A stretch of 64,000 bases of DNA from a virus, in IMG/VR virus record IMGVR_UViG_3300030061_003170. One strand, written 5' to 3'. The first letter of the stretch is position 1. Each line of letters opens with the position of its first letter. The translations under genes and the position numbers were made by a program. Under the pieces are notes generated by a model. It was not told the origin of the DNA and did no database searches. It saw nothing but the letters and a program-made list of their open reading frames with translations. Positions 1-64,000 of this stretch are shown here, piece after piece.

Positions 1-160
1 CGTGTAGTTGCTGTATTTTTGGTATGTCGCGTGTTTGCATAACATAGTTGAATGCTTTCACAAAAGCCTCTCTACCCTCGAACGATAGGGTGTCTGTATC
101 AACAGACCGTAGGTAACTAATCAAAACGTCCAGTTGACCTTGGGTTATTGCTTGGCTCAT
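1..160 (-). CDS. hypothetical protein, 3'-truncated by the window edge (MSQAITQGQLDVLISYL...)
   Basis: ATG at 160 overlaps the stop of the 157..471 gene; frame stays open to base 1 (read by eye). Confidence 0.55.
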   Translation of the reverse strand, partial: MSQAITQGQLDVLISYLRSVDTDTLSFEGREAFVKAFNYVMQTRDIPKIQQLH

Positions 161-471
161 TGGCCCCCCAACAGTTGACCAACGCGGGCCTGTGCTGGGT
201 GCATAACACACTTGCTTGGAAGTTTTCGCTTTATCATCCCAACGTGCTTGGACGTGGTGCTTGAGATATATTCGCCCGAAGCGGTGAAGTCGAACACCAA
301 GAAGCCGCAACCCTCATCATATCGAGCGATGAGTTGGTTGTAAGACCGCAAGAACCCTCGCGGGGGGAGTGTGCCCATCTGTGGGTAGTGGGTAGAAGTC
401 AGGCTCAAACCATAGGCATCACGGCCATCAAGGAATGCTTTGATTACTTCTGCGTTTGTTGCTCTAGCCAT
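157..471 (-). CDS. hypothetical phage early protein (104 aa)
   Basis: SD GGAGG upstream; directly downstream of promoter module 521-549. Confidence 0.8.
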   Translation of the reverse strand: MARATNAEVIKAFLDGRDAYGLSLTSTHYPQMGTLPPRGFLRSYNQLIARYDEGCGFLVFDFTASGEYISSTTSKHVGMIKRKLPSKCVMHPAQARVGQLLGGQ

Positions 472-520
472 TGTGTCCTCCTAGGACTGTTGTGTTGTTG
501 TTGTTGTTGATTATGTTCAT

Positions 521-549
521 AATGTAACAAGGTGGTTCTAACTTGTCAA
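521..549 (-). promoter_or_regulatory. sigma70-type early promoter TTGACA-17-TACATT followed by a CAA-rich leader
   Basis: minus strand TTGACAagttagaaccaccttgtTACATT; member of a motif repeated more than 25 times in the window. Confidence 0.75.
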
Positions 550-577
550 GGAAAATGGTAAACTTTTTTTTTGTTTT

Positions 578-775
578 TTAGTTGGCTCCGGGTATCTCGC
601 GATAGTCAAGAAAGGTATCAGATGCTGGTATTGAGAAAGGCCCGTCTGGTCCGACAAACTTTGCAAGTCTCCAATCCACCCCTCTCCGTCGAGTGTTCTG
701 GTATCCCCTAAACATCGCAACTATCCATTTCTTGTCTTTCTTTACGGCATACAGATTTCCCTCTACTAACCCCAT
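578..775 (-). CDS. small hypothetical protein
   Basis: overlaps the stop of the upstream gene; coding-strand ORF. Confidence 0.65.
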   Translation of the reverse strand: MGLVEGNLYAVKKDKKWIVAMFRGYQNTRRRGVDWRLAKFVGPDGPFSIPASDTFLDYREIPGAN

Positions 776-1143
776 CCTTTCGTCTCTCTAATCATTTTTG
801 CTATCTCCTGTCTGTTTGGACCATTTGTCACTTGTTGAGTATCAGCAAGCAAGAAGTCCGGAAACTCCGAAAGTCTCTCGACTAAACCGATCAGTCTACT
901 CTTGCAATCAATCATACGTCCCCCAGCCCATCGGGGCATTATGGTTGCTATGCTCTTACCAGTAAGTAGATGGGTTGCCACATATCCCCTAGTGTTCGGG
1001 GCATTGTCAATAATCCATTTCTCCCCTCTCTGTTTCATTCTGCGGTGAATGGCGAACGGATAGACAATCTTGCACCGTAAAGGCACTGTAACAGTCTTGT
1101 CGCCTGTCACTAGCATCGTAATGTTGTGGATGGGTGCTGGCAT
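766..1143 (-). CDS. hypothetical protein
   Basis: 125-aa ORF with GGAG SD. Confidence 0.7.
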   Translation of the reverse strand: MPAPIHNITMLVTGDKTVTVPLRCKIVYPFAIHRRMKQRGEKWIIDNAPNTRGYVATHLLTGKSIATIMPRWAGGRMIDCKSRLIGLVERLSEFPDFLLADTQQVTNGPNRQEIAKMIRETKGWG

Positions 1144-1200
1144 AATCGCTCCATATATGCGTTCTAACGTATGGGTAGGTGGGTACTAGGGTGTTACCCC

Positions 1201-2418
1201 CTAGTCGATTGCAATCACGCGTTCACGGGTCTGGAAGTATTGTCGCTGGATGCATTCTGGTGTGGTCATCCACATACGCTGGCACTTTGACGGAACAGGC
1301 TTTGGGGCCTCCATGTCTGTAAGTACGATGTGACCGTCAAACTGTCGCTCATTGACCCAACGAGTAGGAGCATTGAAGTCGGTCCCACCGAAAGATACAC
1401 GCTCCCAAGACCTGCGCTTGCCCTTTTTCCAAACAAAAACCTCTGCTTCCTGTACCTCGGTATCAAAGGGAATAACGGTAAACTCGGCATACTTGGCTAG
1501 ACCCTCCAGTTCAGAGAAGAATGAAGCCAACATAGTATCCGAGACAGAGCCGGACTGGTCGATGCTGATAGCAATCTTAGCGGTCCGGGTAACTCTCTTG
1601 CCGGCATGGATGTACGGAAAACGCTTGTTGATGCGACGAACGGTTGACCGCTTACTAGCACGCTGCGATGTTTTGATGAAGTAACGAAGCACAGACCGCC
1701 AGTTTACGCGAGGGGTAATCATTTCTTGTATCTGCTTTCGACAGGCTGCCGACACAGTACCCCAACCGCGACCACCAGCATTGACTTCCTCGCTGGCCTT
1801 ACGGACGGCATCCTTGAGACGTTCCTCAGCCAGAGCACGAGTCTCTTGGTCAACCTCGCCCCAGCCTGAGTGATCATCAAGGCTATCAGGCAGGCCACCA
1901 CCGCCTTGGCCATCGCCCGGTTCACCGTCGCCATCACCTTGACCTTGGCCGTCGCCATCACCATCATCGGGCTTGAACTGATCGTCATTCTGAAGTTTTG
2001 AGAAATACCATTCTGCCGACTGTTCTGCCGGGTATTCTTCGAACGGTGCAACACCGGGGATACACCCGCCCTCTGGTAGTTCCTCGGCAATGAAACTGTT
2101 GATAGCAAGGTCAGTCGCTACGTTCCACATTTTAGACATACCCTCGGTAGGTAGGCGACCAGTGACGTGCTGAAAAATCAAGTGATAAAACTCGTGCTTG
2201 AGAACACCGCGTTGTTGCACTGGAGTGAGATCCTCGAAGAACGCGGGATTGTACACCATTTCAAACTGACCAGTGTTCTTGTTGATCTTGACACCAGCAG
2301 TTGGAATAGCAGTAGTTGATGACTTGTGGATGCGACGAGAGAGTGCAGCGAAGAATGGTTCATTCTGTAGCAGTTGCCACGTCACTTTGTTCAAGTCAAA
2401 TGGTTGGTTGGTAGTCAT
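1201..2418 (-). CDS. DUF2201-type putative metallopeptidase plus VWA-domain protein
   Basis: HExxH (LKHEFYH), WNVATDLAIN, Gly/Asp-rich linker, MIDAS DQSGS, GGTDF, LTD; adjacent to a MoxR-like ATPase. Confidence 0.9.
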   Translation of the reverse strand: MTTNQPFDLNKVTWQLLQNEPFFAALSRRIHKSSTTAIPTAGVKINKNTGQFEMVYNPAFFEDLTPVQQRGVLKHEFYHLIFQHVTGRLPTEGMSKMWNVATDLAINSFIAEELPEGGCIPGVAPFEEYPAEQSAEWYFSKLQNDDQFKPDDGDGDGQGQGDGDGEPGDGQGGGGLPDSLDDHSGWGEVDQETRALAEERLKDAVRKASEEVNAGGRGWGTVSAACRKQIQEMITPRVNWRSVLRYFIKTSQRASKRSTVRRINKRFPYIHAGKRVTRTAKIAISIDQSGSVSDTMLASFFSELEGLAKYAEFTVIPFDTEVQEAEVFVWKKGKRRSWERVSFGGTDFNAPTRWVNERQFDGHIVLTDMEAPKPVPSKCQRMWMTTPECIQRQYFQTRERVIAID

Positions 2419-2450
2419 TCAGACCTCCAATGTTTGATGGTTACACAAGT

Positions 2451-2478
2451 AATGTATCACGCTGCTGTGATTTGTCAA
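2451..2478 (-). promoter_or_regulatory. early promoter module TTGACA-16-TACATT (TGn extended -10)
   Basis: minus strand TTGACAaatcacagcagcgTGaTACATT. Confidence 0.75.
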
Positions 2479-2510
2479 GTAAAATGGCAAAGAAAAATGA
2501 ATAAAAGTGA

Positions 2511-2535
2511 ATGACCCCGGACTAGCCGGGGTCAT
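2511..2535 (-). terminator. rho-independent terminator
   Basis: 10-bp stem atgaccccgg/ccggggtcat followed by a U-rich tract on the minus strand, just after the ATPase stop. Confidence 0.75.
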
Positions 2536-2542
2536 CAGCCAC

Positions 2543-3604
2543 TTACTTCTTGGTGGCTAACACTTCCATCATGAACTCCTTGACAGTCGGCAGGTCAGGA
2601 CCGAGATCAACTTTGTGGATACCACCGGCATTCTCGATAGCCTTTTCGCCACTGGTGATGTGCTTCCACAGGTTCATCGCTAACTCAGATGGCAACTGGA
2701 CCATGTACGTGGCAATGTTGACACGTTGGTTCTCGTCTAGTTCGGCATCGAAGCACTTTTGCTGTACCATACTCTCGATAAGAGCGTTGTGGTCGTTGAT
2801 CTTGAAGTCAACAACAAGGTCGTGCTTGCCGTCATCAATGATGTCCTCTGGGGTAACGATGGCCTTGTAGTTATCAACAAAGTCACGGAGAGCAACGGCA
2901 GCCTCGAAGCCGACAAAAGAACTGGCAACGTGGTACAGAGTTGGGGTCGCTTCGATTTTGCCGAGACCAGCGAGGGCCTTGTCCAATCGCTCCCAAGAAC
3001 GACGAGACGGATAGACCTTGTTAGGCTCGTAATCATCGGTGTGCTCAAGGTGCTGGTGATTGTTGTTGATGAAGTCCCAAACAACTTGCGATACACGACC
3101 ATCAGCCCAAGAGAGCCAGTCCTCGATAGTAGGGGACACGTCGAACACGGTGTAACGGTCTAGTTCAGCAGGGTCCATTTCACCAACCTGATACTGAGCA
3201 CCGTGTTCACCACCATTGACGGCAGCGAAGATAAGGGTGTCGGGGTGCAGTCTCTGACCAGCAATCTTGCGACTGTCGCACAACTCGAAGATACCTTGAC
3301 GTACCTCCATCGTAGCACGGTCAACCTCATCCAAGAACAGGATGACCGCTTCGTTGCAAGCGGTGGCAAGCCATTCTGGTGGTAGCCAAGTAGTGACATT
3401 GCCCTCGACCTTGGGCAGACCAAGCAAGTCACCCTCAGTCATCTGAGAAGCACGTCGTTCTACGACAGGGAGATCACGCTCTTCAGCATACTGATAGACG
3501 ATGGTAGACTTACCGATACCGTGACGGCCACGGATAAGTACAGGGTAGCGTGCATCAGTGATGACAGGCAGGACATTGAGCATAGTTTTGAAGTCGATTG
3601 ACAT
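2543..3604 (-). CDS. MoxR-like/AAA_5 ATPase
   Basis: Walker A GRHGIGKS, Walker B LFLDEVDR, FAAVN, DPAELDR, PSRRSW motifs. Confidence 0.9.
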   Translation of the reverse strand: MSIDFKTMLNVLPVITDARYPVLIRGRHGIGKSTIVYQYAEERDLPVVERRASQMTEGDLLGLPKVEGNVTTWLPPEWLATACNEAVILFLDEVDRATMEVRQGIFELCDSRKIAGQRLHPDTLIFAAVNGGEHGAQYQVGEMDPAELDRYTVFDVSPTIEDWLSWADGRVSQVVWDFINNNHQHLEHTDDYEPNKVYPSRRSWERLDKALAGLGKIEATPTLYHVASSFVGFEAAVALRDFVDNYKAIVTPEDIIDDGKHDLVVDFKINDHNALIESMVQQKCFDAELDENQRVNIATYMVQLPSELAMNLWKHITSGEKAIENAGGIHKVDLGPDLPTVKEFMMEVLATKK

Positions 3605-3647
3605 AAGTAACCTCGCGGTTTTGGGTTGTTGTTTAGATTGTGTCTAT

Positions 3648-3676
3648 ATTATAACTAGTTTGAAAAGGTTTGTCAA
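3648..3676 (-). promoter_or_regulatory. perfect-consensus sigma70 promoter TTGACA-17-TATAAT
   Basis: plus strand attata(3648)...tgtcaa(3676) upstream of the ATPase. Confidence 0.85.
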
Positions 3677-3696
3677 GGAAAAAGATAAACTTTTTT

Positions 3697-3837
3697 TCAA
3701 GGTCTAACTTTCTTTCGGCAGGCTCGACGACTGCTTTCCTTGCGCTTGTCCTTGTGCCTACCAGCACCGGATCGTTGAAAGGCAGCAACAGCAACAAGGT
3801 TCCTGTTCTTCAGTGTTTTTGTCTTTTTCTTTTTCAT
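3697..3837 (-). CDS. 46-aa highly basic peptide (MKKKKTKTLKNRNLVAVAAFQRSGAGRHKDKRKESSRRACRKKVRP)
   Basis: not in ORF track; SD GGAGG; has its own promoter at 3860-3887. Confidence 0.75.
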   Translation of the reverse strand: MKKKKTKTLKNRNLVAVAAFQRSGAGRHKDKRKESSRRACRKKVRP

Positions 3838-3859
3838 TGTTCCCTCCGTTGATGTTAGT

Positions 3860-3887
3860 AATGTATCACGGTATTTAGATTTGTCAA
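3860..3887 (-). promoter_or_regulatory. early promoter module
   Basis: TTGACA-16-TACATT. Confidence 0.75.
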
Positions 3888-3912
3888 GGAAAAAGATAAA
3901 GTTTTTTTGAGA

Positions 3913-4110
3913 TTATGCTATGACTTCGAGCGAACGGATGTTTACCCAAGTGCAAAGTGCTCCAGTTGGGCGGTTGAGCCATCTTACCTTTGCTTGCACA
4001 CAGGTTGTATCGACAACTAGGGCTAAGTATTGTCTATCAGTAAATCCATTCCTATCCACCCAACCGTATCTTACAAGATCCCCGACCCTTATCAAGTCGC
4101 CTATTTGCAT
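3913..4110 (-). CDS. GDLV-family KOW/SH3-like cassette protein
   Basis: MQIGDLIRVGDLV...LEVIA. Confidence 0.85.
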   Translation of the reverse strand: MQIGDLIRVGDLVRYGWVDRNGFTDRQYLALVVDTTCVQAKVRWLNRPTGALCTWVNIRSLEVIA

Positions 4111-4277
4111 ACTACCTCCAAGTCACGATTATCAGCCCCCCATCGCTGGCCAGTATCAATATAAGAGATCAGCCAATCGAATGAAGTTCCAATGGTTGTA
4201 ACATAATCCTTAGCAAGGATAATCGCTATTCTTCTTTTGCTGATTGAGCGATCAATAACTAAATCACCTACTTGCAT
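4101..4277 (-). CDS. GDLV-family cassette protein (58 aa, not in ORF track)
   Basis: MQVGDLVIDRSISKRRIAIILAKDYVTTIGTSFDWLISYIDTGQRWGADNRDLEVVCK. Confidence 0.85.
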   Translation of the reverse strand: MQVGDLVIDRSISKRRIAIILAKDYVTTIGTSFDWLISYIDTGQRWGADNRDLEVVCK

Positions 4278-4447
4278 ATCTTCTCCAGTTGTTCAGGGTA
4301 TTTCCAGTTTGAACAATCTCCAACTAACCAACGAACTTTCAAGACAAGCGCGAGGTGGTCATTGAAACTTGTCTCTGTAATAATCCCGATGACAAGGGGT
4401 GTATTGTCACGATAGGTTATGTTTCTTACTAAATCGCCTACTTGCAT
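4268..4447 (-). CDS. GDLV-family cassette protein (59 aa, not in ORF track)
   Basis: MQVGDLVRNITYRDNTPLVIGIITE...VRWLVG...LEKICK. Confidence 0.85.
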   Translation of the reverse strand: MQVGDLVRNITYRDNTPLVIGIITETSFNDHLALVLKVRWLVGDCSNWKYPEQLEKICK

Positions 4448-4475
4448 TGTGTCTCCTTGTTTGTGTTACATAGGT

Positions 4476-4503
4476 AGTGTATCACGGTAGTAGGATTTGT
4501 CAA
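4476..4503 (-). promoter_or_regulatory. early promoter module
   Basis: TTGACA-16-TACACT. Confidence 0.7.
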
Positions 4504-4529
4504 GAAAAAAGATAAAGTTTTTTTTGAGA

Positions 4530-4700
4530 TTATGCTACGACTTCGATTGCTTCGAAGTATACCCAACTTGAAAAAGTATCACCAGACGGAGAAGTGAACC
4601 AGTGAACATTAGCCTGAACACAGGTCGTATCAAGTACAAGGCCCAAGCGAGCAACAAAGTTAGGGTCAGGTCTGAGTGTTACTAAATCGCCTACTTGCAT
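4530..4700 (-). CDS. GDLV-family cassette protein
   Basis: start moved to MQVGDLVTLRPD in the junction repeat; ends IEVVA. Confidence 0.85.
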   Translation of the reverse strand: MQVGDLVTLRPDPNFVARLGLVLDTTCVQANVHWFTSPSGDTFSSWVYFEAIEVVA

Positions 4701-4906
4701 ACTAACTCCAACTCGTGCCATACGAACCATTCAAGGTTCTCTCCATCTATGTGTATCTTGAACAGTGTGCAGGGGGTCGGCTCTATGTGGTCATCCTTGG
4801 CCTCAATGATAATACCTATCTTGCCCTTGTAATGCTTTGCGTTGCTGGGGCCGAGAACGTAGGGCAAACGCTCTTCGTTGAACTTTACTAATGAACCTAC
4901 ATTCAT
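4691..4906 (-). CDS. GDLV-family cassette protein
   Basis: MNVGSLVKF...GKIGIII...LELVCK. Confidence 0.85.
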   Translation of the reverse strand: MNVGSLVKFNEERLPYVLGPSNAKHYKGKIGIIIEAKDDHIEPTPCTLFKIHIDGENLEWFVWHELELVCK

Positions 4907-5079
4907 ACTACCTCCAAATAACGGCTATCTACGCCCAGTATGTCTCCGGTCACGAAGTAGAAAACACCCCAGTCAAACGGGGTTCCAATGTCTGTATAGA
5001 ACCCATTAGTGACAATCATCCCGATTGCTTGATTGTTATTACCTAATGAACGGTCAATAACTAAATCTCCTACTTGCAT
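4903..5079 (-). CDS. GDLV-family cassette protein (58 aa, not in ORF track)
   Basis: MQVGDLVIDRSLGNNNQAIGMIV...IGTPFDWGVFYFVTG...LEVV. Confidence 0.85.
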   Translation of the reverse strand: MQVGDLVIDRSLGNNNQAIGMIVTNGFYTDIGTPFDWGVFYFVTGDILGVDSRYLEVV

Positions 5080-5255
5080 ATTACCTCCAGATCACCTGTG
5101 TGTTCCCATGCCCTCAGTGATGCCACACCCAGTCCGTTAGGACAGAACCAATGGACCAAAACGCATCCGTTGTCTCTTTGTCCTTGTTCTAGGATAATAC
5201 CAATGCTGTACCCTCTCCCGCTAGGGCTTATCTGTACTAAATCACCTACTTGCAT
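5070..5255 (-). CDS. GDLV-family cassette protein
   Basis: MQVGDLVQI...IGIIL...VHWF...LEVICK. Confidence 0.85.
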   Translation of the reverse strand: MQVGDLVQISPSGRGYSIGIILEQGQRDNGCVLVHWFCPNGLGVASLRAWEHTGDLEVICK

Positions 5256-5422
5256 ATTACCTCCAAGTCATTGGGTTGTTTCCAGTGTTTCATTCCGTTG
5301 CTGTACTGGACAAGGATGGGTGCGCCACCGACACGAGTGTTATCAATCACTATTCCAACCCAGTCTATCTTCATACCATCTGGGTATTCCTTCCTGTATC
5401 TTACCAGACTTCCTACTTCCAT
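5246..5422 (-). CDS. GDLV-family cassette protein (58 aa, not in ORF track)
   Basis: MEVGSLVRYRKEYPDGMKIDWVGIVID...LEVICK. Confidence 0.85.
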   Translation of the reverse strand: MEVGSLVRYRKEYPDGMKIDWVGIVIDNTRVGGAPILVQYSNGMKHWKQPNDLEVICK

Positions 5423-5453
5423 TATTGTCTCCGTTCTTGTTGGTTACATAGGT

Positions 5454-5481
5454 AATGTATCACGGTAGGAGTATTTGTCAA
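5454..5481 (-). promoter_or_regulatory. early promoter module
   Basis: TTGACA-16-TACATT; about 55 bp near-identical to 9654-9708. Confidence 0.75.
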
Positions 5482-5482
5482 G

Positions 5483-5716
5483 TCAAAAGGCAAAGTTTTT
5501 TTCTTTTTTTTCAATGACCTCGAAGTCTTCGGCTTCCTCTTCCCATTGTTCTCCGTTGCACCACTGAATGAGATACTGACGGATGCCGATGAGAGAACAA
5601 TCACTTCCGTCATCCTCGGCAGGGTCGCGATAGTCCATCACAATGCCGATAAGTTTAGTGTTAGGGGTCCAGACCTCTCTTAGTTTTACTAGGTCGCCAA
5701 TCTCAATGTTATCCAT
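5483..5716 (-). CDS. GDLV-family cassette protein
   Basis: MDNIEIGDLVKL...IGIVM...IQWCNG...FEVIE. Confidence 0.85.
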   Translation of the reverse strand: MDNIEIGDLVKLREVWTPNTKLIGIVMDYRDPAEDDGSDCSLIGIRQYLIQWCNGEQWEEEAEDFEVIEKKEKNFAF

Positions 5717-5897
5717 CAATCACCTCCACATTCTTTTGTCGAACAAAACCCATTGAATGGTCGTTCCAGTAGATTTTGCACATTTGATACCTCTTTTCTG
5801 CCCAGTTCTGACCGAGCGTTTCAGTCCACATTTTTACTACGACACCTATCATTTCGGGACGGCCAGCCCTGTATTTTACTAAATCTCCTACTTGCAT
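5709..5897 (-). CDS. GDLV-family cassette protein
   Basis: MQVGDLVKYR...IGVVV...VEVIDG. Confidence 0.85.
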   Translation of the reverse strand: MQVGDLVKYRAGRPEMIGVVVKMWTETLGQNWAEKRYQMCKIYWNDHSMGFVRQKNVEVIDG

Positions 5898-6106
5898 AAT
5901 AACTCCAGCCATTCAGGTTCGTAGTGACATTCATTGCCGTTAGCCCATTGCACATTGACATACTCGTGGTCGCGGACACCATTGGGATGGTTCACTTGTC
6001 GCCCCCATTTCTTGGTCACGATACCGATGAGTTTTAGACCATCCTTGCCCTTGATGTACCCAGCCGATGAGGGCAGCATCACTAAATCTCCGACTTCTAT
6101 CTTCAT
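5888..6106 (-). CDS. GDLV-family cassette protein
   Basis: MKIEVGDLVML...IGIVT...VQWANG...LELLCK. Confidence 0.85.
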   Translation of the reverse strand: MKIEVGDLVMLPSSAGYIKGKDGLKLIGIVTKKWGRQVNHPNGVRDHEYVNVQWANGNECHYEPEWLELLCK

Positions 6107-6111
6107 TGTGT

Positions 6112-6378
6112 CTATCTCCATGTTTCACCTGTGCTAATGTTGGTTAGTGGAAAACCACCAGAGTTATGTTGTCTCCAACCACCGACGTGCTTAGGGCTGA
6201 GATAGATGTGTCTCGTATGGAAGTCGCTCACGTCTGGGTGTGGGGTAGGTATGTACAAGACCACGATAGCAAAGTCGGGCATCTGTGCCGTCAGTATCTC
6301 TTGCACAATACCAAACTCTTCCTCTGGTCCAAATGTGCATAGGTCAGAGACAGTAAATGGGATTGAATAATCAGTCAT
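6112..6378 (-). CDS. hypothetical protein, possibly a divergent GDLV-family member
   Basis: FTVSDLC...FGIVQEI; SD GGAG; first gene after promoter 6406-6433. Confidence 0.7.
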   Translation of the reverse strand: MTDYSIPFTVSDLCTFGPEEEFGIVQEILTAQMPDFAIVVLYIPTPHPDVSDFHTRHIYLSPKHVGGWRQHNSGGFPLTNISTGETWR

Positions 6379-6405
6379 TGTTTCTCCGTTGTTGGTTACA
6401 TTCAT

Positions 6406-6433
6406 AATGTATCACGGTTGAAAGATTTGTCAA
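6406..6433 (-). promoter_or_regulatory. early promoter module
   Basis: TTGACA-16-TACATT. Confidence 0.75.
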
Positions 6434-6441
6434 GGATTTTC

Positions 6442-6651
6442 TCAAACTTTTTTTATCTCGTACCTCTTCATCCTGAGTGTATCACCACTGGAGTACAATC
6501 CGACAATATTGAACCAGCGAATGTTTATTGGGTATTTCACCTCTGGTCGTTCACTGATTTCAACGATAACCCCCATCTTCCCACGAACTAAGTCGTTGCC
6601 TTTGTTCTTGTTGCCGGCTGCCGATAGTGTTACTAAATCGCCTACTTGCAT
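6442..6651 (-). CDS. GDLV-family cassette protein
   Basis: MQVGDLVTL...GKMGVIVEI...IRWF. Confidence 0.85.
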   Translation of the reverse strand: MQVGDLVTLSAAGNKNKGNDLVRGKMGVIVEISERPEVKYPINIRWFNIVGLYSSGDTLRMKRYEIKKV

Positions 6652-6794
6652 ATTACCTCCACGTTTCGCACCAGTACCCAAAATACAACACCATCACTCC
6701 AGCGCACCCCAACTCTATTGCCCAGCAGGCCAGTCTCTGTGATGATACCTATTCTGTTCATAATCTTATCCCTGACCAGTGATCCTATTTCCAT
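6642..6794 (-). CDS. GDLV-family cassette protein (50 aa, not in ORF track)
   Basis: MEIGSLVRDKIMNRIGIITETG...VRWSDG...VEVICK. Confidence 0.85.
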   Translation of the reverse strand: MEIGSLVRDKIMNRIGIITETGLLGNRVGVRWSDGVVFWVLVRNVEVICK

Positions 6795-6803
6795 GCAGAC
6801 CTC

Positions 6804-7562
6804 CTACTTTACGAGTTTTATGTCACTTTCACAGACCCAAGTCTCATCAGATTGACCTGCACTAAATGCCACAATCTTGTACAGACGGGTGCTGCCTTTA
6901 GATTTGTGCATCTGGCGGCAGGCAAACGTAGCGTTTAGAACCTCGGCAACTAGGGCTGTCTTGTAAGGCTTTGCAACTTTACGGTCTTGATAGCCGTGCA
7001 GACCGTTACGAAACTCATCGTGACTGTAACTGATAATGCGCCAAGACGAGAATGTGGGAGCAGTTCCTCGTATGGACACTAGGTCACCTACCCCATACAG
7101 GGGGGTAGAGTTGAAGCAGGCCCACAGTTTATCACGCAGTTTGCTACCCTCCAATCTCTCAAGGCGCGGCATGTGGAGATCAATGTCATGACCTTTACGA
7201 TACATCCCTAACTGCCGTCGTAACTCCACCGCGCAGTTTCTGTACCATTGAATGTGGCCCTCGTTTGGGACACTACGTCGCGACACATAGAACAAGGTCA
7301 AAAAGTCAATCCATTTGAGAAACTGCTCGTCTTTAGCATCCCACAATGCTTGCCATTCGTTACGCTTTCTTACCTGCTCCTCGTACATTTCAACAGGGAA
7401 TGCTTCGATTTGCTCCTGACACCATTCAATCTGCCGAGAACTGATTTGTCCTTTCTCAAGGTACTGGTCAGCGATGCTTCGTAAAACGTGCGCCTTACTT
7501 GCTTTGCCAAGGCCCTCGCAAATGTCAGCAGTTTTTCTGATTTGTCCGATTGTGATAGTCAT
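6804..7562 (-). CDS. 252-aa protein with helical N-terminus and C-terminal GDLV-family domain
   Basis: internal YGVGDLVSIRG...ALVAEV...YKIV...WVCESDIKLVK. Confidence 0.8.
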   Translation of the reverse strand: MTITIGQIRKTADICEGLGKASKAHVLRSIADQYLEKGQISSRQIEWCQEQIEAFPVEMYEEQVRKRNEWQALWDAKDEQFLKWIDFLTLFYVSRRSVPNEGHIQWYRNCAVELRRQLGMYRKGHDIDLHMPRLERLEGSKLRDKLWACFNSTPLYGVGDLVSIRGTAPTFSSWRIISYSHDEFRNGLHGYQDRKVAKPYKTALVAEVLNATFACRQMHKSKGSTRLYKIVAFSAGQSDETWVCESDIKLVK

Positions 7563-7592
7563 TTGACCTCCATCTTTCTTGGTTGTGTTTGT

Positions 7593-7620
7593 AATGTATC
7601 ACGCTGCTGACATTTGTCAA
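7593..7620 (-). promoter_or_regulatory. early promoter module
   Basis: TTGACA-16-TACATT. Confidence 0.75.
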
Positions 7621-7636
7621 GGAAAAAGATAAAGTT

Positions 7637-7858
7637 TTAGAGAAAATCTTTGTGGAATGCGAGCAGAACGCTGTCAGGATCACGGAATGACCACATCCCT
7701 AACACGATTGTGTCGCCTGTGCGGTTGCACTTTATCTCAAAGTTATCGCCAATGACGACATTGTAGGTGAAGTTATCAGGACAATGATCGTAGATGTGAT
7801 TGAGTATGTCTATGGCTTCCTCAGTGGTTGCTCGGTATGGTTTTAGTTTACTAGTCAT
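7637..7858 (-). CDS. hypothetical protein
   Basis: start MTSKLK with GGAG SD. Confidence 0.7.
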   Translation of the reverse strand: MTSKLKPYRATTEEAIDILNHIYDHCPDNFTYNVVIGDNFEIKCNRTGDTIVLGMWSFRDPDSVLLAFHKDFL

Positions 7859-8084
7859 TTGTACTCTCCTCGTTGTTAGTGGTTTCAGGGCGACCAAACC
7901 CTATTGGTGTTCTATCTTCTTTGTTTGGTTTTTTTGATGGTGGTGGACCAGCCAAGGCTCCAAGCATCGCTGCTGGTATTCCCATCGGTGCTGGTTGATT
8001 GAGGGTAACCATCATACCCATTACTTTCTTTAGCAGGTCATCACTTAGATTGATGCTAATGTTGATTTCGTTATTTGCTTCCAT
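7851..8084 (-). CDS. hypothetical protein
   Basis: start MEANNE with GGAGG SD; ends in a PIGF motif. Confidence 0.7.
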   Translation of the reverse strand: MEANNEINISINLSDDLLKKVMGMMVTLNQPAPMGIPAAMLGALAGPPPSKKPNKEDRTPIGFGRPETTNNEESTND

Positions 8085-8316
8085 TGTTTCCTCCGTCCTC
8101 TGGTTGTTTGGGCATAGTACAGAGACCATTCTGTACCATACTTGCTGCTGCTCGGCCATAGAAACCCTGTAGTTTCCAAGCATGCTCAGTGTCGATTAGC
8201 CACTGCCACGTTGCAATGTACTTGTCCTCCTCTACTTCCACCTCACCCTCAGCAATCTGCACTGCTTCAGTTAGTGTGAGGTTGTAAGGGTTTTTGATTT
8301 TCTTTTTCTTACCCAT
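8071..8316 (-). CDS. small hypothetical phage protein
   Basis: WQWLIDT..AWKLQGFYGRAA motif, recalled from other small phage proteins. Confidence 0.75.
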   Translation of the reverse strand: MGKKKKIKNPYNLTLTEAVQIAEGEVEVEEDKYIATWQWLIDTEHAWKLQGFYGRAAASMVQNGLCTMPKQPEDGGNNGSK

Positions 8317-8346
8317 CGTATCTCCTGTGTTCGGGGGGGTACTAGT

Positions 8347-8374
8347 AATGTATCACGTCTCAAAGATTTGTCAA
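8347..8374 (-). promoter_or_regulatory. early promoter module
   Basis: TTGACA-16-TACATT; flank tttgtcaagtattttaggaaactttt is duplicated at 8661. Confidence 0.75.
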
Positions 8375-8379
8375 GTATT

Positions 8380-8619
8380 TTAGGAAACTTTTCTTAGCCA
8401 ACTGTAATGTATGTCGCGTGTCTCACCATTGAGCAGAATGACCACATCATTATCGCGACAGTTATCAGGTGCTTCCACAACATACCCGACCACAAACATC
8501 GGCATATCAGAGCCAAAAAACAAAGTAGTCTTTACGATTACAAGATCGCCTGTTTGGGGCACTATCCCGTAGTCAAATCTGTAAGGTGTTGCGTTTTCGT
8601 AGTGAGCGAATGAAGCCAT
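8380..8619 (-). CDS. GDLV-family protein with N-terminal extension
   Basis: PQTGDLVIV...VGYVVE...WLRKVS. Confidence 0.8.
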   Translation of the reverse strand: MASFAHYENATPYRFDYGIVPQTGDLVIVKTTLFFGSDMPMFVVGYVVEAPDNCRDNDVVILLNGETRDIHYSWLRKVS

Positions 8620-8640
8620 GTTTTCCTCCTTGGTGTTAGT

Positions 8641-8668
8641 AATGTAACACGCTGCTTATGTTTGTCAA
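8641..8668 (-). promoter_or_regulatory. early promoter module
   Basis: TTGACA-16-TACATT. Confidence 0.75.
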
Positions 8669-8673
8669 GTATT

Positions 8674-8826
8674 TTAGGAAACTTTTATCAAAGACCTCGG
8701 AGAACACAGACACACACCACCATCAACAAACTCTACCACGTAAAATGGATAGTTGTCTTTTGCTAACCTTGTTATGACACCAAATCTCCTATCCTCGGAG
8801 TGCATCACTAAATCACCTATTTTCAT
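8674..8826 (-). CDS. GDLV-family cassette protein (50 aa, not in ORF track)
   Basis: MKIGDLVMHSEDRRFGVITR...VEFVDG...LIKVS. Confidence 0.85.
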   Translation of the reverse strand: MKIGDLVMHSEDRRFGVITRLAKDNYPFYVVEFVDGGVCLCSPRSLIKVS

Positions 8827-8984
8827 AATACATCCAGTTCTCTCTCATCAAAAACTCTCTTTTCCCCATTTATCATAAGGGTTACCAACCTAGGGTACAT
8901 AGGATAATCCCAACCCAACACTGTACCGACATGAACTTTAGATCCAGAGAGACCCTTTACTATAACTAAATCACCTATTTTCAT
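8823..8984 (-). CDS. GDLV-family cassette protein
   Basis: MKIGDLVIVK...VGTVL...LDVL. Confidence 0.85.
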   Translation of the reverse strand: MKIGDLVIVKGLSGSKVHVGTVLGWDYPMYPRLVTLMINGEKRVFDERELDVL

Positions 8985-9175
8985 AATACATCCAAAACAC
9001 GGAATGGAACCCAACCGGCTCTCATTTTTTGAAACCAGTGGACCCTAATGATTGGTGCTTTCTTGCCCCGTACCTCCAGCACCACACCAAGAGATTTTCC
9101 TTTTATCGGTTCCCCGGTGACTGTACAGAAAGTTCTGGATCGTCTATTGTATTTTACCAAATCACCTATTTTCAT
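8981..9175 (-). CDS. GDLV-family cassette protein
   Basis: MKIGDLVKY...LGVVLEV...VHWF...LDVL. Confidence 0.85.
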   Translation of the reverse strand: MKIGDLVKYNRRSRTFCTVTGEPIKGKSLGVVLEVRGKKAPIIRVHWFQKMRAGWVPFRVLDVL

Positions 9176-9336
9176 AATACCTCCAGTAAAGCAGCAACCC
9201 ACCATTCACGCTCACCAGCAAACTGGCCACCTGTCCATTGGACATAGATCATGTCATCATCTTTTCCATTACCAATCTGCACAACTAGACCAATCTCTCG
9301 CTTACAGGGTAGGCACACTATATCTCCTATCTGCAT
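9172..9336 (-). CDS. GDLV-family cassette protein (54 aa, not in ORF track)
   Basis: MQIGDIVCLPCKREIGLVVQIG...VQWTGG...LEVL. Confidence 0.85.
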   Translation of the reverse strand: MQIGDIVCLPCKREIGLVVQIGNGKDDDMIYVQWTGGQFAGEREWWVAALLEVL

Positions 9337-9482
9337 AATAACTCCACTTCATCACCATAGATTAGTTCATATTCGCCATTACCAAGAAATATGGTGGCCA
9401 TATCAGAGATCAGACCAAACACTTCTGTGACAACACCGATGCGGCCATCGTATGTGTATCGTACTAAATCGCCTACTTTCAT
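9327..9482 (-). CDS. GDLV-family cassette protein (51 aa, not in ORF track)
   Basis: MKVGDLVRYTYDGRIGVVTEV...VELLCR. Confidence 0.85.
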   Translation of the reverse strand: MKVGDLVRYTYDGRIGVVTEVFGLISDMATIFLGNGEYELIYGDEVELLCR

Positions 9483-9649
9483 GCCAACACCTTACACTGG
9501 ATGGGGGTCAATATAATCTCTGCACCGTTTGCAAGTATTACTGTGTGTTGTGCTACAAACCCCGGTCTCTTTTCAATCTTCACGATAGTACCGAACTTCC
9601 CATTGCAACGTCCGTGGAATAGAACCCTTATCAAATCGCCTATTTGCAT
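9479..9649 (-). CDS. GDLV-family cassette protein (56 aa, not in ORF track)
   Basis: MQIGDLIRVLFHGRCNGKFGTIVKIE, the most classical KOW-like member. Confidence 0.85.
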   Translation of the reverse strand: MQIGDLIRVLFHGRCNGKFGTIVKIEKRPGFVAQHTVILANGAEIILTPIQCKVLA

Positions 9650-9679
9650 TGTGTCTCCGTTCTTATTGGTTACATAGGT

Positions 9680-9707
9680 AATGTATCACGGTGGAAGTAT
9701 TTGTCAA
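9680..9707 (-). promoter_or_regulatory. early promoter module
   Basis: TTGACA-16-TACATT. Confidence 0.75.
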
Positions 9708-9725
9708 GGAAAAAGACAAACTTTT

Positions 9726-9911
9726 TTATATTTTTCTCAAATCCTCAGCATCATAAAAGTATTGAAACCCAAACCATCGGGGCCAATACACTTTGACTGA
9801 CTTCGTTGTTCTACTGATTTCCACGACGATACCCAAGGAACGCTCGCCTTTCGGTTCATCAATGTAAATGTGTGGGTCGCAATGCGTAACTAGATCGCCA
9901 ACTTCGAACAT
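9726..9911 (-). CDS. GDLV-family cassette protein
   Basis: MFEVGDLVT...LGIVVEI...VYW...LRKI. Confidence 0.85.
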   Translation of the reverse strand: MFEVGDLVTHCDPHIYIDEPKGERSLGIVVEISRTTKSVKVYWPRWFGFQYFYDAEDLRKI

Positions 9912-10072
9912 TATAGTTTCTCCAAACTGCGATAATCAACATAGAACTTTCGAGAATGGTCAGCAGACTTGACATAATAACTGTCCTCGTAAATGTCGCA
10001 CTGGCCAGTAATGATACCAATGAGCCAGCCATAATGCTTTGATTGCCATCTAACTAAATCACCTACTTGCAT
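9911..10072 (-). CDS. GDLV-family cassette protein
   Basis: MQVGDLVRW...IGIITG...LEKL. Confidence 0.85.
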   Translation of the reverse strand: MQVGDLVRWQSKHYGWLIGIITGQCDIYEDSYYVKSADHSRKFYVDYRSLEKL

Positions 10073-10242
10073 ACTAACTCCAGATCGTAATAAGGGAACC
10101 AGTCCCATTGTTTCTCAGTGTTTGCGAAAAAAACAAGAAAGGAGTTAGGCAACTGCTTTTTGTTGCGACACTTAGTAATGATCCCAACTTGGTTTGTTCT
10201 CGTGAATAAGTTTGTGACTTTCACTAAGTCTCCTACTTGCAT
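10063..10242 (-). CDS. GDLV-family cassette protein (59 aa, not in ORF track)
   Basis: MQVGDLVKVTNLFTRTNQVGIITK...LELVCK. Confidence 0.85.
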   Translation of the reverse strand: MQVGDLVKVTNLFTRTNQVGIITKCRNKKQLPNSFLVFFANTEKQWDWFPYYDLELVCK

Positions 10243-10272
10243 CTTGTTCTCCTTTCTTCGTCTTGTGTAAGT

Positions 10273-10300
10273 AATGTATCACGAACAAAAGATTTGTCAA
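10273..10300 (-). promoter_or_regulatory. early promoter module
   Basis: TTGACA-16-TACATT. Confidence 0.75.
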
Positions 10301-10319
10301 GGAAAAAAGATAAAGTTTT

Positions 10320-10487
10320 TTAGAGTGTCTCACACCAATCCTCAGGGACAGTGTAAATCTTCCCATCCTGTGGGCAGTAGACTTGCAAGAAGAATGGGCT
10401 AACGTGCATAACCAAAGCGATGAAAGAGAAGTCTGGTGCTTCATCCGGGGTGTCAACATGCACTTTGATAAGGTCACCTGCTGTCAT
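10320..10487 (-). CDS. GDLV-family cassette protein (55 aa, not in ORF track)
   Basis: MTAGDLIKVHVD...IALVMHV...WCETL. Confidence 0.8.
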   Translation of the reverse strand: MTAGDLIKVHVDTPDEAPDFSFIALVMHVSPFFLQVYCPQDGKIYTVPEDWCETL

Positions 10488-10665
10488 TGATCACTTCTAA
10501 GTCAACAGATGGCCATCGGTTCCTTGTACCATCACCCTTTGCAACCTCAACAATGTAAACTTTATCGTAGATACCGGGACATAGTCTACTTTCAGTCCGC
10601 TGAAGTGACATAATATGTCCAAACCAGTGCTGTCGTTTGTGTCTTACTAGGTCACCGACTTTCAT
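10474..10665 (-). CDS. GDLV-family cassette protein
   Basis: MKVGDLVRHK...FGHIM...LEVINDSR. Confidence 0.85.
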   Translation of the reverse strand: MKVGDLVRHKRQHWFGHIMSLQRTESRLCPGIYDKVYIVEVAKGDGTRNRWPSVDLEVINDSR

Positions 10666-11584
10666 TGCTCTGCTCCGGATCTTCGTAACGTGCAGCCCAT
10701 CCATCAATCAGATCAGACAGACCGTTCTTTTTTATCCACTCAAGGTTTCTTTTCTTAGACAGCCAATCAAAGGCATCTTGTCTCGCCTGTTGTACCCACC
10801 CCTCATCTAGGGGAGTAGGAGACGGAGAGATGACCTGTGAAATGTATGGCTTTCGAGATGGAGTGTACCTTACATCTGCATCTACTTTAGGTAATACACC
10901 CTTATGTAGTTCAATCTGGACCTTGCCACGGAAGCCGTCTGGTGTGATGAATGATACTTCAATCGGTGTCCTAAGTTCCCAAGACAGTGCTCTATTGTTG
11001 GCCAAAGCCCAGTCCGATGTTACACTGACCTTTTCCCAGTTTACGTCAGTTACCGTGCAAATACCATAAGAGTCTTGCACATATTCTCCGCTTGAATAAT
11101 GATACTTATGTACTTTAGGTTCGATCAAAGCCCCAACATCAATACCATGCTCAGAAACAAGCAGGTCATAGACATACTTTCGGATGGCTTGGTTCGCTCT
11201 GTTTGCTTTCTCACGAAACACTAACAACTCTGCACAGGTTCTACGAGTGTGTCCGGTTTCTCCGCAAAACCCACACTTGCGTTCAGCCTTGGCCCTACGG
11301 GGAGTACTCTCTCTTTCTTGTGCTCTCTTTTGTTTGTGACTAGCAATCATAGTTGCCTGATACCACTCACCCCAAAACCTTGGGTACTTGAACGGGTGCA
11401 TCCTGTGATAGGGCGATTGGGCAGTATGAACCCAGCAATCAGGATCTTTGAGAGGAACTTCCATTCTCTGCCAAGATGCCCAGTCCGGAGCAACGTGTGG
11501 GCACTTTGTGACATTATGCCCCGGCTGTCTACAATAACTGCAAGAGTTAGGTGAGCGTTTATCCTTTTGATCGTAAATCTGCAT
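10652..11584 (-). CDS. double CCHC zinc-knuckle protein
   Basis: CSYCRQPGHNVTKC and CGFCGETGHTRRTC. Confidence 0.8.
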   Translation of the reverse strand: MQIYDQKDKRSPNSCSYCRQPGHNVTKCPHVAPDWASWQRMEVPLKDPDCWVHTAQSPYHRMHPFKYPRFWGEWYQATMIASHKQKRAQERESTPRRAKAERKCGFCGETGHTRRTCAELLVFREKANRANQAIRKYVYDLLVSEHGIDVGALIEPKVHKYHYSSGEYVQDSYGICTVTDVNWEKVSVTSDWALANNRALSWELRTPIEVSFITPDGFRGKVQIELHKGVLPKVDADVRYTPSRKPYISQVISPSPTPLDEGWVQQARQDAFDWLSKKRNLEWIKKNGLSDLIDGWAARYEDPEQSNESR

Positions 11585-11623
11585 TATGCCCTCCAAGGCT
11601 ATGCGGTTGTTGGTTACATAGAT

Positions 11624-11651
11624 AATGTATCACGGTAGTAGGATTTGTCAA
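11624..11651 (-). promoter_or_regulatory. early promoter module
   Basis: TTGACA-16-TACATT; spacer identical to the 4476-4503 copy. Confidence 0.75.
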
Positions 11652-11664
11652 GTAAAAAGGGAAA

Positions 11665-11964
11665 CTATTTTTTCTTTTCTTTGAACATAATGTCTAGTAG
11701 TCCGTATGGAACGTTGTAGTAGATACATCGCCAGCCCATAAATCTAACTGGTAGATCAGCACCCTCTTTGTATGATGATGGTACAATCTTCCTATAGCCG
11801 GCTGGACCCTCTGGTAATGTGTCCGATCCCTCCGCATAAACACACAGTGCCCCATCTTTTTGCTTTATCTCAAACGCGCCATCGGTCTGGTCGAGTATGT
11901 GTTTTGTCATTGCACGATGCGCTTCTTCCCAAGGTTCTTTTTTACTGAATGCTAGATTGGCCAT
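11665..11964 (-). CDS. hypothetical protein
   Basis: GGAGG SD, 99 aa. Confidence 0.75.
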   Translation of the reverse strand: MANLAFSKKEPWEEAHRAMTKHILDQTDGAFEIKQKDGALCVYAEGSDTLPEGPAGYRKIVPSSYKEGADLPVRFMGWRCIYYNVPYGLLDIMFKEKKK

Positions 11965-11977
11965 TGGCCCTCCTGTG

Positions 11978-12163
11978 TTAGTCCCTGTATCCAGGGGAGT
12001 AAGGTATTAGTTCATAAGCATATTCCAAGACATGCTCGTCTACTTTAGCGTAAAACACGAGATAGATAAGGCCATCAAAGTCATTATCATCAACCATAAC
12101 TTCGGTAACTAAACCAATGCCTAGGTCAGGATCAATAACAAGGTCTCCTATCTCAAACTCCAC
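11978..12163 (-). CDS. GDLV-family cassette protein
   Basis: MEFEIGDLVIDPDLGIGLVTEV. Confidence 0.85.
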   Translation of the reverse strand: MEFEIGDLVIDPDLGIGLVTEVMVDDNDFDGLIYLVFYAKVDEHVLEYAYELIPYSPGYRD

Positions 12164-12164
12164 A

Positions 12165-12392
12165 TCAGCCCTCCGCGATTAGAACTCCGCTCTCGCGTGC
12201 GCCCTCTATCAAAAGCAGGATTGCGTGCCAAGCACTCTCTTGTTGGTCCTTTGGTAGTGTCTCAATCATCTGCATACTAGTAACTAGTAAGTGGGTGAGA
12301 GTAAATCTTTCGCCCATCTCTTTCATTTCTTTCTCAATACCTGTAAGTCTTGTCTCGTTCAACACTTTGTACTCCTTTTTTATTTGTGTCAA
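12165..12392 (-). CDS. hypothetical protein (start uncertain)
   Basis: ORF directly after the promoter-like element at 12397-12424. Confidence 0.65.
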   Translation of the reverse strand: MTQIKKEYKVLNETRLTGIEKEMKEMGERFTLTHLLVTSMQMIETLPKDQQESAWHAILLLIEGARESGVLIAEG

Positions 12393-12420
12393 TAATATTG
12401 TAACACGTTTGAAAAACTTG

Positions 12421-12591
12421 TCAAGCGATAACTGTTGTTTTCCAATACCTCAAATCAAAATCAGCGACCTTACCACCATCATACATAAACTTACAGAAAA
12501 GATCAGAGTGATAGGTTGAACCTAAGTAAACGCCAATCATCCGTAGTTGTTCGCATCTGGAAACTATCTGTACTAAATCACCTACCTGCAT
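12421..12591 (-). CDS. GDLV-family cassette protein
   Basis: MQVGDLVQIV...IGVYL. Confidence 0.85.
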   Translation of the reverse strand: MQVGDLVQIVSRCEQLRMIGVYLGSTYHSDLFCKFMYDGGKVADFDLRYWKTTVIA

Positions 12592-12752
12592 ATTACCTCG
12601 CAATACTGTTTGGACCACCAACGAGTATCATTCTCGTTTGGTATCCAAACCTCAATGTGGTGAGATACTGATGGACCATCGGGCGAAACATAAATAACTA
12701 TTCCTATCGTACCGTTCGATTTGTGAAACACTAAAGAGCCAACACTAACCAT
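12582..12752 (-). CDS. GDLV-family cassette protein (56 aa, not in ORF track)
   Basis: MVSVGSLVFHKSNGTIGIVIYV...EVW...CEVICR. Confidence 0.85.
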   Translation of the reverse strand: MVSVGSLVFHKSNGTIGIVIYVSPDGPSVSHHIEVWIPNENDTRWWSKQYCEVICR

Positions 12753-12949
12753 CACAAACGCTCCAGTTCTTCTTGTAGTGCTTCTAAAAGTTGTCCGTCT
12801 GAGGCTGTAACTTCATAAAACATAGCACCGTCCTCTAAATAGATTGCGCCTGTTACATGGCCAATACCCTCTCGCCAAGACCAGAAAGAACCAGAGCCAT
12901 CATAACCCATTAGTATCCTGTACTTCACCAGATCGCCTACACTAAACAC
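12752..12949 (-). CDS. GDLV-family cassette protein
   Basis: MFSVGDLVKY...IGHVT...LERL. Confidence 0.85.
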   Translation of the reverse strand: MFSVGDLVKYRILMGYDGSGSFWSWREGIGHVTGAIYLEDGAMFYEVTASDGQLLEALQEELERL

Positions 12950-12958
12950 TTTTGCTCC

Positions 12959-13135
12959 CTATAGCACCTCAAGCACAACGTCTATGAATACTCTACAAAA
13001 CCCTTTCTTGAACCAAAAGACATCTGCTGTCCTGAATGGGTCAGAATATGTAACTACCATGCCGACACCCCAATCCTGTACAAACTCTGGCTCGTAAGTT
13101 TCACTACATAGGATTACAAGGTCGCCTACATTCAA
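12959..13135 (-). CDS. GDLV-family cassette protein (58 aa, TTG start, not in ORF track)
   Basis: MNVGDLVILC...VGMVV...VFWF...LEVL; promoter at 13154-13181. Confidence 0.8.
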   Translation of the reverse strand: MNVGDLVILCSETYEPEFVQDWGVGMVVTYSDPFRTADVFWFKKGFCRVFIDVVLEVL

Positions 13136-13443
13136 TGGCTGCTCCTTGTTGATAATGTAACACGTTCATCATCATTGTCAAGGTGTTTTCTAGTCTTTTT
13201 TTTATTATTCATATAAACATCGTATGGCACGAGTACAAACATAGCATCCCAGCCAGTAACTATATCCTTGCCGTGAGGCATCATAACAATGTAAAGCGGG
13301 TATCCACCGGGATCATAATCATCCTTTACCGCTTCTACTACAATACCAACCTCATCGTGCGTACCATCAATAACATCCATCCAAACAACTAAATCACCCG
13401 GGCTGTATGTGTATCCACGGTGGTCGACTCGAGGTTTTCTCAT
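13132..13443 (-). CDS. GDLV-family protein with extensions
   Basis: YSPGDLVVW...VGIVVE. Confidence 0.75.
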   Translation of the reverse strand: MRKPRVDHRGYTYSPGDLVVWMDVIDGTHDEVGIVVEAVKDDYDPGGYPLYIVMMPHGKDIVTGWDAMFVLVPYDVYMNNKKKTRKHLDNDDERVTLSTRSSH

Positions 13444-13983
13444 ACTTTATCTAGTTTTTTGTACAAATTTTCTTGACAAATTAAAAAAATGACCTTATTG
13501 ATAATCATTCTCAAAAAGGATTTTCACTCATCCGAGTCGGTTCCTGAGAGATCAAAGATGGGTTTCACTTCATCCTCGTGATCGTCACAATGTTCAAAAT
13601 CTTGTGGGTTGGTCGAGGAATTTGGTATCCAACGAAAAGGGTTGATAGAATAACCCTCGGCCACACCTAGGTCTGAGTATTCTACCTTTACATTATAGCG
13701 TGTCGTGTCATCTAGCACGGTCATGACCTCATCATCATACACAAGTATGCACGAGTCTATGGTCATAGACCACGCATAATAATACGAGAAGATCGAGTCT
13801 ATCATTACACTTGAGTAATCCGTTATGACTACGCACGTATGTACAGTTTCACCCTTGCGTGCGAGTATAAGCGCACCCTCGGGGATGCTTCTGACTAGGC
13901 GCGATCTCAACTGTTGGTCACCTCCCACAAGCGTATGTCGGGCAGGCAGGGGGGTAGTAGGGTAGTAGTAGGGTAGTAGGAGT

Positions 13984-14214
13984 TCATGGCTTATCCTCTA
14001 GGATCTTGAAGGATCCCAGTTCCATTAGTCTACGTACAGTCTCTTCTCCGATAATTGTGACATCTCCAGTGGAAAAAAAATAAATTTCATAATTCGTCCT
14101 CCAGTTGAAAAGCGGTGCTTCTGACCATGTTCCAGATTTTATCTCCTTTACAATGATACCTACCTTTCCATTATCACTTATCAGCATCCCCTCTTTTAAC
14201 ACTATCTCTTGCAT
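13984..14214 (-). CDS. GDLV-like SH3 protein (dispersed copy)
   Basis: LKEGMLISDNGKVGIIVKE...YEIYF. Confidence 0.7.
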   Translation of the reverse strand: MQEIVLKEGMLISDNGKVGIIVKEIKSGTWSEAPLFNWRTNYEIYFFSTGDVTIIGEETVRRLMELGSFKILEDKP

Positions 14215-14902
14215 ACTTCAATAAGTCCTCCAAAACTTCTATGTCAAGCGTATTGATGTCAGATAACAAAGCAATGTTTGGTATCAGATCAACTCCGAAA
14301 ACATCTTGCTTCATCATAACACTTGATACAACGCCAACTATTCCATCGTCTGAGAAGACAACTGAACCGCTGGATCCTGGCCATGCGAAGATGTTTGTCA
14401 AAATGTAATTACCTCTTTTCTCTACCGCAAGACCTTGCGATGGATAGAAAGCCGTACCGGCTGGTGCTCCCACATAGCAGATTGGTTCTGCATACTCTAG
14501 TTTTTTGTCTACGTGGTAATGTATTGGCTTGGTGTACTTCAACTGTTTTTCGGTAACCAGAACCGCCAAATCGTTTACTGGGTCTGTGTAGATAACTCTG
14601 GCAAACTCAATGTTTGGACCCCTCTCTTGGATCGCAATGTATTCTCCTTTGTCAACAACGTGTGCAGCCGTAATGATAAACAAGTGTCCTTTGTGTCTAA
14701 AATAATTCCCTGATCCGTTGCTTATTGGATTAGTTTCTTTGTCTAGGATTGTAATGATAACCGATGATTTTACTGCCTTGAACATCCCTGTCGGTGCAAA
14801 ATCGTAAACGTCCGGTACATAAGTTTCATCATAGTTGCTCCACCAACCAAATGATGTTCCTAGCGTTAGAATCATAAAATAGAATAGAATTTTTCTCACC
14901 AC
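14174..14902 (-). CDS. trypsin-like serine protease with N-terminal membrane anchor
   Basis: GSG, TAAHV, DLAVL, PGSSGS catalytic triad motifs. Confidence 0.9.
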   Translation of the reverse strand: MVRKILFYFMILTLGTSFGWWSNYDETYVPDVYDFAPTGMFKAVKSSVIITILDKETNPISNGSGNYFRHKGHLFIITAAHVVDKGEYIAIQERGPNIEFARVIYTDPVNDLAVLVTEKQLKYTKPIHYHVDKKLEYAEPICYVGAPAGTAFYPSQGLAVEKRGNYILTNIFAWPGSSGSVVFSDDGIVGVVSSVMMKQDVFGVDLIPNIALLSDINTLDIEVLEDLLKYARDSVKRGDADK

Positions 14903-14946
14903 ATCAGTGCCCCCCGTATTTTAAATAGGGGCAGAAAAATAAAAAA

Positions 14947-14963
14947 GTCCGTAGCGCTCGGGC
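14947..14963 (-). terminator. probable terminator
   Basis: short GC stem followed by a long U tract on the minus strand, after the 14964 stop. Confidence 0.5.
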
Positions 14964-15542
14964 TTACGGACGTATGTTACTAAATAAAATCTTGATTGAT
15001 TGTCTCAAAGATTTTGATAGTAGGCGTGGATACACCTCTTTGCACTCCTCTGGTGGGTCATAAGGAACTGATCCTTGAGTGGGGTGTGGCACCCTTCTGC
15101 GCGGGGGAGTTCGGCACTCTGTCTTTACAACTTCAGTGGTTGAGGATGCGGCCCTGAGTTTACCGTAGTTATCATAAATCTTCATTGATACACCAAGCAT
15201 TTCCTTCGTCAAGTGTATGTTGGTCATTACATACCAGTGATCATTATTGAGAGAGCATTCATAAGTGCTGGCTTGATAGTCACAATCCTTTGCGTAAAGA
15301 TTGCTTAGGTCATCAAAGATAACTGGTTCAAGGTCTGTTGGGAAATAATGGTGAGCATACTGTGCTGCCATACCACTAATGATTGAATTAGTGTGTGTCT
15401 CATTCAGAACTCTTGTTTCGTCAACAATTATTGCACTGTCTATGTAAACTTCTGGTGGCTTATCTTCTACGACTATCGTCTCTTTTGCGACAGTCTCAGG
15501 TGGCTGACCGGCAAGGGCTGTTAGCATTAGCAATAAAATCAT
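14964..15542 (-). CDS. secreted hypothetical protein
   Basis: start MILLLMLTALAG (signal peptide) with GGAG SD. Confidence 0.75.
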   Translation of the reverse strand: MILLLMLTALAGQPPETVAKETIVVEDKPPEVYIDSAIIVDETRVLNETHTNSIISGMAAQYAHHYFPTDLEPVIFDDLSNLYAKDCDYQASTYECSLNNDHWYVMTNIHLTKEMLGVSMKIYDNYGKLRAASSTTEVVKTECRTPPRRRVPHPTQGSVPYDPPEECKEVYPRLLSKSLRQSIKILFSNIRP

Positions 15543-16717
15543 TCTCTCCTCCGTAAAACGAATGGTGTAACCAAAAGACCTAGCCAAACTGCCTTGTCCA
15601 CTGAATTACATCCAGTTTTGACTGGTGCTGGAGTATCTCCATCTAATTCTAGTTCCCCCTCAGAGGCTTCAGAATCGCCTGTGTCTTCTTGTTCAGGTGC
15701 AGCAGTGTCTTCTTCCTCCACTTCCTCTACCGGCTCTTCAGCAGGCTCAGAGGACGGCTCAGGCTCCTCATAGAATGGTGGCGCAATCTCTACGCCTTGA
15801 AGACTAAGGCCTAACTCATAGGCGAACGGGTTTATGTTTCCGATGTCAAAGTTAGACACAAAGTTGAACTGGTCCATGTAAAAGTTGTGACCAAACTCTA
15901 CCTGAATTGGTAGAAAGTATTCATAGTATGCAGATTGGTTAGCACGCTCTCCTAAGTTGAGGTAGGTGTCCCATGCCATCAAGTCTGCTCGACCGTTCAC
16001 AAACACATCCCACTCATACAGTGTGGTTTCGTATTGTGTCTGAACCATAAATTCAGAGTTAAGGTAACCTTTTGATTGTATCTCCGCAGATCCGGCTATA
16101 TTTCCACCAACAGGAACACCGTTGATGTTTGTTCCATCAGGTAAACTCAAAGCCGTCATGGCTGAACCCTCGGCTCCAGCAGATACATTAGCACCTATGC
16201 CATACTGGTTCGATACGCTAATCTGCCCATAAGCATCAATGCCATAGTTCTCAAAAGGAACGGCCCAGTCCCAACGGAATGCACCTTGCTCTCGTGACAC
16301 GTCAGTAATTGCTTCAACGGAGACAACAGGGTATTCTCCCCAGTCTTGCCAGTCATCAGCCCATAACTCACAGTCAGTGCCGCCAAGATACCAAGGACAA
16401 TCTCGTCCCGGTGTTGCTCTTACTTTGACCACTGCAACATAAAAGTCCGAACCTCTATCTATCGAAGACTGAAACCAGAAAAACTCTATGATACCATCAA
16501 CAGAGTTTCCGTAGTTGTCTGAGTTTCCGACATAAAGAGTGTTTCCCTCAAAGAAAGCATAAGCCTGGTCTGACTGTTCATAGTTTGCATCTGTTACTTC
16601 GTTGAACCAGACATCGGTATCGCCCTCCAAGATTGTTGCGCCAGTGTATGAAGTCTCTGGAACATTGAGGGCATCTGCCGAAGCAATGCCCAGTAGTGAA
16701 CTTAGTAACCAAATCAT
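15539..16717 (-). CDS. secreted beta-rich protein with acidic linker and MYXO-CTERM-like sorting signal
   Basis: signal peptide MIWLLSSLLGIASA; C-terminus KTGCNSVDKAVWLGLLVTPFVLRRRE. Confidence 0.75.
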   Translation of the reverse strand: MIWLLSSLLGIASADALNVPETSYTGATILEGDTDVWFNEVTDANYEQSDQAYAFFEGNTLYVGNSDNYGNSVDGIIEFFWFQSSIDRGSDFYVAVVKVRATPGRDCPWYLGGTDCELWADDWQDWGEYPVVSVEAITDVSREQGAFRWDWAVPFENYGIDAYGQISVSNQYGIGANVSAGAEGSAMTALSLPDGTNINGVPVGGNIAGSAEIQSKGYLNSEFMVQTQYETTLYEWDVFVNGRADLMAWDTYLNLGERANQSAYYEYFLPIQVEFGHNFYMDQFNFVSNFDIGNINPFAYELGLSLQGVEIAPPFYEEPEPSSEPAEEPVEEVEEEDTAAPEQEDTGDSEASEGELELDGDTPAPVKTGCNSVDKAVWLGLLVTPFVLRRRE

Positions 16718-16727
16718 TTTTTTATCC

Positions 16728-17000
16728 TTAATCTGCTGTGTGTTGGTATTTTTTACCATCGAAGTAATTCATAAGATCAGTGTAGCCACCAATAAACTCT
16801 TCGGTGTTCTTCTCATCATTATAAACACTTATCATTGGCACTGTTGGCCAACGATTGTTTTTTAGGCTATGAGCCTCTCGTAAAGACTGATTGCCTGAGA
16901 CATCTATTATCTCAACGCTATGCTTGCGCTTCAATAATTCCTCTACTGCTTTCTTGCAAAAGCCACAATCGCCCTTGAATACAACTTTGAACTTTGTCAT
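16728..17000 (-). CDS. grx: glutaredoxin
   Basis: CGFC, WPTVP, FIGGYTDL. Confidence 0.9.
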   Translation of the reverse strand: MTKFKVVFKGDCGFCKKAVEELLKRKHSVEIIDVSGNQSLREAHSLKNNRWPTVPMISVYNDEKNTEEFIGGYTDLMNYFDGKKYQHTAD

Positions 17001-17266
17001 CCTTTTAATAATCCTCTATTTTTTATTCTTCTGCTTAGTGAACCCGGGTCACCAACCACAACGTGCTGTCGTGGCTCTGCATAACCAGTTGAAACAACAA
17101 CTCTTGAGTATTTTGCCTGTGGTGCGAGGCCAATGGCTTGCGACTCTCTTATTACTTCTTGGCTTGGCGGCTCTTCGGTTATTGATAAGATCCAGTCTGG
17201 GTTGACGTAGAATTCTTTGAGACGGTATCTGCCGTCCTCTTTTACAATTTCAACCAAACTAACCAT
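16997..17266 (-). CDS. FlbD-like small protein
   Basis: LVEI...FYVNPDWILSI pattern. Confidence 0.55.
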   Translation of the reverse strand: MVSLVEIVKEDGRYRLKEFYVNPDWILSITEEPPSQEVIRESQAIGLAPQAKYSRVVVSTGYAEPRQHVVVGDPGSLSRRIKNRGLLKG

Positions 17267-17498
17267 AGCACACCTCTTTTTTGTTCTCTGCAAAGTATCT
17301 TATCTCTCTATTCTCGATCTCCCAAATCTTTGAGTCGATCATGACCCTGCTGTAACCTCTTTTGTTTTGACCAGCATAAACACCAATCTGAGGTTTTGCA
17401 GTTACACTTATTGGAGAGAACAGGTTGTCATTCTCGGACCACTTCCGGTGCAGGACTGTCCCCTGCGGAATCCATACTAGGTCTCCCTTCTCGTACAT
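17259..17498 (-). CDS. GDLV-like SH3 protein (dispersed copy)
   Basis: MYEKGDLVWIP. Confidence 0.7.
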   Translation of the reverse strand: MYEKGDLVWIPQGTVLHRKWSENDNLFSPISVTAKPQIGVYAGQNKRGYSRVMIDSKIWEIENREIRYFAENKKEVCYG

Positions 17499-17775
17499 CT
17501 TCATCTCCTGTATAAAAATCTATTAGCCCAGTCAAGATTGACTGTACATCATTGAGGATCGCATCGGCATCAGCAATCTCTAGTCGTGTACTGTCAATCT
17601 TAGAATTAACTAGGTTTAAAGTATTAGAATCACCATCGCTTTCAACTATTGTTTCGAGGTTTTTTTCCAAAACGTCAATGCCTTGTTTCAATTTGATGAT
17701 CGATCTAATTGTCAAGTCTCTCAATTCGCTTGGAACATCATCCAGTTCCACGCCATAAGATATTCTAACTCTCAT
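17428..17775 (-). CDS. hypothetical helical protein
   Basis: GGAGG SD, promoter at 17797-17825. Confidence 0.7.
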   Translation of the reverse strand: MRVRISYGVELDDVPSELRDLTIRSIIKLKQGIDVLEKNLETIVESDGDSNTLNLVNSKIDSTRLEIADADAILNDVQSILTGLIDFYTGDEDVREGRPSMDSAGDSPAPEVVRE

Positions 17776-17829
17776 TTTTCCTCCAGTTATAAATGTAATA
17801 TAACCGATTAGTAATTGTCTGTCAAGTAT

Positions 17830-18093
17830 TTATTGGAAGATTCCCAAATAAATAGAGTTTATGACCAAGCCAGTGACAGCAAGGCCAACGGTCCAGATAA
17901 CTCTAGATACACTGGCTTGCCATTGCTCTAAGTCTCTAAGGCGAGCATAGAGTCCTTGATCAGGGTTATAAATGGCTTCCTTGATCTTCTTAACGTCTTC
18001 GATCATTTCGTCTTGTTTGTCTGCCATTCTTTCAATTGTCATTGTCAAACGAACGATAGCATCTTTCAGTTCTTGAATCTCTTTCTCATCCAC
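17830..18093 (-). CDS. XhlA/hemolysin-like membrane protein (possible lysis gene)
   Basis: coiled coil, RLRDLEQW, C-terminal TM helix; preceded by an ACTAATTA motif. Confidence 0.55.
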   Translation of the reverse strand: MDEKEIQELKDAIVRLTMTIERMADKQDEMIEDVKKIKEAIYNPDQGLYARLRDLEQWQASVSRVIWTVGLAVTGLVINSIYLGIFQ

Positions 18094-18119
18094 AATCTAA
18101 CCCTCCACACTAATTAGTA

Positions 18120-19688
18120 TCAGTCCGAAACAATAGCATGCGAAGTTGTCAGTAAAGTTCCTGCTGCTGATGCAGCATTCTTCAAAGCCGAGGTTGTAAC
18201 TTTACAAGGGTCGATAATACCTGACTCGTACATATTGGTTATTTTTCTTCTCAAGAAGTCATAGCCATTATCACCTGTCTCATCTTTAATCTTTGAGACA
18301 ATAATATCAGCAGACTCTCCAGCATTTGTTGCCATTTGTCTGATTGGTGCTTGGCATGCCATGAGAATAACTTGTGCCCCAATTGATTGTTCATCATTAT
18401 CTGTCTCAACGAACAAGTCGGTTGTCGCACGTAACAGGGCCACGCCCCCACCCGGGAGGGTACCTAGGTCCCTTGCGGCCCTAACGGCCTCCAGTGCATC
18501 ATCAATACGATGCTTCTTCTCAATCATTTCGATTTCTGTGGCTGCTCCGACTTTGATGACTGCGACTCCCGAAGCAAGTCGAGTGATACGTTCTTGAAGT
18601 CGTTCACACTCAGATAGGTTGTCAGTCTGTTGTATCTCGTTCTTAATCGCCTCAATGCGCGTATCGATCTCCTCACCATTACCTTTTCCTCCAATGATTG
18701 TTGTCCATCCTTTCATGATCCTAATGTTTTTACATCCACCAAATTGAGGTAACTCAATCTCTTTCAAGAGCAGACCATCCTCCCTGGTGATAAATGTTGC
18801 ACCAATTGTGGCGCAAAGGTCTCTAAGGATATTTCTTCTTTCTTCTCCGTACTTTGGAGACTTAACGGCACAGATTTTCATTGTTCCACGTACAGCGTTG
18901 GCAATCAAAGCAGCAAGTGCTTGTCCTTCAAAGTCATTACCAATAATGAGAAGCGGACGGTTGTCTCTTGCTGCAATCTCTAGAGTTGGCATGATCTGAT
19001 CTATTTGTTCAATCTTTTCATCAGTAACAAGAACCAGTGGGTTGTCGTAATCAACAGTCCCAGTCCTCTCGTTGTTGATAAACTTGCTAGAAACATACCC
19101 AGAATCAAATCTAAAGCCCTCAATCAAGTCAAGAGAGGTCTCCATGCTTCGTGCTTCTTCCACAAGAACAGAGCCATCCTTGCCTGCCTTATCAACTGCT
19201 GTTGCAATCAGTGTGCCAATCGCTTCATCATTATTTGCTGAGATTGTGGCAATGTGCTTAATATCATCAACTGTCTGAATTGGTCGCGACATGTCCGTCA
19301 GACGTTCGCAAACTGCTTCAACCGCCTTGTCCATACCTCTCTTCATTTCCACAGGGGAAACACCAGATACGAGGTATTGCTGTGCAGTCTTAAGGATGCT
19401 GCGCGCAAGTACAGTTGCGGTGGTTGTTCCGTCACCAGCAACGCTGACTGATTGCTCTGCCGCTTGCTTGATGACTTGCGCACCAAGGTTCATGAACGGA
19501 TCTTCGCAGGTAACAAACTTTGCTACGGTCACTCCGTCTTTTGTAATTACAGGAACGTCTTGCCCCTTGTGATATAATGCTACGTTACGCCCACGGGGGC
19601 CTAGGGTAGTAGCAACGTTATCTGCTAAAAGATCAACGCCCTCAATGATTTTCGCATTAAGGGGTTGACCGTTCTTAAAATGTTTCAC
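18120..19688 (-). CDS. groEL: phage-encoded chaperonin GroEL
   Basis: TLGPRGRNV, ITKDGVTVA, AGDGTTTATVLA, GGGVAL, GIIDP. Confidence 0.97.
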   Translation of the reverse strand: MKHFKNGQPLNAKIIEGVDLLADNVATTLGPRGRNVALYHKGQDVPVITKDGVTVAKFVTCEDPFMNLGAQVIKQAAEQSVSVAGDGTTTATVLARSILKTAQQYLVSGVSPVEMKRGMDKAVEAVCERLTDMSRPIQTVDDIKHIATISANNDEAIGTLIATAVDKAGKDGSVLVEEARSMETSLDLIEGFRFDSGYVSSKFINNERTGTVDYDNPLVLVTDEKIEQIDQIMPTLEIAARDNRPLLIIGNDFEGQALAALIANAVRGTMKICAVKSPKYGEERRNILRDLCATIGATFITREDGLLLKEIELPQFGGCKNIRIMKGWTTIIGGKGNGEEIDTRIEAIKNEIQQTDNLSECERLQERITRLASGVAVIKVGAATEIEMIEKKHRIDDALEAVRAARDLGTLPGGGVALLRATTDLFVETDNDEQSIGAQVILMACQAPIRQMATNAGESADIIVSKIKDETGDNGYDFLRRKITNMYESGIIDPCKVTTSALKNAASAAGTLLTTSHAIVSD

Positions 19689-19702
19689 TTTTCCTCCAAA
19701 GG

Positions 19703-20932
19703 TTATTTCTCTTTACTTATTATAACCTCTTCTATGAGTTTGTCAAGGGAAAAGTGTAACTTTTTTTCTTTTTGTTCCATTACACCATCAGCAACTTTAT
19801 CATCACATGATCCAACACTGAATGCTTTGAAAGTAAAATCAGAGCCAGAACTTAAGTGGTCCTGTAATTGATCAAAGTTTTCTCTCTCAAGTGTTGATAT
19901 ATAACTAACAATCAGTTGCTTCATTTGTCCATACCAAGCATCGAGGACAGAGAGAGAATCGAACACCTCTTGCATTTCGCTACGAAGTGCATTGTTAAAA
20001 CTCTCTGGGGTTAACAGAGATTGCAATTCGTAAGTTGCTTTCTCTGCAACATCAGGGTCATTGCTTGACAGCACGTTATTCAGAGAGTCTATGTCATAAT
20101 ACTCAACTCCCTTAACTTCCTGTGGTATTGCCGAGCCGATGATGTCAGCCTTAGTGATCTTGTAAGCGTTGATTGAAATGTCACCACCACTACCAACAAA
20201 TGAAAGATAATAAAGTCCCCCATCGTTTATTGGATCAGTAGGTGGGTTAATAAATTTTCTATCTTCACTCTTTGCTACAGTAGAGTTACGTATGGTGCGG
20301 TGACCTTTGTCCAGCGGCATTGAGTAAGGTATTGATAGGGTCTCCAATAAGTTACCAAAAGAACCTCCGAGTTTTGACTTGGCCTTTACTTTAAGTGAGA
20401 CACCAACTCTGAGGCCTCCACGTTCGACGATGATGTCTTCAACACCACCAGTACGTGAGGGAACAGTCTGGCCACCCATAAGAGTTGCCATATAAGCCTC
20501 GTTTACATAACCACCAGCAGACCTATTGAACTGCTCAGTGATTGAAATCAAACCAGCAGATAAAGCAATCTTTGACATCAATCCGCCAAGGCTTGAACAA
20601 CGCTCGCTCAAGACCTCTTGAGACTTAAAATCAAAGAAACTAAACGAATCAACCAAAGATTGAGCAGAAGACAAGTCAATACTGACATTCGCGCTAGACA
20701 TCAGGGTGTTTAATGCTGCACTGGATGATTTGAGAATCTTATCTGATTCAGTTCCAGTAACAAGAATGTCTGCTATCTCTGCTAAGTCAAGCCCAAGATT
20801 GTCCATACTCTTTGGCGCTGCTGCTTTCTTCTCAACACCACCTTTCTCTTCCTCGTTAAGGACGGGGCTTTTGTGAAGTTCGCGCTTTTCTGCTAGCAAT
20901 TTATCAACTAATTCATCCAGAATGCTTCTCAT
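19703..20932 (-). CDS. hypothetical protein with possible PD-(D/E)XK-like core
   Basis: GYVNEAY...VEDII...VSLK; LxxLIEEVI terminal motifs. Confidence 0.55.
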   Translation of the reverse strand: MRSILDELVDKLLAEKRELHKSPVLNEEEKGGVEKKAAAPKSMDNLGLDLAEIADILVTGTESDKILKSSSAALNTLMSSANVSIDLSSAQSLVDSFSFFDFKSQEVLSERCSSLGGLMSKIALSAGLISITEQFNRSAGGYVNEAYMATLMGGQTVPSRTGGVEDIIVERGGLRVGVSLKVKAKSKLGGSFGNLLETLSIPYSMPLDKGHRTIRNSTVAKSEDRKFINPPTDPINDGGLYYLSFVGSGGDISINAYKITKADIIGSAIPQEVKGVEYYDIDSLNNVLSSNDPDVAEKATYELQSLLTPESFNNALRSEMQEVFDSLSVLDAWYGQMKQLIVSYISTLERENFDQLQDHLSSGSDFTFKAFSVGSCDDKVADGVMEQKEKKLHFSLDKLIEEVIISKEK

Positions 20933-21822
20933 TTAATGTCCTCCAATAACTTTTTAATGTCCAAACCAGCACAATCTATCTTTCGATTGGTCAAATGATA
21001 GTGGCTTACAAAGCCTTCAAATCTTCCATCAGCCACCGGTTTACTTACTTTGGTACTAGTGTTGCCTTTTCTATCCAAAGGGGCCTTCAGGGGGATTCCT
21101 GTGGCTGTATGGACGGCTTTCATTAGTGCTTGCAGTGCTTGAAGTTGAACTGGGTAGAAACCAAGGTGAGTCTCCAGTTTTTTACCATGAACCATAGCAT
21201 CTCTGACCACTGGTCTTTCTCCGAAACCTTTTCTCTTGTACCAATCTTGATACTTTGGATAGAAAGCGTTAGCAATCTCAACACCAACAGAAGCATTGTT
21301 CCATTTGCGAGAACCAGCATGGTAAGCAACATCATTCATGTCCATGAATTGATAGATGGTTCCATCGTTGTCAATGGCGAAGTGAACAGAGATGCCTCTC
21401 TTCTTCAGTACTTTAAAGCAAGTCTCGGAAGAAAGGCAAACGTCCCAATGACACACGAAAAACTTTGGGTCTCTCTTCTGTGTCATCTTTCTGAAGCCTT
21501 TGGTCAACTTGTAACCATCGCCCTCAAAGAAAAGACGGACGTTTGGCCATTCAATCGGTAGATAGTCTGAGTTATAGACAATGAAAGACTCTCTGTTCTG
21601 CTTCATTGACTTTGGCTGATAGTCTTCGAGGTTAGCCACTCTATCGTTGTAAACACGTCGATAGGTGGTAGGACCCATAAGGCCATCTGCCGTTAGATTA
21701 TGCTCTTTTTGGAACTTTATGATAGCATTGATGAGATCCTCATCAAAATCATCGCAACCAAACCACTCAGGTGTCCACCCAAGTTTTGCAGCAGAGCCTT
21801 CATTGTAAAAAACCTTATCCAT
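20929..21822 (-). CDS. endolysin: PG-binding domain plus N-acetylmuramoyl-L-alanine amidase (amidase_2)
   Basis: FQKEHNLTADGLMGPTT; VCHW, SVHF, AYHAG, SVGVE, SHY, KIDC. Confidence 0.9.
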   Translation of the reverse strand: MDKVFYNEGSAAKLGWTPEWFGCDDFDEDLINAIIKFQKEHNLTADGLMGPTTYRRVYNDRVANLEDYQPKSMKQNRESFIVYNSDYLPIEWPNVRLFFEGDGYKLTKGFRKMTQKRDPKFFVCHWDVCLSSETCFKVLKKRGISVHFAIDNDGTIYQFMDMNDVAYHAGSRKWNNASVGVEIANAFYPKYQDWYKRKGFGERPVVRDAMVHGKKLETHLGFYPVQLQALQALMKAVHTATGIPLKAPLDRKGNTSTKVSKPVADGRFEGFVSHYHLTNRKIDCAGLDIKKLLEDIK

Positions 21823-22493
21823 CAGTAAACCTCGTCAGCCAAGCCTTTCTCAATGGCTTCTTCAGCGCTTAGATACACGTTAACCTTTCTGTTAATTAGG
21901 CTTTGAATTTGCTTTTTGCTCATCTCAGTCTCATCAGACATAGCCTGAATGTAAGATTCTTGCAGTAGGTTCATTTGCTCAAGTTCATTTTTGATTGAAT
22001 GTAACTCTCCCATAGAACCGCCGGCCACAGAGTGAATCATAATTCTTGTATGTGCCCCAACTCTACGATGCCCTTTCGTTCCACAAGCCAACATCAGCGT
22101 TCCTGCCGACATTACCTTTCCAAGGCCAATAGTTTCAATAACGACACCCTGGGCTTTAATGTGGTTTATTACATCATAAATTGCAAACATCTCGTCTGCT
22201 GCTCCACCATAAGTTGAGACATAAAGTTTGATGGGGTCAATTTCACCCTCTGAGTTCTTTTGTTTTGATAGAACGAGTAGGGCTGTGATAATTTCTGCAC
22301 CTCTTTCTTCGTTCAAGTCTCCACTGAAATAGATTGATCGAGCCTCAGGATTTTCTTCAGCGGCTCCTGCTAATAATGTCAATAAGTCGGCTGCAGTTGC
22401 TTCCTCTGACTCTTCCACTTCTTCCACTTCCGGTGGTACTTCTTTTTCTTTATCTTTTTTAGTTTTCTTTGTCTTCTTAGTAACCTTTGTCAT
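21822..22493 (-). CDS. clpP: ClpP-like protease subunit
   Basis: IKLYVSTYGG, GKVMSAG, IMIHS, YLSAEEAIEKGLAD. Confidence 0.9.
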   Translation of the reverse strand: MTKVTKKTKKTKKDKEKEVPPEVEEVEESEEATAADLLTLLAGAAEENPEARSIYFSGDLNEERGAEIITALLVLSKQKNSEGEIDPIKLYVSTYGGAADEMFAIYDVINHIKAQGVVIETIGLGKVMSAGTLMLACGTKGHRRVGAHTRIMIHSVAGGSMGELHSIKNELEQMNLLQESYIQAMSDETEMSKKQIQSLINRKVNVYLSAEEAIEKGLADEVY

Positions 22494-22530
22494 TTTAACT
22501 CCCGTGTTTGACAATTTCACAAAATAAAAA

Positions 22531-22550
22531 GGAGAGGATTGCTCCTCTCC
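22531..22550 (-). terminator. rho-independent terminator abutting promoter 22553-22580
   Basis: ggagagga-ttgc-tcctctcc stem plus U tract on the minus strand. Confidence 0.75.
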
Positions 22551-22587
22551 CTATTATAACACATATTTAAGGGGTGTCAAGTGATAA

Positions 22588-23121
22588 TCACTTGTTTCCA
22601 AGAGCGCGGTTAAGTCTTCTTTGTGCTCTTTTGGCTTCGTTGAGACGACGTGCAACTCGACGTGCAACTTCCTCAACAACTTCTTTTCGGCTTGGCTCTA
22701 CAGAAACACCTTCGAGCATGTCTTCAGGCATCTCAGGCTCAGGCATATCCATTGCATCCTCAGCGCCAGCCAATTCAGCATCGGCCTCCATGTCATCCAT
22801 TTCAGCATCAGCGCCCATGATTCCCTCAAGTTTCTTGCCAAGTTCAATCAAAACTCGTGCTTCTTCCTCAGTGAGGTCAAGATCGCCACTAGGTGCATCC
22901 ATTTCTGGTTCCATTTCTGGTGCATCCATTGGTTCCATATCCATCTCTTCTTTTTCTTCTTCGTGCATATCTTCTTTCATTTCATGCTTTTCTTCGTCCA
23001 TGTGAGCACCTTCTTCAAGGTCCTCATCTTTCTTGGCATAAGCCATTTCGTTTACGACAGGCATGTTGGCAAGTGATTGAAAGCGACGGATTTGTGCTTC
23101 TGATAATAATTTCTTAGACAT
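22588..23121 (-). CDS. acidic low-complexity protein, possibly head-associated
   Basis: LLSEAQIRRFQSLAN N-terminus, E/D/M/P repeats; late-type motif upstream. Confidence 0.7.
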   Translation of the reverse strand: MSKKLLSEAQIRRFQSLANMPVVNEMAYAKKDEDLEEGAHMDEEKHEMKEDMHEEEKEEMDMEPMDAPEMEPEMDAPSGDLDLTEEEARVLIELGKKLEGIMGADAEMDDMEADAELAGAEDAMDMPEPEMPEDMLEGVSVEPSRKEVVEEVARRVARRLNEAKRAQRRLNRALGNK

Positions 23122-23190
23122 AACAGTAATTCTCCTTATATTATGTGTTACTGACATAAATAGAACTTAAAAAAGAAAAAAGACTCTCTT

Positions 23191-23514
23191 TCACAGTTCT
23201 GGGTGCTCTTTTGCTATGATGTCAAAGATGTTATCAATTTCATCGTCACCTAAGCCAAGTTTATTTACCAATTCTTCGCCCTGGTTTCTTTCGGAGCGGA
23301 TTCTTGATCTTGCTTTCTTTTGCCTAGCGGTGCCTTTCTTGTCTTTGTAATCCTCGATAAAATCCTCAATGAGGTCTTCTCTTTCAATTACTGCTTCCAC
23401 ACAGGCTCGGAAGAACTCAGATTGAGACATAGAGTGATACTCCATTCTCAACTTAAACTGAGCATGGTACTCTTCCTTGCCATAGAATGTGAACTTCTTT
23501 TTGTATTCAGACAT
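23191..23514 (-). CDS. putative ribbon-helix-helix DNA-binding protein
   Basis: KKFTFY...HAQFKL...SQSEFFRACV pattern. Confidence 0.55.
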   Translation of the reverse strand: MSEYKKKFTFYGKEEYHAQFKLRMEYHSMSQSEFFRACVEAVIEREDLIEDFIEDYKDKKGTARQKKARSRIRSERNQGEELVNKLGLGDDEIDNIFDIIAKEHPEL

Positions 23515-23975
23515 TATGAGCCAGTAGAGCCAAACCCGCCTTCTCCTCTGTCGGAAATGCAGACTGGTCGATTATAAATAGTACCACTTGGCTCTTCTTG
23601 ACACTGAAAATGATAAACAGGCAATAAAACTAGTTGGGCTATCTTATCGCCAGGCGCTATCATTTGAGGCCTCATACTTACATTATGGAGATTTATGAAA
23701 ACTTCTCCGCTGTAGCCGGGATCAATTACACATGCTCCAACAAGCAGTTGTTTCTTTGATGCCATTGAGGATCTGTTCTTGACTTCCAGCATAAAACCAT
23801 GTGGAACTTCAAACCTTAGTCCCGTCTCTAGAACTACAGATTCTCCTGGTCCAACGGTTAGTGGAGAAGAATCTGCTGTCGAAGGACAATAGAACACGTC
23901 AAGCCCGGCATCAGAGGGATTTGATCGAGAGGGTGCTTTCACACCCAATCTGGTTTTTTCATACCTCAGGATCAT
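23514..23975 (-). CDS. dut: trimeric dUTPase
   Basis: DAGLDV, RSS, VIDPGYSGE, DKIAQLV, RGEGGFGSTG; start corrected to MILRYEK. Confidence 0.95.
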   Translation of the reverse strand: MILRYEKTRLGVKAPSRSNPSDAGLDVFYCPSTADSSPLTVGPGESVVLETGLRFEVPHGFMLEVKNRSSMASKKQLLVGACVIDPGYSGEVFINLHNVSMRPQMIAPGDKIAQLVLLPVYHFQCQEEPSGTIYNRPVCISDRGEGGFGSTGS

Positions 23976-24204
23976 TTGTTTCCTCCGATGGCATGGATTT
24001 AAGCAAAGAATCAAACTTAATAAATGCTGTTCGCAAATGATTAAGAGATGTTTCGTATTGCTCTTTAGACATTTCTCCAAACTCTTCAGCCTGGTATGCT
24101 CCAAGATAAGCATTGAATGTCTCAGACAAAGCAAATGCTGCTACGGCAAGATCTGCCTTTGTCAGGCGGAGTGTATCCTCCGCATTTTCATTAGTTACTT
24201 CCAT
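23959..24204 (-). CDS. hypothetical protein
   Basis: translationally coupled ORF in the operon. Confidence 0.7.
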   Translation of the reverse strand: MEVTNENAEDTLRLTKADLAVAAFALSETFNAYLGAYQAEEFGEMSKEQYETSLNHLRTAFIKFDSLLKSMPSEETNDPEV

Positions 24205-24413
24205 TATGAAACCCCCATGCTCATTGATGCTGCACGTTGAATGTAATCAACTGCTGCTTCGATTGATGTAAATTTTGTGGTGATTGCTTTGCCATTAGAG
24301 TAAATAACAGCACAACTGTGCATAGAATCTGACCAGAACTCTACGTGACCAATACTATCTGTATTAATCGCTATTATTTCATTTTTTTGATTTTTTATCG
24401 TAATAAATCTCAT
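24204..24413 (-). CDS. FlbD-like small protein
   Basis: MRFITI...IAINTDSIGHVE pattern. Confidence 0.55.
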   Translation of the reverse strand: MRFITIKNQKNEIIAINTDSIGHVEFWSDSMHSCAVIYSNGKAITTKFTSIEAAVDYIQRAASMSMGVS

Positions 24414-24709
24414 TTTCCCTCCTTTTTTCTAAGTGATTCGTAGATGTCAATCAGTTGGTCAAGATCTACTTCTGTCTTCAGTAGACGATAAGCCTTTACT
24501 GTGAGGCTGATGTCTTCTTTTGTTAGCCAACCATTTTCAATGTAGTTGCCTTTTAGTTCTCGCTTCTGCTCTTTGTAAGGTTCCATAGCCTCTTCAAGTG
24601 CTTTTATTGATGCAATGTAGTCAGCCATATGCTGTTCTTTGCTTTTCTCTTCTTCTACTTGCTGATGCATTGCGACTACGTTCTGTAATCCTCTCTCAAA
24701 TCTAGTCAT
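24410..24709 (-). CDS. GapR/T4 DsbA-like dsDNA-binding protein
   Basis: IASIKALEEAM...KRELK...NG...VKAYR helical pattern. Confidence 0.55.
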   Translation of the reverse strand: MTRFERGLQNVVAMHQQVEEEKSKEQHMADYIASIKALEEAMEPYKEQKRELKGNYIENGWLTKEDISLTVKAYRLLKTEVDLDQLIDIYESLRKKEGK

Positions 24710-24785
24710 TTTCACCTCCTGTTTTTTTGACTATAATATTAATGTAACATACCCTCGACAATTTGTCAAGGGCTTTTTGTTACTT

Positions 24786-27700
24786 TCATGCTAACCTTGC
24801 CCAGTTCTCATCAATACGACCAGAGGTTGAGAAGCCCCAGTCCTCAGAGTATCTTGGCTTCAAGAAGTATGGCACATTAACCTGTGGTTGATCCTCGTAG
24901 TCATTACCGATGTTCCAGCATCTGACCTGGGTTGTGACAGAGTTAGAGTCAATCACAGTTACAACGTGATACCACTTCTTGTTCTTGGTTTTCTTTGAAT
25001 TGACATTTATCGGTATGCACCAACAGAACTCTTCACCACTCTCAACATACTCGCTGATTGGTGGCAAACCTTTCTTTTCAAATCTCTTGAGCAGTTCGTC
25101 GGGAACCACCAAGTTCATTGGGTAAATGCCTGTAAGATTCTGGATGTGTTCGATGAACTCATTCTTGGAGAAGTCTCCCTCTGGTAAATACTTTTCAATG
25201 TTCTCATTAAGTTTCTTCTTGGTCTTCGGCTTATCAACCACAACAGCAGACCAGAAGTGCTTGGCTCCACTGAAGCGTTCATCAATCAAATCAGTCATTG
25301 CATTAGAGCGGCATAAAGCATCCAGAGACTTCTTGTTTAGTTTCCGAGCCACTACACCCTTGTCGAACAATAAGTCCTCTGGTGAATGGAAAGGTCGCTT
25401 CTCTATGATCTCATCTATGGCTGCATCACCTAGGCCTTTGATTGTCGTGAGAGGAGCAACAAGAGTTGTACCGTCAAGAACAGTCCAGTTACGTCCTGAA
25501 GTGTTGATGTTCAATGGCTTCACGTTGTAACCTTGAGCCTTTACAATGTTGATGGCTTTTTCTTTTCTTGTCTCCGGCTCTTTGTCCAAGAACGCACAGC
25601 ACCACTCTGCATTGTAATAAGTTGCAAGCCAAGCGCACTGATAAGACACGATAGAATAAGATACAGCGTGAGACTTGTTGAAACCGTAACCAGAGAAGTA
25701 TTCAAACTTCTGCCACAGTTCATCCGCCATGTCTTCGGTCATACCTTTCTCAACACAACCAAGAACAAACTTGTTGTAAATCTCTTCTTTCTTTGCTTCC
25801 TTTGCAGGATCGAGGCCTTTCTTAGTCAGAAGTTTACGAAGCAAGTTGGCATCATCAAGACCAAGGTCTTTACCAAGATGGTGAGCCAATAGAGCAATCT
25901 GCTCCTGAAAGATAAGGAAGCCATTTGTTTCTCTTGTGTATTCCTCAATAATCTCATTCTCATAGCGAACGCTTAGCGGATCTCTGATGGCAGCAACATA
26001 GTCGTTGTGAACACCGGCAGACAAAGGTCCAGGTCGAAAGATAGATGTGATGGCAGAAATGTCAACGATAGACTTTGGCTTTGCTTTCTTTGCAAACTTC
26101 TGTGCTCCTCGCTCAGCAAACTGGAAGATACCAACCCACTTGCCCTCGTGAAAGATGTTCTCGTAGACTTCTTGGTCATCCAGGTTAATAACGTCTGGGT
26201 GGAGGTTCTTGTCGTAGTACTCCTTGATGTCAGCAAACGTTGGGTTCTCAACACCGTGATGGCGTTCAAGGATCCTGCGGATGCACTCTTCCATCATTCT
26301 AAGTGTTGCGAGACCAAGGATATCAAACTTAATGAAACCCATTGGCTCAAGTTGACGAACGTTCTGCCCCTCAGACCAAGGAGTCTGTCGGACACCCTTG
26401 GAAGCAATCAATGGCATGAACTGGTCTAGTTGCTCACCAATAACCACACCACCAGCGTGACGAGAAGTTGAACGAATCTGTCCCATCAAACCCTCAACGT
26501 GAGACTTGACACGAGGATACTGTCGGAAGAAAGCCTGGAGTGACGGTGAAAACTCGCACACTTCCTCAAAGTTAGGAGTGTACATACCTGCTTTCATACC
26601 TCTGCGCTTCTTAGCAGGGCCTGTCGCTTCACGCATCATCACAGCAGTCACTTTGTTTACCTCAGTGAAAGGGATGTCGTAGAACTTAGATATGTCCTTG
26701 ATAAGAGAACGTAGTTGTAGCGTATTGAAGTTAGAGATAGGAACAACAGTGTTGGATCCCCACTCCTCAATCAGTTTCTCTTTGAGAGTCATTGGATCAG
26801 ACACATCAAAGTCGATGTCCGGATAGTCAGTTGCATCCGCTCGTAGGAAACGAGAGAACAGCAAGCCGTATTTGATAGGATCAACCTGTGTAATGCCGAG
26901 GGCATAGGCCACAAGAGAACCAGCAGCAGAACCACGGCCAGGACCAGCGAGTTGAACCTCGTCAGTCTTGTCCACGATTGCTTTCATAGTAAGAAAATAA
27001 CGGCTAAAACCACGGTCAGAAATAACAGAGAGTTCATGATTGAGACGGTTATTGTAAAGTTCAAGCACTCCCTCAGCATCTTTAGTTCCTCTTCGTTCAA
27101 GGATTCCGAGAAGACCCTCGAAAGCCAACTGTGATAGGTAATTATCAGCGGTATGGCCAGCAGGGACGACAAAGTTAGGTAAGCGGACAGTATTGTCTGG
27201 GATAAAGTCTTCAATTCTGTCAAAAGCAATTTTATGTGTCTCTTCAAGAGATTGCAATATAAGGTCATCATTGTATTTTACTCCACATTGTTTAGAATAT
27301 TTTAAGTAGTCCTCCCACATTTGATTACCGTTCTTTGGATACAGTTCGTATTCCATTTCGTCAATGTGGTCAGGAATGTTGTTATCAAGCCATTCGGGCG
27401 CACCCTTGCCGAGCCAACCGATACGCTTGTAAAGTTCGCGGTCTTGCCACGCAGTTGGATTTGGATAGTGTGAATCGCAAGTAGATACAAGAGGAATACC
27501 AAACTCCTCGTGCATTTTGATAATGTATTGGTTTAGTTCGTGCTGTTCTGAGATACCATTCCATTGCAGTTCGCCGTACCAACGGTCACCAAAGATGTCC
27601 ATCATCTTGGTGGTCATTTCACGCATGCAACTAAGGACTGCTTCTTCACCTTGTTCTCGGTTCTCCCAGTAACAACCAGCATAAACACCACCAAGACAAG

Positions 27701-28238
27701 CGGACATAGCGATGACACCCTCGCTGTTTTCACGGAGGAGGTCAAAGTCGATGCGTGGCTTACGATAGAAGTAATCGCCTGAATAAGAGGTTGATACCAT
27801 CTTGAAGATGTTGTTCAAGCCAGTCTGGTTCATTGCAACAAGAACAAGGTGTCTCTTGCGGTTGATGTCGTGCTTGGTGGCAGACTTTGACTCCGCTTCG
27901 TTCTCAACCGTGGTTCCAGAACGTGCGTTATCAATCTGCTTAGACTTAACCTTGTCGGCTTTGTACTCCTCTAGTTTTGATCTCCATCCATCGAGAGACT
28001 CGATGAAGTATGCTTCGACACCAAAGATAGGCTTGAAGTCCTTACCTTGCTTTTTCATACGCTTAGCGTGAAGAACCTGATAGGCAAAGCCATTCATATT
28101 CCCGTGGTCGGTCAAGGCCAGAGCCTCTGACCCGTTCTTGTAAGCAAAGTCCATGTGATCTGCTGGGTAGCCAAAACCATCAAATGGTGAGCCGACACCA
28201 GAGTGAGCGTGCAATCCTACAAAATTAATCTTTTTCAT
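24786..28238 (-). CDS. dnaE: DNA polymerase III alpha subunit (PHP plus catalytic domain)
   Basis: LHAHS, ALTDHG, GRGSAAGSLVAY, YPDIDFD, HAGGVVI, IKFDILGL, YGFNKSHA. Confidence 0.97.
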   Translation of the reverse strand: MKKINFVGLHAHSGVGSPFDGFGYPADHMDFAYKNGSEALALTDHGNMNGFAYQVLHAKRMKKQGKDFKPIFGVEAYFIESLDGWRSKLEEYKADKVKSKQIDNARSGTTVENEAESKSATKHDINRKRHLVLVAMNQTGLNNIFKMVSTSYSGDYFYRKPRIDFDLLRENSEGVIAMSACLGGVYAGCYWENREQGEEAVLSCMREMTTKMMDIFGDRWYGELQWNGISEQHELNQYIIKMHEEFGIPLVSTCDSHYPNPTAWQDRELYKRIGWLGKGAPEWLDNNIPDHIDEMEYELYPKNGNQMWEDYLKYSKQCGVKYNDDLILQSLEETHKIAFDRIEDFIPDNTVRLPNFVVPAGHTADNYLSQLAFEGLLGILERRGTKDAEGVLELYNNRLNHELSVISDRGFSRYFLTMKAIVDKTDEVQLAGPGRGSAAGSLVAYALGITQVDPIKYGLLFSRFLRADATDYPDIDFDVSDPMTLKEKLIEEWGSNTVVPISNFNTLQLRSLIKDISKFYDIPFTEVNKVTAVMMREATGPAKKRRGMKAGMYTPNFEEVCEFSPSLQAFFRQYPRVKSHVEGLMGQIRSTSRHAGGVVIGEQLDQFMPLIASKGVRQTPWSEGQNVRQLEPMGFIKFDILGLATLRMMEECIRRILERHHGVENPTFADIKEYYDKNLHPDVINLDDQEVYENIFHEGKWVGIFQFAERGAQKFAKKAKPKSIVDISAITSIFRPGPLSAGVHNDYVAAIRDPLSVRYENEIIEEYTRETNGFLIFQEQIALLAHHLGKDLGLDDANLLRKLLTKKGLDPAKEAKKEEIYNKFVLGCVEKGMTEDMADELWQKFEYFSGYGFNKSHAVSYSIVSYQCAWLATYYNAEWCCAFLDKEPETRKEKAINIVKAQGYNVKPLNINTSGRNWTVLDGTTLVAPLTTIKGLGDAAIDEIIEKRPFHSPEDLLFDKGVVARKLNKKSLDALCRSNAMTDLIDERFSGAKHFWSAVVVDKPKTKKKLNENIEKYLPEGDFSKNEFIEHIQNLTGIYPMNLVVPDELLKRFEKKGLPPISEYVESGEEFCWCIPINVNSKKTKNKKWYHVVTVIDSNSVTTQVRCWNIGNDYEDQPQVNVPYFLKPRYSEDWGFSTSGRIDENWARLA

Positions 28239-28267
28239 TTAGTCTCCTTGTTTTGTTGTGTGTAAAT

Positions 28268-28304
28268 AAAGTAACACGCCACTCAACATCTGTCAAGGGG
28301 CGTG
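28268..28304 (-). promoter_or_regulatory. promoter embedded in a hairpin (terminator/promoter hybrid) upstream of dnaE
   Basis: minus strand cacgcc-ccTTGACAgaTGTTGAgt-ggcgtg-tTACTTT. Confidence 0.6.
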
Positions 28305-28316
28305 CGTAAGTTTTAT

Positions 28317-29237
28317 TTAATTTTGTTGCATAAGTTCTCGCATCTTGAACAGGCCAATCTCCTTGTGCTTGCACTCAAGCATAATATCCATACGGTGACC
28401 AAAGGTATCAATTGAATCCCAGTAAGAGTCACTGTGTGCTTGAGGCTTGATCTTTGGATCGTTGTGCTCAACAGCACGAGACTGACTGTAGTGAACGACA
28501 GGGACGACATCGCCCCATGTTTGAAGAGCCAACTCAACGGCATCCTGTTGCGACAAGCCACCGGTACACATTGTGTGGTGATGGTAGTCATGCACGATGG
28601 GGATGCCTAATTCTTTGAATATACCATCGTACAACTCTTTGGTTGAGTATAGGCTTTCTTTATCGTCATTCTCCACGGTCAGTCGAGACCGTACAGACTC
28701 TGATAATCGACCGAAGTTCCGGCAAAAATTGCCAAGGGCCATAGGTTTATCATTGTATGCTCCTCCTACATGAATGTTTAGTTTTGCTTGCGGTGTGCGC
28801 GGTTGACACAACAAGTCCATAAGACGACCATGGATCTCCAGATCGCGAATGGTATTGAGAACAACCTGCTCGTTTGGCGAGCAAAGTTTGTTGAACGGGC
28901 CAGGATGCATTGTAAGACGAATGCCGTGCTCTTCCGCATACAAGCCGCAGTCAAACAAGGTCTCCTCGATCATCTCGAAGTCCGGAAGATCCTCAAGGGC
29001 ATACTCGGATGCCCAAGGGAATATCTCGGATGACATCCGAAAGAATGTGATGTTGTTTGCAACATTCCACTCAAGGATTGTCTTTAGATCCTTTACGTTC
29101 TGGGTAATTAGTTCCGATGCATAGTTGATACCTTTCTCTTGAAAGGTTTTCTTGCGCATTGTGCGGTTGGTTGAAACCTTTGGTTTTAGACCAGATAGTT
29201 CCATATTGATGCACGCATAACCAAGTCGATAATTCAT
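28317..29237 (-). CDS. uvsE: UV damage endonuclease
   Basis: RLGYAC, FFRMSSEIFP, RLTMHP, NIHVGG, LTVENDD, DYHHH, MLECKHKE. Confidence 0.95.
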   Translation of the reverse strand: MNYRLGYACINMELSGLKPKVSTNRTMRKKTFQEKGINYASELITQNVKDLKTILEWNVANNITFFRMSSEIFPWASEYALEDLPDFEMIEETLFDCGLYAEEHGIRLTMHPGPFNKLCSPNEQVVLNTIRDLEIHGRLMDLLCQPRTPQAKLNIHVGGAYNDKPMALGNFCRNFGRLSESVRSRLTVENDDKESLYSTKELYDGIFKELGIPIVHDYHHHTMCTGGLSQQDAVELALQTWGDVVPVVHYSQSRAVEHNDPKIKPQAHSDSYWDSIDTFGHRMDIMLECKHKEIGLFKMRELMQQN

Positions 29238-29289
29238 GTTGTCCTCCATGAATGTAATGTATCACGTTGTTGGTTTTTGTCAAGTTATT

Positions 29290-29871
29290 TTAGAAAAATT
29301 GCGAAGTATATTCGTCTTGAATTCTTCTCTTCTCACCGGCATAATTTAGGATATCATCTCGAAGCGCAAGATATGAAACCTCTTCTGGTCTTACAAGGAA
29401 CTCGAGTTTATCAATTGGAATTTGGCACTTAAACCCGTCTGATAATTCTGTTGAATAGTTATCAACAACTTGTTTATAAGATATTATTGCCATTGAATGA
29501 TTCGTGCTATCAATTATAATAAGATAGTCAGCGGTTGCCCTTAGGTCTTTTTCTTCGCTATTTTGCATTGTATTTGTTAATTTAATATCACTAGTTTTCT
29601 TTGGCTTAATATTACCGCCTTTAGTATACAAAACATTTCCTTGTGATTTTATTTCAAACTTTTTTCGCGTAGCAGGGCAAATCATATCATAACCGATTTG
29701 ATCAACCCATTCCAGTTTTCCTTTTGTTGCTTTCTCTAAACCACTCTCAAAAACGTCCGCCTTATCAAATCGATTTTTTCTTTCATTCAGGGTAGGCCCG
29801 ACGTGCTTTACCATTGTAAAAAACCCATCGTAATCAAAGTCATACTTTTCATAAAATTCTTGACGGTTCAT
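29290..29871 (-). CDS. PD-(D/E)XK (restriction-endonuclease-like) nuclease
   Basis: E...GYD...FEIK motif; AT-rich; flanked by promoter modules. Confidence 0.6.
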   Translation of the reverse strand: MNRQEFYEKYDFDYDGFFTMVKHVGPTLNERKNRFDKADVFESGLEKATKGKLEWVDQIGYDMICPATRKKFEIKSQGNVLYTKGGNIKPKKTSDIKLTNTMQNSEEKDLRATADYLIIIDSTNHSMAIISYKQVVDNYSTELSDGFKCQIPIDKLEFLVRPEEVSYLALRDDILNYAGEKRRIQDEYTSQFF

Positions 29872-29886
29872 ATTACCTCCATACAA

Positions 29887-29925
29887 TAAGATAACACGTC
29901 CCCCAACATTTGTCAAGGGACGTGT
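29887..29925 (-). promoter_or_regulatory. promoter embedded in a hairpin
   Basis: minus strand acacgtccc-TTGACAaaTGTTGG-gggacgtgt-TATCTT. Confidence 0.6.
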
Positions 29926-29944
29926 GCAAGTTTTTTTGTTTTAC

Positions 29945-30217
29945 TTACTGATTTTTCATGCGAAGCATTCTGTCCTCGGCATATTTCTCTTTCATCGCAT
30001 CAAGACCTGCATCTAACTTATCCAGTGCTTTCTCAAGCATTATCTCCTGGTCTGTTAGTTTCTCTGCGATCTTGTCCTGGTGATAGCGAAGTGCTTCGGC
30101 TGCTCTTTTCTCGTCTGCTTCCGCATCTTTGCGTTGTTGCCAGTTCATCCACAGCAGTGATGCCGTCCATAAACCAAGCGGACCGTATTGGGCCAAGCCC
30201 TCAATTATAGCCTCCAT
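29945..30217 (-). CDS. BhlA/UviB-like holin candidate
   Basis: LAQYGPLGLWTASLLW single TM plus charged coiled coil; ACTAATTA upstream. Confidence 0.55.
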   Translation of the reverse strand: MEAIIEGLAQYGPLGLWTASLLWMNWQQRKDAEADEKRAAEALRYHQDKIAEKLTDQEIMLEKALDKLDAGLDAMKEKYAEDRMLRMKNQ

Positions 30218-30248
30218 TCATAAACCCTCCATGATTTACAATAATTAG

Positions 30249-30329
30249 TTACTTGTTACCGTAATATCTGTAGAACCACGTAGCGCTCGCTGCTGTTGCA
30301 AGGAAAAATATAAGATTAAAGTCGATCAT
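30249..30329 (-). CDS. 26-aa single-TM peptide MIDFNLIFFLATAASATWFYRYYGNK
   Basis: AGAGG SD; not in ORF track. Confidence 0.5.
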   Translation of the reverse strand: MIDFNLIFFLATAASATWFYRYYGNK

Positions 30330-30418
30330 GTAGCACCTCTTTTTTACAAAAACTCATCCGAGTCCTTTAACTAGCGCCCGGAATAGAAAAATTTTGGCGC
30401 CGTGCTGCGCTAAGGAAG

Positions 30419-30604
30419 TTAGTCACAATCAAGTCTAGAGAGAGTCTCTTGAACGTGATAATCAAAGACACCTCTGTTTGGCCAAAACACTTTGTAAAGC
30501 CCTACCCACTTATCATAGGACGTTACGATCCCTATCCCATAGGTTAATTCATGATAGAGTGCCCGATGCATAACCAAATCTCCCTTTTCATAAACTTTTA
30601 TCAT
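30419..30604 (-). CDS. GDLV-like SH3 protein (dispersed copy)
   Basis: YEKGDLVMH...GIGIVT...VFW...LSRL. Confidence 0.75.
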   Translation of the reverse strand: MIKVYEKGDLVMHRALYHELTYGIGIVTSYDKWVGLYKVFWPNRGVFDYHVQETLSRLDCD

Positions 30605-30613
30605 TTGCTCTCC

Positions 30614-30889
30614 CTAACAACAATCTTCTTCGCACTCTTCTATTTCTTCTTTCATCCTGTCGGTCATTCCTTTAAGAAATTCCGCTTGACTCTCTAGGTC
30701 TTTGATAAGCAACTCATTGTATGCATCTGTGATTTGCGCTTCAAATCTTGCAAAATGTCTTTTCAACATTCTGTGCGTGAAATACGTAAACACCAAGTAG
30801 ATTAATGACGGGATTAGCATTCCGTAAAAGAACGCACGCCAATACAGCGCCGAATAATAAGTGTCTATAATGATTTCTAAGTTTTCCAT
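30614..30889 (-). CDS. membrane protein, single TM plus coiled coil
   Basis: hydrophobic segment AFFYGMLIPSLIYLVF. Confidence 0.7.
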   Translation of the reverse strand: MENLEIIIDTYYSALYWRAFFYGMLIPSLIYLVFTYFTHRMLKRHFARFEAQITDAYNELLIKDLESQAEFLKGMTDRMKEEIEECEEDCC

Positions 30890-31194
30890 GTTTCCTCCGT
30901 GTTTTTAAAACTTATAATTGGTGCCCCGGTAATGGGACAATACTTCTCTGTTAATGCTCCGCAGAAATATGTGCGATGCCAAATATAATCAGGGGCATCT
31001 TCAACATATACCACAAGAGTATTGTTTATCCGCTTTACTTCAAGTATTTTTGTCTCAGAAGCAGATATAATATTATCTTGGTCTACAAATTCCAAGAAAG
31101 TTTCTAAAATTGGTTCCCACCCTATTGGACAGTAGAACTCTATCAAAATAGGTGACATAAGGTGTTCGTACTTGTCATACAGTCTTTGGCTCAT
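30877..31194 (-). CDS. hypothetical phage protein
   Basis: CPIGWEPIL...EVK...CPITG motifs. Confidence 0.7.
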   Translation of the reverse strand: MSQRLYDKYEHLMSPILIEFYCPIGWEPILETFLEFVDQDNIISASETKILEVKRINNTLVVYVEDAPDYIWHRTYFCGALTEKYCPITGAPIISFKNTEETWKT

Positions 31195-31424
31195 TATATT
31201 TTTTTCACCTCGGAACACCAAACGTCTATCTCGTTACCGTCGCAGTCTGAGATTCTGTAATGGAAACCATCCACCAGTTCTTCTTCAACATAATGCTCGG
31301 GCGGATAGACTTTAATAACAACACACACTTTGTCTAAATATTGATTGATCATTAGAATTTCTGGACCAACGACAACAACGACAAGATCCCCAACCTCACA
31401 ACGAAGTCGAGGACTTATATTCAC
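31194..31424 (-). CDS. GDLV-like SH3 protein (dispersed copy)
   Basis: CEVGDLVVV...VCVVIKV...EVKKI. Confidence 0.75.
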   Translation of the reverse strand: MNISPRLRCEVGDLVVVVVGPEILMINQYLDKVCVVIKVYPPEHYVEEELVDGFHYRISDCDGNEIDVWCSEVKKI

Positions 31425-31579
31425 TGATCACCCCAATGACAATCACAAGGTGTGCATTCGCAGACTGGGCAAGATTCTTTGGCTTGCTTGGCGCTTTCCT
31501 CTTGCTTTCTTCTTCGTCTCATTGAGTAAAATTCGGAAACTCTTCTTGAACTAGCGACTGCTCTTCTAATGTTCCTCAT
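31421..31579 (-). CDS. 52-aa basic peptide with Cys-rich tail (CPVCECTPCDCHWG)
   Basis: coupled to flanking genes; not in ORF track. Confidence 0.55.
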   Translation of the reverse strand: MRNIRRAVASSRRVSEFYSMRRRRKQEESAKQAKESCPVCECTPCDCHWGDQ

Positions 31580-32547
31580 CAATCTACTCCTATTATTTTC
31601 TTACCATTTGTCGTGGCTATTTTAACTAGTTCTTTCATATTGTAAAAATGGGTTGCCTCAAGCATTACCCTTAATTCAGTCGCCATGTTTCCGTCTGAAT
31701 ATGGCTTGTATATATCGTGAATGTTGTCAGAACCGATAGCAACGACCAATTCATTCTCTACCAATTCCTCGACTGGGGTGATCGCATTATGGTCAACTGA
31801 CATCTTATCGCTTCTTCTATGGTCTATCCATGCAGTTGGACAGGTAACGAATGAAAGGTCAGCATCTTTACTAAGATCATAGATATACTGTCGGTAATTT
31901 TTTGGATGGGCTGCCAAACTAATGCTATGCACTGCCGTTACTCTTCCTTCAAGTCCGTGCTCAATTGTTTTTCTGGCCAAAAGTTCTGTTTCTTTCTCCG
32001 AAATATCATTTAGTTGATCAACGTGGGCATGAAGTCTTTTGCCAGTTTGTTTTGCCCATTCCATAACAACGTCAAGGTGTTCAGCCTCTCGGCCCTCGTC
32101 TGCTCTTGGCAAACACCCAATGACATCAAAGTCTTCAATGCGAGACTCCAATAACGCTCTGGGTTGTGGTGTTAACACCCCTTTCAGAGTCTGGTTTGCT
32201 ATTCTTAGGTCAATTCCAAGTTCTTTAGCAAGAACCTTAGCGTGAATTGCTGCATTTAACGCACGTTCTCCACAAACAGGATCTAGATCCACGAAAGATA
32301 AGGCTGATGTTACACCAAAGTGTTTTTGTCTTGTCAACGCCTTGTCAAAATTAATAAAATATCTCTCCATCATAGCAGATTTCTTGAACTTATCAACTAA
32401 CTTCCATTTTTCAAACAAATGATTGTTGACTGTTTCATTCAAGTCTTCTCTGGTAACAGTATAGGCCCTATCAAAATGAGCATGAGCATTACAAAAACCT
32501 GTCTTGTAGATTTTATCTAGCAGATCCTGAAGCGGGGAATATGTCAT
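31579..32547 (-). CDS. cytosine-deaminase-like (CodA family) amidohydrolase
   Basis: NAHAHFD, HAHVDQ, VTAVH, GSDNIHD metal ligands. Confidence 0.85.
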   Translation of the reverse strand: MTYSPLQDLLDKIYKTGFCNAHAHFDRAYTVTREDLNETVNNHLFEKWKLVDKFKKSAMMERYFINFDKALTRQKHFGVTSALSFVDLDPVCGERALNAAIHAKVLAKELGIDLRIANQTLKGVLTPQPRALLESRIEDFDVIGCLPRADEGREAEHLDVVMEWAKQTGKRLHAHVDQLNDISEKETELLARKTIEHGLEGRVTAVHSISLAAHPKNYRQYIYDLSKDADLSFVTCPTAWIDHRRSDKMSVDHNAITPVEELVENELVVAIGSDNIHDIYKPYSDGNMATELRVMLEATHFYNMKELVKIATTNGKKIIGVD

Positions 32548-33419
32548 TGTATGTATCCTGTTCCTATAACTTCGTGTTCCATGTGGGTCTCAACAAAAGT
32601 GTTTCTGTCCTCCCACAAAACATTTTCAATCTTGTGTCTCGCAAGGTGTACAGCAACGAGTGAGTTTGAAGGATATCTGGACAAATATTGTCCGGGAATT
32701 GTTATCATGCCATTGTCGCCTGTCGCACATGCAACGTACCCAAGAAGTTGGGCGCCATCATAAGAATAAACTGCAATGGTAACCATGAACGTAGAATTTG
32801 TTCCAGATGGAGACCACCAGAAATTTGTGCCATTTCTATTGATTGGTGCAGCAAATGCATAAGATGGATCGGTGTAAAGCAGTTCCTGTGGTGTAATCGA
32901 GTCAAACCCATGAAAAGAGCGAAACTTAAAACTTCCCTCTTGGGTGTTTACTTCATGCTCTGTGTCTCTGTCGTATTGGGTCTCGTAAATACCAGCATCA
33001 TAATCATCGCCAACCTTGGCCATTACAATCTCTCTAAAGTTGTTGATAACATTGATGTTTGGCCCCACGTTGATTGATTGAACAGAGGGGTTGGTAAATG
33101 TTAGGTTCTCAGTGCATTCGCCTTGAGGAACAACCCACTCAGTGTGAGATTGATTGGTCGGATCATGAAACTCAGCATGAAGAGTAATTGAAATCTCCTG
33201 TGGTTCTCCGACACACGCTGGGCACGCGACCTGACGTGCGTAATAACTAAAGTACCCTCCGATACCCTCTGGCCCTGGGTTTGGAGAGGTACCGGGTTGG
33301 GCTTCTGGTTGTGGCGAGACAGATGTGTCAATCACTGTTGTTTCGTTTGTGTCAGTAGGATTGTTTTTATACTTTACTAATCCAACCTCGGTACACGCTA
33401 ATAAAATTGCTAATAACAT
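32544..33419 (-). CDS. lipoprotein
   Basis: short lipobox MLLAILLAC, Pro-rich linker, beta-rich domain. Confidence 0.75.
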   Translation of the reverse strand: MLLAILLACTEVGLVKYKNNPTDTNETTVIDTSVSPQPEAQPGTSPNPGPEGIGGYFSYYARQVACPACVGEPQEISITLHAEFHDPTNQSHTEWVVPQGECTENLTFTNPSVQSINVGPNINVINNFREIVMAKVGDDYDAGIYETQYDRDTEHEVNTQEGSFKFRSFHGFDSITPQELLYTDPSYAFAAPINRNGTNFWWSPSGTNSTFMVTIAVYSYDGAQLLGYVACATGDNGMITIPGQYLSRYPSNSLVAVHLARHKIENVLWEDRNTFVETHMEHEVIGTGYIQ

Positions 33420-33509
33420 TTTCTTCTCCTCACTTTATCTCACTGGAAGTCGTTCTGCTTCCGTATAATTATAGTCTAACATAACAAACAGGCATTGTCA
33501 ATAAATAAT

Positions 33510-34547
33510 TCATCTATTCTTCACAAACACCGAGTTAAACTGCTGAGTACATCGAACGAATGTGGTACATTTGCTTAGTTGCTTTAGGGTTGGTGCGCCA
33601 ACATACGTACAAGTTGAACGAATGCCTCCCAATAAATCTCTAATTGTATCTTCAACGCTTCCTTTATATGGAATCTGCACTGTTCTTCCCTCTGAAGATC
33701 TGTAGTCTGCAACGCCGCCAGAGTGTTTATTCATCGCGGTATCGGAAGACATTCCGTAAAACTGTATCATCTTTTGGCCGTCAACTTCTATTATTCGTCC
33801 TCCGCCCTCTTCATGACCAGCCAACATACCACCAAGCATTACGAAGTCAGCACCAGCGCCAAAAGCCTTTGCCACATCGCCAGGACAAGTGCATCCACCA
33901 TCGGCTATAATATGCCCTCCAAGGCCGTGTGCAGCATCAGCGCACTCAATGACCGCAGAGAGTTGTGGATAGCCTACACCGGTCTGTATGCGCGTTGTAC
34001 AAACAGATCCGGGGCCAATACCAACCTTTACAACGTCTGCTCCAGCGAGGATCAACTCCTGGGTCATGTCAGCGGTCACAACGTTTCCTGCTATGATGTT
34101 CTTCTCAGGATAGTCGGCTCTAACTTGTCTTACAAAGTCAACGAAATGTTCTGAGTATCCGTTAGCAATGTCAATACAAATCCAGTAAAGATCAAACTCA
34201 TCTATTATTTCTCTTGCTCTAATGTATTCTTCTTGGTTTGTCCCAATGCTAATCGCAGCGCATGATTTAGTAAATAGTCTCCAGATGTTTCTGTTCCAAT
34301 CGCCAAACGTATGTTGCTTTGTAATACAGGTAAACATACCTTCTGAACTTAAAGCCTCGGCAATCCCAAATGTTCCGACTCCATCCATATTTGCAGCCAT
34401 AATTGGCACACCTTTCCAGGTTTTACCACTATTGCGAAAAGTAAACGTTCTGTTTAGATTTACTTCTCCTCGACTCTTTAAGATGCTCCTCTTTGGGCGA
34501 ATAAGCACGTCCTTGTAGTCAAGTTTAATTTCATTGTCAATTCTCAT
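33510..34547 (-). CDS. guaC: GMP reductase
   Basis: [51 protein letters not shown]. Confidence 0.97.
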
Positions 34548-34601
34548 GATGTCTCCTTGTTGTGTTAGTAAGATAACACGACATCATAAGTTTGTCAAGT
34601 A

Positions 34602-36098
34602 TTAATCCTCATCTTCTTCTAGATCTTTAAGTCTTCTCTCTATCTTTTTGACCTTTCTCTCTAACAAGTCTGCATCAAAATCAGCAGTAAGAGCAAGTTT
34701 CTTATCTACATTGGCAAGTTTTGATTTCATCTCTTTTAGTTCCGCTTGAATCTTGGCATTAGCAGTTTGACATGGTGGAGGTTGAGCACCTGCCAATCCA
34801 TCGGCTTTTGCCTGTAATTCCATCTGCTTCATTTTCTGCTCATGCTTTTGTTCACTGTATTGAGTGTAAAATTTCCAAGCGGCTCCACCACCAACAACCG
34901 CTATGATTGCGAGCAGCAAGCCAAGAGTTCCGTCTCCACCGGTTGATTGAGATAGTTGGGTTAATTGCTCAGGTGTTACGGGTGCTGCTGGTTGCAGTTC
35001 GTATGACTCTGTCTTAGGTCCTAGTTTTGGGTCTTTCATTGATTTTTCTCCGCTTGATTTGTTAATATCAGACCTTGAGCGTTTAGTTTTGGTTTTGTTT
35101 GATACAATGGGTGATTCTGCCGGAGCAGTTGTTACCACTTCAGTTGTATCTTTTTCAAGATCTTCAATTACGTCATATTTAATTAGTTCCTCAGAGGACA
35201 CTTCTTCTTCTGGTTCTTCAGTAACTTCTGTTTTCTCTTCAACGGGTGAAACTTCTTCTGTTTCCTCCTCCTCTTCCGTTGGTTTCTCTTCCTCCTCCAC
35301 AGGCTTTTCTTCTTCCATTGGTGGTTGTTTTTTCTTGCCAAAATCCATTGAGATGGACAGCATAAAATTAGTTGAACTTCCCAGGTTAGAGTTTGTTCCA
35401 ATAGAAAACGCTGGCATTACAAAAACTTTACCAACCTTGCTTCTCGCCGCTATTGTAACCTGTGAAGGTATTTTGTCTTGTGTAAATCTAGTTGTGTATT
35501 CTAAGTTAAGTCGGTGCTTCTCTGTTCCAACATAAGTTCCAAAAGATGTCTCTAAAGAAACAGAAGACACGTCGTGTGTAATAGCGGAGACAGCAACACC
35601 ATACTTCTCTTTTTTAATACCAGCAGATAACATAAACCCATTGGTAGAGTCTTTATTTACAGCATCAAACGATTTTATACCAGCAAGACCGATCTCAGAT
35701 TCACCAATGGCACCAAAGGCAATACCCGCAATCACATCAGTTGTTTGGAAAAACTCTGGTGGTGCTCGGGTTCCTGATGACTTTTGACCTGCTACATTTA
35801 AAGAAACAAACGGGTGCAAGTAATCGTCGCCGAATGATTTTTGGATGGATGCATCAAAATGACCTAAGTGCTCGATGTAAGGATCAAGTATCTCGCCGGT
35901 CGTTGTGCTCATAGAAACATAGGGGGTCGGTGAATAACCCATATTGATTCTAGTTGTTAGTTTGCTACTGACATGAGGAGAGTTAACTCTTGCATAATCA
36001 TCACCAACTGGGACATCATAAAGAAGATAATCTGGTACATCTTCTGCCTTTGCTACGAGCATTAGGGAGAAAAATAAAACTAAGACTTTAAACAGCAT
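34602..36098 (-). CDS. envelope protein: signal peptide, beta-barrel-like domain, acidic linker, TM helix, coiled coil
   Basis: alternating beta-strand pattern in the N-half; GTLGLLLAIIAVVGGGAAW; in-frame internal start at 35039. Confidence 0.7.
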   Translation of the reverse strand: MLFKVLVLFFSLMLVAKAEDVPDYLLYDVPVGDDYARVNSPHVSSKLTTRINMGYSPTPYVSMSTTTGEILDPYIEHLGHFDASIQKSFGDDYLHPFVSLNVAGQKSSGTRAPPEFFQTTDVIAGIAFGAIGESEIGLAGIKSFDAVNKDSTNGFMLSAGIKKEKYGVAVSAITHDVSSVSLETSFGTYVGTEKHRLNLEYTTRFTQDKIPSQVTIAARSKVGKVFVMPAFSIGTNSNLGSSTNFMLSISMDFGKKKQPPMEEEKPVEEEEKPTEEEEETEEVSPVEEKTEVTEEPEEEVSSEELIKYDVIEDLEKDTTEVVTTAPAESPIVSNKTKTKRSRSDINKSSGEKSMKDPKLGPKTESYELQPAAPVTPEQLTQLSQSTGGDGTLGLLLAIIAVVGGGAAWKFYTQYSEQKHEQKMKQMELQAKADGLAGAQPPPCQTANAKIQAELKEMKSKLANVDKKLALTADFDADLLERKVKKIERRLKDLEEDED

Positions 36099-36118
36099 AA
36101 TACTGTAAATAGTTACAC

Positions 36119-36724
36119 TTACTCACTGTATCTAAAAACAGCAAACAAAAAGTTCTTTATCACACGTTCCGTACAGTCCTCAGTTTCCTCGCACTCGTAA
36201 AGTGCCCAAGAAAAAGTTTTCTTTTCGTTATCAATCTTCGCTGTGATTTTTTCTATCTCTTCCTTCAGAGAATCACAGAGAGGACCGAAATTTCTAGCGT
36301 TAACATCAAAGCGTTCAGCAAGATCAAACAAATCCCCCCACGAACCGTTATCAAAGGCCGCAGCAGCATCCTTAAAGGCTTGTTCATATTCATCATACCT
36401 TGGGTCTCCTTCTGGTAGACGATCAGGATGAAGTTTTTTGGCGAGATCTCGATACAACGACTTGTGTCTTACTTCTTTTGCTTTGTTCTCTACTATCTCT
36501 TCCTCTTCTTTAGGCACAGGTTTGTTAGAAAATAGTTTTTCAACCTTCTCTTGGTTCTGTTCGTGAAGAGCCTGTAGGTCTATGTCATTCTCTGCACAGT
36601 ACTTCCTATAGGTTCTCTCAAAGATAAGATGATACTCGCTCAATACGTCCTCAACAAACTCAAGTTCAAAACGTAACGAACGATACTCACTCAATAATTT
36701 TTTAAACTTAAGTTTCTTCCTCAT
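36119..36724 (-). CDS. J-domain-containing protein
   Basis: KSLYRDLAKKLHPD...FKDAAAA. Confidence 0.75.
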   Translation of the reverse strand: MRKKLKFKKLLSEYRSLRFELEFVEDVLSEYHLIFERTYRKYCAENDIDLQALHEQNQEKVEKLFSNKPVPKEEEEIVENKAKEVRHKSLYRDLAKKLHPDRLPEGDPRYDEYEQAFKDAAAAFDNGSWGDLFDLAERFDVNARNFGPLCDSLKEEIEKITAKIDNEKKTFSWALYECEETEDCTERVIKNFLFAVFRYSE

Positions 36725-37628
36725 CGTATCCTAAATAGTCATTCCCGATTCCACGGGCCTTGTCGTTAACCAAAATGAAGTTTGGACGTTTGATTGGCTT
36801 CTCCATTGCTTTAAAGAATGCCATGTATTCTTCCCAAGATCCAATACTATGATAATTTTCAATTTCAATGCCATTTGCATCATCAAGATCAAACGGCTCA
36901 AACACTTTCTCTACCTCAAAGAATCTTGCCGACCATCTGTCTTCAACCGGAAGACGTTCTCTATCTTTGTAGTCCACATACCCTTTCCCAGGAACATGTA
37001 TCCCTGATCCGGTTCTTATCACTCTACGAAAGTTTAAGAAGTCGTCTTTGCCAAATGTAAAAGAAGTGTAGAGGTTATCCTTTATGGTCTCGCCATTATG
37101 GGAAATGTAGAAGTTTTTATCAGATGAAATCAGACCACGATGCTCTCGCAACTGCCATGATGGAAAGTATCCATAAGGGAAACTGACATAGTATTTGTTC
37201 GGCACAACCCAGGTTGATAAGTCACTAGCAATCTTAAAGCACACTAGTGAGCCATAAATAACAGACCATGATAAACAGTCTCTCTTGTCCCTATCTTTTG
37301 GATGAACCGGAACATAATAGATTGGAATAAATTTTTTCTTCTCGGAAGGGTTCCAATCGTGTCTTCGATAAGAATAAACAGGATCCTCAACAAAGTCTCC
37401 CAGTTTCTCGCGTATTAAAGGCGATGCATCATCATTACAAATAACCCAAATTGTGTCACAGCCAGCGTAAGCACACTCCACCACCGCTGCTTCAATCAGC
37501 GTGTAATCCGGCGCTATTGGCATCAAACAATCAGGGAGAACCTGGTTGAAGTCTAACTTTTGACCTGCAACTGGTACTATGCCAGCGAGGTGGAAGTAAT
37601 TGGTATTATGCTCCTTAGTAACTTCCAT
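36708..37628 (-). CDS. divergent sugar-phosphate nucleotidyltransferase-fold protein
   Basis: AGIVPVAG...LPDCLMPI...LIE...AGCDTIWVI. Confidence 0.65.
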   Translation of the reverse strand: MEVTKEHNTNYFHLAGIVPVAGQKLDFNQVLPDCLMPIAPDYTLIEAAVVECAYAGCDTIWVICNDDASPLIREKLGDFVEDPVYSYRRHDWNPSEKKKFIPIYYVPVHPKDRDKRDCLSWSVIYGSLVCFKIASDLSTWVVPNKYYVSFPYGYFPSWQLREHRGLISSDKNFYISHNGETIKDNLYTSFTFGKDDFLNFRRVIRTGSGIHVPGKGYVDYKDRERLPVEDRWSARFFEVEKVFEPFDLDDANGIEIENYHSIGSWEEYMAFFKAMEKPIKRPNFILVNDKARGIGNDYLGYDEEET

Positions 37629-38362
37629 GCGTATGACTCCTCCTGTGTCAAATTGTAAATCTCATCAAAGGTCATTGGTGACTCAAAACGGTTAAGGACA
37701 ATTCTTTTTTCCCACTCAATTTTAGTTCTGTGGATGATTGGATTGCCATTGTCTCTGTAACCGCTAATTTTACCTTTTAAACCGGCATCAGACATCATAG
37801 AGAGGCTTTTAAGTCTAGAGTAGACAGATGACACCTCTAGATCATCCAACGATGTCTCAGGGCATTGTGAGACCGCTATGAGGTCTCTAATGTTTGGCTT
37901 GGTTGGTCTTGGATAAAAAATGATTTTGTTTACGAAATCATTCTCTGTGTCCTGGATGTAATCTCTATCATGAGCGCCACCAACTCTGCACCAAAAATAG
38001 TCGTATACATCAATAATTTTGCTTTTGTTTGTATCAAAATGCTGAACCTTGTCGCATTCAACAACAAAGTTTCTGTTCCTCTTGTTAATAATCTCAACTT
38101 GACCTCCTTCATGTCTTAAAGATTGTATATTGTCTGGGAATAAAAGAAGACCGGAAGCGTTCATTACGAAGCACATCCGATCCCATAGAGATATTGGTGT
38201 CACGTCACCAAACATAGAAAAATCGTAAAGATCAAAATTCGAACAAAACTCAAAAGGTCGCTGCGCCTCATGCAAAATGCAGTGACTGTTTGTTCTGAAA
38301 GCGTAAAGAAGCGTTGAAAACGTTTTCCCAATAACTAAATTTTCAACTCTTATCTTCTTCAC
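37577..38362 (-). CDS. hypothetical protein with degenerate Rossmann-like N-terminus
   Basis: ENLVIGKTFSTLLYA resembles a VIGxGxxG strand-helix. Confidence 0.55.
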   Translation of the reverse strand: MKKIRVENLVIGKTFSTLLYAFRTNSHCILHEAQRPFEFCSNFDLYDFSMFGDVTPISLWDRMCFVMNASGLLLFPDNIQSLRHEGGQVEIINKRNRNFVVECDKVQHFDTNKSKIIDVYDYFWCRVGGAHDRDYIQDTENDFVNKIIFYPRPTKPNIRDLIAVSQCPETSLDDLEVSSVYSRLKSLSMMSDAGLKGKISGYRDNGNPIIHRTKIEWEKRIVLNRFESPMTFDEIYNLTQEESYAWKLLRSIIPITSTSLA

Positions 38363-39077
38363 TTAGGCCTCTGACTTTTCTGTACGATTCAATTGCAACC
38401 GGCCATCTTTCTCTCGCTATTTCCAAGCATGCTTTTGCCACCTGTACTATTTCCCATTGGGCACCTTCGTGAATTCTCAAATCGATAAACTTTAGCAAGT
38501 TGTTCAAGTTCACAGTACCATAATATTCTGTGTAAAGGTTCTGAGGAAGTACTCCTCTTGCCTGTTCTCTACAGACACCAGCAGCCAATAAGTCGTCAAA
38601 CAATTTAACACTGGTCTTATGATGGTTGGCTATCATAGTGGATGCCAAGACAGGTATTGGGTGAGAACAAGCAGGGTTATATCTTTGCAGCATTGGATTA
38701 CAAGTATCATCAGGATTACTTGCCTGTCTATTACTCTTGTGCTGGCTTCGGAACTCTTTTGGTTCGTAAAATCGGAGATCCTTATCTGTATATCGGCGAG
38801 AAATCTCATTATAAGACCACGTTCTGTGTCTGTGGTGTTGTGAACGGATAAACAAGGGCACTGTGAACTTAAATGTCATAACATTGTGTTCAAACGTGCT
38901 AGTGTGTTTGTGTTTGATAAGGTAATTAATTAATTTCTTATCTCGACCATTCAGTTCTTGCTTTTCTACTCCAAATGATACTCTGGCAGAATTTACTACG
39001 GTGAGATCCGAACCCATATGGTCAATGTATTGAACTTTTCCAATACCATCTCCAAACAATTCAATTTCGTTACTCAC
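38343..39077 (-). CDS. thyX: flavin-dependent thymidylate synthase
   Basis: HTSTFEH, RHRTWSYNEISRRY, EQARGVLP, HEGAQWEI; GTG start chosen by SD. Confidence 0.97.
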   Translation of the reverse strand: MSNEIELFGDGIGKVQYIDHMGSDLTVVNSARVSFGVEKQELNGRDKKLINYLIKHKHTSTFEHNVMTFKFTVPLFIRSQHHRHRTWSYNEISRRYTDKDLRFYEPKEFRSQHKSNRQASNPDDTCNPMLQRYNPACSHPIPVLASTMIANHHKTSVKLFDDLLAAGVCREQARGVLPQNLYTEYYGTVNLNNLLKFIDLRIHEGAQWEIVQVAKACLEIARERWPVAIESYRKVRGLSEEDKS

Positions 39078-39345
39078 TTGCTCTCCCGAATACATAATTC
39101 TGTAGCATTAAATAGTGTGTCGTATCGTTTGTTTTCACTTCGTGAAGCATACGACGTTCACATACAATAATGTCTCCTACTTCAACCGGTATGTCAACAT
39201 TTTTTGCTTTTGCCAGTACTTGAGCATGCAAATAAGGCGACTTTTGCGGCTTGTATTCATTTGGCAGAACAATTACATTCTGCTCTTCTTCATTGTCTTC
39301 AATAGGCTCAATTAATAGATGCCTGTTCATTGGTTCAAAGTTCAT
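39070..39345 (-). CDS. groES: co-chaperonin GroES-like
   Basis: FEPMNRHLLIEP...IVLP...VLA...VEVGDII...EV...YLM...VFG. Confidence 0.8.
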   Translation of the reverse strand: MNFEPMNRHLLIEPIEDNEEEQNVIVLPNEYKPQKSPYLHAQVLAKAKNVDIPVEVGDIIVCERRMLHEVKTNDTTHYLMLQNYVFGRASE

Positions 39346-39418
39346 GTTACCTCCATAAAAAACTCCAACGTACTAATAATATAATACGTTGGAGGGTGTT
39401 TGTCAAGTTATTTTTTAA

Positions 39419-39607
39419 TTATTGATGAGAATTTTTAACTTCTTGAACTTGCTTTCTGACTTCTTTTAGTTCCTTTGAGGCCTCAAGGGTTGCTCGTCGT
39501 GCGCGAACTGCAGCAGCCTTGTACCCTCTGGTTCCTTTCTCAACTAACTCAAGATCCAAAAGTGACTCTTGAAGTTCAGCAATAATTTTTTCTACTTGTT
39601 CTCTCAT
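39419..39607 (-). CDS. Hc1-like (histone H1-like) small basic protein
   Basis: EKG...KAAAVRARRATLEASKELKEVRKQVQE. Confidence 0.7.
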   Translation of the reverse strand: MREQVEKIIAELQESLLDLELVEKGTRGYKAAAVRARRATLEASKELKEVRKQVQEVKNSHQ

Positions 39608-39619
39608 GTTTTTTCTCCT

Positions 39620-41476
39620 TTAGAAAATTTCGCAAGCACCACCGGCGCAAGCCAATTCGCCCTGCAGATCTGTATTATCTTCTTCTTCCGATACTTTTGA
39701 TAAATCAACAGATTTCAAAGATGGAAGCAGTGTCTCATATTCTTCTTTTGTACAGTCCTCAAAAGGTGCTTGTTTATAACTATGGTCCGAATGAGGTAAA
39801 ACACTAAGCCCGTTGTAAACTTTTCTGTTCAGCCACATCCATTCACCTACTGCTCCCCACTCATCTGGCTTGATTGTAATGGTCGCAGAAACATTATGTG
39901 AATTCTGACCTTTAATGTGCCCTGTACGTATCCATTCTTGTGACACTTGTCTTACCCTTTCTAAGAGTTGAAGCGCGGTCTCATGGCGTGTTATGGCTCC
40001 CTCTGGGGCTTTTTGAGGCACACTAATCACTGCTGTATCATGTGGTCTGAAATACTCATCCTCAATCATGGCAGGGTGATTTTTTGCCAAGTAATTGTAG
40101 ATCGCTTCATTCTTTCCAACACGAATTCGACGAACGTAATATTCATTGTGCCATGCATGGATCCCACTTGACGTTCCAAGAGTAAGAGAAGTTGTTCCTG
40201 CAGGTTTTACACAAGTTGTTCTTGCGGCTGGATTGATGCCAATCATTTCTGCAACTCTTTTATTCTCCTCCTTGACCGCCTTAGCGGCTGCTTTCATATC
40301 CAAGTTCAATACACCACCGGAAGCGATACCAGTCATAGATACTCCAATCAAAGCATCTTTCTCTGTATTTCGTTGCCATACTGGTCGTAAGTAATGAAAG
40401 TCAGTGTAACTGGCCTGTAGTGTTCCAATGAACGCTGCTGCTTTGACTCTGGCCTCGTACTCTTCTTGTGTGTCAACATCACTAACGTTTACTTCTGTTA
40501 AATTACAGAATTGGTATGGTCTTAAACCGATCTCACAGCAAGGGTTGGTTCCCCAGTCTTTATCATTGGAGAAATAAAATCCTGGCTCTCCTGATCCACT
40601 TGCTTTAACTCTGTCCCAAATATCCAAAAACGTATCGCGGTCAATACGATGGCGCATGATAACCACACTGTTATTTGCACGACCTCTCTGAGGGTTAGTC
40701 TCCCACCAACTACCAACTTTGGCAGACAGCATATCTTGATCGTCAGCACTGAAAAGAGAGATAAGAGCGGCTCTGCGAATACCGCCAGCAAGCACAGCAT
40801 CAGCGATGTGACAAACGATATCGTGTACTTCAATAGGCGCAAGAGTCTCTCCATTTTCTTTGTGATCTAAAATTCCTTTAATCTTCAACAAACACTCTTT
40901 CAGTGGCTGGGAGCCTGGTGCTTTTCCACCACTAGTTACCAGTCTAGCGCCTTTTGGGCGAATATCTGAGAAATCAAATCTTAACTGTGATGTCCCCTTG
41001 AAATAAGAGAGAACAAGGGCCTTAACGGCATCTGCCCATCCTTCAATTGAGTCTCCAATGAGATAACGCCTAGTTCTTTTGGTCGATGGTCTACGGATCT
41101 CTGGTAGTTTCTCGACGTGATGCTTCTGCACTGAGAAGCCCACTCCGGTTCCTCCTAAGAGAAGAAACATAATTTCACCAAAGACTCGAGGGTCATCAAT
41201 AGGAGCAAAAGCACAATTGAAAACACGATTGGGAGATACTTGGATTGGCTTACCACCGAACTGCATTGAACGCATAGATGGCAAAACTTTCTTGTCAAGC
41301 ACCATTTGATAATTATCTTTTATCTCTTTTCTCATCTTAGGGAATTTCTCTAAGTGCATATTCATGTTGCGAGTAACCAGTTCCTTCCAGTTCTCACGAC
41401 GATTCTCGCTGTCTATGTATCTCGCATACTTCATATGGACAGTGATGTCCGATAGTATTTTCTTCTCCAAATCCAT
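39620..41476 (-). CDS. nrdJ: class II (adenosylcobalamin-dependent) ribonucleotide reductase
   Basis: FNC, TNPCCEI, CNL, TCVKPAGT, C-terminal ACAGGACEI; no NrdB in the window. Confidence 0.9.
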   Translation of the reverse strand: MDLEKKILSDITVHMKYARYIDSENRRENWKELVTRNMNMHLEKFPKMRKEIKDNYQMVLDKKVLPSMRSMQFGGKPIQVSPNRVFNCAFAPIDDPRVFGEIMFLLLGGTGVGFSVQKHHVEKLPEIRRPSTKRTRRYLIGDSIEGWADAVKALVLSYFKGTSQLRFDFSDIRPKGARLVTSGGKAPGSQPLKECLLKIKGILDHKENGETLAPIEVHDIVCHIADAVLAGGIRRAALISLFSADDQDMLSAKVGSWWETNPQRGRANNSVVIMRHRIDRDTFLDIWDRVKASGSGEPGFYFSNDKDWGTNPCCEIGLRPYQFCNLTEVNVSDVDTQEEYEARVKAAAFIGTLQASYTDFHYLRPVWQRNTEKDALIGVSMTGIASGGVLNLDMKAAAKAVKEENKRVAEMIGINPAARTTCVKPAGTTSLTLGTSSGIHAWHNEYYVRRIRVGKNEAIYNYLAKNHPAMIEDEYFRPHDTAVISVPQKAPEGAITRHETALQLLERVRQVSQEWIRTGHIKGQNSHNVSATITIKPDEWGAVGEWMWLNRKVYNGLSVLPHSDHSYKQAPFEDCTKEEYETLLPSLKSVDLSKVSEEEDNTDLQGELACAGGACEIF

Positions 41477-41486
41477 TTACGTCTCC

Positions 41487-42839
41487 TTATTTGCTTTGTA
41501 ATTCTGAATATTTGTTTTTTAAATAGGATAATGCATCACCTGTTGACTGCATCCCTTCGCTTTTTTCTTCTTTGTCGAGGACCTTGATTGTAACGTCAGA
41601 CCAATCGACAAAGCAAGGAAACACCAAACCATCAGGACCATTTCGGTTTTTTGCAATAAAAATGCGACCTTTGTTTGCTTGTTTGTCCGTAACCGTTCGA
41701 GACAACGAAAAAATAAAATCAGCAACAAAACACTTGTTAAAAGCCTCAGAAATTGCCTCCATTGTAATAACTTCCGCATTAAGACCACCGCGATTGGTCT
41801 GAGAAGCAGTCCATACAGGCATTTCGTAGATTTGAGCCAATGCACGAAGGCTTTCATATGTCTCCTCAAGTTCGTGTCTTTTTTCGCCAGATGATCTCGT
41901 TGGTCTTAGAAGATCAGCATAATCTACAAGGATCATGTCTGGTTTCATTCCTTTCTTAATCAAGCGGTCAACGTGTCCACGAATTGTTTGAACAGAAGCA
42001 GACTTTGTTGGGTACTCTTTAATAATTAGTGTCCCTTCAACATCTTGGATCATGTCCATAATCATTTCTTGTTGATCCAGCAATTCGTTCAAAGGCACCT
42101 TTGTAAGGGCACTATCGAAACGTCCGCCAACTACGGTATCCTTGAGTTCTAAGGTATAATAGACAACAGTCTTACCTTTTTTAAGAGCCTCGGCTGCAAG
42201 GTGAACAAGAACCATAGATTTACCAGCACCTGTTGGAGCGATAACAACACCAAGTTCATTCTTCCCTAAACCGCCCTTTACAATATCATCAATACGTTCC
42301 CAGCCTGTAGTGATTGGTGATCTATGAATCCTCTGAAATCTCTTGAGGGCATCAACGTGATAATCATGTCCAAAGTTATTATCTGTACCAAGTTTCATGG
42401 CATCTTCAATAACCTTTGAAATCTCATCAAAAGAAGATGATTTCAGCAACTTAACCGACTTTATCATAGCACCCTTGAGGGTTTGTTTACGGCAGAAGTC
42501 GATTGCCTTGTCCTTGATGTATTCTGCTTCTTGCACTCCTTCAGAGTTGTAAATTCTGGCATAGAAGTGACGTACTTGGTCAGCAACAACCTTATCTTGG
42601 TTTTGCATACCTGATTTAAGTTCTGTCATCATAATCTCGTGATTAGGATGGCTACGGTATCTTTCTCTATAACTTAGCAAAACCTCAATGAAAACCTGTA
42701 AGTACTTCAACTCAAAAAAGGATACATCGATTACTTCTGATACTTGGTCACAGAATGGTCGATCATCTAGCATAAGTTGGCAAAGATTTTCTTGAAAAGA
42801 TTTTCCAAAACGTAGAAAAGTCTCTTTCTCGTCTAACAT
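41487..42839 (-). CDS. replicative DnaB/gp41-like helicase
   Basis: APTGAGKS, TLE, VDYADLL, TASQTNR, KNRNG. Confidence 0.93.
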   Translation of the reverse strand: MLDEKETFLRFGKSFQENLCQLMLDDRPFCDQVSEVIDVSFFELKYLQVFIEVLLSYRERYRSHPNHEIMMTELKSGMQNQDKVVADQVRHFYARIYNSEGVQEAEYIKDKAIDFCRKQTLKGAMIKSVKLLKSSSFDEISKVIEDAMKLGTDNNFGHDYHVDALKRFQRIHRSPITTGWERIDDIVKGGLGKNELGVVIAPTGAGKSMVLVHLAAEALKKGKTVVYYTLELKDTVVGGRFDSALTKVPLNELLDQQEMIMDMIQDVEGTLIIKEYPTKSASVQTIRGHVDRLIKKGMKPDMILVDYADLLRPTRSSGEKRHELEETYESLRALAQIYEMPVWTASQTNRGGLNAEVITMEAISEAFNKCFVADFIFSLSRTVTDKQANKGRIFIAKNRNGPDGLVFPCFVDWSDVTIKVLDKEEKSEGMQSTGDALSYLKNKYSELQSK

Positions 42840-42893
42840 AATTTCTCCAGTGTTTGTGTGTGTGTTTTAATTATAACATGACCGCTTGAAAAG

Positions 42894-43847
42894 TCAAGTT
42901 GTTTTTATTTTTTTCATAACTCGATTTAAATTATCAAAGTTTAAATGCCCACAATCGTCTTCAAACAACATCTTGACGAAGCCCATTTTACTGTATGCTG
43001 GTTCAAAGTTTTGCAAAGCATATTCCAGTTGCATTTTACCCTGAATAGAGATGTTAGGGTGCTTTAATTGCATGATCTGATAATTGTTTTTTATACGGGA
43101 ATCCAGCCTGATAATGTTCTCGTGTAACTTGAGCCTTTTTGCAGCCATGTGGCAGTTTTTGAGAATCGTCTCGCAATCAAATTCTTCTTTGAGAGACAAG
43201 AAAGGAAAACGTTTGGCAACTGTTTTGATACCAGCACCAGGAACACCTTCCAGGTTATCTGATTTGTCTCCCACAATTGCTCTAGCAAGGGCAAAATTGT
43301 TGGGATGAATGCTGAACTCATCAATAATGTCTTGTTCGCAAACCAGTTTGTCTTGAATCGGTCTATAAACGCAAGTGTCCTCTGAACAGAGTTGAAAGAA
43401 GTCTTTATCTGAGGAAACAATAATTTTATTCCATCCGTCATACTTAATGTTCCTTGCTCCAAAAGCAATAACATCGTCTGCTTCAACAAAGTCAATAACC
43501 AATTGAATGATAGGTAATTCATTTAGATACTCCATAAGCCTAAGAAGTTGATAGGCTTTATTCTCCTCTTGTTTCTCTGGTGGTAGATCTATTAATCTCC
43601 GATTGAATCGGATGGGTGCTCGACCTGCCTTGTAATTTTTGTTTAGTTGCTTACGTTTTTGAGAGCCACCATGACCATCCCAACAAACTACAACCTCATC
43701 TGGGCTGAACTTATTACAGGTTTTCTGTAGTGATTTTAGAAATCCAATGCAGCCACCAATTGGATTACCGTGTTTATCCATTGTAGGATTAACTATGTAT
43801 GACCTAATAAACATGTTTAGGCCATCAATCAACATTACTGTGCTCAT
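42894..43847 (-). CDS. 5'-3' exonuclease / T4 RNase H-like flap nuclease
   Basis: LIDG, YKAGR, EADDVI, SSDKDF, GDKSDN..GVPG.G.KT. Confidence 0.93.
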   Translation of the reverse strand: MSTVMLIDGLNMFIRSYIVNPTMDKHGNPIGGCIGFLKSLQKTCNKFSPDEVVVCWDGHGGSQKRKQLNKNYKAGRAPIRFNRRLIDLPPEKQEENKAYQLLRLMEYLNELPIIQLVIDFVEADDVIAFGARNIKYDGWNKIIVSSDKDFFQLCSEDTCVYRPIQDKLVCEQDIIDEFSIHPNNFALARAIVGDKSDNLEGVPGAGIKTVAKRFPFLSLKEEFDCETILKNCHMAAKRLKLHENIIRLDSRIKNNYQIMQLKHPNISIQGKMQLEYALQNFEPAYSKMGFVKMLFEDDCGHLNFDNLNRVMKKIKTT

Positions 43848-43999
43848 TTGTCCTCCAGGATTATATATGTACACTTGTCTTTAGGATAATGAAACTCAAT
43901 GTTGCCCTTTTCATTTGTGAAAACAATTTTTTCTGGTCTTTCTTCAATAAGATAACCTACGAATTCGCCATTCTTATGGGTCACTTTTATCTTCTTCAT
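43844..43999 (-). CDS. 51-aa hypothetical protein (not in ORF track)
   Basis: GGAGG SD, promoter 44017-44044, ATGA-coupled to the exonuclease. Confidence 0.65.
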   Translation of the reverse strand: MKKIKVTHKNGEFVGYLIEERPEKIVFTNEKGNIEFHYPKDKCTYIILEDK

Positions 44000-44062
44000 T
44001 TTGTCCTCCTATAGATAATGTAACATGATCAGGTGATTTGTCAAGTAGAAACAATAAAAAAA

Positions 44063-44087
44063 CCCCCAAGGCATAAAGCCAAGGGGG
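44063..44087 (-). terminator. probable terminator after recA
   Basis: ccccc..ggc-loop-gcc..ggggg followed by a U run on the minus strand. Confidence 0.6.
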
Positions 44088-44139
44088 CCAAAAGGAGGTT
44101 AATATGAATAACAACATATTATTAATCACCCGAGGATGA

Positions 44140-45255
44140 TCATTCATCAATACCAAAGTTAATACCTTCAGTATCGAATTTCTTAATGATCTCATCGTCC
44201 ATAATGTCAAAGACAGTTTGTTTGAACGAAGGATCTTGAAGTTTTGTGGTCCAATTGGCTGACCTAAACTTCGTCTCATTACCTTGCGAGTCTTTCAGAT
44301 AACACCAACCGCCGCCAACTCTGTATCGGTCGGTACCAGAAGCCTTGATGGCCTCCAGCCAAGATTCTTCATCTTGTATCCTAACCTCGTCACCCCAAAG
44401 AATTTTGAAGCCACAGGTTCGACCCTCAGATCCGAATCGAGATTTCTCAATCTTGACCTTCACTTCAGAGCCTTTTCTTACACCTGACTCGTCAGTAACA
44501 TATGCGGCTTTCGCCTTTCGTTTGGTGAGCCAAATTCGTAATGAGGAAAAGTATTCAATAGCCTTACCGCCGGGAGCGATGTATGGAGTTGTCATGGCCT
44601 CAGCAACATTACTGGTAATGTTTGTCTTCAACTGATTGATGAGCAACAGCGTACACTGCTGATTTGCGAGGGGAACGGTAAGTTTTGGAAAAGCACGAGC
44701 AAAAATGCGAGGCTTTACTGCCATTGAACTTTGAGGGTTGAAGTTTCCCTCTAGTTCCTTTTCAGAACTAGTTGCCGCAATAGAATCCCAAATAAACAAG
44801 AATTGGTTATCCGGATAATCTGACATTAACATTTCAATTGTTTCCAGAGTTTTCTCTACTGAGACAGCCTGAACATACATAAAGTCATCATTTACGTTTA
44901 TCCCTGCTTGCTCTAGAAACAGTGGGTCAATTGCAGACTCAGCATCAAAGTACACAACAAAGTGCCCCATCTGTTGAGCATTTGCGGCAATTTGGCAAGC
45001 CATGTAAGACTTACCGGCAGAAGATAGACCAGCGATTTCGATAATCTTGCCTACTGGAATACCAGCAAGTTTTCCTCTGCAGACGATTGAATCCAACCAA
45101 CGAGAACCAGTGGGAATCCACTCGGTTACTGCTGTAGGATTATCCTCGTTAAGATCATGGGCAACATCCATGCCCACAGATTTATTGATCCTTTTTTTCA
45201 TGGCTGATAGATCAATTTTTCCAGCCCTAGATGACATTTTTAGCACACTCCCCAT
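44140..45255 (-). CDS. recA: RecA/UvsX recombinase
   Basis: IPTGS..LD, GLSSAGKS, DAE, WDS, INQ, PGGKA, KSR. Confidence 0.93.
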   Translation of the reverse strand: MGSVLKMSSRAGKIDLSAMKKRINKSVGMDVAHDLNEDNPTAVTEWIPTGSRWLDSIVCRGKLAGIPVGKIIEIAGLSSAGKSYMACQIAANAQQMGHFVVYFDAESAIDPLFLEQAGINVNDDFMYVQAVSVEKTLETIEMLMSDYPDNQFLFIWDSIAATSSEKELEGNFNPQSSMAVKPRIFARAFPKLTVPLANQQCTLLLINQLKTNITSNVAEAMTTPYIAPGGKAIEYFSSLRIWLTKRKAKAAYVTDESGVRKGSEVKVKIEKSRFGSEGRTCGFKILWGDEVRIQDEESWLEAIKASGTDRYRVGGGWCYLKDSQGNETKFRSANWTTKLQDPSFKQTVFDIMDDEIIKKFDTEGINFGIDE

Positions 45256-45270
45256 TGAACCTCCCTAATG

Positions 45271-45450
45271 TTATTCTGCTTCTTCAGTCTCTTCTGTAGT
45301 TTCTTCGGTTTCCTCTGACTCCTCTGATTCTTCAGATTCTGTCTCTTCGGTTTCCTCAGTTTCTTCAACTACTTCTTCTACTGGTTCAGCAGAATCTTCC
45401 TCTTTCTCACCACAAGCAAGAAGGGAACTTAGAATAATTACATATTTCAT
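45271..45450 (-). CDS. small lipoprotein with Glu/Thr-rich acidic tail
   Basis: MKYVIILSSLLACGEKEEDSAE...; AAGGA SD. Confidence 0.7.
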   Translation of the reverse strand: MKYVIILSSLLACGEKEEDSAEPVEEVVEETEETEETESEESEESEETEETTEETEEAE

Positions 45451-45480
45451 TTTTGTTTTTTCCTTTGTTTTAAAAAATGT

Positions 45481-45513
45481 GCCATCCCTTTTTTCCAACC
45501 AAGGGCGGATGGC
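45481..45513 (-). terminator. probable terminator after the SSB gene
   Basis: gccatcc...ggatggc stem plus U tract. Confidence 0.55.
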
Positions 45514-45545
45514 TTTCCCTCAACACAACACAGGAGGACTATGAC

Positions 45546-46319
45546 TTAATCATCATTATTCATGAAATTCTTAAAAGCCTCGTCGATGCCCGATGTTTTC
45601 TGTGAGTACTTAGAAGTCTCTCTTGATCGACTTTCGGAGGACGAATCGGAGGACAAGTAGTCATCAAGTAGAGCCTGTACATCATCTGCATTCTTTTTAT
45701 CGAATAGTGTATCGATTTCAGGAATGGAACTCAGCAGTTCAGCACAATCGGCGACTGCATCGTCACAGAGAACGCTTGGGCGCCGACGAGGTTTAAGAGT
45801 GGTCTTCGGGAAAGAACCTGGTGTTCCTGGTACATGATAGTTGAGAACAATGTCAGTTCCGGTTTCAGGATCTGTAACGTCTCCGTAATCAGGGTCAAGA
45901 ACGTAACCCAAAAGGGTTTCATAGGCAGTCTTTCCATAAGACCAAATTTTTACACCCTCAGTCTCTTTACCGCGAACAAGAATAGGTGAATAGTAACGCT
46001 TACGAACAAATAGTTTCTTTGCTTCTTGCTTCAGTGTTCCATCATCATTTTGAACACCATCACGCCAGAGTTTAGATGCGAATTCACAGATTGCGCAATC
46101 ATCTCCGTCATTCTTCTTAGGACAGTAAATGCCAGGGTTTCTTCCAACATTATAGTGGAAATGAAATTCTTTGAACGGGTCGCCATCTTCTGTTGGGAGA
46201 ATTCTAATTGATTGATCTCCCTCGGATGGTCTCCATTTAAAGTCATTCTTTTTGTTAGTTGATGTGCCGTTTTTAGATGCATTTAGTTTAGCACGCATCG
46301 CTTCTAGATTAATAGCCAT
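45546..46319 (-). CDS. gp32-like single-stranded DNA-binding protein
   Basis: IRILP, HY...CP....CAICE zinc site, G.KIW..G, DP.TG.D, acidic C-terminus. Confidence 0.85.
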   Translation of the reverse strand: MAINLEAMRAKLNASKNGTSTNKKNDFKWRPSEGDQSIRILPTEDGDPFKEFHFHYNVGRNPGIYCPKKNDGDDCAICEFASKLWRDGVQNDDGTLKQEAKKLFVRKRYYSPILVRGKETEGVKIWSYGKTAYETLLGYVLDPDYGDVTDPETGTDIVLNYHVPGTPGSFPKTTLKPRRRPSVLCDDAVADCAELLSSIPEIDTLFDKKNADDVQALLDDYLSSDSSSESRSRETSKYSQKTSGIDEAFKNFMNNDD

Positions 46320-46439
46320 GTTTGTCTCCTTATAGTTGCTATTTTTTTGTGTTTAATCACTAAGGTACGCAGGGTTTCAACCTTACGTCCATATATAATA
46401 TAACATATTTTGGATGTGTTGTCAAGTAAAATATGTTAT

Positions 46440-46592
46440 TTAATCATCTAATTCATAGTCTGAAACATATTTGTGTCCGCCTCTACCATCTGATACTTTG
46501 TGATAGGTATCCTCACGATCCCATCCATTTTCTTCTGTTTGATGCGACTCTTTGACAGGACGACCTTTATATGTTTTTTCTTTTTTGCTCAT
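46440..46592 (-). CDS. 50-aa hypothetical protein (not in ORF track)
   Basis: GGAG SD; MSKKEKTYKGRPVKESH. Confidence 0.6.
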   Translation of the reverse strand: MSKKEKTYKGRPVKESHQTEENGWDREDTYHKVSDGRGGHKYVSDYELDD

Positions 46593-46654
46593 GTTATCTC
46601 CGTGGTTAAAAATTGAAGGTTTTTTGTGTGAGAAACCAGCAAAACTCGAGAACG

Positions 46655-46912
46655 TTAGCCGCGTGTAATGGTGACTTGTCGGTGACCAGTTCGGATAGTG
46701 CCAATTTGACGATTGAAGTTAATGGTTCGGAAACCATTATTATCAACATCCCACACTAGTTCCAGACCAGGTGCCATAGTTCGTGGCTTTGCAAATGAAC
46801 TAACAAATTGTTGCGGAAGATCCGAAAAACTAATGTAGTTCATAGTACGTTGGGTTCCGTCAGCCTTAGTAAAGGTTACGGTGTTTACTCGAAATTGGTT
46901 TGTAATGCTCAT
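46655..46912 (-). CDS. WYL_2/SH3-beta-barrel (DUF2693-like) protein
   Basis: VTFTKADGTQRTM...VWDVDNNGFRTIN. Confidence 0.8.
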   Translation of the reverse strand: MSITNQFRVNTVTFTKADGTQRTMNYISFSDLPQQFVSSFAKPRTMAPGLELVWDVDNNGFRTINFNRQIGTIRTGHRQVTITRG

Positions 46913-47003
46913 TGTTGACTCCTTTGTTTGTTAATGAGTGTTGCGTGATTTGAATCACATTTATAATGTAACATGTTTACTTGTTGTTGTCAAGGATTTT
47001 TTT

Positions 47004-47810
47004 TTACTTTTCTTGTAAAAAGTGAGTGAAGTGCTTCACATAAAAATGAGTATCATGTGGAGTTTCATACACTGCGAACGATGTTTCTCTTTCTAACTCT
47101 TTGTTGACATAGGCCATCTCTTTGATGGTAGGAATTAGTTCATCATTAGTTTCTAGATCATCATTGCTCACATTTATAATGTAACACGTCTCTGTAATGT
47201 TGTCAAGCGGAAAGAATAACTTTTCTTTATTTTCTCCAAGAAATCCCATACCAAGTGTCGTGATTCTCGAAACTTCTCTCGGCGTATGATGTTCTCCAAA
47301 TATTGGCTCAACATTTTTACAGAAGTTATTCATGTGTATGGCTGAATAGTAATAGTGGTTTGCTTTGTCATAATAATCCTTAATTGAACCGTGACCAAAG
47401 TTTTCCAATGTTAGTTCGTTATCAAACATAATCATTTCATCAATCATACCAGACCGTGTAAATTCTTGCAGAACATTAAAGTGTACTCGGTTTCTTTTCT
47501 TGGCATCCGAAGATAGATAATCCAACTCGGCAGTTATGTAACAAACAGTCGTTCTAAGGCTCTTGAGAGGCTCTAAAACGCGCAGAATAGCACCAGACAC
47601 CTTACCACTACCGCAAGTAATTACAAGGGCCTCAGAGTGCTTTTTCAGCCATGTTTTGGGTGGGCTATATTCTATCTCGTCATATTCTTCAACTGTATTG
47701 CATTTCTTAATACCTTTACCCTCGTCCAAAAGAACAACTTGGTATGTCTTGTGTTGCTTGAAGAGTTTTGCAACAGCACAGCCGGCTTTACCCAGTCCGA
47801 TAATTACCAT
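47004..47810 (-). CDS. divergent tubulin/FtsZ (PhuZ-like) protein
   Basis: VIIGLGKAGCAVA (T1 loop), degenerate CGSGKVSG (T4 loop), MFDN, ..AN; start corrected to MVIIG. Confidence 0.7.
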   Translation of the reverse strand: MVIIGLGKAGCAVAKLFKQHKTYQVVLLDEGKGIKKCNTVEEYDEIEYSPPKTWLKKHSEALVITCGSGKVSGAILRVLEPLKSLRTTVCYITAELDYLSSDAKKRNRVHFNVLQEFTRSGMIDEMIMFDNELTLENFGHGSIKDYYDKANHYYYSAIHMNNFCKNVEPIFGEHHTPREVSRITTLGMGFLGENKEKLFFPLDNITETCYIINVSNDDLETNDELIPTIKEMAYVNKELERETSFAVYETPHDTHFYVKHFTHFLQEK

Positions 47811-48271
47811 TATGTTTCCTCCGTCAACTTCTGGTAACGCTCTACCAACCTCTTCACTCCCGTTGGGTTCCACTTTGCCTTTCCTCGTGGAGTGGGGATT
47901 TTAGCAGCCATCAAGCATTGGGCAATCTTTGGGAGTGATTTTCCTTGGCTGCGTAGTAAGGCAGCATACTCACCGTGCTTCATCGCGTGTCTATTTGCTG
48001 CTTCTATCTTTCCTCTCACCAAGTCAGCAGGTGCGGATGGGTCTTTTGATCTGCCCCATCGAGCACGGAGGCTTGGGTCTCTTTCAAATGCCCTCTTTAC
48101 TCCCTCTCTAGTCAAACGTCTATGTTCAAGACCTTTTGAGTCTCTTCCATGTGCTCTACAATGACACGAGTAACACAAAGGAATTGTTTTTGTTCCTCCG
48201 CGACTTCTTGGGACAACGTGATGCTCGTTAAGATCTTCTGTTGTTCCGCATTCAAAACATTGCTTTACCAT
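47810..48271 (-). CDS. HNH endonuclease fused to a serine-recombinase-type DNA-binding domain
   Basis: CFECG...HHVVPRSRGG...LCYSCH; G.SL.KIA..L...IPTPRG..W....VKR. Confidence 0.8.
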   Translation of the reverse strand: MVKQCFECGTTEDLNEHHVVPRSRGGTKTIPLCYSCHCRAHGRDSKGLEHRRLTREGVKRAFERDPSLRARWGRSKDPSAPADLVRGKIEAANRHAMKHGEYAALLRSQGKSLPKIAQCLMAAKIPTPRGKAKWNPTGVKRLVERYQKLTEET

Positions 48272-49452
48272 TGTAGTTTCTCCATGTTACCTAAATCTCT
48301 TCCGATGTGAACAGAGGACATAAAATGTCCGAGTTTTGTGTCCTCAAAGATTTCTTTCAACTGAGGGATGATTTGGCGGTCTTCAAAGGACAAATCAACA
48401 ATAACGCAGTCGTGAACCGTAAAGGCTACGTGTGATTTGGTGCCGATAAGGAACTTGTTTATCTTATTTACGCGATCCATGCAGTTATCACTCGAAGTTG
48501 ATTGCAATAGATAGTTGAGAGCATGAAACTCCCCACACTCTATTTCTCTACCCATGGGTGTGTGTATACTTCCTTCTCTATAATACTCTCCAAGAACTTT
48601 TTCTCGACTGTAGAAATCTGATTGAATGGCTTTTGATCCTCTGTTATAGAGCCAAGCAAAGAAACGAGTTTTAGCCTCTTCTCTAGTGGCCCCTTTAAAT
48701 ATTTCTTTTTGGTTGAACTCATGTATGTCTCCTTTAGGTTGTTCTTGTCCCGATAACGAGATTAAGGTGCGAATTTCGGCAGCATTGAAATCCAACTCGA
48801 TAAACACATCATTTGTTGGTCTCACAATGTCTTTTAGTTCCGTTTTTACGTTCATTATTGGAAATGAACCCGGCTTGGTTGTCAATCGGCCTGTAACCGA
48901 GCCAAATAAGTCATAATTTACATAAATATCTTGTTGTTCTCCAAAGTTTTTCCAAAGGGTGCGTGCCTTGAAGTCTGTGTTCTTGTAGTTGTACAATTTA
49001 TGCTTATTTATGTTAAGTTTTCTTGACGAAATGTCTTGTATTGTTTCGTAAGTATCATGAAGATGCCGATAGTTACTTGGCTTCTCGCTATTTTCCATAA
49101 TCCACTCACAAATCTCATTCCGGCATTCATAATAATGCTGAAGATGCTTGTCGGGAACTAAATCATAAAAGCAAACATCGGACAAGTTAACTGATGCCTT
49201 ACGGAATGAGTTAAAATGAGCCTTGATGCGCTTTTCTGATGTTTCATAACGATATTTTAAGTGTTCTGGGCAGATTTCGCTTAAATTCTTGCCCTGCACC
49301 CACAAATAAAAATATGTAATGTCTTTTTGACTGAGTTTTTCATTGTAATTCCAAGTATGTGATAGTTGTTTAGGTAGTTTGTCATAATAAAAATTACCAT
49401 TAGCGTAAACTGCAAAGCATTCACGCTTGTCGTCCATGACCTGAAAGATCAT
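48265..49452 (-). CDS. compact family A DNA polymerase (PolA-like)
   Basis: TGRL, motif A LDFNAAEIR, motif B REEAKTRFFAWLY, NYLLQST, motif C TVHD. Confidence 0.85.
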   Translation of the reverse strand: MIFQVMDDKRECFAVYANGNFYYDKLPKQLSHTWNYNEKLSQKDITYFYLWVQGKNLSEICPEHLKYRYETSEKRIKAHFNSFRKASVNLSDVCFYDLVPDKHLQHYYECRNEICEWIMENSEKPSNYRHLHDTYETIQDISSRKLNINKHKLYNYKNTDFKARTLWKNFGEQQDIYVNYDLFGSVTGRLTTKPGSFPIMNVKTELKDIVRPTNDVFIELDFNAAEIRTLISLSGQEQPKGDIHEFNQKEIFKGATREEAKTRFFAWLYNRGSKAIQSDFYSREKVLGEYYREGSIHTPMGREIECGEFHALNYLLQSTSSDNCMDRVNKINKFLIGTKSHVAFTVHDCVIVDLSFEDRQIIPQLKEIFEDTKLGHFMSSVHIGRDLGNMEKLQW

Positions 49453-49492
49453 TGTGCCTCCAAAATTTCATCGTCAGTTACATTATAACACG

Positions 49493-50692
49493 TTATGAAC
49501 GTCTGTCAAGTCTTTTCTCAAACTTTTTTCGATAATAATTTAAACTTCCATCTTTCTGATTGTAATTTGCCCTAAACTGATCATCAATGTATCTCATTGC
49601 TTTTTCATTGTCAACTTTTAATATTCTAATTGCATTATTCTTTATGACATTTAGTCTACTATCATTGAATGGTTTTCTTTCTTCTATATTTCTTAAATCT
49701 ATATATAATTTATATAATATATTATTATTAATATTATTAATAGGGGTTCTTCTCCGGAATGTCGCCCTGGTTTTGTCAGAACAAGTTTGCAAAATCTTTT
49801 TTCTTGGATTTAAGTTGACAAATGAGTTGTAATTTGTTATAATTAAATTTGATAAAAGATTTATGTCATTGTTATAAGCAAAATCATATTGATCAGTAAA
49901 TACTGAATCGATAGTTGGTAAGTTGTATTTAGATCTGTAGTTCTTTGTGACGGGACTTGCAAGATCTGAAATAATAATGCTAGGTGCGCGTTTACTGACA
50001 CTAAAACCGTACTGTTTGGCCAAATTAAGATAATAGTCAAAAGCAGGATTTGTCAAGAAAAATTCTTCTTTCAATTCATCGTCACCAATAGGCAAATCTG
50101 CAATGTCAATACACAACCCGGAGGAAAAATTGGAAGATCTATAAGACCGTTGAAAACCGGATAACGTTAACGGAAATGTATCTCGTATTTTTCCCATATA
50201 CTCGACGAGATAGTGAATGTAGTCTTGAATATTAAAGACACGTCCCATATATTGCTGTAAGTAAGTTGAATTAAAAGTAGACATGCTCTCTGCCACAAAC
50301 GAACTATAATTTGGCAGGGTGTCTTCGTATGTCCTGACTGCTCTTACTGCTGAAAGATAAGGATCATTAACAGGGAGCAACCCTAATCTACATGCTCTAA
50401 TGAAATGATTTTCAAAGTCTCTAAACTGCTCTGCAACAAAATTCATTACAAGTTTTGTTCCTTGAGATTCATTTGTAATTTTTAATGGTACAAGGAACTC
50501 TTTTTTTGCTATAACCGGTGTTAATTCTCTATTAACTTTTCCGTAAAGAGTCTTCTCGGCAAAATTAAAATCAACAACCTGTTCTGGTCCTAGTCCGCCG
50601 TTCTGAGGGAATGCCTCACGGTTGTATTTTGAACGTTCAACAGCAAGGGCTGAGATTGACTCTAAGTCGTTTTTTCCTTTAAATCTGCTCAT
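49493..50692 (-). CDS. hypothetical protein at the end of the tail module
   Basis: 399-aa ORF coupled to the upstream large tail gene. Confidence 0.75.
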   Translation of the reverse strand: MSRFKGKNDLESISALAVERSKYNREAFPQNGGLGPEQVVDFNFAEKTLYGKVNRELTPVIAKKEFLVPLKITNESQGTKLVMNFVAEQFRDFENHFIRACRLGLLPVNDPYLSAVRAVRTYEDTLPNYSSFVAESMSTFNSTYLQQYMGRVFNIQDYIHYLVEYMGKIRDTFPLTLSGFQRSYRSSNFSSGLCIDIADLPIGDDELKEEFFLTNPAFDYYLNLAKQYGFSVSKRAPSIIISDLASPVTKNYRSKYNLPTIDSVFTDQYDFAYNNDINLLSNLIITNYNSFVNLNPRKKILQTCSDKTRATFRRRTPINNINNNILYKLYIDLRNIEERKPFNDSRLNVIKNNAIRILKVDNEKAMRYIDDQFRANYNQKDGSLNYYRKKFEKRLDRRS

Positions 50693-53600
50693 GGCGTACT
50701 ACTCCCAGGATTATCAGGGTCACTTTCTTGTCCATAAAGTGAATCCAATTCAGCATCTATTGCATCACTAGCGTTACTTGACACTCGATTTGAAGTCTCC
50801 ATGGTGTCACTGATGTTTGAAAGATAATAAGGGCTTTGATTTTGTTCAACCAAGTTAAGGTCTGACTCTACTGCTATAATAACATTCTCGCACTCAACAG
50901 AGTTTTTGGTATTGGCGCGACCTTTTGCTTTACTTATAGAAGGAACATTTTGTCCATTAGGGGCGCCATTACTGACATATGAGGTACTGCCATCCCCGGC
51001 ATAATACATTTGAGCCTCAATAGTAGTTTTGAAACCACTAACCCCAATTGAAGATTTAACACTTGTTACAGTATGGTATCCGCCTATCCCCAGTTTATTC
51101 GCCAGAGATCGCTCTCCGCCGGGCGCAAAGGGTCCCTGGGTAGGGGACCCCAGTTTATCCCCACCAATACCATAAGGGTTAAGATACAAATCCATTCCTG
51201 GGTAAAAAATTGTATTACCAAACATCTCAATTGTCACCTTATAAACAGTTGATAACTGAAGTAAGCCATCGATTCCTTGCTGAAAGAACCTGGCTTCACG
51301 AACAAACTGCATATCTGTTTTGGCAAAATTAACTGATTTTACAATCCCTTTGTTGTTTCCAATTTCAATATGGTACATCCCATTCTTGTTATCTGCTGCG
51401 TATTTTCCGTTACCGTTAGTAGACAAAGAACTACCAAGAACACCAAGATATATATAATTATGATAATTTGAAATATCTTTAACCTCGGAAACAGTGTCTC
51501 CTTTAAAAGGAAAAATACGCCCACCAGAGGACCCAGATGTATTAGTTCTGTGTGATTGAATTTGAATTACAGGTTGCTGAGATTTGTTGTCAAAAACTTT
51601 TCTTAAAGGGTCTCTAGAATTTTTTCCGGATGCGCCTTCATTATATGCTGTGATTTGCCCGGTTTGAAAACTATAGTTTTTATCAAGTCTTCTGTTAACA
51701 CAACTTTCAAGTAAAGACTGCTGCAACAGGTTGCTTGATAGGTTCCTAATAAATGTTATGATGGGAAATGTTTTTCTAGTACTACCCTTTTTAATTACAT
51801 TGTTTGTAAACCAATCTGCAAAATATTCAACAGATATAGGTATTTGAGCAATATTAATTGTATGATTTAACCCAGAAGCATCTTTATATACGTCAAAGTC
51901 AAAACTGCCCAAAATAAAACGACAGTTTTCAACTTCTTCTCTTAAAACGGTTGGGTCCTCTTTTTTGTACATTGTGTCAAGGATCGTATGAAGTAGATCT
52001 CCGAAGTAAAAATATTGAATTGTATTATCATTGGGGGAATTATAGTTATAACCATCTGGTAAAGCAACTTGGTTTAATATAATTTCTGTTTTCTCTTCCT
52101 GAAGAGTGTCCCCTTGTTGAATAGCATCCTCTTGTGTTACATCTTCAGTTTTTGTTTTAAGTCCTGTTAGTACAGGCTTATCTTTAAAGAAACCTAGGGT
52201 TCTATAACTACTTGCTTGTTCACTGCTGATCTCACAAACAAAAATTTTCTCCCTGTCTAACAATCTTTTGATAATTGATTGTAATGATTTCTCTCTAAAA
52301 ATTTGTTGCTGAGCATCAAGTGCCGAACGATATCTTTGAAGTTCTTCTTGTGTGCAATTTCTCTTGTTAACAATATCAATAAAATTTTTAAAAATTTGTT
52401 TTCTATTCTCAACTATTTCTGGGGTTGCTAAGGCATCATATTGATGTGTCTTTAATATTGTCTCTACATAAGCGCCATAAGTAATGTTAAGATTCACGGT
52501 GCCATCAACGTTTATCTGGAAGTCATGGTCAATCATACAAAGATAAAATGATTTATTGGTTCTTACGAGAGACTCCACTAATTGCTCTGCCTTGTTATAC
52601 CACGGGAACATGACTTCTAAGTCAGACTTTTTTGGTATATGATAGCCAACCTCAGCCATAATTCTATAGTATGATGGACTATACTGGTTTCTGTGTATTA
52701 TTTCTTTTTCATCTTTAGGAGGGTGCAAGATAAGATCCACAAATCTGTATTTTTCGCCATTATATCCAATCCTTTCTGCGACAAAATCACCAAATGATTG
52801 AAAATGCAATTGTAGTGTCGCTTTGATGTCCTTTCGTGACTCAGCAGGGTTGGTTCCATTAAATTCAAAAGAAAAATTCTTAAGACCGACACCCGAACCT
52901 TTATCAAATTGAGAATCAAAAAAGTTTATAGTTTTTTCAAAGTTTCTTTCACGATTCAAATCCTCCGAGGTTTCAAACACAAACTCTGTTTTTACTGCTT
53001 TTTTCTCGTCATTCTGTACCCTAAATAATTTGATTTTTGGAACCAAAGAAGACAACACAGAAGGCGGAATATTAAACAACTCTTTTGCAACATCAGAGTT
53101 TAACATTTTACTTAAAGTGGCCGATTGATTATCAGGGTTTGATACCATGTAAAGTCTTCCATCAAACGGAACATTATTGAACTTCCTAGAAAAGGTTTGG
53201 CAAGTAACTGAGCCTCTAGATTGCGCACTTTGAGCAGCCATTGTTTTTTGTATTCTATTTTTAATAATTTTTTGATAAGATTTTGCAAGTTGTGGCAAGT
53301 TCATCATTAAAGCGCATTGCTTAAAAAATCTTTGTCGGTTCTTTATATCTTCTTCAGTTAGTTCTTTCTCGCCCTCTTCACCCAACGGAGAGCCAGATAA
53401 TTCCCCCAAGGCTTTCTTTTCTATATCATCAAGGGTTTTTTGAAAACCTTCAGAATCCGGATCTGGAAATTCATCAAAATCCCTTCTATCTTCAACTAGT
53501 TGTTCTCTTCTGGCATTTTCAATAAACCTTGCAACAATTGAATAAAGACCTGAGTCTAATAAATCTATCAACTCTCCATCCATAACCATGTTAGAATTAA

Positions 53601-54552
53601 CAGAGATGTCTATTGTTTCTTCAAATTTTTCCAACAAAGAACTATCATTTGGTTCTTCAAAGATGTTTTCACTATCTTCAATAACTTTTTCTATAAACTT
53701 ATAGTAATCATTTTCTAATTTTGTAGAAATATTAACAAATTTATTGGATCTACTAAAAGAAGTTAAGAAAGAGCCTAATTTATCTAGCCAATTACTAGAG
53801 ACATCAGCAGGGTCGATTTTAATCACACTAGATGCTAAAGAGTCTTTTAAATATTTCCCGACAAACTCTTCGGTTAAATTATTTTTTAAACTTTCCTCGG
53901 GAAAAAATGCTGGATCGGTTAAGTTTAATTTTGCAAACAATTCTTCACTTATTTCTCCATGCTCAGGTCCTAATAAATTAAAAATTTCAACTTCTTTTGC
54001 TGATTGAGGGGAAGCATTGCCACTTAAAGTGTATTTGCCTAAAAGGTTTTTTTTGATTAAGTCTGTTACAGACGTATCAAAAGTTTGAAAATTATAAAAT
54101 TGCTTTATTAAAGATATCAAGGGTATTGTAAAAATACTTTCAGTAGTGTTCATCGCATATCTTACAATTTTTACTTTTATTTTTTTAATTTCATCAGCAG
54201 AAAAATCCAGTTGATCAGTGTGCAGCGTTCCATCGACTACATCTTGACCTTGTCTAGTTGCAACACCTGTTTCATTTTCTCCAAAAACCTCAAGATCCAC
54301 ATATTCAAGTTCATAAGTGTTATAAAAAGGTGTATTATTTTGAAGCACTTGTTCTAGCAAATAAACACCATTGTTTAGTTTGCCCAATTCTTCTAAAGAT
54401 TCTTCTACGCCTTTTTGGTCAGTGGCTTTCACCAGTGACCTTATTTTTCGGACAATTGTTCTTAAATGTTCATCAATTACACTTTTTGCTTTTGCCTCGG
54501 CGTTGAGTCGAAATTCGTTCTCAAGACCTTCTAGCCTAATTGTTTCAGCCAT
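50689..54552 (-). CDS. large baseplate hub-like structural protein
   Basis: 1287 aa; C-terminal VTIEMFGNTIFYPGM...GYHTVTSV...FKTTI hub-like motif; position after the LysM gene. Confidence 0.6.
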   Translation of the reverse strand: MAETIRLEGLENEFRLNAEAKAKSVIDEHLRTIVRKIRSLVKATDQKGVEESLEELGKLNNGVYLLEQVLQNNTPFYNTYELEYVDLEVFGENETGVATRQGQDVVDGTLHTDQLDFSADEIKKIKVKIVRYAMNTTESIFTIPLISLIKQFYNFQTFDTSVTDLIKKNLLGKYTLSGNASPQSAKEVEIFNLLGPEHGEISEELFAKLNLTDPAFFPEESLKNNLTEEFVGKYLKDSLASSVIKIDPADVSSNWLDKLGSFLTSFSRSNKFVNISTKLENDYYKFIEKVIEDSENIFEEPNDSSLLEKFEETIDISVNSNMVMDGELIDLLDSGLYSIVARFIENARREQLVEDRRDFDEFPDPDSEGFQKTLDDIEKKALGELSGSPLGEEGEKELTEEDIKNRQRFFKQCALMMNLPQLAKSYQKIIKNRIQKTMAAQSAQSRGSVTCQTFSRKFNNVPFDGRLYMVSNPDNQSATLSKMLNSDVAKELFNIPPSVLSSLVPKIKLFRVQNDEKKAVKTEFVFETSEDLNRERNFEKTINFFDSQFDKGSGVGLKNFSFEFNGTNPAESRKDIKATLQLHFQSFGDFVAERIGYNGEKYRFVDLILHPPKDEKEIIHRNQYSPSYYRIMAEVGYHIPKKSDLEVMFPWYNKAEQLVESLVRTNKSFYLCMIDHDFQINVDGTVNLNITYGAYVETILKTHQYDALATPEIVENRKQIFKNFIDIVNKRNCTQEELQRYRSALDAQQQIFREKSLQSIIKRLLDREKIFVCEISSEQASSYRTLGFFKDKPVLTGLKTKTEDVTQEDAIQQGDTLQEEKTEIILNQVALPDGYNYNSPNDNTIQYFYFGDLLHTILDTMYKKEDPTVLREEVENCRFILGSFDFDVYKDASGLNHTINIAQIPISVEYFADWFTNNVIKKGSTRKTFPIITFIRNLSSNLLQQSLLESCVNRRLDKNYSFQTGQITAYNEGASGKNSRDPLRKVFDNKSQQPVIQIQSHRTNTSGSSGGRIFPFKGDTVSEVKDISNYHNYIYLGVLGSSLSTNGNGKYAADNKNGMYHIEIGNNKGIVKSVNFAKTDMQFVREARFFQQGIDGLLQLSTVYKVTIEMFGNTIFYPGMDLYLNPYGIGGDKLGSPTQGPFAPGGERSLANKLGIGGYHTVTSVKSSIGVSGFKTTIEAQMYYAGDGSTSYVSNGAPNGQNVPSISKAKGRANTKNSVECENVIIAVESDLNLVEQNQSPYYLSNISDTMETSNRVSSNASDAIDAELDSLYGQESDPDNPGSSTP

Positions 54553-54884
54553 TATTCAAATGCTCCCAATACAACATTAAGGTTGGTTGGGATCTCAATT
54601 ACATCTCCTGGCATCAAGTGTCCTTCTGTTGGTGTTTGATTCCACTGAGCAATGATATACCAAAGAGTCTGATCCCCATAGTATCTATAGGCAAGTTTCC
54701 AGAACTTGTCTCCTTGTGTCCAAAAGTGTTTAACAACATTAATTCTTTTTATCTCTTCTTCGTCGGGGTAAATTAATTCCGTGGTTGTATATTGAACAAT
54801 TTTTTTAACCCCTCGGTTATCCAAAGTGTTTTCATACATCTCATCATCATTCACTGCTCTGGTTCTAGTTTTAAACCTACTCAT
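54552..54884 (-). CDS. LysM/gp53-like baseplate wedge protein
   Basis: GDKFWKLAYRYYGDQTLWYIIAQWN...PGDVIEIP. Confidence 0.85.
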   Translation of the reverse strand: MSRFKTRTRAVNDDEMYENTLDNRGVKKIVQYTTTELIYPDEEEIKRINVVKHFWTQGDKFWKLAYRYYGDQTLWYIIAQWNQTPTEGHLMPGDVIEIPTNLNVVLGAFE

Positions 54885-54886
54885 AG

Positions 54887-55552
54887 TTATCTTCCTTTAA
54901 ACGGGAAACCAATAATCCCTCCACCAAAAGTACCGTCGGTATCTTTAACTTTACTAAATCCAAGTTGATGCTCGTGCAAAACATTAAAATCAATTGAGAT
55001 TTCAATAACCTTTGGGTAGAAATTCTGATTTTCTGTAAACATTCCCATCTCTAATGTTGGTGTCCAAGTAAGACTTGTCACGTAACCTAATAATCCTTGA
55101 CCATCATCGTTAGAATTGACAATTAAGTTTGCAAATGACAATCTAATTAATGGTGATTTTGAAATACTTAACGCATTTTGCGAGACTGTATTTGTTCCCA
55201 CTTGTTTATTGTCTGTGTTGTATTGAGGGTACAGCATTTGTGTCAAAAAACCACAGTTTGCCAAATTATATTGAGCCTCCTGAATGGTTCCCGCTGGTAC
55301 TGTCCACGAAATAGAATAAGATCTTTTAGTACCTTGAAACGTTGCAATGTTATCATTGCGACCATAAACTGGTTCTGCGTTCCAGGTCGAGTTAAAATTC
55401 TGTGTAAAATTATTTAAAAAAGCCATAAATTCTATTTCAATATCAGGCTCTACCATAGATTGAAATTTAAGTTTTGCTCCAGTAGCAGATGCGTACCCTT
55501 TAGGCACTGAAGTCGGCATCTTATTGTAAAATTCTTTTGGATATTTTGTCAT
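54887..55552 (-). CDS. tail tube initiator/baseplate tube-like protein
   Basis: YGRND...QGTKRS.SISW, PLIRL, G.V.SL, PKVIEISIDF. Confidence 0.7.
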   Translation of the reverse strand: MTKYPKEFYNKMPTSVPKGYASATGAKLKFQSMVEPDIEIEFMAFLNNFTQNFNSTWNAEPVYGRNDNIATFQGTKRSYSISWTVPAGTIQEAQYNLANCGFLTQMLYPQYNTDNKQVGTNTVSQNALSISKSPLIRLSFANLIVNSNDDGQGLLGYVTSLTWTPTLEMGMFTENQNFYPKVIEISIDFNVLHEHQLGFSKVKDTDGTFGGGIIGFPFKGR

Positions 55553-57753
55553 TGACTTGCGACCTCCTCAACAAATCCTGTTAATGTAGTCACACCAGCA
55601 TCATCAAGTTTTAGAACCATTTTCATTCCTTCAAAGACATTGTTAACACTTGACACTACATTGACAGCACTAGCGGCCACAGCAGCACCAGTAATTGAAT
55701 CCTTTGCCCTACCAGCAGTAACTAATGCCAGATTTTCAACAGTTGCCCTTGCTCTTACCATCACATCATTATTGGCTCCAATTTGTTTTAACTCTTCATT
55801 CATTGTTTCTAATGCTCTAGAGTCAGCCCCTATAAAAACGTCTGATAGCATTGCCAAACCAGCCCCAGCAGCGCCAACTGCTGCTAGCGCAGCAGCAACT
55901 TTCAACAGTATTGGACTTGCGGCAACAAGGCCCCCAATAAGACCACCGCCAGCAGCCCCTGCGCCTCCTGCCCCTAAAAGGCCTGCGCCTCCAAGAGCAG
56001 CGCCTCCAAGCAAAACACCTTTCAAAAGCGAAAATGCTTTAACAGACATAAGGATAGTAGGGACTAATACTTTTAGAGCGATAGTGAATGAGCCAAATAT
56101 AACGACACCTGCACCAATGGCTTGTCTTGTGTCTTTGTCTATTGAATCAACAAATTCGAGTGTAGCATCTAAAACATCATGTATACCAGCAAGTATTGGC
56201 TTTACTGCTACAGCAAATTCAGCAGCGAGAACTTTAAACTTAGTTGTAATATCCATTGTCGCCGCGACGGCTTCCTTTAGCCTTGCTGTACCATCAGCAC
56301 TTCTTTCCATTTGAGATCGATACTCTTCAAATTGGCCCATGTTCATGCCAAATATTCTTTGTGCTTCATTTAGGTCGCTAATACCAGCAGCGGCTGCAAT
56401 TGCTTTTTGACTGAACTTATCCATATCATTAAATGCAACCCCTTGGGCCTGAACTTGTTCAATAAGCATTTTAATTCTTTCATCTTCTTTCAACATCAAC
56501 ATTTCAGTTGTTGACAATTGAGTACCAAGAAGGGCATTAAATTTGGCGACTCCTTCAGCAGAACCTTGGAAAGTGTCAAACTTACGAGCAATGCTAAGAA
56601 GAGTTTCAGTCTCAACTCCTGCTACTTTGGCTGCGGCTGCAATACCTTTAAAAACGTGTATTGATCTCTCTCCATAAACTGCTAATAAGCCTAAAGATTT
56701 ATTAAAGTCTTGAGTCATTTTAGAAGCAGTTATTCCAAGAGTATCACCCATCATTGCTATGTTAGCAGCAGTATTACTGCTTTGTTCTTCAGTCATGCCT
56801 AAATTTAAATTTAAGAATTGGAATGTCTCAGCAGACATTTTTCCTGTCACGTTAAGTTTTTGAAGCATTGCTACTTGAGAGGCCATAGCCACTTTAGAAG
56901 AATCGGATATATTAACAAAGTTTGTTGTTTGTGCCTGAAGTATGCCAACTGCATCGGCAGCATCAGCCATGCTTACACCAAATAAATTGGCGGCCAGTTG
57001 GGTTTCTACCATAACATTAACAAGATCTCTACCAATAGAAGTTGTTTTTGCTAAAGATGCTTGTGCCTTGTCTGCTGCGATAACTAGCAGGGTTGTTTGT
57101 TCAACAATTTTAGTTACCATGGTGTAAACTAAATTTGTAAAATTAAATAAACTTTTAAAGTTTTCCGCAAAGGATTTCGCGGCATCTTCACTTGTTTTTA
57201 GGCCGTTACCAACGTCCATCATCGTCTTCAGAAAAGTGTTGCTCTTCATTGATACAAAGCCAATTGAACCAGCAATGTCATTAAGTAACCTTTTCTGGTC
57301 TCGGCCTGCTTTGTTTTGAGCCACACCTACCTGGTATAATTCCTCAGCATTGTTAAGTATCTCGCCAGCCTGTTCGCTAATAGCCTCTCGCAACTTAGTG
57401 TTCTCAGAGATTGATGTGGCTTGTGTTCTTATTTGATCAAGTATCCCCTCTTCAAGTTCCCCTCGTTTAATTGCTAATTTAACTTCAGATTCTAAAAGAT
57501 TTATCTGTGCTTGTCTCCGGGACTCAAGATCTTCTAAAGATGAGGCAGTACGAATTTGAGCAGCGGCTAAATCTTTTTCAAGACTTAACACTTCTTCTGA
57601 ATTATTGATATACAATTGTTGTTTTGCCAATAATCCCTCAAGAGCATCTATGGCCAGACGTTTTTGCTCTAAGGCTTTGCCATCTAGCAATTCTGCTTCT
57701 TTCTTAAGTTTATTCAGTAACTCTTGTATTTCTAATTGTTTTTGCGTTGACAC
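55549..57753 (-). CDS. tape measure protein
   Basis: 734-aa Ala/Leu/Gly-rich helical protein with hydrophobic segments, between tube/chaperone and baseplate genes. Confidence 0.8.
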   Translation of the reverse strand: MSTQKQLEIQELLNKLKKEAELLDGKALEQKRLAIDALEGLLAKQQLYINNSEEVLSLEKDLAAAQIRTASSLEDLESRRQAQINLLESEVKLAIKRGELEEGILDQIRTQATSISENTKLREAISEQAGEILNNAEELYQVGVAQNKAGRDQKRLLNDIAGSIGFVSMKSNTFLKTMMDVGNGLKTSEDAAKSFAENFKSLFNFTNLVYTMVTKIVEQTTLLVIAADKAQASLAKTTSIGRDLVNVMVETQLAANLFGVSMADAADAVGILQAQTTNFVNISDSSKVAMASQVAMLQKLNVTGKMSAETFQFLNLNLGMTEEQSSNTAANIAMMGDTLGITASKMTQDFNKSLGLLAVYGERSIHVFKGIAAAAKVAGVETETLLSIARKFDTFQGSAEGVAKFNALLGTQLSTTEMLMLKEDERIKMLIEQVQAQGVAFNDMDKFSQKAIAAAAGISDLNEAQRIFGMNMGQFEEYRSQMERSADGTARLKEAVAATMDITTKFKVLAAEFAVAVKPILAGIHDVLDATLEFVDSIDKDTRQAIGAGVVIFGSFTIALKVLVPTILMSVKAFSLLKGVLLGGAALGGAGLLGAGGAGAAGGGLIGGLVAASPILLKVAAALAAVGAAGAGLAMLSDVFIGADSRALETMNEELKQIGANNDVMVRARATVENLALVTAGRAKDSITGAAVAASAVNVVSSVNNVFEGMKMVLKLDDAGVTTLTGFVEEVASQ

Positions 57754-57765
57754 TTAAAGTTCCCC

Positions 57766-58110
57766 TCAATCTCTAAATGGCCACGGTAGATTTGTTTTTT
57801 CTGTAAAATCTACGGCTGCTTTATCAAGTTCTAACTTGATAGCCCTTGTGTCCTCATGACTCTTACCAAGTTCAACGTATGATTCAAGATATTCTTTCTC
57901 AAGGTTTAGAACTTTAGCGTAAGCCCTAACATCCTCATACTCACCTCGAATTACAAACTTAACTTCCTCAGCATCTTCTTCATTAAGGTTAGCAACAACA
58001 TTAGCATCTTCGCCATAAATATATTTAAGAAGTTTTTTGTTCCAAAAACCCCACATCTTCAAGAATGACTCTTGAAGGATTTCTTTGTTTGTAAAATCAA
58101 TACGGATCAC
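57766..58110 (-). CDS. hypothetical late protein
   Basis: GTG start with GGAGG SD; ACTATTTA motif at 58133-58140. Confidence 0.7.
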   Translation of the reverse strand: MIRIDFTNKEILQESFLKMWGFWNKKLLKYIYGEDANVVANLNEEDAEEVKFVIRGEYEDVRAYAKVLNLEKEYLESYVELGKSHEDTRAIKLELDKAAVDFTEKTNLPWPFRD

Positions 58111-58167
58111 GAGAATCCCCTCCATCTCTTATTAAATAGTCAAAAATTATAAATGCTCATGGAAGTA

Positions 58168-58374
58168 TTATCTTGAACTTCCACGAGCCTTTTCTATTTC
58201 TTTTGCTTCATCTTCAAATTGTTTTTGTAATCTTTCAACAAACCATCGACGAAGACCTATAGGTAAATTGTAAGCCTCGGTCATACTCCAGCCCCCATGA
58301 TGTTTTAGCAAAAAGAACTGTTCATACACTGCTTCCATATACCTATCGGTTAGGCCAAAAAAAGTCGATCCCAA
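58168..58374 (-). CDS. small tail/baseplate chaperone segment (frameshift extension or separate gene from ATG 58338)
   Basis: YEQFFLLKHHGGWSMTEAYNLPIGLRRWF; overlaps the upstream gene at a T7 run. Confidence 0.7.
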   Translation of the reverse strand: MGSTFFGLTDRYMEAVYEQFFLLKHHGGWSMTEAYNLPIGLRRWFVERLQKQFEDEAKEIEKARGSSR

Positions 58375-59179
58375 ACGGGACCTCTACCTCCTGTGTATAA
58401 TCGCAGTTTTTACAACTCATGTCTTGCTTAACTTCAATGTTCGGAGTAACTGCCTCTAAACACAGTTTAATATGCCTCGCATCAGATGCCGTGATATTAT
58501 CTAAAACATTTTGAATAATCTCTTTATCTTCAACGCCATGTATGTTAACTGTTACCATACTAATTTGCTCATAAGATAAACTAAGTTCTTCACTCTCAAT
58601 ATTGTCAACAATATATTTTGAAAGATAATTTTCATCCTTTCCAGTTAACAATCTAAACTGTAAACTAAAATTTGACATCGGTAATGTTGTTGTGAATGTT
58701 CCATCTCCATTTGAAGACACGTTAAGGCCCTCTAGAGATTGATTTTCAAACATCCTAGGGCTACCAATATCAAAGCGCAATTCGTTCGTTACAGAGCATT
58801 GTGGACACTGTAATTCAGCATCATACGCTGCCCCATATGCTGTCGCTCTTGCTGCAACTAATAATGCATTCTTATCACCTATCAAAAGATCCTCAACAAT
58901 GATAGAATCGTCAATGATAATATTCTGTAGGAATCTGTCTAGAGCAATACCTTTACGGATGAGTGATTGATTTGTAAGTATATCCTCATCTTTTGCTGTC
59001 ATGTATCGAATCTCAACTGAATCCTTGCCTTTTAGTGGATGTCCTTCGGGATAGTGATTACCCTTCGAAGGAATGTCAACGATTTCTGTTGGAGAGACAA
59101 AATCCAGTAAACTTACTGGTGGTGCCTCTGCTGGTTCCGCCTTATTATTGCCTAAGCGGTTTGAATTATTTCTTCCCAA
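58343..59179 (-). CDS. T4 gp26-like baseplate hub assembly chaperone
   Basis: IPSKG..Y, MTAKDEDIL, L.IGDKN, CPQC, CKNC, PFGIDFFW. Confidence 0.8.
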   Translation of the reverse strand: MGRNNSNRLGNNKAEPAEAPPVSLLDFVSPTEIVDIPSKGNHYPEGHPLKGKDSVEIRYMTAKDEDILTNQSLIRKGIALDRFLQNIIIDDSIIVEDLLIGDKNALLVAARATAYGAAYDAELQCPQCSVTNELRFDIGSPRMFENQSLEGLNVSSNGDGTFTTTLPMSNFSLQFRLLTGKDENYLSKYIVDNIESEELSLSYEQISMVTVNIHGVEDKEIIQNVLDNITASDARHIKLCLEAVTPNIEVKQDMSCKNCDYTQEVEVPFGIDFFWPNR

Positions 59180-59202
59180 TTTTCACCTCATTAAATTTAT
59201 TG

Positions 59203-59925
59203 TCATGGAAGTTGTTCGTATGTACCTCTACCAGATTTGTCGGTTTGTCGTTTTGGCGCGCCTGGTGTAGTCGATCCCGGGGTGTTATTTGTAACTTCAT
59301 CTGATAGTGGTGGGGATGTTGTCGTTTTTGATGGACTTGGTATGGCAGACAATGCTGCTGTTGTTGATGTGTTTAGTATGCTTTTTTGTTCCTGCTCAGA
59401 CTTTTGTTGTGCTTGCTTGTTCTGTGCATTACTTCCTTTATTTAATTCTGCAAAGTCATATGTAATTTGTATTGTTAGTTGAACTAGTTCATCTGACGAA
59501 TAGTCTAGTTTTCCAAAGTCAACGTTTGTTATAATGCTATTATATAATGTCCATTCCTCAGAAGACGTTCCGTCTGCTTCTAGTTGATGGAATATAATAT
59601 CATTTAAAGCGCCATCGAAGCCATTTTTTTCAATCCCGTCTCTGCCACTTTCTGCAACTGTATTTGGCGTATTGTAACCAGAACTAATTAAATAATTATA
59701 AATTTCATTTGTTCTAACAGAATCATCTATTATTGTAATAGTGACTGGTAACCACGTAGCAACACCAGGGTAATTAAATTTGTGATTAATTAATTGGTAT
59801 GAATTACTAGAGACCTCAACAGTGGGCTTATCAATTGATTTCGCCCAATACCAAACCCCAGTTCCTAAAATTTTAAAACGAAATTGCCTTTTTGGGTTAG
59901 TTTTATTGTCTTTCCAGAAAGCCAT
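59203..59925 (-). CDS. tail tube protein 2 (gp19-like) with Thr/Pro-rich extension
   Basis: PKRQFRF, YPGVATW, EEWTL, VDFGKLDYSSDE, ITYDFA. Confidence 0.85.
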   Translation of the reverse strand: MAFWKDNKTNPKRQFRFKILGTGVWYWAKSIDKPTVEVSSNSYQLINHKFNYPGVATWLPVTITIIDDSVRTNEIYNYLISSGYNTPNTVAESGRDGIEKNGFDGALNDIIFHQLEADGTSSEEWTLYNSIITNVDFGKLDYSSDELVQLTIQITYDFAELNKGSNAQNKQAQQKSEQEQKSILNTSTTAALSAIPSPSKTTTSPPLSDEVTNNTPGSTTPGAPKRQTDKSGRGTYEQLP

Positions 59926-59933
59926 CCATCACC

Positions 59934-60485
59934 TTATTTAAAGTATTTCGCCGGATCAACAGATCTATTACCAGTCTTAATTTCACACTCAGCATAATCG
60001 TAAGCAATTGTCATTGAAATTTCACGAAGATCATCTGAATCATAACTAAAAGTTGAAAGATCAGCATCAACAATCATTGGGTGCTTTACAGTCCAAACTT
60101 CAATTGGGTTACCATCTGCATCAATAACTGATATTATAAGATCCTTGATTGAAGTTTCAGTAGCATCTACTTTGTTAATTGTTTTGTATGTTGGTGCCTC
60201 GCCTGGGGCATCTTTTACTGCGTAACCACTATCTCGCAAAAGCCTCATAACTTGACTGGCTGCATCTGGACTAGCAGGGTCTACTAGTGTCAAGGTAATA
60301 TCTTGCCATCTAACCTTCCCGGGAAACTTGTAAACGTTATCTAGATATTGATGTTCTACTGGGGTTGAAGTAAAGGTAGGGATCTTTACATTTTTTGCCC
60401 ACCATAGAGGACCATCATCGCCAAGTTGAACCTTAAATCTAAATAGCCTTTTTGGCTCCTGTTTATTATCTTTCCAAAAACTCAT
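59934..60485 (-). CDS. tail tube protein 1 (gp19-like)
   Basis: EPKRLFRF, FPGKVRWQDITLTL.DP, EVWT, FSYDSDD, IAYDYA. Confidence 0.88.
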   Translation of the reverse strand: MSFWKDNKQEPKRLFRFKVQLGDDGPLWWAKNVKIPTFTSTPVEHQYLDNVYKFPGKVRWQDITLTLVDPASPDAASQVMRLLRDSGYAVKDAPGEAPTYKTINKVDATETSIKDLIISVIDADGNPIEVWTVKHPMIVDADLSTFSYDSDDLREISMTIAYDYAECEIKTGNRSVDPAKYFK

Positions 60486-60505
60486 GTTTCATAACTCCTT
60501 CAAAT

Positions 60506-60513
60506 TAAATAGT
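60506..60513 (-). promoter_or_regulatory. putative late promoter ACTATTTA
   Basis: same 8-mer upstream of the sheath (63474), 58133, 36106 and 36732; variants at 23157, 14922, 18111 and 30242. Confidence 0.6.
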
Positions 60514-60515
60514 GT

Positions 60516-63440
60516 TTACTCGAATTCTACACCGCTTCTAGAGATAACAAAATCAATAGCGATGAATTCAATAGCACGAGCCGGCTTAATGTAGATCTGG
60601 GCATACATGATGTTCTGATCGATCAGGTCAGGTGTAGTGGTTGTCTCATCAAGAACAATCTTAAAATCAGTTACACCATAATTGGATTTAACATTCTGTA
60701 AGATCCTCGAGGCTTGTCCCTTAAATCTATTAAAGGTCACGTCAACTGCTTGGTCGAACAAGAGGTTACGAGCAACAGCACCGATACGCTTCTTGATGAA
60801 CACCATCAATCGACGAACGTTGATGCGATCTAGAGCAGACTGATTAAGTTGAAGTGTCTTCTGTCCGAAAGCAACAATCCCACCAGCAGCAGAGAAGTTG
60901 GCAATTGGATTAATCTTTGCAGCATAAAGATCATCACGAAGTCCTTTGGTGAGTCTCTCATAAGTATCAAGCACTTGTGGACCATTAGGGCCGCCGAGAG
61001 GACTAAGGCCCCCGCGATTAAACCCAGCAGGTGCAAACCATGGTTGAGAAGCAGCCTCAGATGCTGCAATCGCTCCAATACCAGCAACTGAAGAAGGGAC
61101 ATAGAGATTTACATCATTAATTGTATCTCCTAGCAAAACTGCTGGGTAATATGCAGTAGCATAAGAATTGTTAATAAATCTGTTTTGAAGATTGTTAACA
61201 GTACTACTTACCGAACCGGCCTGTTCAACACCAGAATTACCATCGTAACCTGGTACATATCCACCATCAAGGTCAATAATTGCAAGGTGATCAGTCCGCT
61301 CGGCAGCAATTTCTAACATGCGATCTGTGATATCGTTATCGTTGATACCAGGGATTGCTAAAAGATCGAATGATACGTTTTCTGGGTCTGCAACAATGTC
61401 TAGAGTCTTTTCTAGTGTTGCTCTTTCATAAGATGTGTTAAGATTGGTTCCAATGTTTGTATTATCAAATGGATCTGCTTCAAAAACATCAACACCGTTT
61501 GTACCGCCCATCAATGGTGCAACAAATTGTCTAACGCCACCGCTAATAGTGCTTGTGAAAAGTGTCTTAAGACCATCAGATGCTCTCGCAGTAACAGAGA
61601 CATTGTCTTTGAAAGAACCTGATTGAAAATAGAATCTTCTAGAAGGAAGACCAGATTCAAGGTTTTGTCTTATATCATCAAGAGAGAATATAAAAGAGTA
61701 CTCCATTGCAGCCGGTGGTGCAGCAGTTTCTGAAAGAAAATGACTAAAACCACCAGGCAATTCTCTGACTAGATCATTATAACTTGCATCTTGATAAGTG
61801 TCTGCTGCAAGTCTTCTGTGGTCCACTCCAAAGTTATAAGTATGAGCGTATGCCGGTTGATTATTTGGGGCTGTACCTTGTGTGGTTAGTTTCAAAGAAG
61901 GATATATGAAAGACCCAGTGAAGGCGAGGGATGTTCCTAACTCATCAAATATAAAACTATCGGCAACAGCATCAGAGCCTGGCATTTGAAGCCCACCAGT
62001 AACAACTGTGTTGAGTTCGCGTGCTGGCGATGTGTCCCCAAGAGCCAGACCAAAAGGTCTGATCAGTCCAGAACCGGACATGATACTGAAACCCTTAGGC
62101 CTAAGAGGTCCATAGAACCCAACTGGTAAACTAAGAGCACTTGCTAGAGTTTTGTTTTCTACTTTTGAAGAAACTTCAACTCTAATTAAGTTCCCTCTAA
62201 GTGGATGCAGACCTCTATTGCTAAATCTTTTCTCGGTCGAATCCCACTCTGGTCTTTGATCACCAATCTTTCTAGAGATATAGTCAGAACGGCCTGGATC
62301 TAAAGTACATCCAGTATACAATTCTTCTGCTTGACCAGCACTATTAATAACTGACACAGAAAAAGAGGAAGGCTCTTCCGCTGTTCCCATTTTAAGATCT
62401 GAGATTTTAATTCTGTATTTCTTTTGAATCTCATCGCCTTCACTTAAAGCAATAAATCTAAATAGTTTTTCTTGCTGTGGTTGCTGGCTGATGAACCACC
62501 CAGTTTGAGCAGCCTGAGCATCGCCTAGATTATATCCCCAGTTATTACTTGTCAACGAACCAGATTGTAAGGCTAGGATGAGTCCATATTGCTTACCTGC
62601 CGCTCCAGAGATATCAGTAACAATTCTTTGTACCGACTCTTCATATGTTTCACCTAGGAAATACTTTAAATCAGTTCCTCCAAAGTTTGCATTGTTTCTT
62701 ATCATCTGAGGATTTGTATTAAACTTGTTTCTAATATAATTGTTAGTATCAGTTGGATCAAAGTTTACAACATGTTGTACATCATCAACCAATATTCTAA
62801 AAGTATTAGGTGCGGCTGCAGTGCTAATCGAGTTAATAAGCCTTCCAGATGCAGTGATTGGGGTGATGGCTGCAGGCTGTGTTGCTGTTTGACTACTTGT
62901 GGTTGGTGTTCCAATCAACTGAACACCGGCACCAGTTACATAAAAAACAGCGGCAAGAGATCCTGTGAAAGAACCGACTTGAAATGAATTCAATGATGAT
63001 GATGGCATGATAAACAAACCATAAGCAGAAACGTTATTAGTAGCATTTTGATTAGGACCATTCACGTTCAGTCCTGGAATTTGCCAACCTGCTTCTCCAC
63101 CAGCCGTAGCATCTGAGGACTTTTCTCCCAAAAGACGGATATACTTTACAGGACCAACACCAGATGCCAAATATGCTTGTGCAGCATACATTGCATACAT
63201 TGGCGAGCCATAATTTCCACCTCTCCAAACATCTTTAGATTGAGATCTACCGGAAACAGGATCTCCAAAAACTTGTCTAAATTCTGCAAAATTATTAACT
63301 TTTACTGGCTTCATTGCCGGACCCATCGGTGCTCTACCAATAAGAAGGAGGCCGTCTTCCTCCGGGACTGGGCTAATCTGTGATTCGTCAACTTCTCTCA
63401 GTTGAACGCCAGGTGAAATAAAATCAAATCTTCTAGGCAT
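60516..63440 (-). CDS. contractile tail sheath protein (gp18-like)
   Basis: SPGVQLREVDES, PWFAPAG..RG, RDDLY...INPI, GQKTL, ALDRINVRRL, P...IEFI. Confidence 0.95.
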   Translation of the reverse strand: MPRRFDFISPGVQLREVDESQISPVPEEDGLLLIGRAPMGPAMKPVKVNNFAEFRQVFGDPVSGRSQSKDVWRGGNYGSPMYAMYAAQAYLASGVGPVKYIRLLGEKSSDATAGGEAGWQIPGLNVNGPNQNATNNVSAYGLFIMPSSSLNSFQVGSFTGSLAAVFYVTGAGVQLIGTPTTSSQTATQPAAITPITASGRLINSISTAAAPNTFRILVDDVQHVVNFDPTDTNNYIRNKFNTNPQMIRNNANFGGTDLKYFLGETYEESVQRIVTDISGAAGKQYGLILALQSGSLTSNNWGYNLGDAQAAQTGWFISQQPQQEKLFRFIALSEGDEIQKKYRIKISDLKMGTAEEPSSFSVSVINSAGQAEELYTGCTLDPGRSDYISRKIGDQRPEWDSTEKRFSNRGLHPLRGNLIRVEVSSKVENKTLASALSLPVGFYGPLRPKGFSIMSGSGLIRPFGLALGDTSPARELNTVVTGGLQMPGSDAVADSFIFDELGTSLAFTGSFIYPSLKLTTQGTAPNNQPAYAHTYNFGVDHRRLAADTYQDASYNDLVRELPGGFSHFLSETAAPPAAMEYSFIFSLDDIRQNLESGLPSRRFYFQSGSFKDNVSVTARASDGLKTLFTSTISGGVRQFVAPLMGGTNGVDVFEADPFDNTNIGTNLNTSYERATLEKTLDIVADPENVSFDLLAIPGINDNDITDRMLEIAAERTDHLAIIDLDGGYVPGYDGNSGVEQAGSVSSTVNNLQNRFINNSYATAYYPAVLLGDTINDVNLYVPSSVAGIGAIAASEAASQPWFAPAGFNRGGLSPLGGPNGPQVLDTYERLTKGLRDDLYAAKINPIANFSAAGGIVAFGQKTLQLNQSALDRINVRRLMVFIKKRIGAVARNLLFDQAVDVTFNRFKGQASRILQNVKSNYGVTDFKIVLDETTTTPDLIDQNIMYAQIYIKPARAIEFIAIDFVISRSGVEFE

Positions 63441-63473
63441 TAAAATTCTCCTTATGCATTAATACATTCAAAG

Positions 63474-63481
63474 TAAATAGT
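63474..63481 (-). promoter_or_regulatory. putative late promoter ACTATTTA
   Basis: 33 nt upstream of the sheath start. Confidence 0.6.
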
Positions 63482-63502
63482 TTCTTCAACTACGAAACGC
63501 AT

Positions 63503-64000
63503 CTACGGCCTATACTTTCCATCATCTTTGGCCCACGGTCTTGTATCCCCAACAATGACCCTTTCCCTTGTAATTCTAACTTCGACTTGGTTTTCTCTTC
63601 TCGTTATCTTTGGACGGTCTCTGTTTGGACCTTCAGCCAAAAGATACCCAAGTACTTTTATGTTAATTGTTGATTCAAAAACTCGTTCTTCGGAACCTAA
63701 GTCGGTAACATTATTTATATTGTAATTATCTTCTATAAAGGCCTCATAACGATGACCGTCATACTCAGCAAGAAAACTATTTTTAGTATCAAAAACAAAA
63801 CCAGGAAGTATCTCGTTCATCTGCTGTTGATACTCTGTTTTTACCTTAATATCATACATGCACGTAACGTATGTTGGAACAGGAACTGTAATGGTTTCAT
63901 AAACAATTTTTGAATTATCAGTCCTTCCAGTCTCATCACCACGACTTTTTGACTTTCTTAGACGATCAGCATTGGCAAAGTTTCTCGTTTTGTCCTGCTT
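63503..64000 (-). CDS. gp15-like tail terminator/sheath stabiliser, 5'-truncated by the window
   Basis: frame open to the window end; VPVPTYVTCMYDI.V.T.Y..QMNEI...GYL; immediately upstream of the sheath. Confidence 0.7.
   Translation of the reverse strand, partial: KQDKTRNFANADRLRKSKSRGDETGRTDNSKIVYETITVPVPTYVTCMYDIKVKTEYQQQMNEILPGFVFDTKNSFLAEYDGHRYEAFIEDNYNINNVTDLGSEERVFESTINIKVLGYLLAEGPNRDRPKITRRENQVEVRITRERVIVGDTRPWAKDDGKYRP

Follow-up and report, generated by a model that had tools for sequence, protein, structure and literature searches.

The early region of an uncultured marine phage raises the question of what about 31 tiny genes, encoding one family of small barrel-shaped proteins in some 9.5 kb, are for, and how their number and order come to change. 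The array lies at 3913-13443 on the minus strand of the window, by which we mean the whole 64,000-nt stretch of viral DNA that was analysed (IMG/VR record IMGVR_UViG_3300030061_003170). An ORF list combined with a motif scan gave 29 genes of 50-78 aa belonging to a single family, and two further members, diverged and carrying N-terminal extensions (13132-13443 and 8380-8619), show the same scaffold alignment, bringing the total to the approximately 31 minus-strand ORFs counted in an earlier note made from the sequence alone. When a family profile trained on the 29 members was searched against the 1090 six-frame ORFs of the window, it matched minus-strand ORFs at 3913-13135 and one untrained ORF at 30422-30613 (E 5e-8) and no others, with zero matches on the plus strand. 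Leave-one-out profiles recovered 28 of the 29 at E <= 0.002, 26 of them at E < 1e-4; the one missed, 10320-10487 (E 0.92), is a borderline member. Every member has a start codon, with GGAG 4-10 nt upstream in nearly all, so that the copies are indeed intact genes with their own starts. Paralogues within the array share only about 25% identity, their net charges run from -13 to +10, and their loops differ in length, the variation being located in the first two inter-strand loops. The chain of mini-genes first described is real but not uninterrupted, because seven non-member genes (12165-12392, 11665-11964, 10652-11596, 8071-8316, 7637-7897, 6804-7562 and 6112-6405) lie among the members. Database searches with the members gave no match to any family of known function; Pfam and PHROG held no fitting family, and no member rose above any Pfam threshold.

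Table 1. Coordinates of array members, repeats and other genes in the window (L001 and L002 are the two close relatives compared at base level).
Feature	Coordinates	Strand	Evidence
Diverged member, 103 aa, N- and C-terminal extensions; 3' end contains promoter 13154-13181	13132..13443	-	profile E 0.003
Family member, 58 aa, first behind promoter 13154-13181	12959..13135	-	profile; leave-one-out E 2e-7
Family member, 65 aa	12752..12949	-	profile; leave-one-out E 5e-5
Family member, 57 aa	12582..12755	-	profile; leave-one-out E 1e-6
Family member, 56 aa, operon-final	12421..12591	-	profile; leave-one-out E 0.0017
Family member, 61 aa; L001 and L002 orthologues 95% identical	11978..12163	-	leave-one-out E 1e-4
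Family member, 63 aa	10474..10665	-	profile; leave-one-out E 2e-8
Borderline member, 55 aa, N-terminus MTAGDLIKV	10320..10487	-	in trained profile; leave-one-out E 0.92
Family member, 59 aa; modelled five-strand barrel, pLDDT 90	10063..10242	-	leave-one-out E 6.5e-13
Family member, 53 aa	9911..10072	-	profile, leave-one-out
Family member, 61 aa; in L002 directly after 9172-9336 orthologue	9726..9911	-	profile, orthologue map
Family member, 56 aa, promoter-proximal	9479..9649	-	profile, leave-one-out
Family member, 51 aa	9327..9482	-	profile, leave-one-out
Family member, 54 aa	9172..9336	-	profile, orthologue comparison
Family member, 64 aa; junction of the ATGA (4-nt) type	8981..9175	-	profile
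Family member, 53 aa, ATGA junction type	8823..8984	-	leave-one-out E 2e-4
Family member, 50 aa; upstream neighbours differ in L001, L002	8674..8826	-	profile, orthologue map
Diverged member, 79 aa, N-terminal extension, own promoter; located elsewhere in L001 and L002; same barrel modelled, pLDDT 73	8380..8619	-	profile E 0.015
Family member, 50 aa	6642..6794	-	profile, leave-one-out
Family member, 69 aa	6442..6651	-	profile, leave-one-out
Family member, 77 aa	5888..6121	-	profile, leave-one-out
Family member, 62 aa	5709..5897	-	profile, leave-one-out
Family member, 78 aa	5483..5719	-	profile, leave-one-out
Family member, 58 aa, promoter-proximal	5246..5422	-	profile, leave-one-out
Family member, 61 aa	5070..5255	-	profile, leave-one-out
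Family member, 58 aa	4903..5079	-	profile, leave-one-out
Family member, 71 aa, long first loop; orthologues 92-93% identical, neighbours in L002 differ	4691..4906	-	profile, orthologue map
Family member, 56 aa	4530..4700	-	profile, leave-one-out
Family member, 59 aa, promoter-proximal	4268..4447	-	profile, leave-one-out
Family member, 58 aa; L002 copy 95% identical (dS 0.05), flanked by different neighbours	4101..4277	-	orthologue comparison
Family member, 65 aa, last of array	3913..4110	-	profile, leave-one-out
Outlying family member, outside array	30422..30613	-	profile E 5e-8, untrained
314-aa gene, two CCHC zinc knuckles, non-member; kept throughout clade, position differs in L001	10652..11596	-	
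252-aa in-array gene, GVGDLV and barrel-like pattern in C-terminal part, N-terminal 160 aa of no assigned identity; L001 and L002 orthologues 87-91% identical	6804..7562	-	
Phage RecA-like recombinase	44140..45255	-	PF00154, E 8e-39
Representative junction repeat	5233..5265	-	15 copies in register
Promoter repeat, TTGACA-N16-TACATT with TG	13154..13181	-	pattern scan
Promoter repeat	12397..12424	-	pattern scan
Promoter repeat	11624..11651	-	pattern scan
Promoter repeat	10273..10300	-	pattern scan
Promoter repeat	9680..9707	-	pattern scan
Promoter repeat	8641..8668	-	pattern scan
Promoter repeat	8347..8374	-	pattern scan
Promoter repeat	7593..7620	-	pattern scan
Promoter repeat	6406..6433	-	pattern scan
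Promoter repeat	5454..5481	-	pattern scan
Promoter repeat	4476..4503	-	pattern scan
Promoter repeat, downstream end of array	3860..3887	-	pattern scan

AF2 models of two members (10063..10242 and 8380..8619), with the family's own sequences as the input alignment, gave five strands in an identical order, and this agreement between the two supports the view, already put forward from the primary structure, that the members are predicted SH3/KOW/Tudor-like five-strand beta-barrels of one fold. The closest PDB matches of the models were PetP, the KOW domains of eS4 and Spt5, NdhS and Tudor domains (TM 0.7-0.83, Z 6-7.4), and marginal profile similarity was found to MIB1, HERC2 and eS4, and likewise to Cul7 and DUF1918 repeats. 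With the SH3-fold small barrels compared (KOW PF00467, Tudor, CPH/Cul7, MIB_HERC2, DUF1918, PetP, NdhS, PsaE and R67 DHFR) the array members have in common five strands, the first of GDxV type and the last preceded by a 3-10 turn; unlike these families, they fall below Pfam thresholds and occur as stand-alone, single-domain proteins of phages, with 10-30 copies in each genome. The top folds also include the KOW domains of uL24 and NusG, a PWWP-ssDNA complex and RNA-bound OapB, and these, together with eS4 and Spt5, the pI above 8 in 8 of the 29 members and the conserved CCHC zinc-knuckle gene within the array, would suit KOW-, Sm- or Sso7d-like nucleic-acid binders tuning phage or host RNA or DNA rather than protein-binding effectors. 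However, 13 of the 29 members are acidic, the lowest net charge being -13, the KOW family matches are all below the Pfam threshold, and such extreme sequence diversity suits many different partners more than one class of nucleic acid, and we regard this nucleic-acid role as distinctly unlikely.

The layout of the array points to early expression in small groups. Thirteen almost identical promoters of the sigma-70 type (TG-extended, TTGACA-N16-TACATT), which lack a stem-loop terminator, divide it into short operons of one to six genes each; the pattern has 15 matches in the window, against 0.11 expected, and 13 of them lie at 2.4-13.2 kb, all on the minus strand, in agreement with the host-type promoters that the earlier note had proposed. 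The same note had the genes delimited by a repeat. Repeats are present, but instead of a single separate element there are two distinct ones, the promoter repeat (13 copies) and a coding junction of ~30 nt, and the latter consists of the conserved start of the genes themselves (ATG CAA GTA GGN GAT TTA GT) together with a Shine-Dalgarno site that sits within the last codons (LEV) of the upstream gene. The upstream stop, TAG, falls inside codons 3-4 of the next gene, in a 10-nt overlap (ATGCAAGTAG), or alternatively the stop overlaps the start as ATGA. The representative copy comprises LEVICK and the stop TAG, the Shine-Dalgarno sequence GGAGGT, and, from the next gene, its start and initial seven codons. 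Part of the shared scaffold described in the earlier note, LEV and the ICK tail, is set by the Shine-Dalgarno site and start of the following gene and not by the fold.

Codon usage at the junction is correspondingly restricted. Of the 15 Val at codon 3, 14 are encoded by GTA, compared with a background of 21%, and codons 6 and 7 show an enrichment of TTA and GTA that could alternatively come from selection for an unstructured translation start. In a set of 534 distinct members, a TAG stop leaves the choice of Gly codon free (GGT 51%), but with a TGA stop this codon is GGT in 91%; the synonymous sites of the junction are fixed because of the overlapping frame. Each phage lineage has a uniform junction "dialect", with overlaps of 14, 4 or 10 nt. 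The junction is a standard connector, and with one dialect per lineage any gene fits behind any other with the frames unbroken. Translational coupling through overlapping stops and starts is known (reviewed in PMC12548453), and the array resembles it in having ATGA and longer overlaps and the Shine-Dalgarno site inside the upstream gene; it differs in that most junctions of a genome share one connector sequence, which co-varies with the family's conserved termini.

Base-level comparison was made with two close relatives, L001 and L002, the only ones near enough. Relative to the window, single whole genes were added, lost, replaced or reordered, so that cassette content and order both differ, as would be expected of exchangeable units, and in base-level alignments homology stops within the junction or the promoter repeat. 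The proposal that breakpoints fall at the repeat is borne out by 40 of 48 HSP ends that coincide with a junction or promoter, where 27% would be expected by chance (p ~8e-16), with the qualification that edges at gene borders are to some extent what any process would give, since rearrangements survive only if they leave genes intact. Furthermore, dS is mosaic, from 0.05 to above 2 among neighbouring genes, with a dS of ~1.1 for the adjacent ATPase. Alternatively, the junction might be conserved only for the protein N-terminus and for the Shine-Dalgarno site and start, with no role as a recombination substrate, and gene turnover might be the ordinary outcome of illegitimate recombination and of differential loss on which selection then acts as a filter. 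This would fit the facts that the core of the fold includes G4, D5, L6 and V7, that the LEV strand persists, more weakly, even in operon-final genes, that much of the synonymous conservation is accounted for by overlapping frames, and that surviving breakpoints are necessarily intergenic anyway. In contrast, it leaves unaccounted for the unused TAG retained in all five promoter-proximal members, the uniformity of the lineage dialect despite the low identity of paralogues, and a relic junction in L002 that is fused straight onto a promoter repeat. With gene overlaps of 4-14 nt, a random break would almost never leave two intact genes, and yet many precise single-gene joins were found among just three genomes. 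We therefore consider this alternative unlikely, though it retains some weight.

The repeat-unique-repeat layout had been likened to CRISPR arrays and integrons, and together with the breakpoints at the repeat it would suggest a dedicated integron-, CRISPR- or DGR-type cassette system in which the repeat is the target of a specific enzyme. The resemblance holds for the layout but not for the mechanism. In five complete relatives, searched with positive controls, there was no tyrosine integrase, no resolvase/serine recombinase and no reverse transcriptase; the repeats contain no hairpins or attC-like symmetry; and the repeat is coding sequence in genes whose orthologues are under purifying selection (dN/dS 0.01-0.62). 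A dedicated system is thus largely refuted and extremely improbable. The earlier description of the genes as hypervariable, in the sense of ongoing diversification, also found no support, since purifying selection on orthologues means that there is no ongoing hypermutation, and no within-locus pair is at least 65% identical. Between orthologues, 28% of sites differ in loops and 16% in strands.

The array is best explained as the hyperplastic early region in the genome of an uncultured marine myovirus (~190 kb), and we hold it reasonably probable that its genes form an early, translationally coupled set of host-directed binding modules, which homologous recombination shuffles at standardised connectors. 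Unmodified host RNA polymerase would transcribe the array at the onset of infection, and translational coupling would cause the genes of one operon to be made together. Homologous recombination at repeats of 30-90 nt would move genes, resulting in deletion and duplication within one genome and in swaps between co-infecting relatives. The catalyst would probably be the phage's own RecA, which is encoded in all five complete relatives and for which the RecA-like gene at 44140..45255 is the candidate in the window. The least certain part is the role of the members as binders, which is suggested by likeness to SH3, Tudor and KOW domains and to host-takeover clusters of the SPO1 type: each paralogue may be a stable module that binds a different macromolecule, of host or phage, and the paralogues may jointly serve host takeover or counter-defence.

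Among known systems, the best reading of the array is as a coding-junction variant of the shuffling described for T4-type phages, whose hyperplastic regions carry PeSL (promoter-early stem-loop) cassettes (Arbiol et al. 2010, PMC2839356; Comeau et al. 2014, PMC4122927). In both, strong early promoters of the sigma-70 type recur between small early genes that are non-essential, close relatives differ by insertion, deletion and replacement of genes with breakpoints at repeats, and the mechanism proposed is homologous recombination between repeats. Unlike PeSL, the promoter repeats of the array have no stem-loop terminator, crossovers have a further, more frequently used site within coding sequence, at the overlapping stop/Shine-Dalgarno/start junction, and the cassettes mostly belong to one protein family, whereas PeSL cassettes are unrelated ORFans; in addition, the phage, which carries Pol III alpha, does not resemble T4 in its replication. 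SPO1's host-takeover module, with 26 small early genes (Stewart et al. 1998, cited in PMC6873191), is similar in its ~10-12 kb of mostly small genes, strong host-type promoters, strong ribosome-binding sites and short operons. Its genes are neither paralogues sharing one fold nor joined by a standard overlapping connector, and several, unlike the array members, have shown targets.

The strongly variable content of the array among relatives, and the frequent dispensability of early-region genes in the laboratory, as described for SPO1, could also be taken to mean that the array is neutral or selfish ORFan padding without function for the phage. This is highly improbable: dN/dS is well below 1 in all 15 family members tested (17 comparisons), and starts and Shine-Dalgarno sites are all intact. 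Moreover, every complete relative carries 10-30 copies, which with few exceptions lie in the ~20 kb surrounding the ATPase gene, and the family is present in 72 of the 80 loci fetched. From 71 distinct loci, 594 members fell into 465 clusters at 65% identity, none of them duplicated within a locus, and in a library of 1.8 billion proteins the family extended to 1993 clusters at E < 1e-3.

The array is a minus-strand chain of small ORFs opening with M-[QKE]-[VI]-G-[DS]-L-V, found by listing the ORFs and scanning for the motif. When a profile built from 29 members was run against 1090 six-frame ORFs, the matches in the array were all on the minus strand, between 3913 and 13135, and no plus-strand ORF was matched. 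The E-values of a trained profile are partly circular, and the search was therefore repeated with leave-one-out profiles, which recovered 28 of the 29 members at E <= 0.002 (26 at E < 1e-4), with a single failure (Table). Together with two longer ORFs, in which N-terminal extensions are followed by alignment to the family scaffold, this agrees with the approximately 31 array members counted in the earlier note. All members have a start codon, GGAG is located upstream of nearly all of them, and the paralogues are ~25% identical to each other. Seven non-member genes interrupt the array. One of them encodes the 314-aa protein with CCHC zinc knuckles, which is conserved clade-wide (some 35 loci, about 23-58% identity) and has a more distant second copy in seven loci; another encodes the 252-aa early protein, possibly a fusion of a barrel with a second domain.

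Coordinates of array genes, repeats and other features (positions in the window unless L002, a close relative, is named)
Position	Strand	Feature	Observation
1201-2418 and 2543-3604	-	MoxR-type AAA ATPase and DUF2201 protein (VWA-like plus putative metallopeptidase)	Immediately downstream of array
4101-4277	-	Array gene	Orthologue with changed neighbours; dS 0.05 against L002
4691-4906	-	Array gene	Orthologue with changed neighbours
5888-6121	-	Array gene	Orthologue with changed neighbours
6442-6651	-	Array gene	Orthologue with changed neighbours
6804-7562	-	252-aa early protein	Helical N-terminal part; C-terminal part with family GVGDLV start; 87-91% identical in L001 and L002
8380-8619	-	Diverged member, longer ORF	N-terminal extension; model pLDDT 73, about 85 within barrel; promoter-to-promoter unit placed elsewhere in L001 or L002
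8674-8826	-	Array gene	Orthologue with changed neighbours
9172-9336	-	Array gene	Orthologue in L002 followed directly by that of 9726-9911
9726-9911	-	Array gene	See 9172-9336
10063-10242	-	Member	Model a five-strand barrel, pLDDT 90
10320-10487	-	Member	Sole member failing leave-one-out
10652-11596	-	314-aa non-member inside early array	Two retroviral-type CCHC zinc knuckles; promoter-to-promoter unit placed elsewhere in L001 or L002
13132-13443	-	Member, longer ORF	N-terminal extension
13154-13181	-	Promoter repeat	Inside 3' coding end of 13132-13443; same bases are protein code and promoter
18120-19688	-	GroEL	Phage-encoded
24786-28238	-	Pol III alpha-type replicase with PHP domain	Phage-encoded
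30422-30613	-	Clear family member outside array	E 5e-8, not in training set; among replication-region genes
31197-31427	-	Weak family match outside array	E 0.02; among replication-region genes
44140-45255	-	RecA	Phage-encoded
L002, about 7985-8025	+	Relic junction ATGCAAATAGG	Stop of preceding gene, joined directly to promoter-repeat A/T tract

AlphaFold2, run with the family itself as the alignment, gave the same strand order, E-E-E-E-(HHH)-E, for the two members modelled, one of which is diverged, and the models have the five antiparallel strands, the closed barrel of ~50-60 residues and the 3-10 turn between strands 4 and 5 of the SH3-fold small beta-barrel. The best matches in the PDB (TM 0.7-0.83, Z up to 7.4) were to SH3-fold small barrels, namely PetP, NdhS, PsaE, R67 DHFR, the KOW domains of eS4, Spt5 and NusG, and Tudor domains, and BFVD and the ESM Atlas gave numerous phage proteins of 50-75 aa that are uncharacterised. 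By sequence, none of the 30 members scanned reached the threshold for a KOW family; the best match was that of a single member to KOWx_SPT5 (E 0.009), and PF00467 was not listed. The label "KOW/SH3-like" proposed earlier holds for the fold but not for membership of the KOW family. Likeness in sequence to MIB/HERC2, Cul7-CPH, DUF1918 and eS4 was marginal. No named family was found in PHROGs v4, in which two of the 30 members matched unannotated phrogs (E 0.003-0.008), and no functional name was obtained from Pfam, PHROGs, the ESM Atlas or a search of 5.8 billion proteins.

The array contains two distinct repeats, a promoter repeat and a gene junction, and not one. The promoter motif TTGACA-N13-TG-N-TACAYT has 15 matches in the window, while 0.11 were expected, and 13 copies, all on the minus strand at 2.4-13.2 kb, read TTGACA-N16-TACATT with TG and an A/T tract upstream. 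These promoter repeats (families D1, D2 and D7, 37-89 nt) head operons of one to six genes. Neither inverted repeats nor terminator-like hairpins were found at them; the 8 hairpins detected (7.4 expected) are all located away from the repeats. The junctions likewise contain no inverted repeats or hairpins. In the main junction, the bases for L-E-V-I-C-K-stop at the end of the upstream gene double as the GGAGGT Shine-Dalgarno and the ATG-CAA-GTA-G of the next gene, with a 10-nt overlap, while in a second type L-[ED]-V-L-stop is combined with an ATGA overlap. Because these bases are shared with the Shine-Dalgarno of the next gene, the C-terminal "LEV" is partly a ribosome-binding site, and the MQV of the next gene gives rise to the ICK tail as a side effect. 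Operon-final members have only a looser hydrophobic-x-hydrophobic strand at this end (for example, IEVVA, YEIKKV, LIKVS, LRKI and CETL).

The double reading of the junction is reflected in synonymous sites. GTA, which supplies the TAG stop, is used for 14 of the 15 Val residues at codon 3, compared with a background of 21%. In a set of 534 distinct members drawn from relatives, a TAG stop leaves the choice of Gly codon free (GGT 51%), whereas with the TGA stop inside GGTGA this codon is GGT in 91%. The junction also has lineage-specific "dialects", which read ATGCAAGTAG in the window and in its two close relatives, L001 and L002, and [AG]TGAAAGTCGGTGA, with a 14-nt overlap, in most other relatives. 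All five promoter-proximal members in the window have kept the TAG without an overlapping gene, which is expected if genes change places. A fusion at the junction by frameshift or read-through was rejected, since no slippery site was seen and metagenomic two-unit proteins look like ordinary in-frame fusions. In P0007, P0008 and P0012, which are metagenomic proteins of 125-132 aa, two family units are fused in frame, and the second unit still opens with MQVGDL or similar.

The earlier note had proposed to test whether relatives differ in cassette content and order with edges at the repeat, and the outcome was in its favour on comparison of the window with L001 and L002, whose ATPases are 92% and 80% identical to that of the window. 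Their arrays have the same size but different content: for 10-12 of the 40 genes compared, L001, L002 or both lack an orthologue, and each of the two also contains family members that are absent from the window. Rearranged orthologues and relocated promoter-to-promoter units were also found (Table). In base-level alignments, identity sets in at the Shine-Dalgarno and is lost by 10-20 nt into the next gene, or else in the promoter repeat. Among HSPs of at least 140 nt, 40 of 48 ends were located at a gene start (<=25 nt) or a promoter repeat (<=30 nt), compared with 27% of positions by chance (binomial p about 8e-16), although genes are the units of similarity and any model would therefore produce some enrichment of this kind; 14 of the 48 ends were at promoter repeats. 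In L002, the relic junction joined to a promoter repeat resembles a scar left when one repeat type recombined with the other. Synonymous divergence differs widely between neighbouring genes, from the low value for one array gene against L002 (Table) to about 1.1 for the ATPase and more than 2 for some genes, which points to recent exchange of single cassettes.

Hypervariability in the sense of ongoing diversification is not supported, the orthologue dN/dS values being 0.01-0.62; judged by these comparisons, the family genes are functional and stable and not hypermutating. As to the suggested comparison of loops with strands, faster change in loops was found (28% of sites differing between orthologues, against 16% in strands), yet omega was below 1 everywhere, and positive selection was therefore rejected. 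Faster divergence of loops is usual in most proteins. The diversity between members is large: 594 members from 71 distinct loci fell into 465 clusters at 65% identity with no duplicates within a locus, and net charges ranged from -13 to +10. An exhaustive profile search gave 1993 clusters at E < 1e-3, mainly proteins of 50-70 aa with a few two-unit fusions. With about 2000 clusters (50% identity) in a widespread marine phage clade, the family is very large. Each complete relative has 10-30 copies, almost all of them in a region of about 20 kb surrounding the gene for the ATPase.

The turnover would be explained most simply by homologous recombination at both repeats, the junction and the promoter, in which the double reading of the junction would keep every recombination product in frame. 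RecA is encoded in all five complete relatives and in the window. The layout had been likened to that of integrons and CRISPR arrays, and neither likeness is supported as to mechanism. An integron has IntI beside its array and attC-type imperfect inverted repeats; here the junctions lack such repeats, and tyrosine integrase (PF00589) was absent from the five complete relatives, with controls positive in 14 of 14 genomes, and from the 20 large window ORFs scanned. A serine recombinase was also absent from all five, with positive search controls. A CRISPR array has non-coding repeats, short non-coding spacers and cas genes, whereas here the repeat is coding and purifying selection acts on the "spacers", which are ORFs of 150-230 nt. 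A diversity-generating retroelement needs a reverse transcriptase and a template/variable pair; PF00078 was found in none of the five complete relatives (search controls positive), and no pair within a locus was at least 65% identical. The closest likeness is to the promoter-early stem-loop (PeSL) cassettes of T4-type phages, for which a logic of repeat-based cassette turnover has been proposed (PMC2839356, PMC4122927). Both have a strong sigma-70-like early promoter in the repeat (about 100 bp in PeSL, 13 copies in shorter repeats here) and indels or replacements between close relatives at repeats, which here involve promoter-to-promoter units and the HSP ends at promoter repeats. In contrast to PeSL, the array has no terminator stem-loop, its main crossover site lies within coding sequence, and most of its cassettes belong to one family. 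As for function, by analogy with SPO1's host-takeover module (PMC6873191) and from what SH3, Tudor and KOW domains usually do, we infer that the proteins may be early host-directed binding modules. No description of such arrays was found in the literature.

Unknown genes are stored chiefly in the early regions of large phages, and how these regions turn over so fast is understood only in part. The array offers a concrete device, in which a connector read in two frames would keep family genes interchangeable and recombination at the connector would account for gain, loss and reordering of single genes between relatives. The family is unnamed and its fold is of a kind common in binding modules, which makes it worth searching for new host-takeover or counter-defence proteins. 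A bolder reading, which we consider possible but rather doubtful, is that the stop/Shine-Dalgarno/start junction is a selected, lineage-specific, frame-safe "plug" with which co-infecting phages swap single coding cassettes by homologous recombination, drawing on thousands of SH3-like binders, pooled across the ocean, as a fast-adapting repertoire against host defences or for takeover. If true, the phages would have the protein-level equivalent of a cassette library, one that works without a dedicated recombinase.

The array (by megablast) and one member (by tblastn) had no match among 50,697 GenBank phages, and GroEL, the sheath and the ATPase have only distant cultured relatives (<45% identity), with no close GenBank phage. 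Scanned with the family profiles, the first 50 kb of the cultured phage RB49 gave no hit (best E 0.2) and so no link by sequence within this stretch. In IMG/VR, 230 related stretches were found, mostly from marine metagenomes, the related loci being gathered with the neighbouring ATPase gene as the anchor; the five relatives rated 100% complete are 184-201 kb. Coding in the 64-kb window is almost wholly on the minus strand, and no tRNA gene that could serve as a host clue was found in it. Its gene set includes a tail sheath, GroEL, ribonucleotide reductase, a DnaB-type helicase, a Pol III alpha-type polymerase and RecA, as well as the MoxR-type ATPase and its VWA/metallopeptidase partner. For the latter DUF2201 protein, the PHROGs label "HNH endonuclease" finds no support in the Pfam match. 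For a sheathed ~190 kb marine phage without a cultured relative, its own GroEL, Pol III alpha/PHP and RecA make up an unusual replication set.
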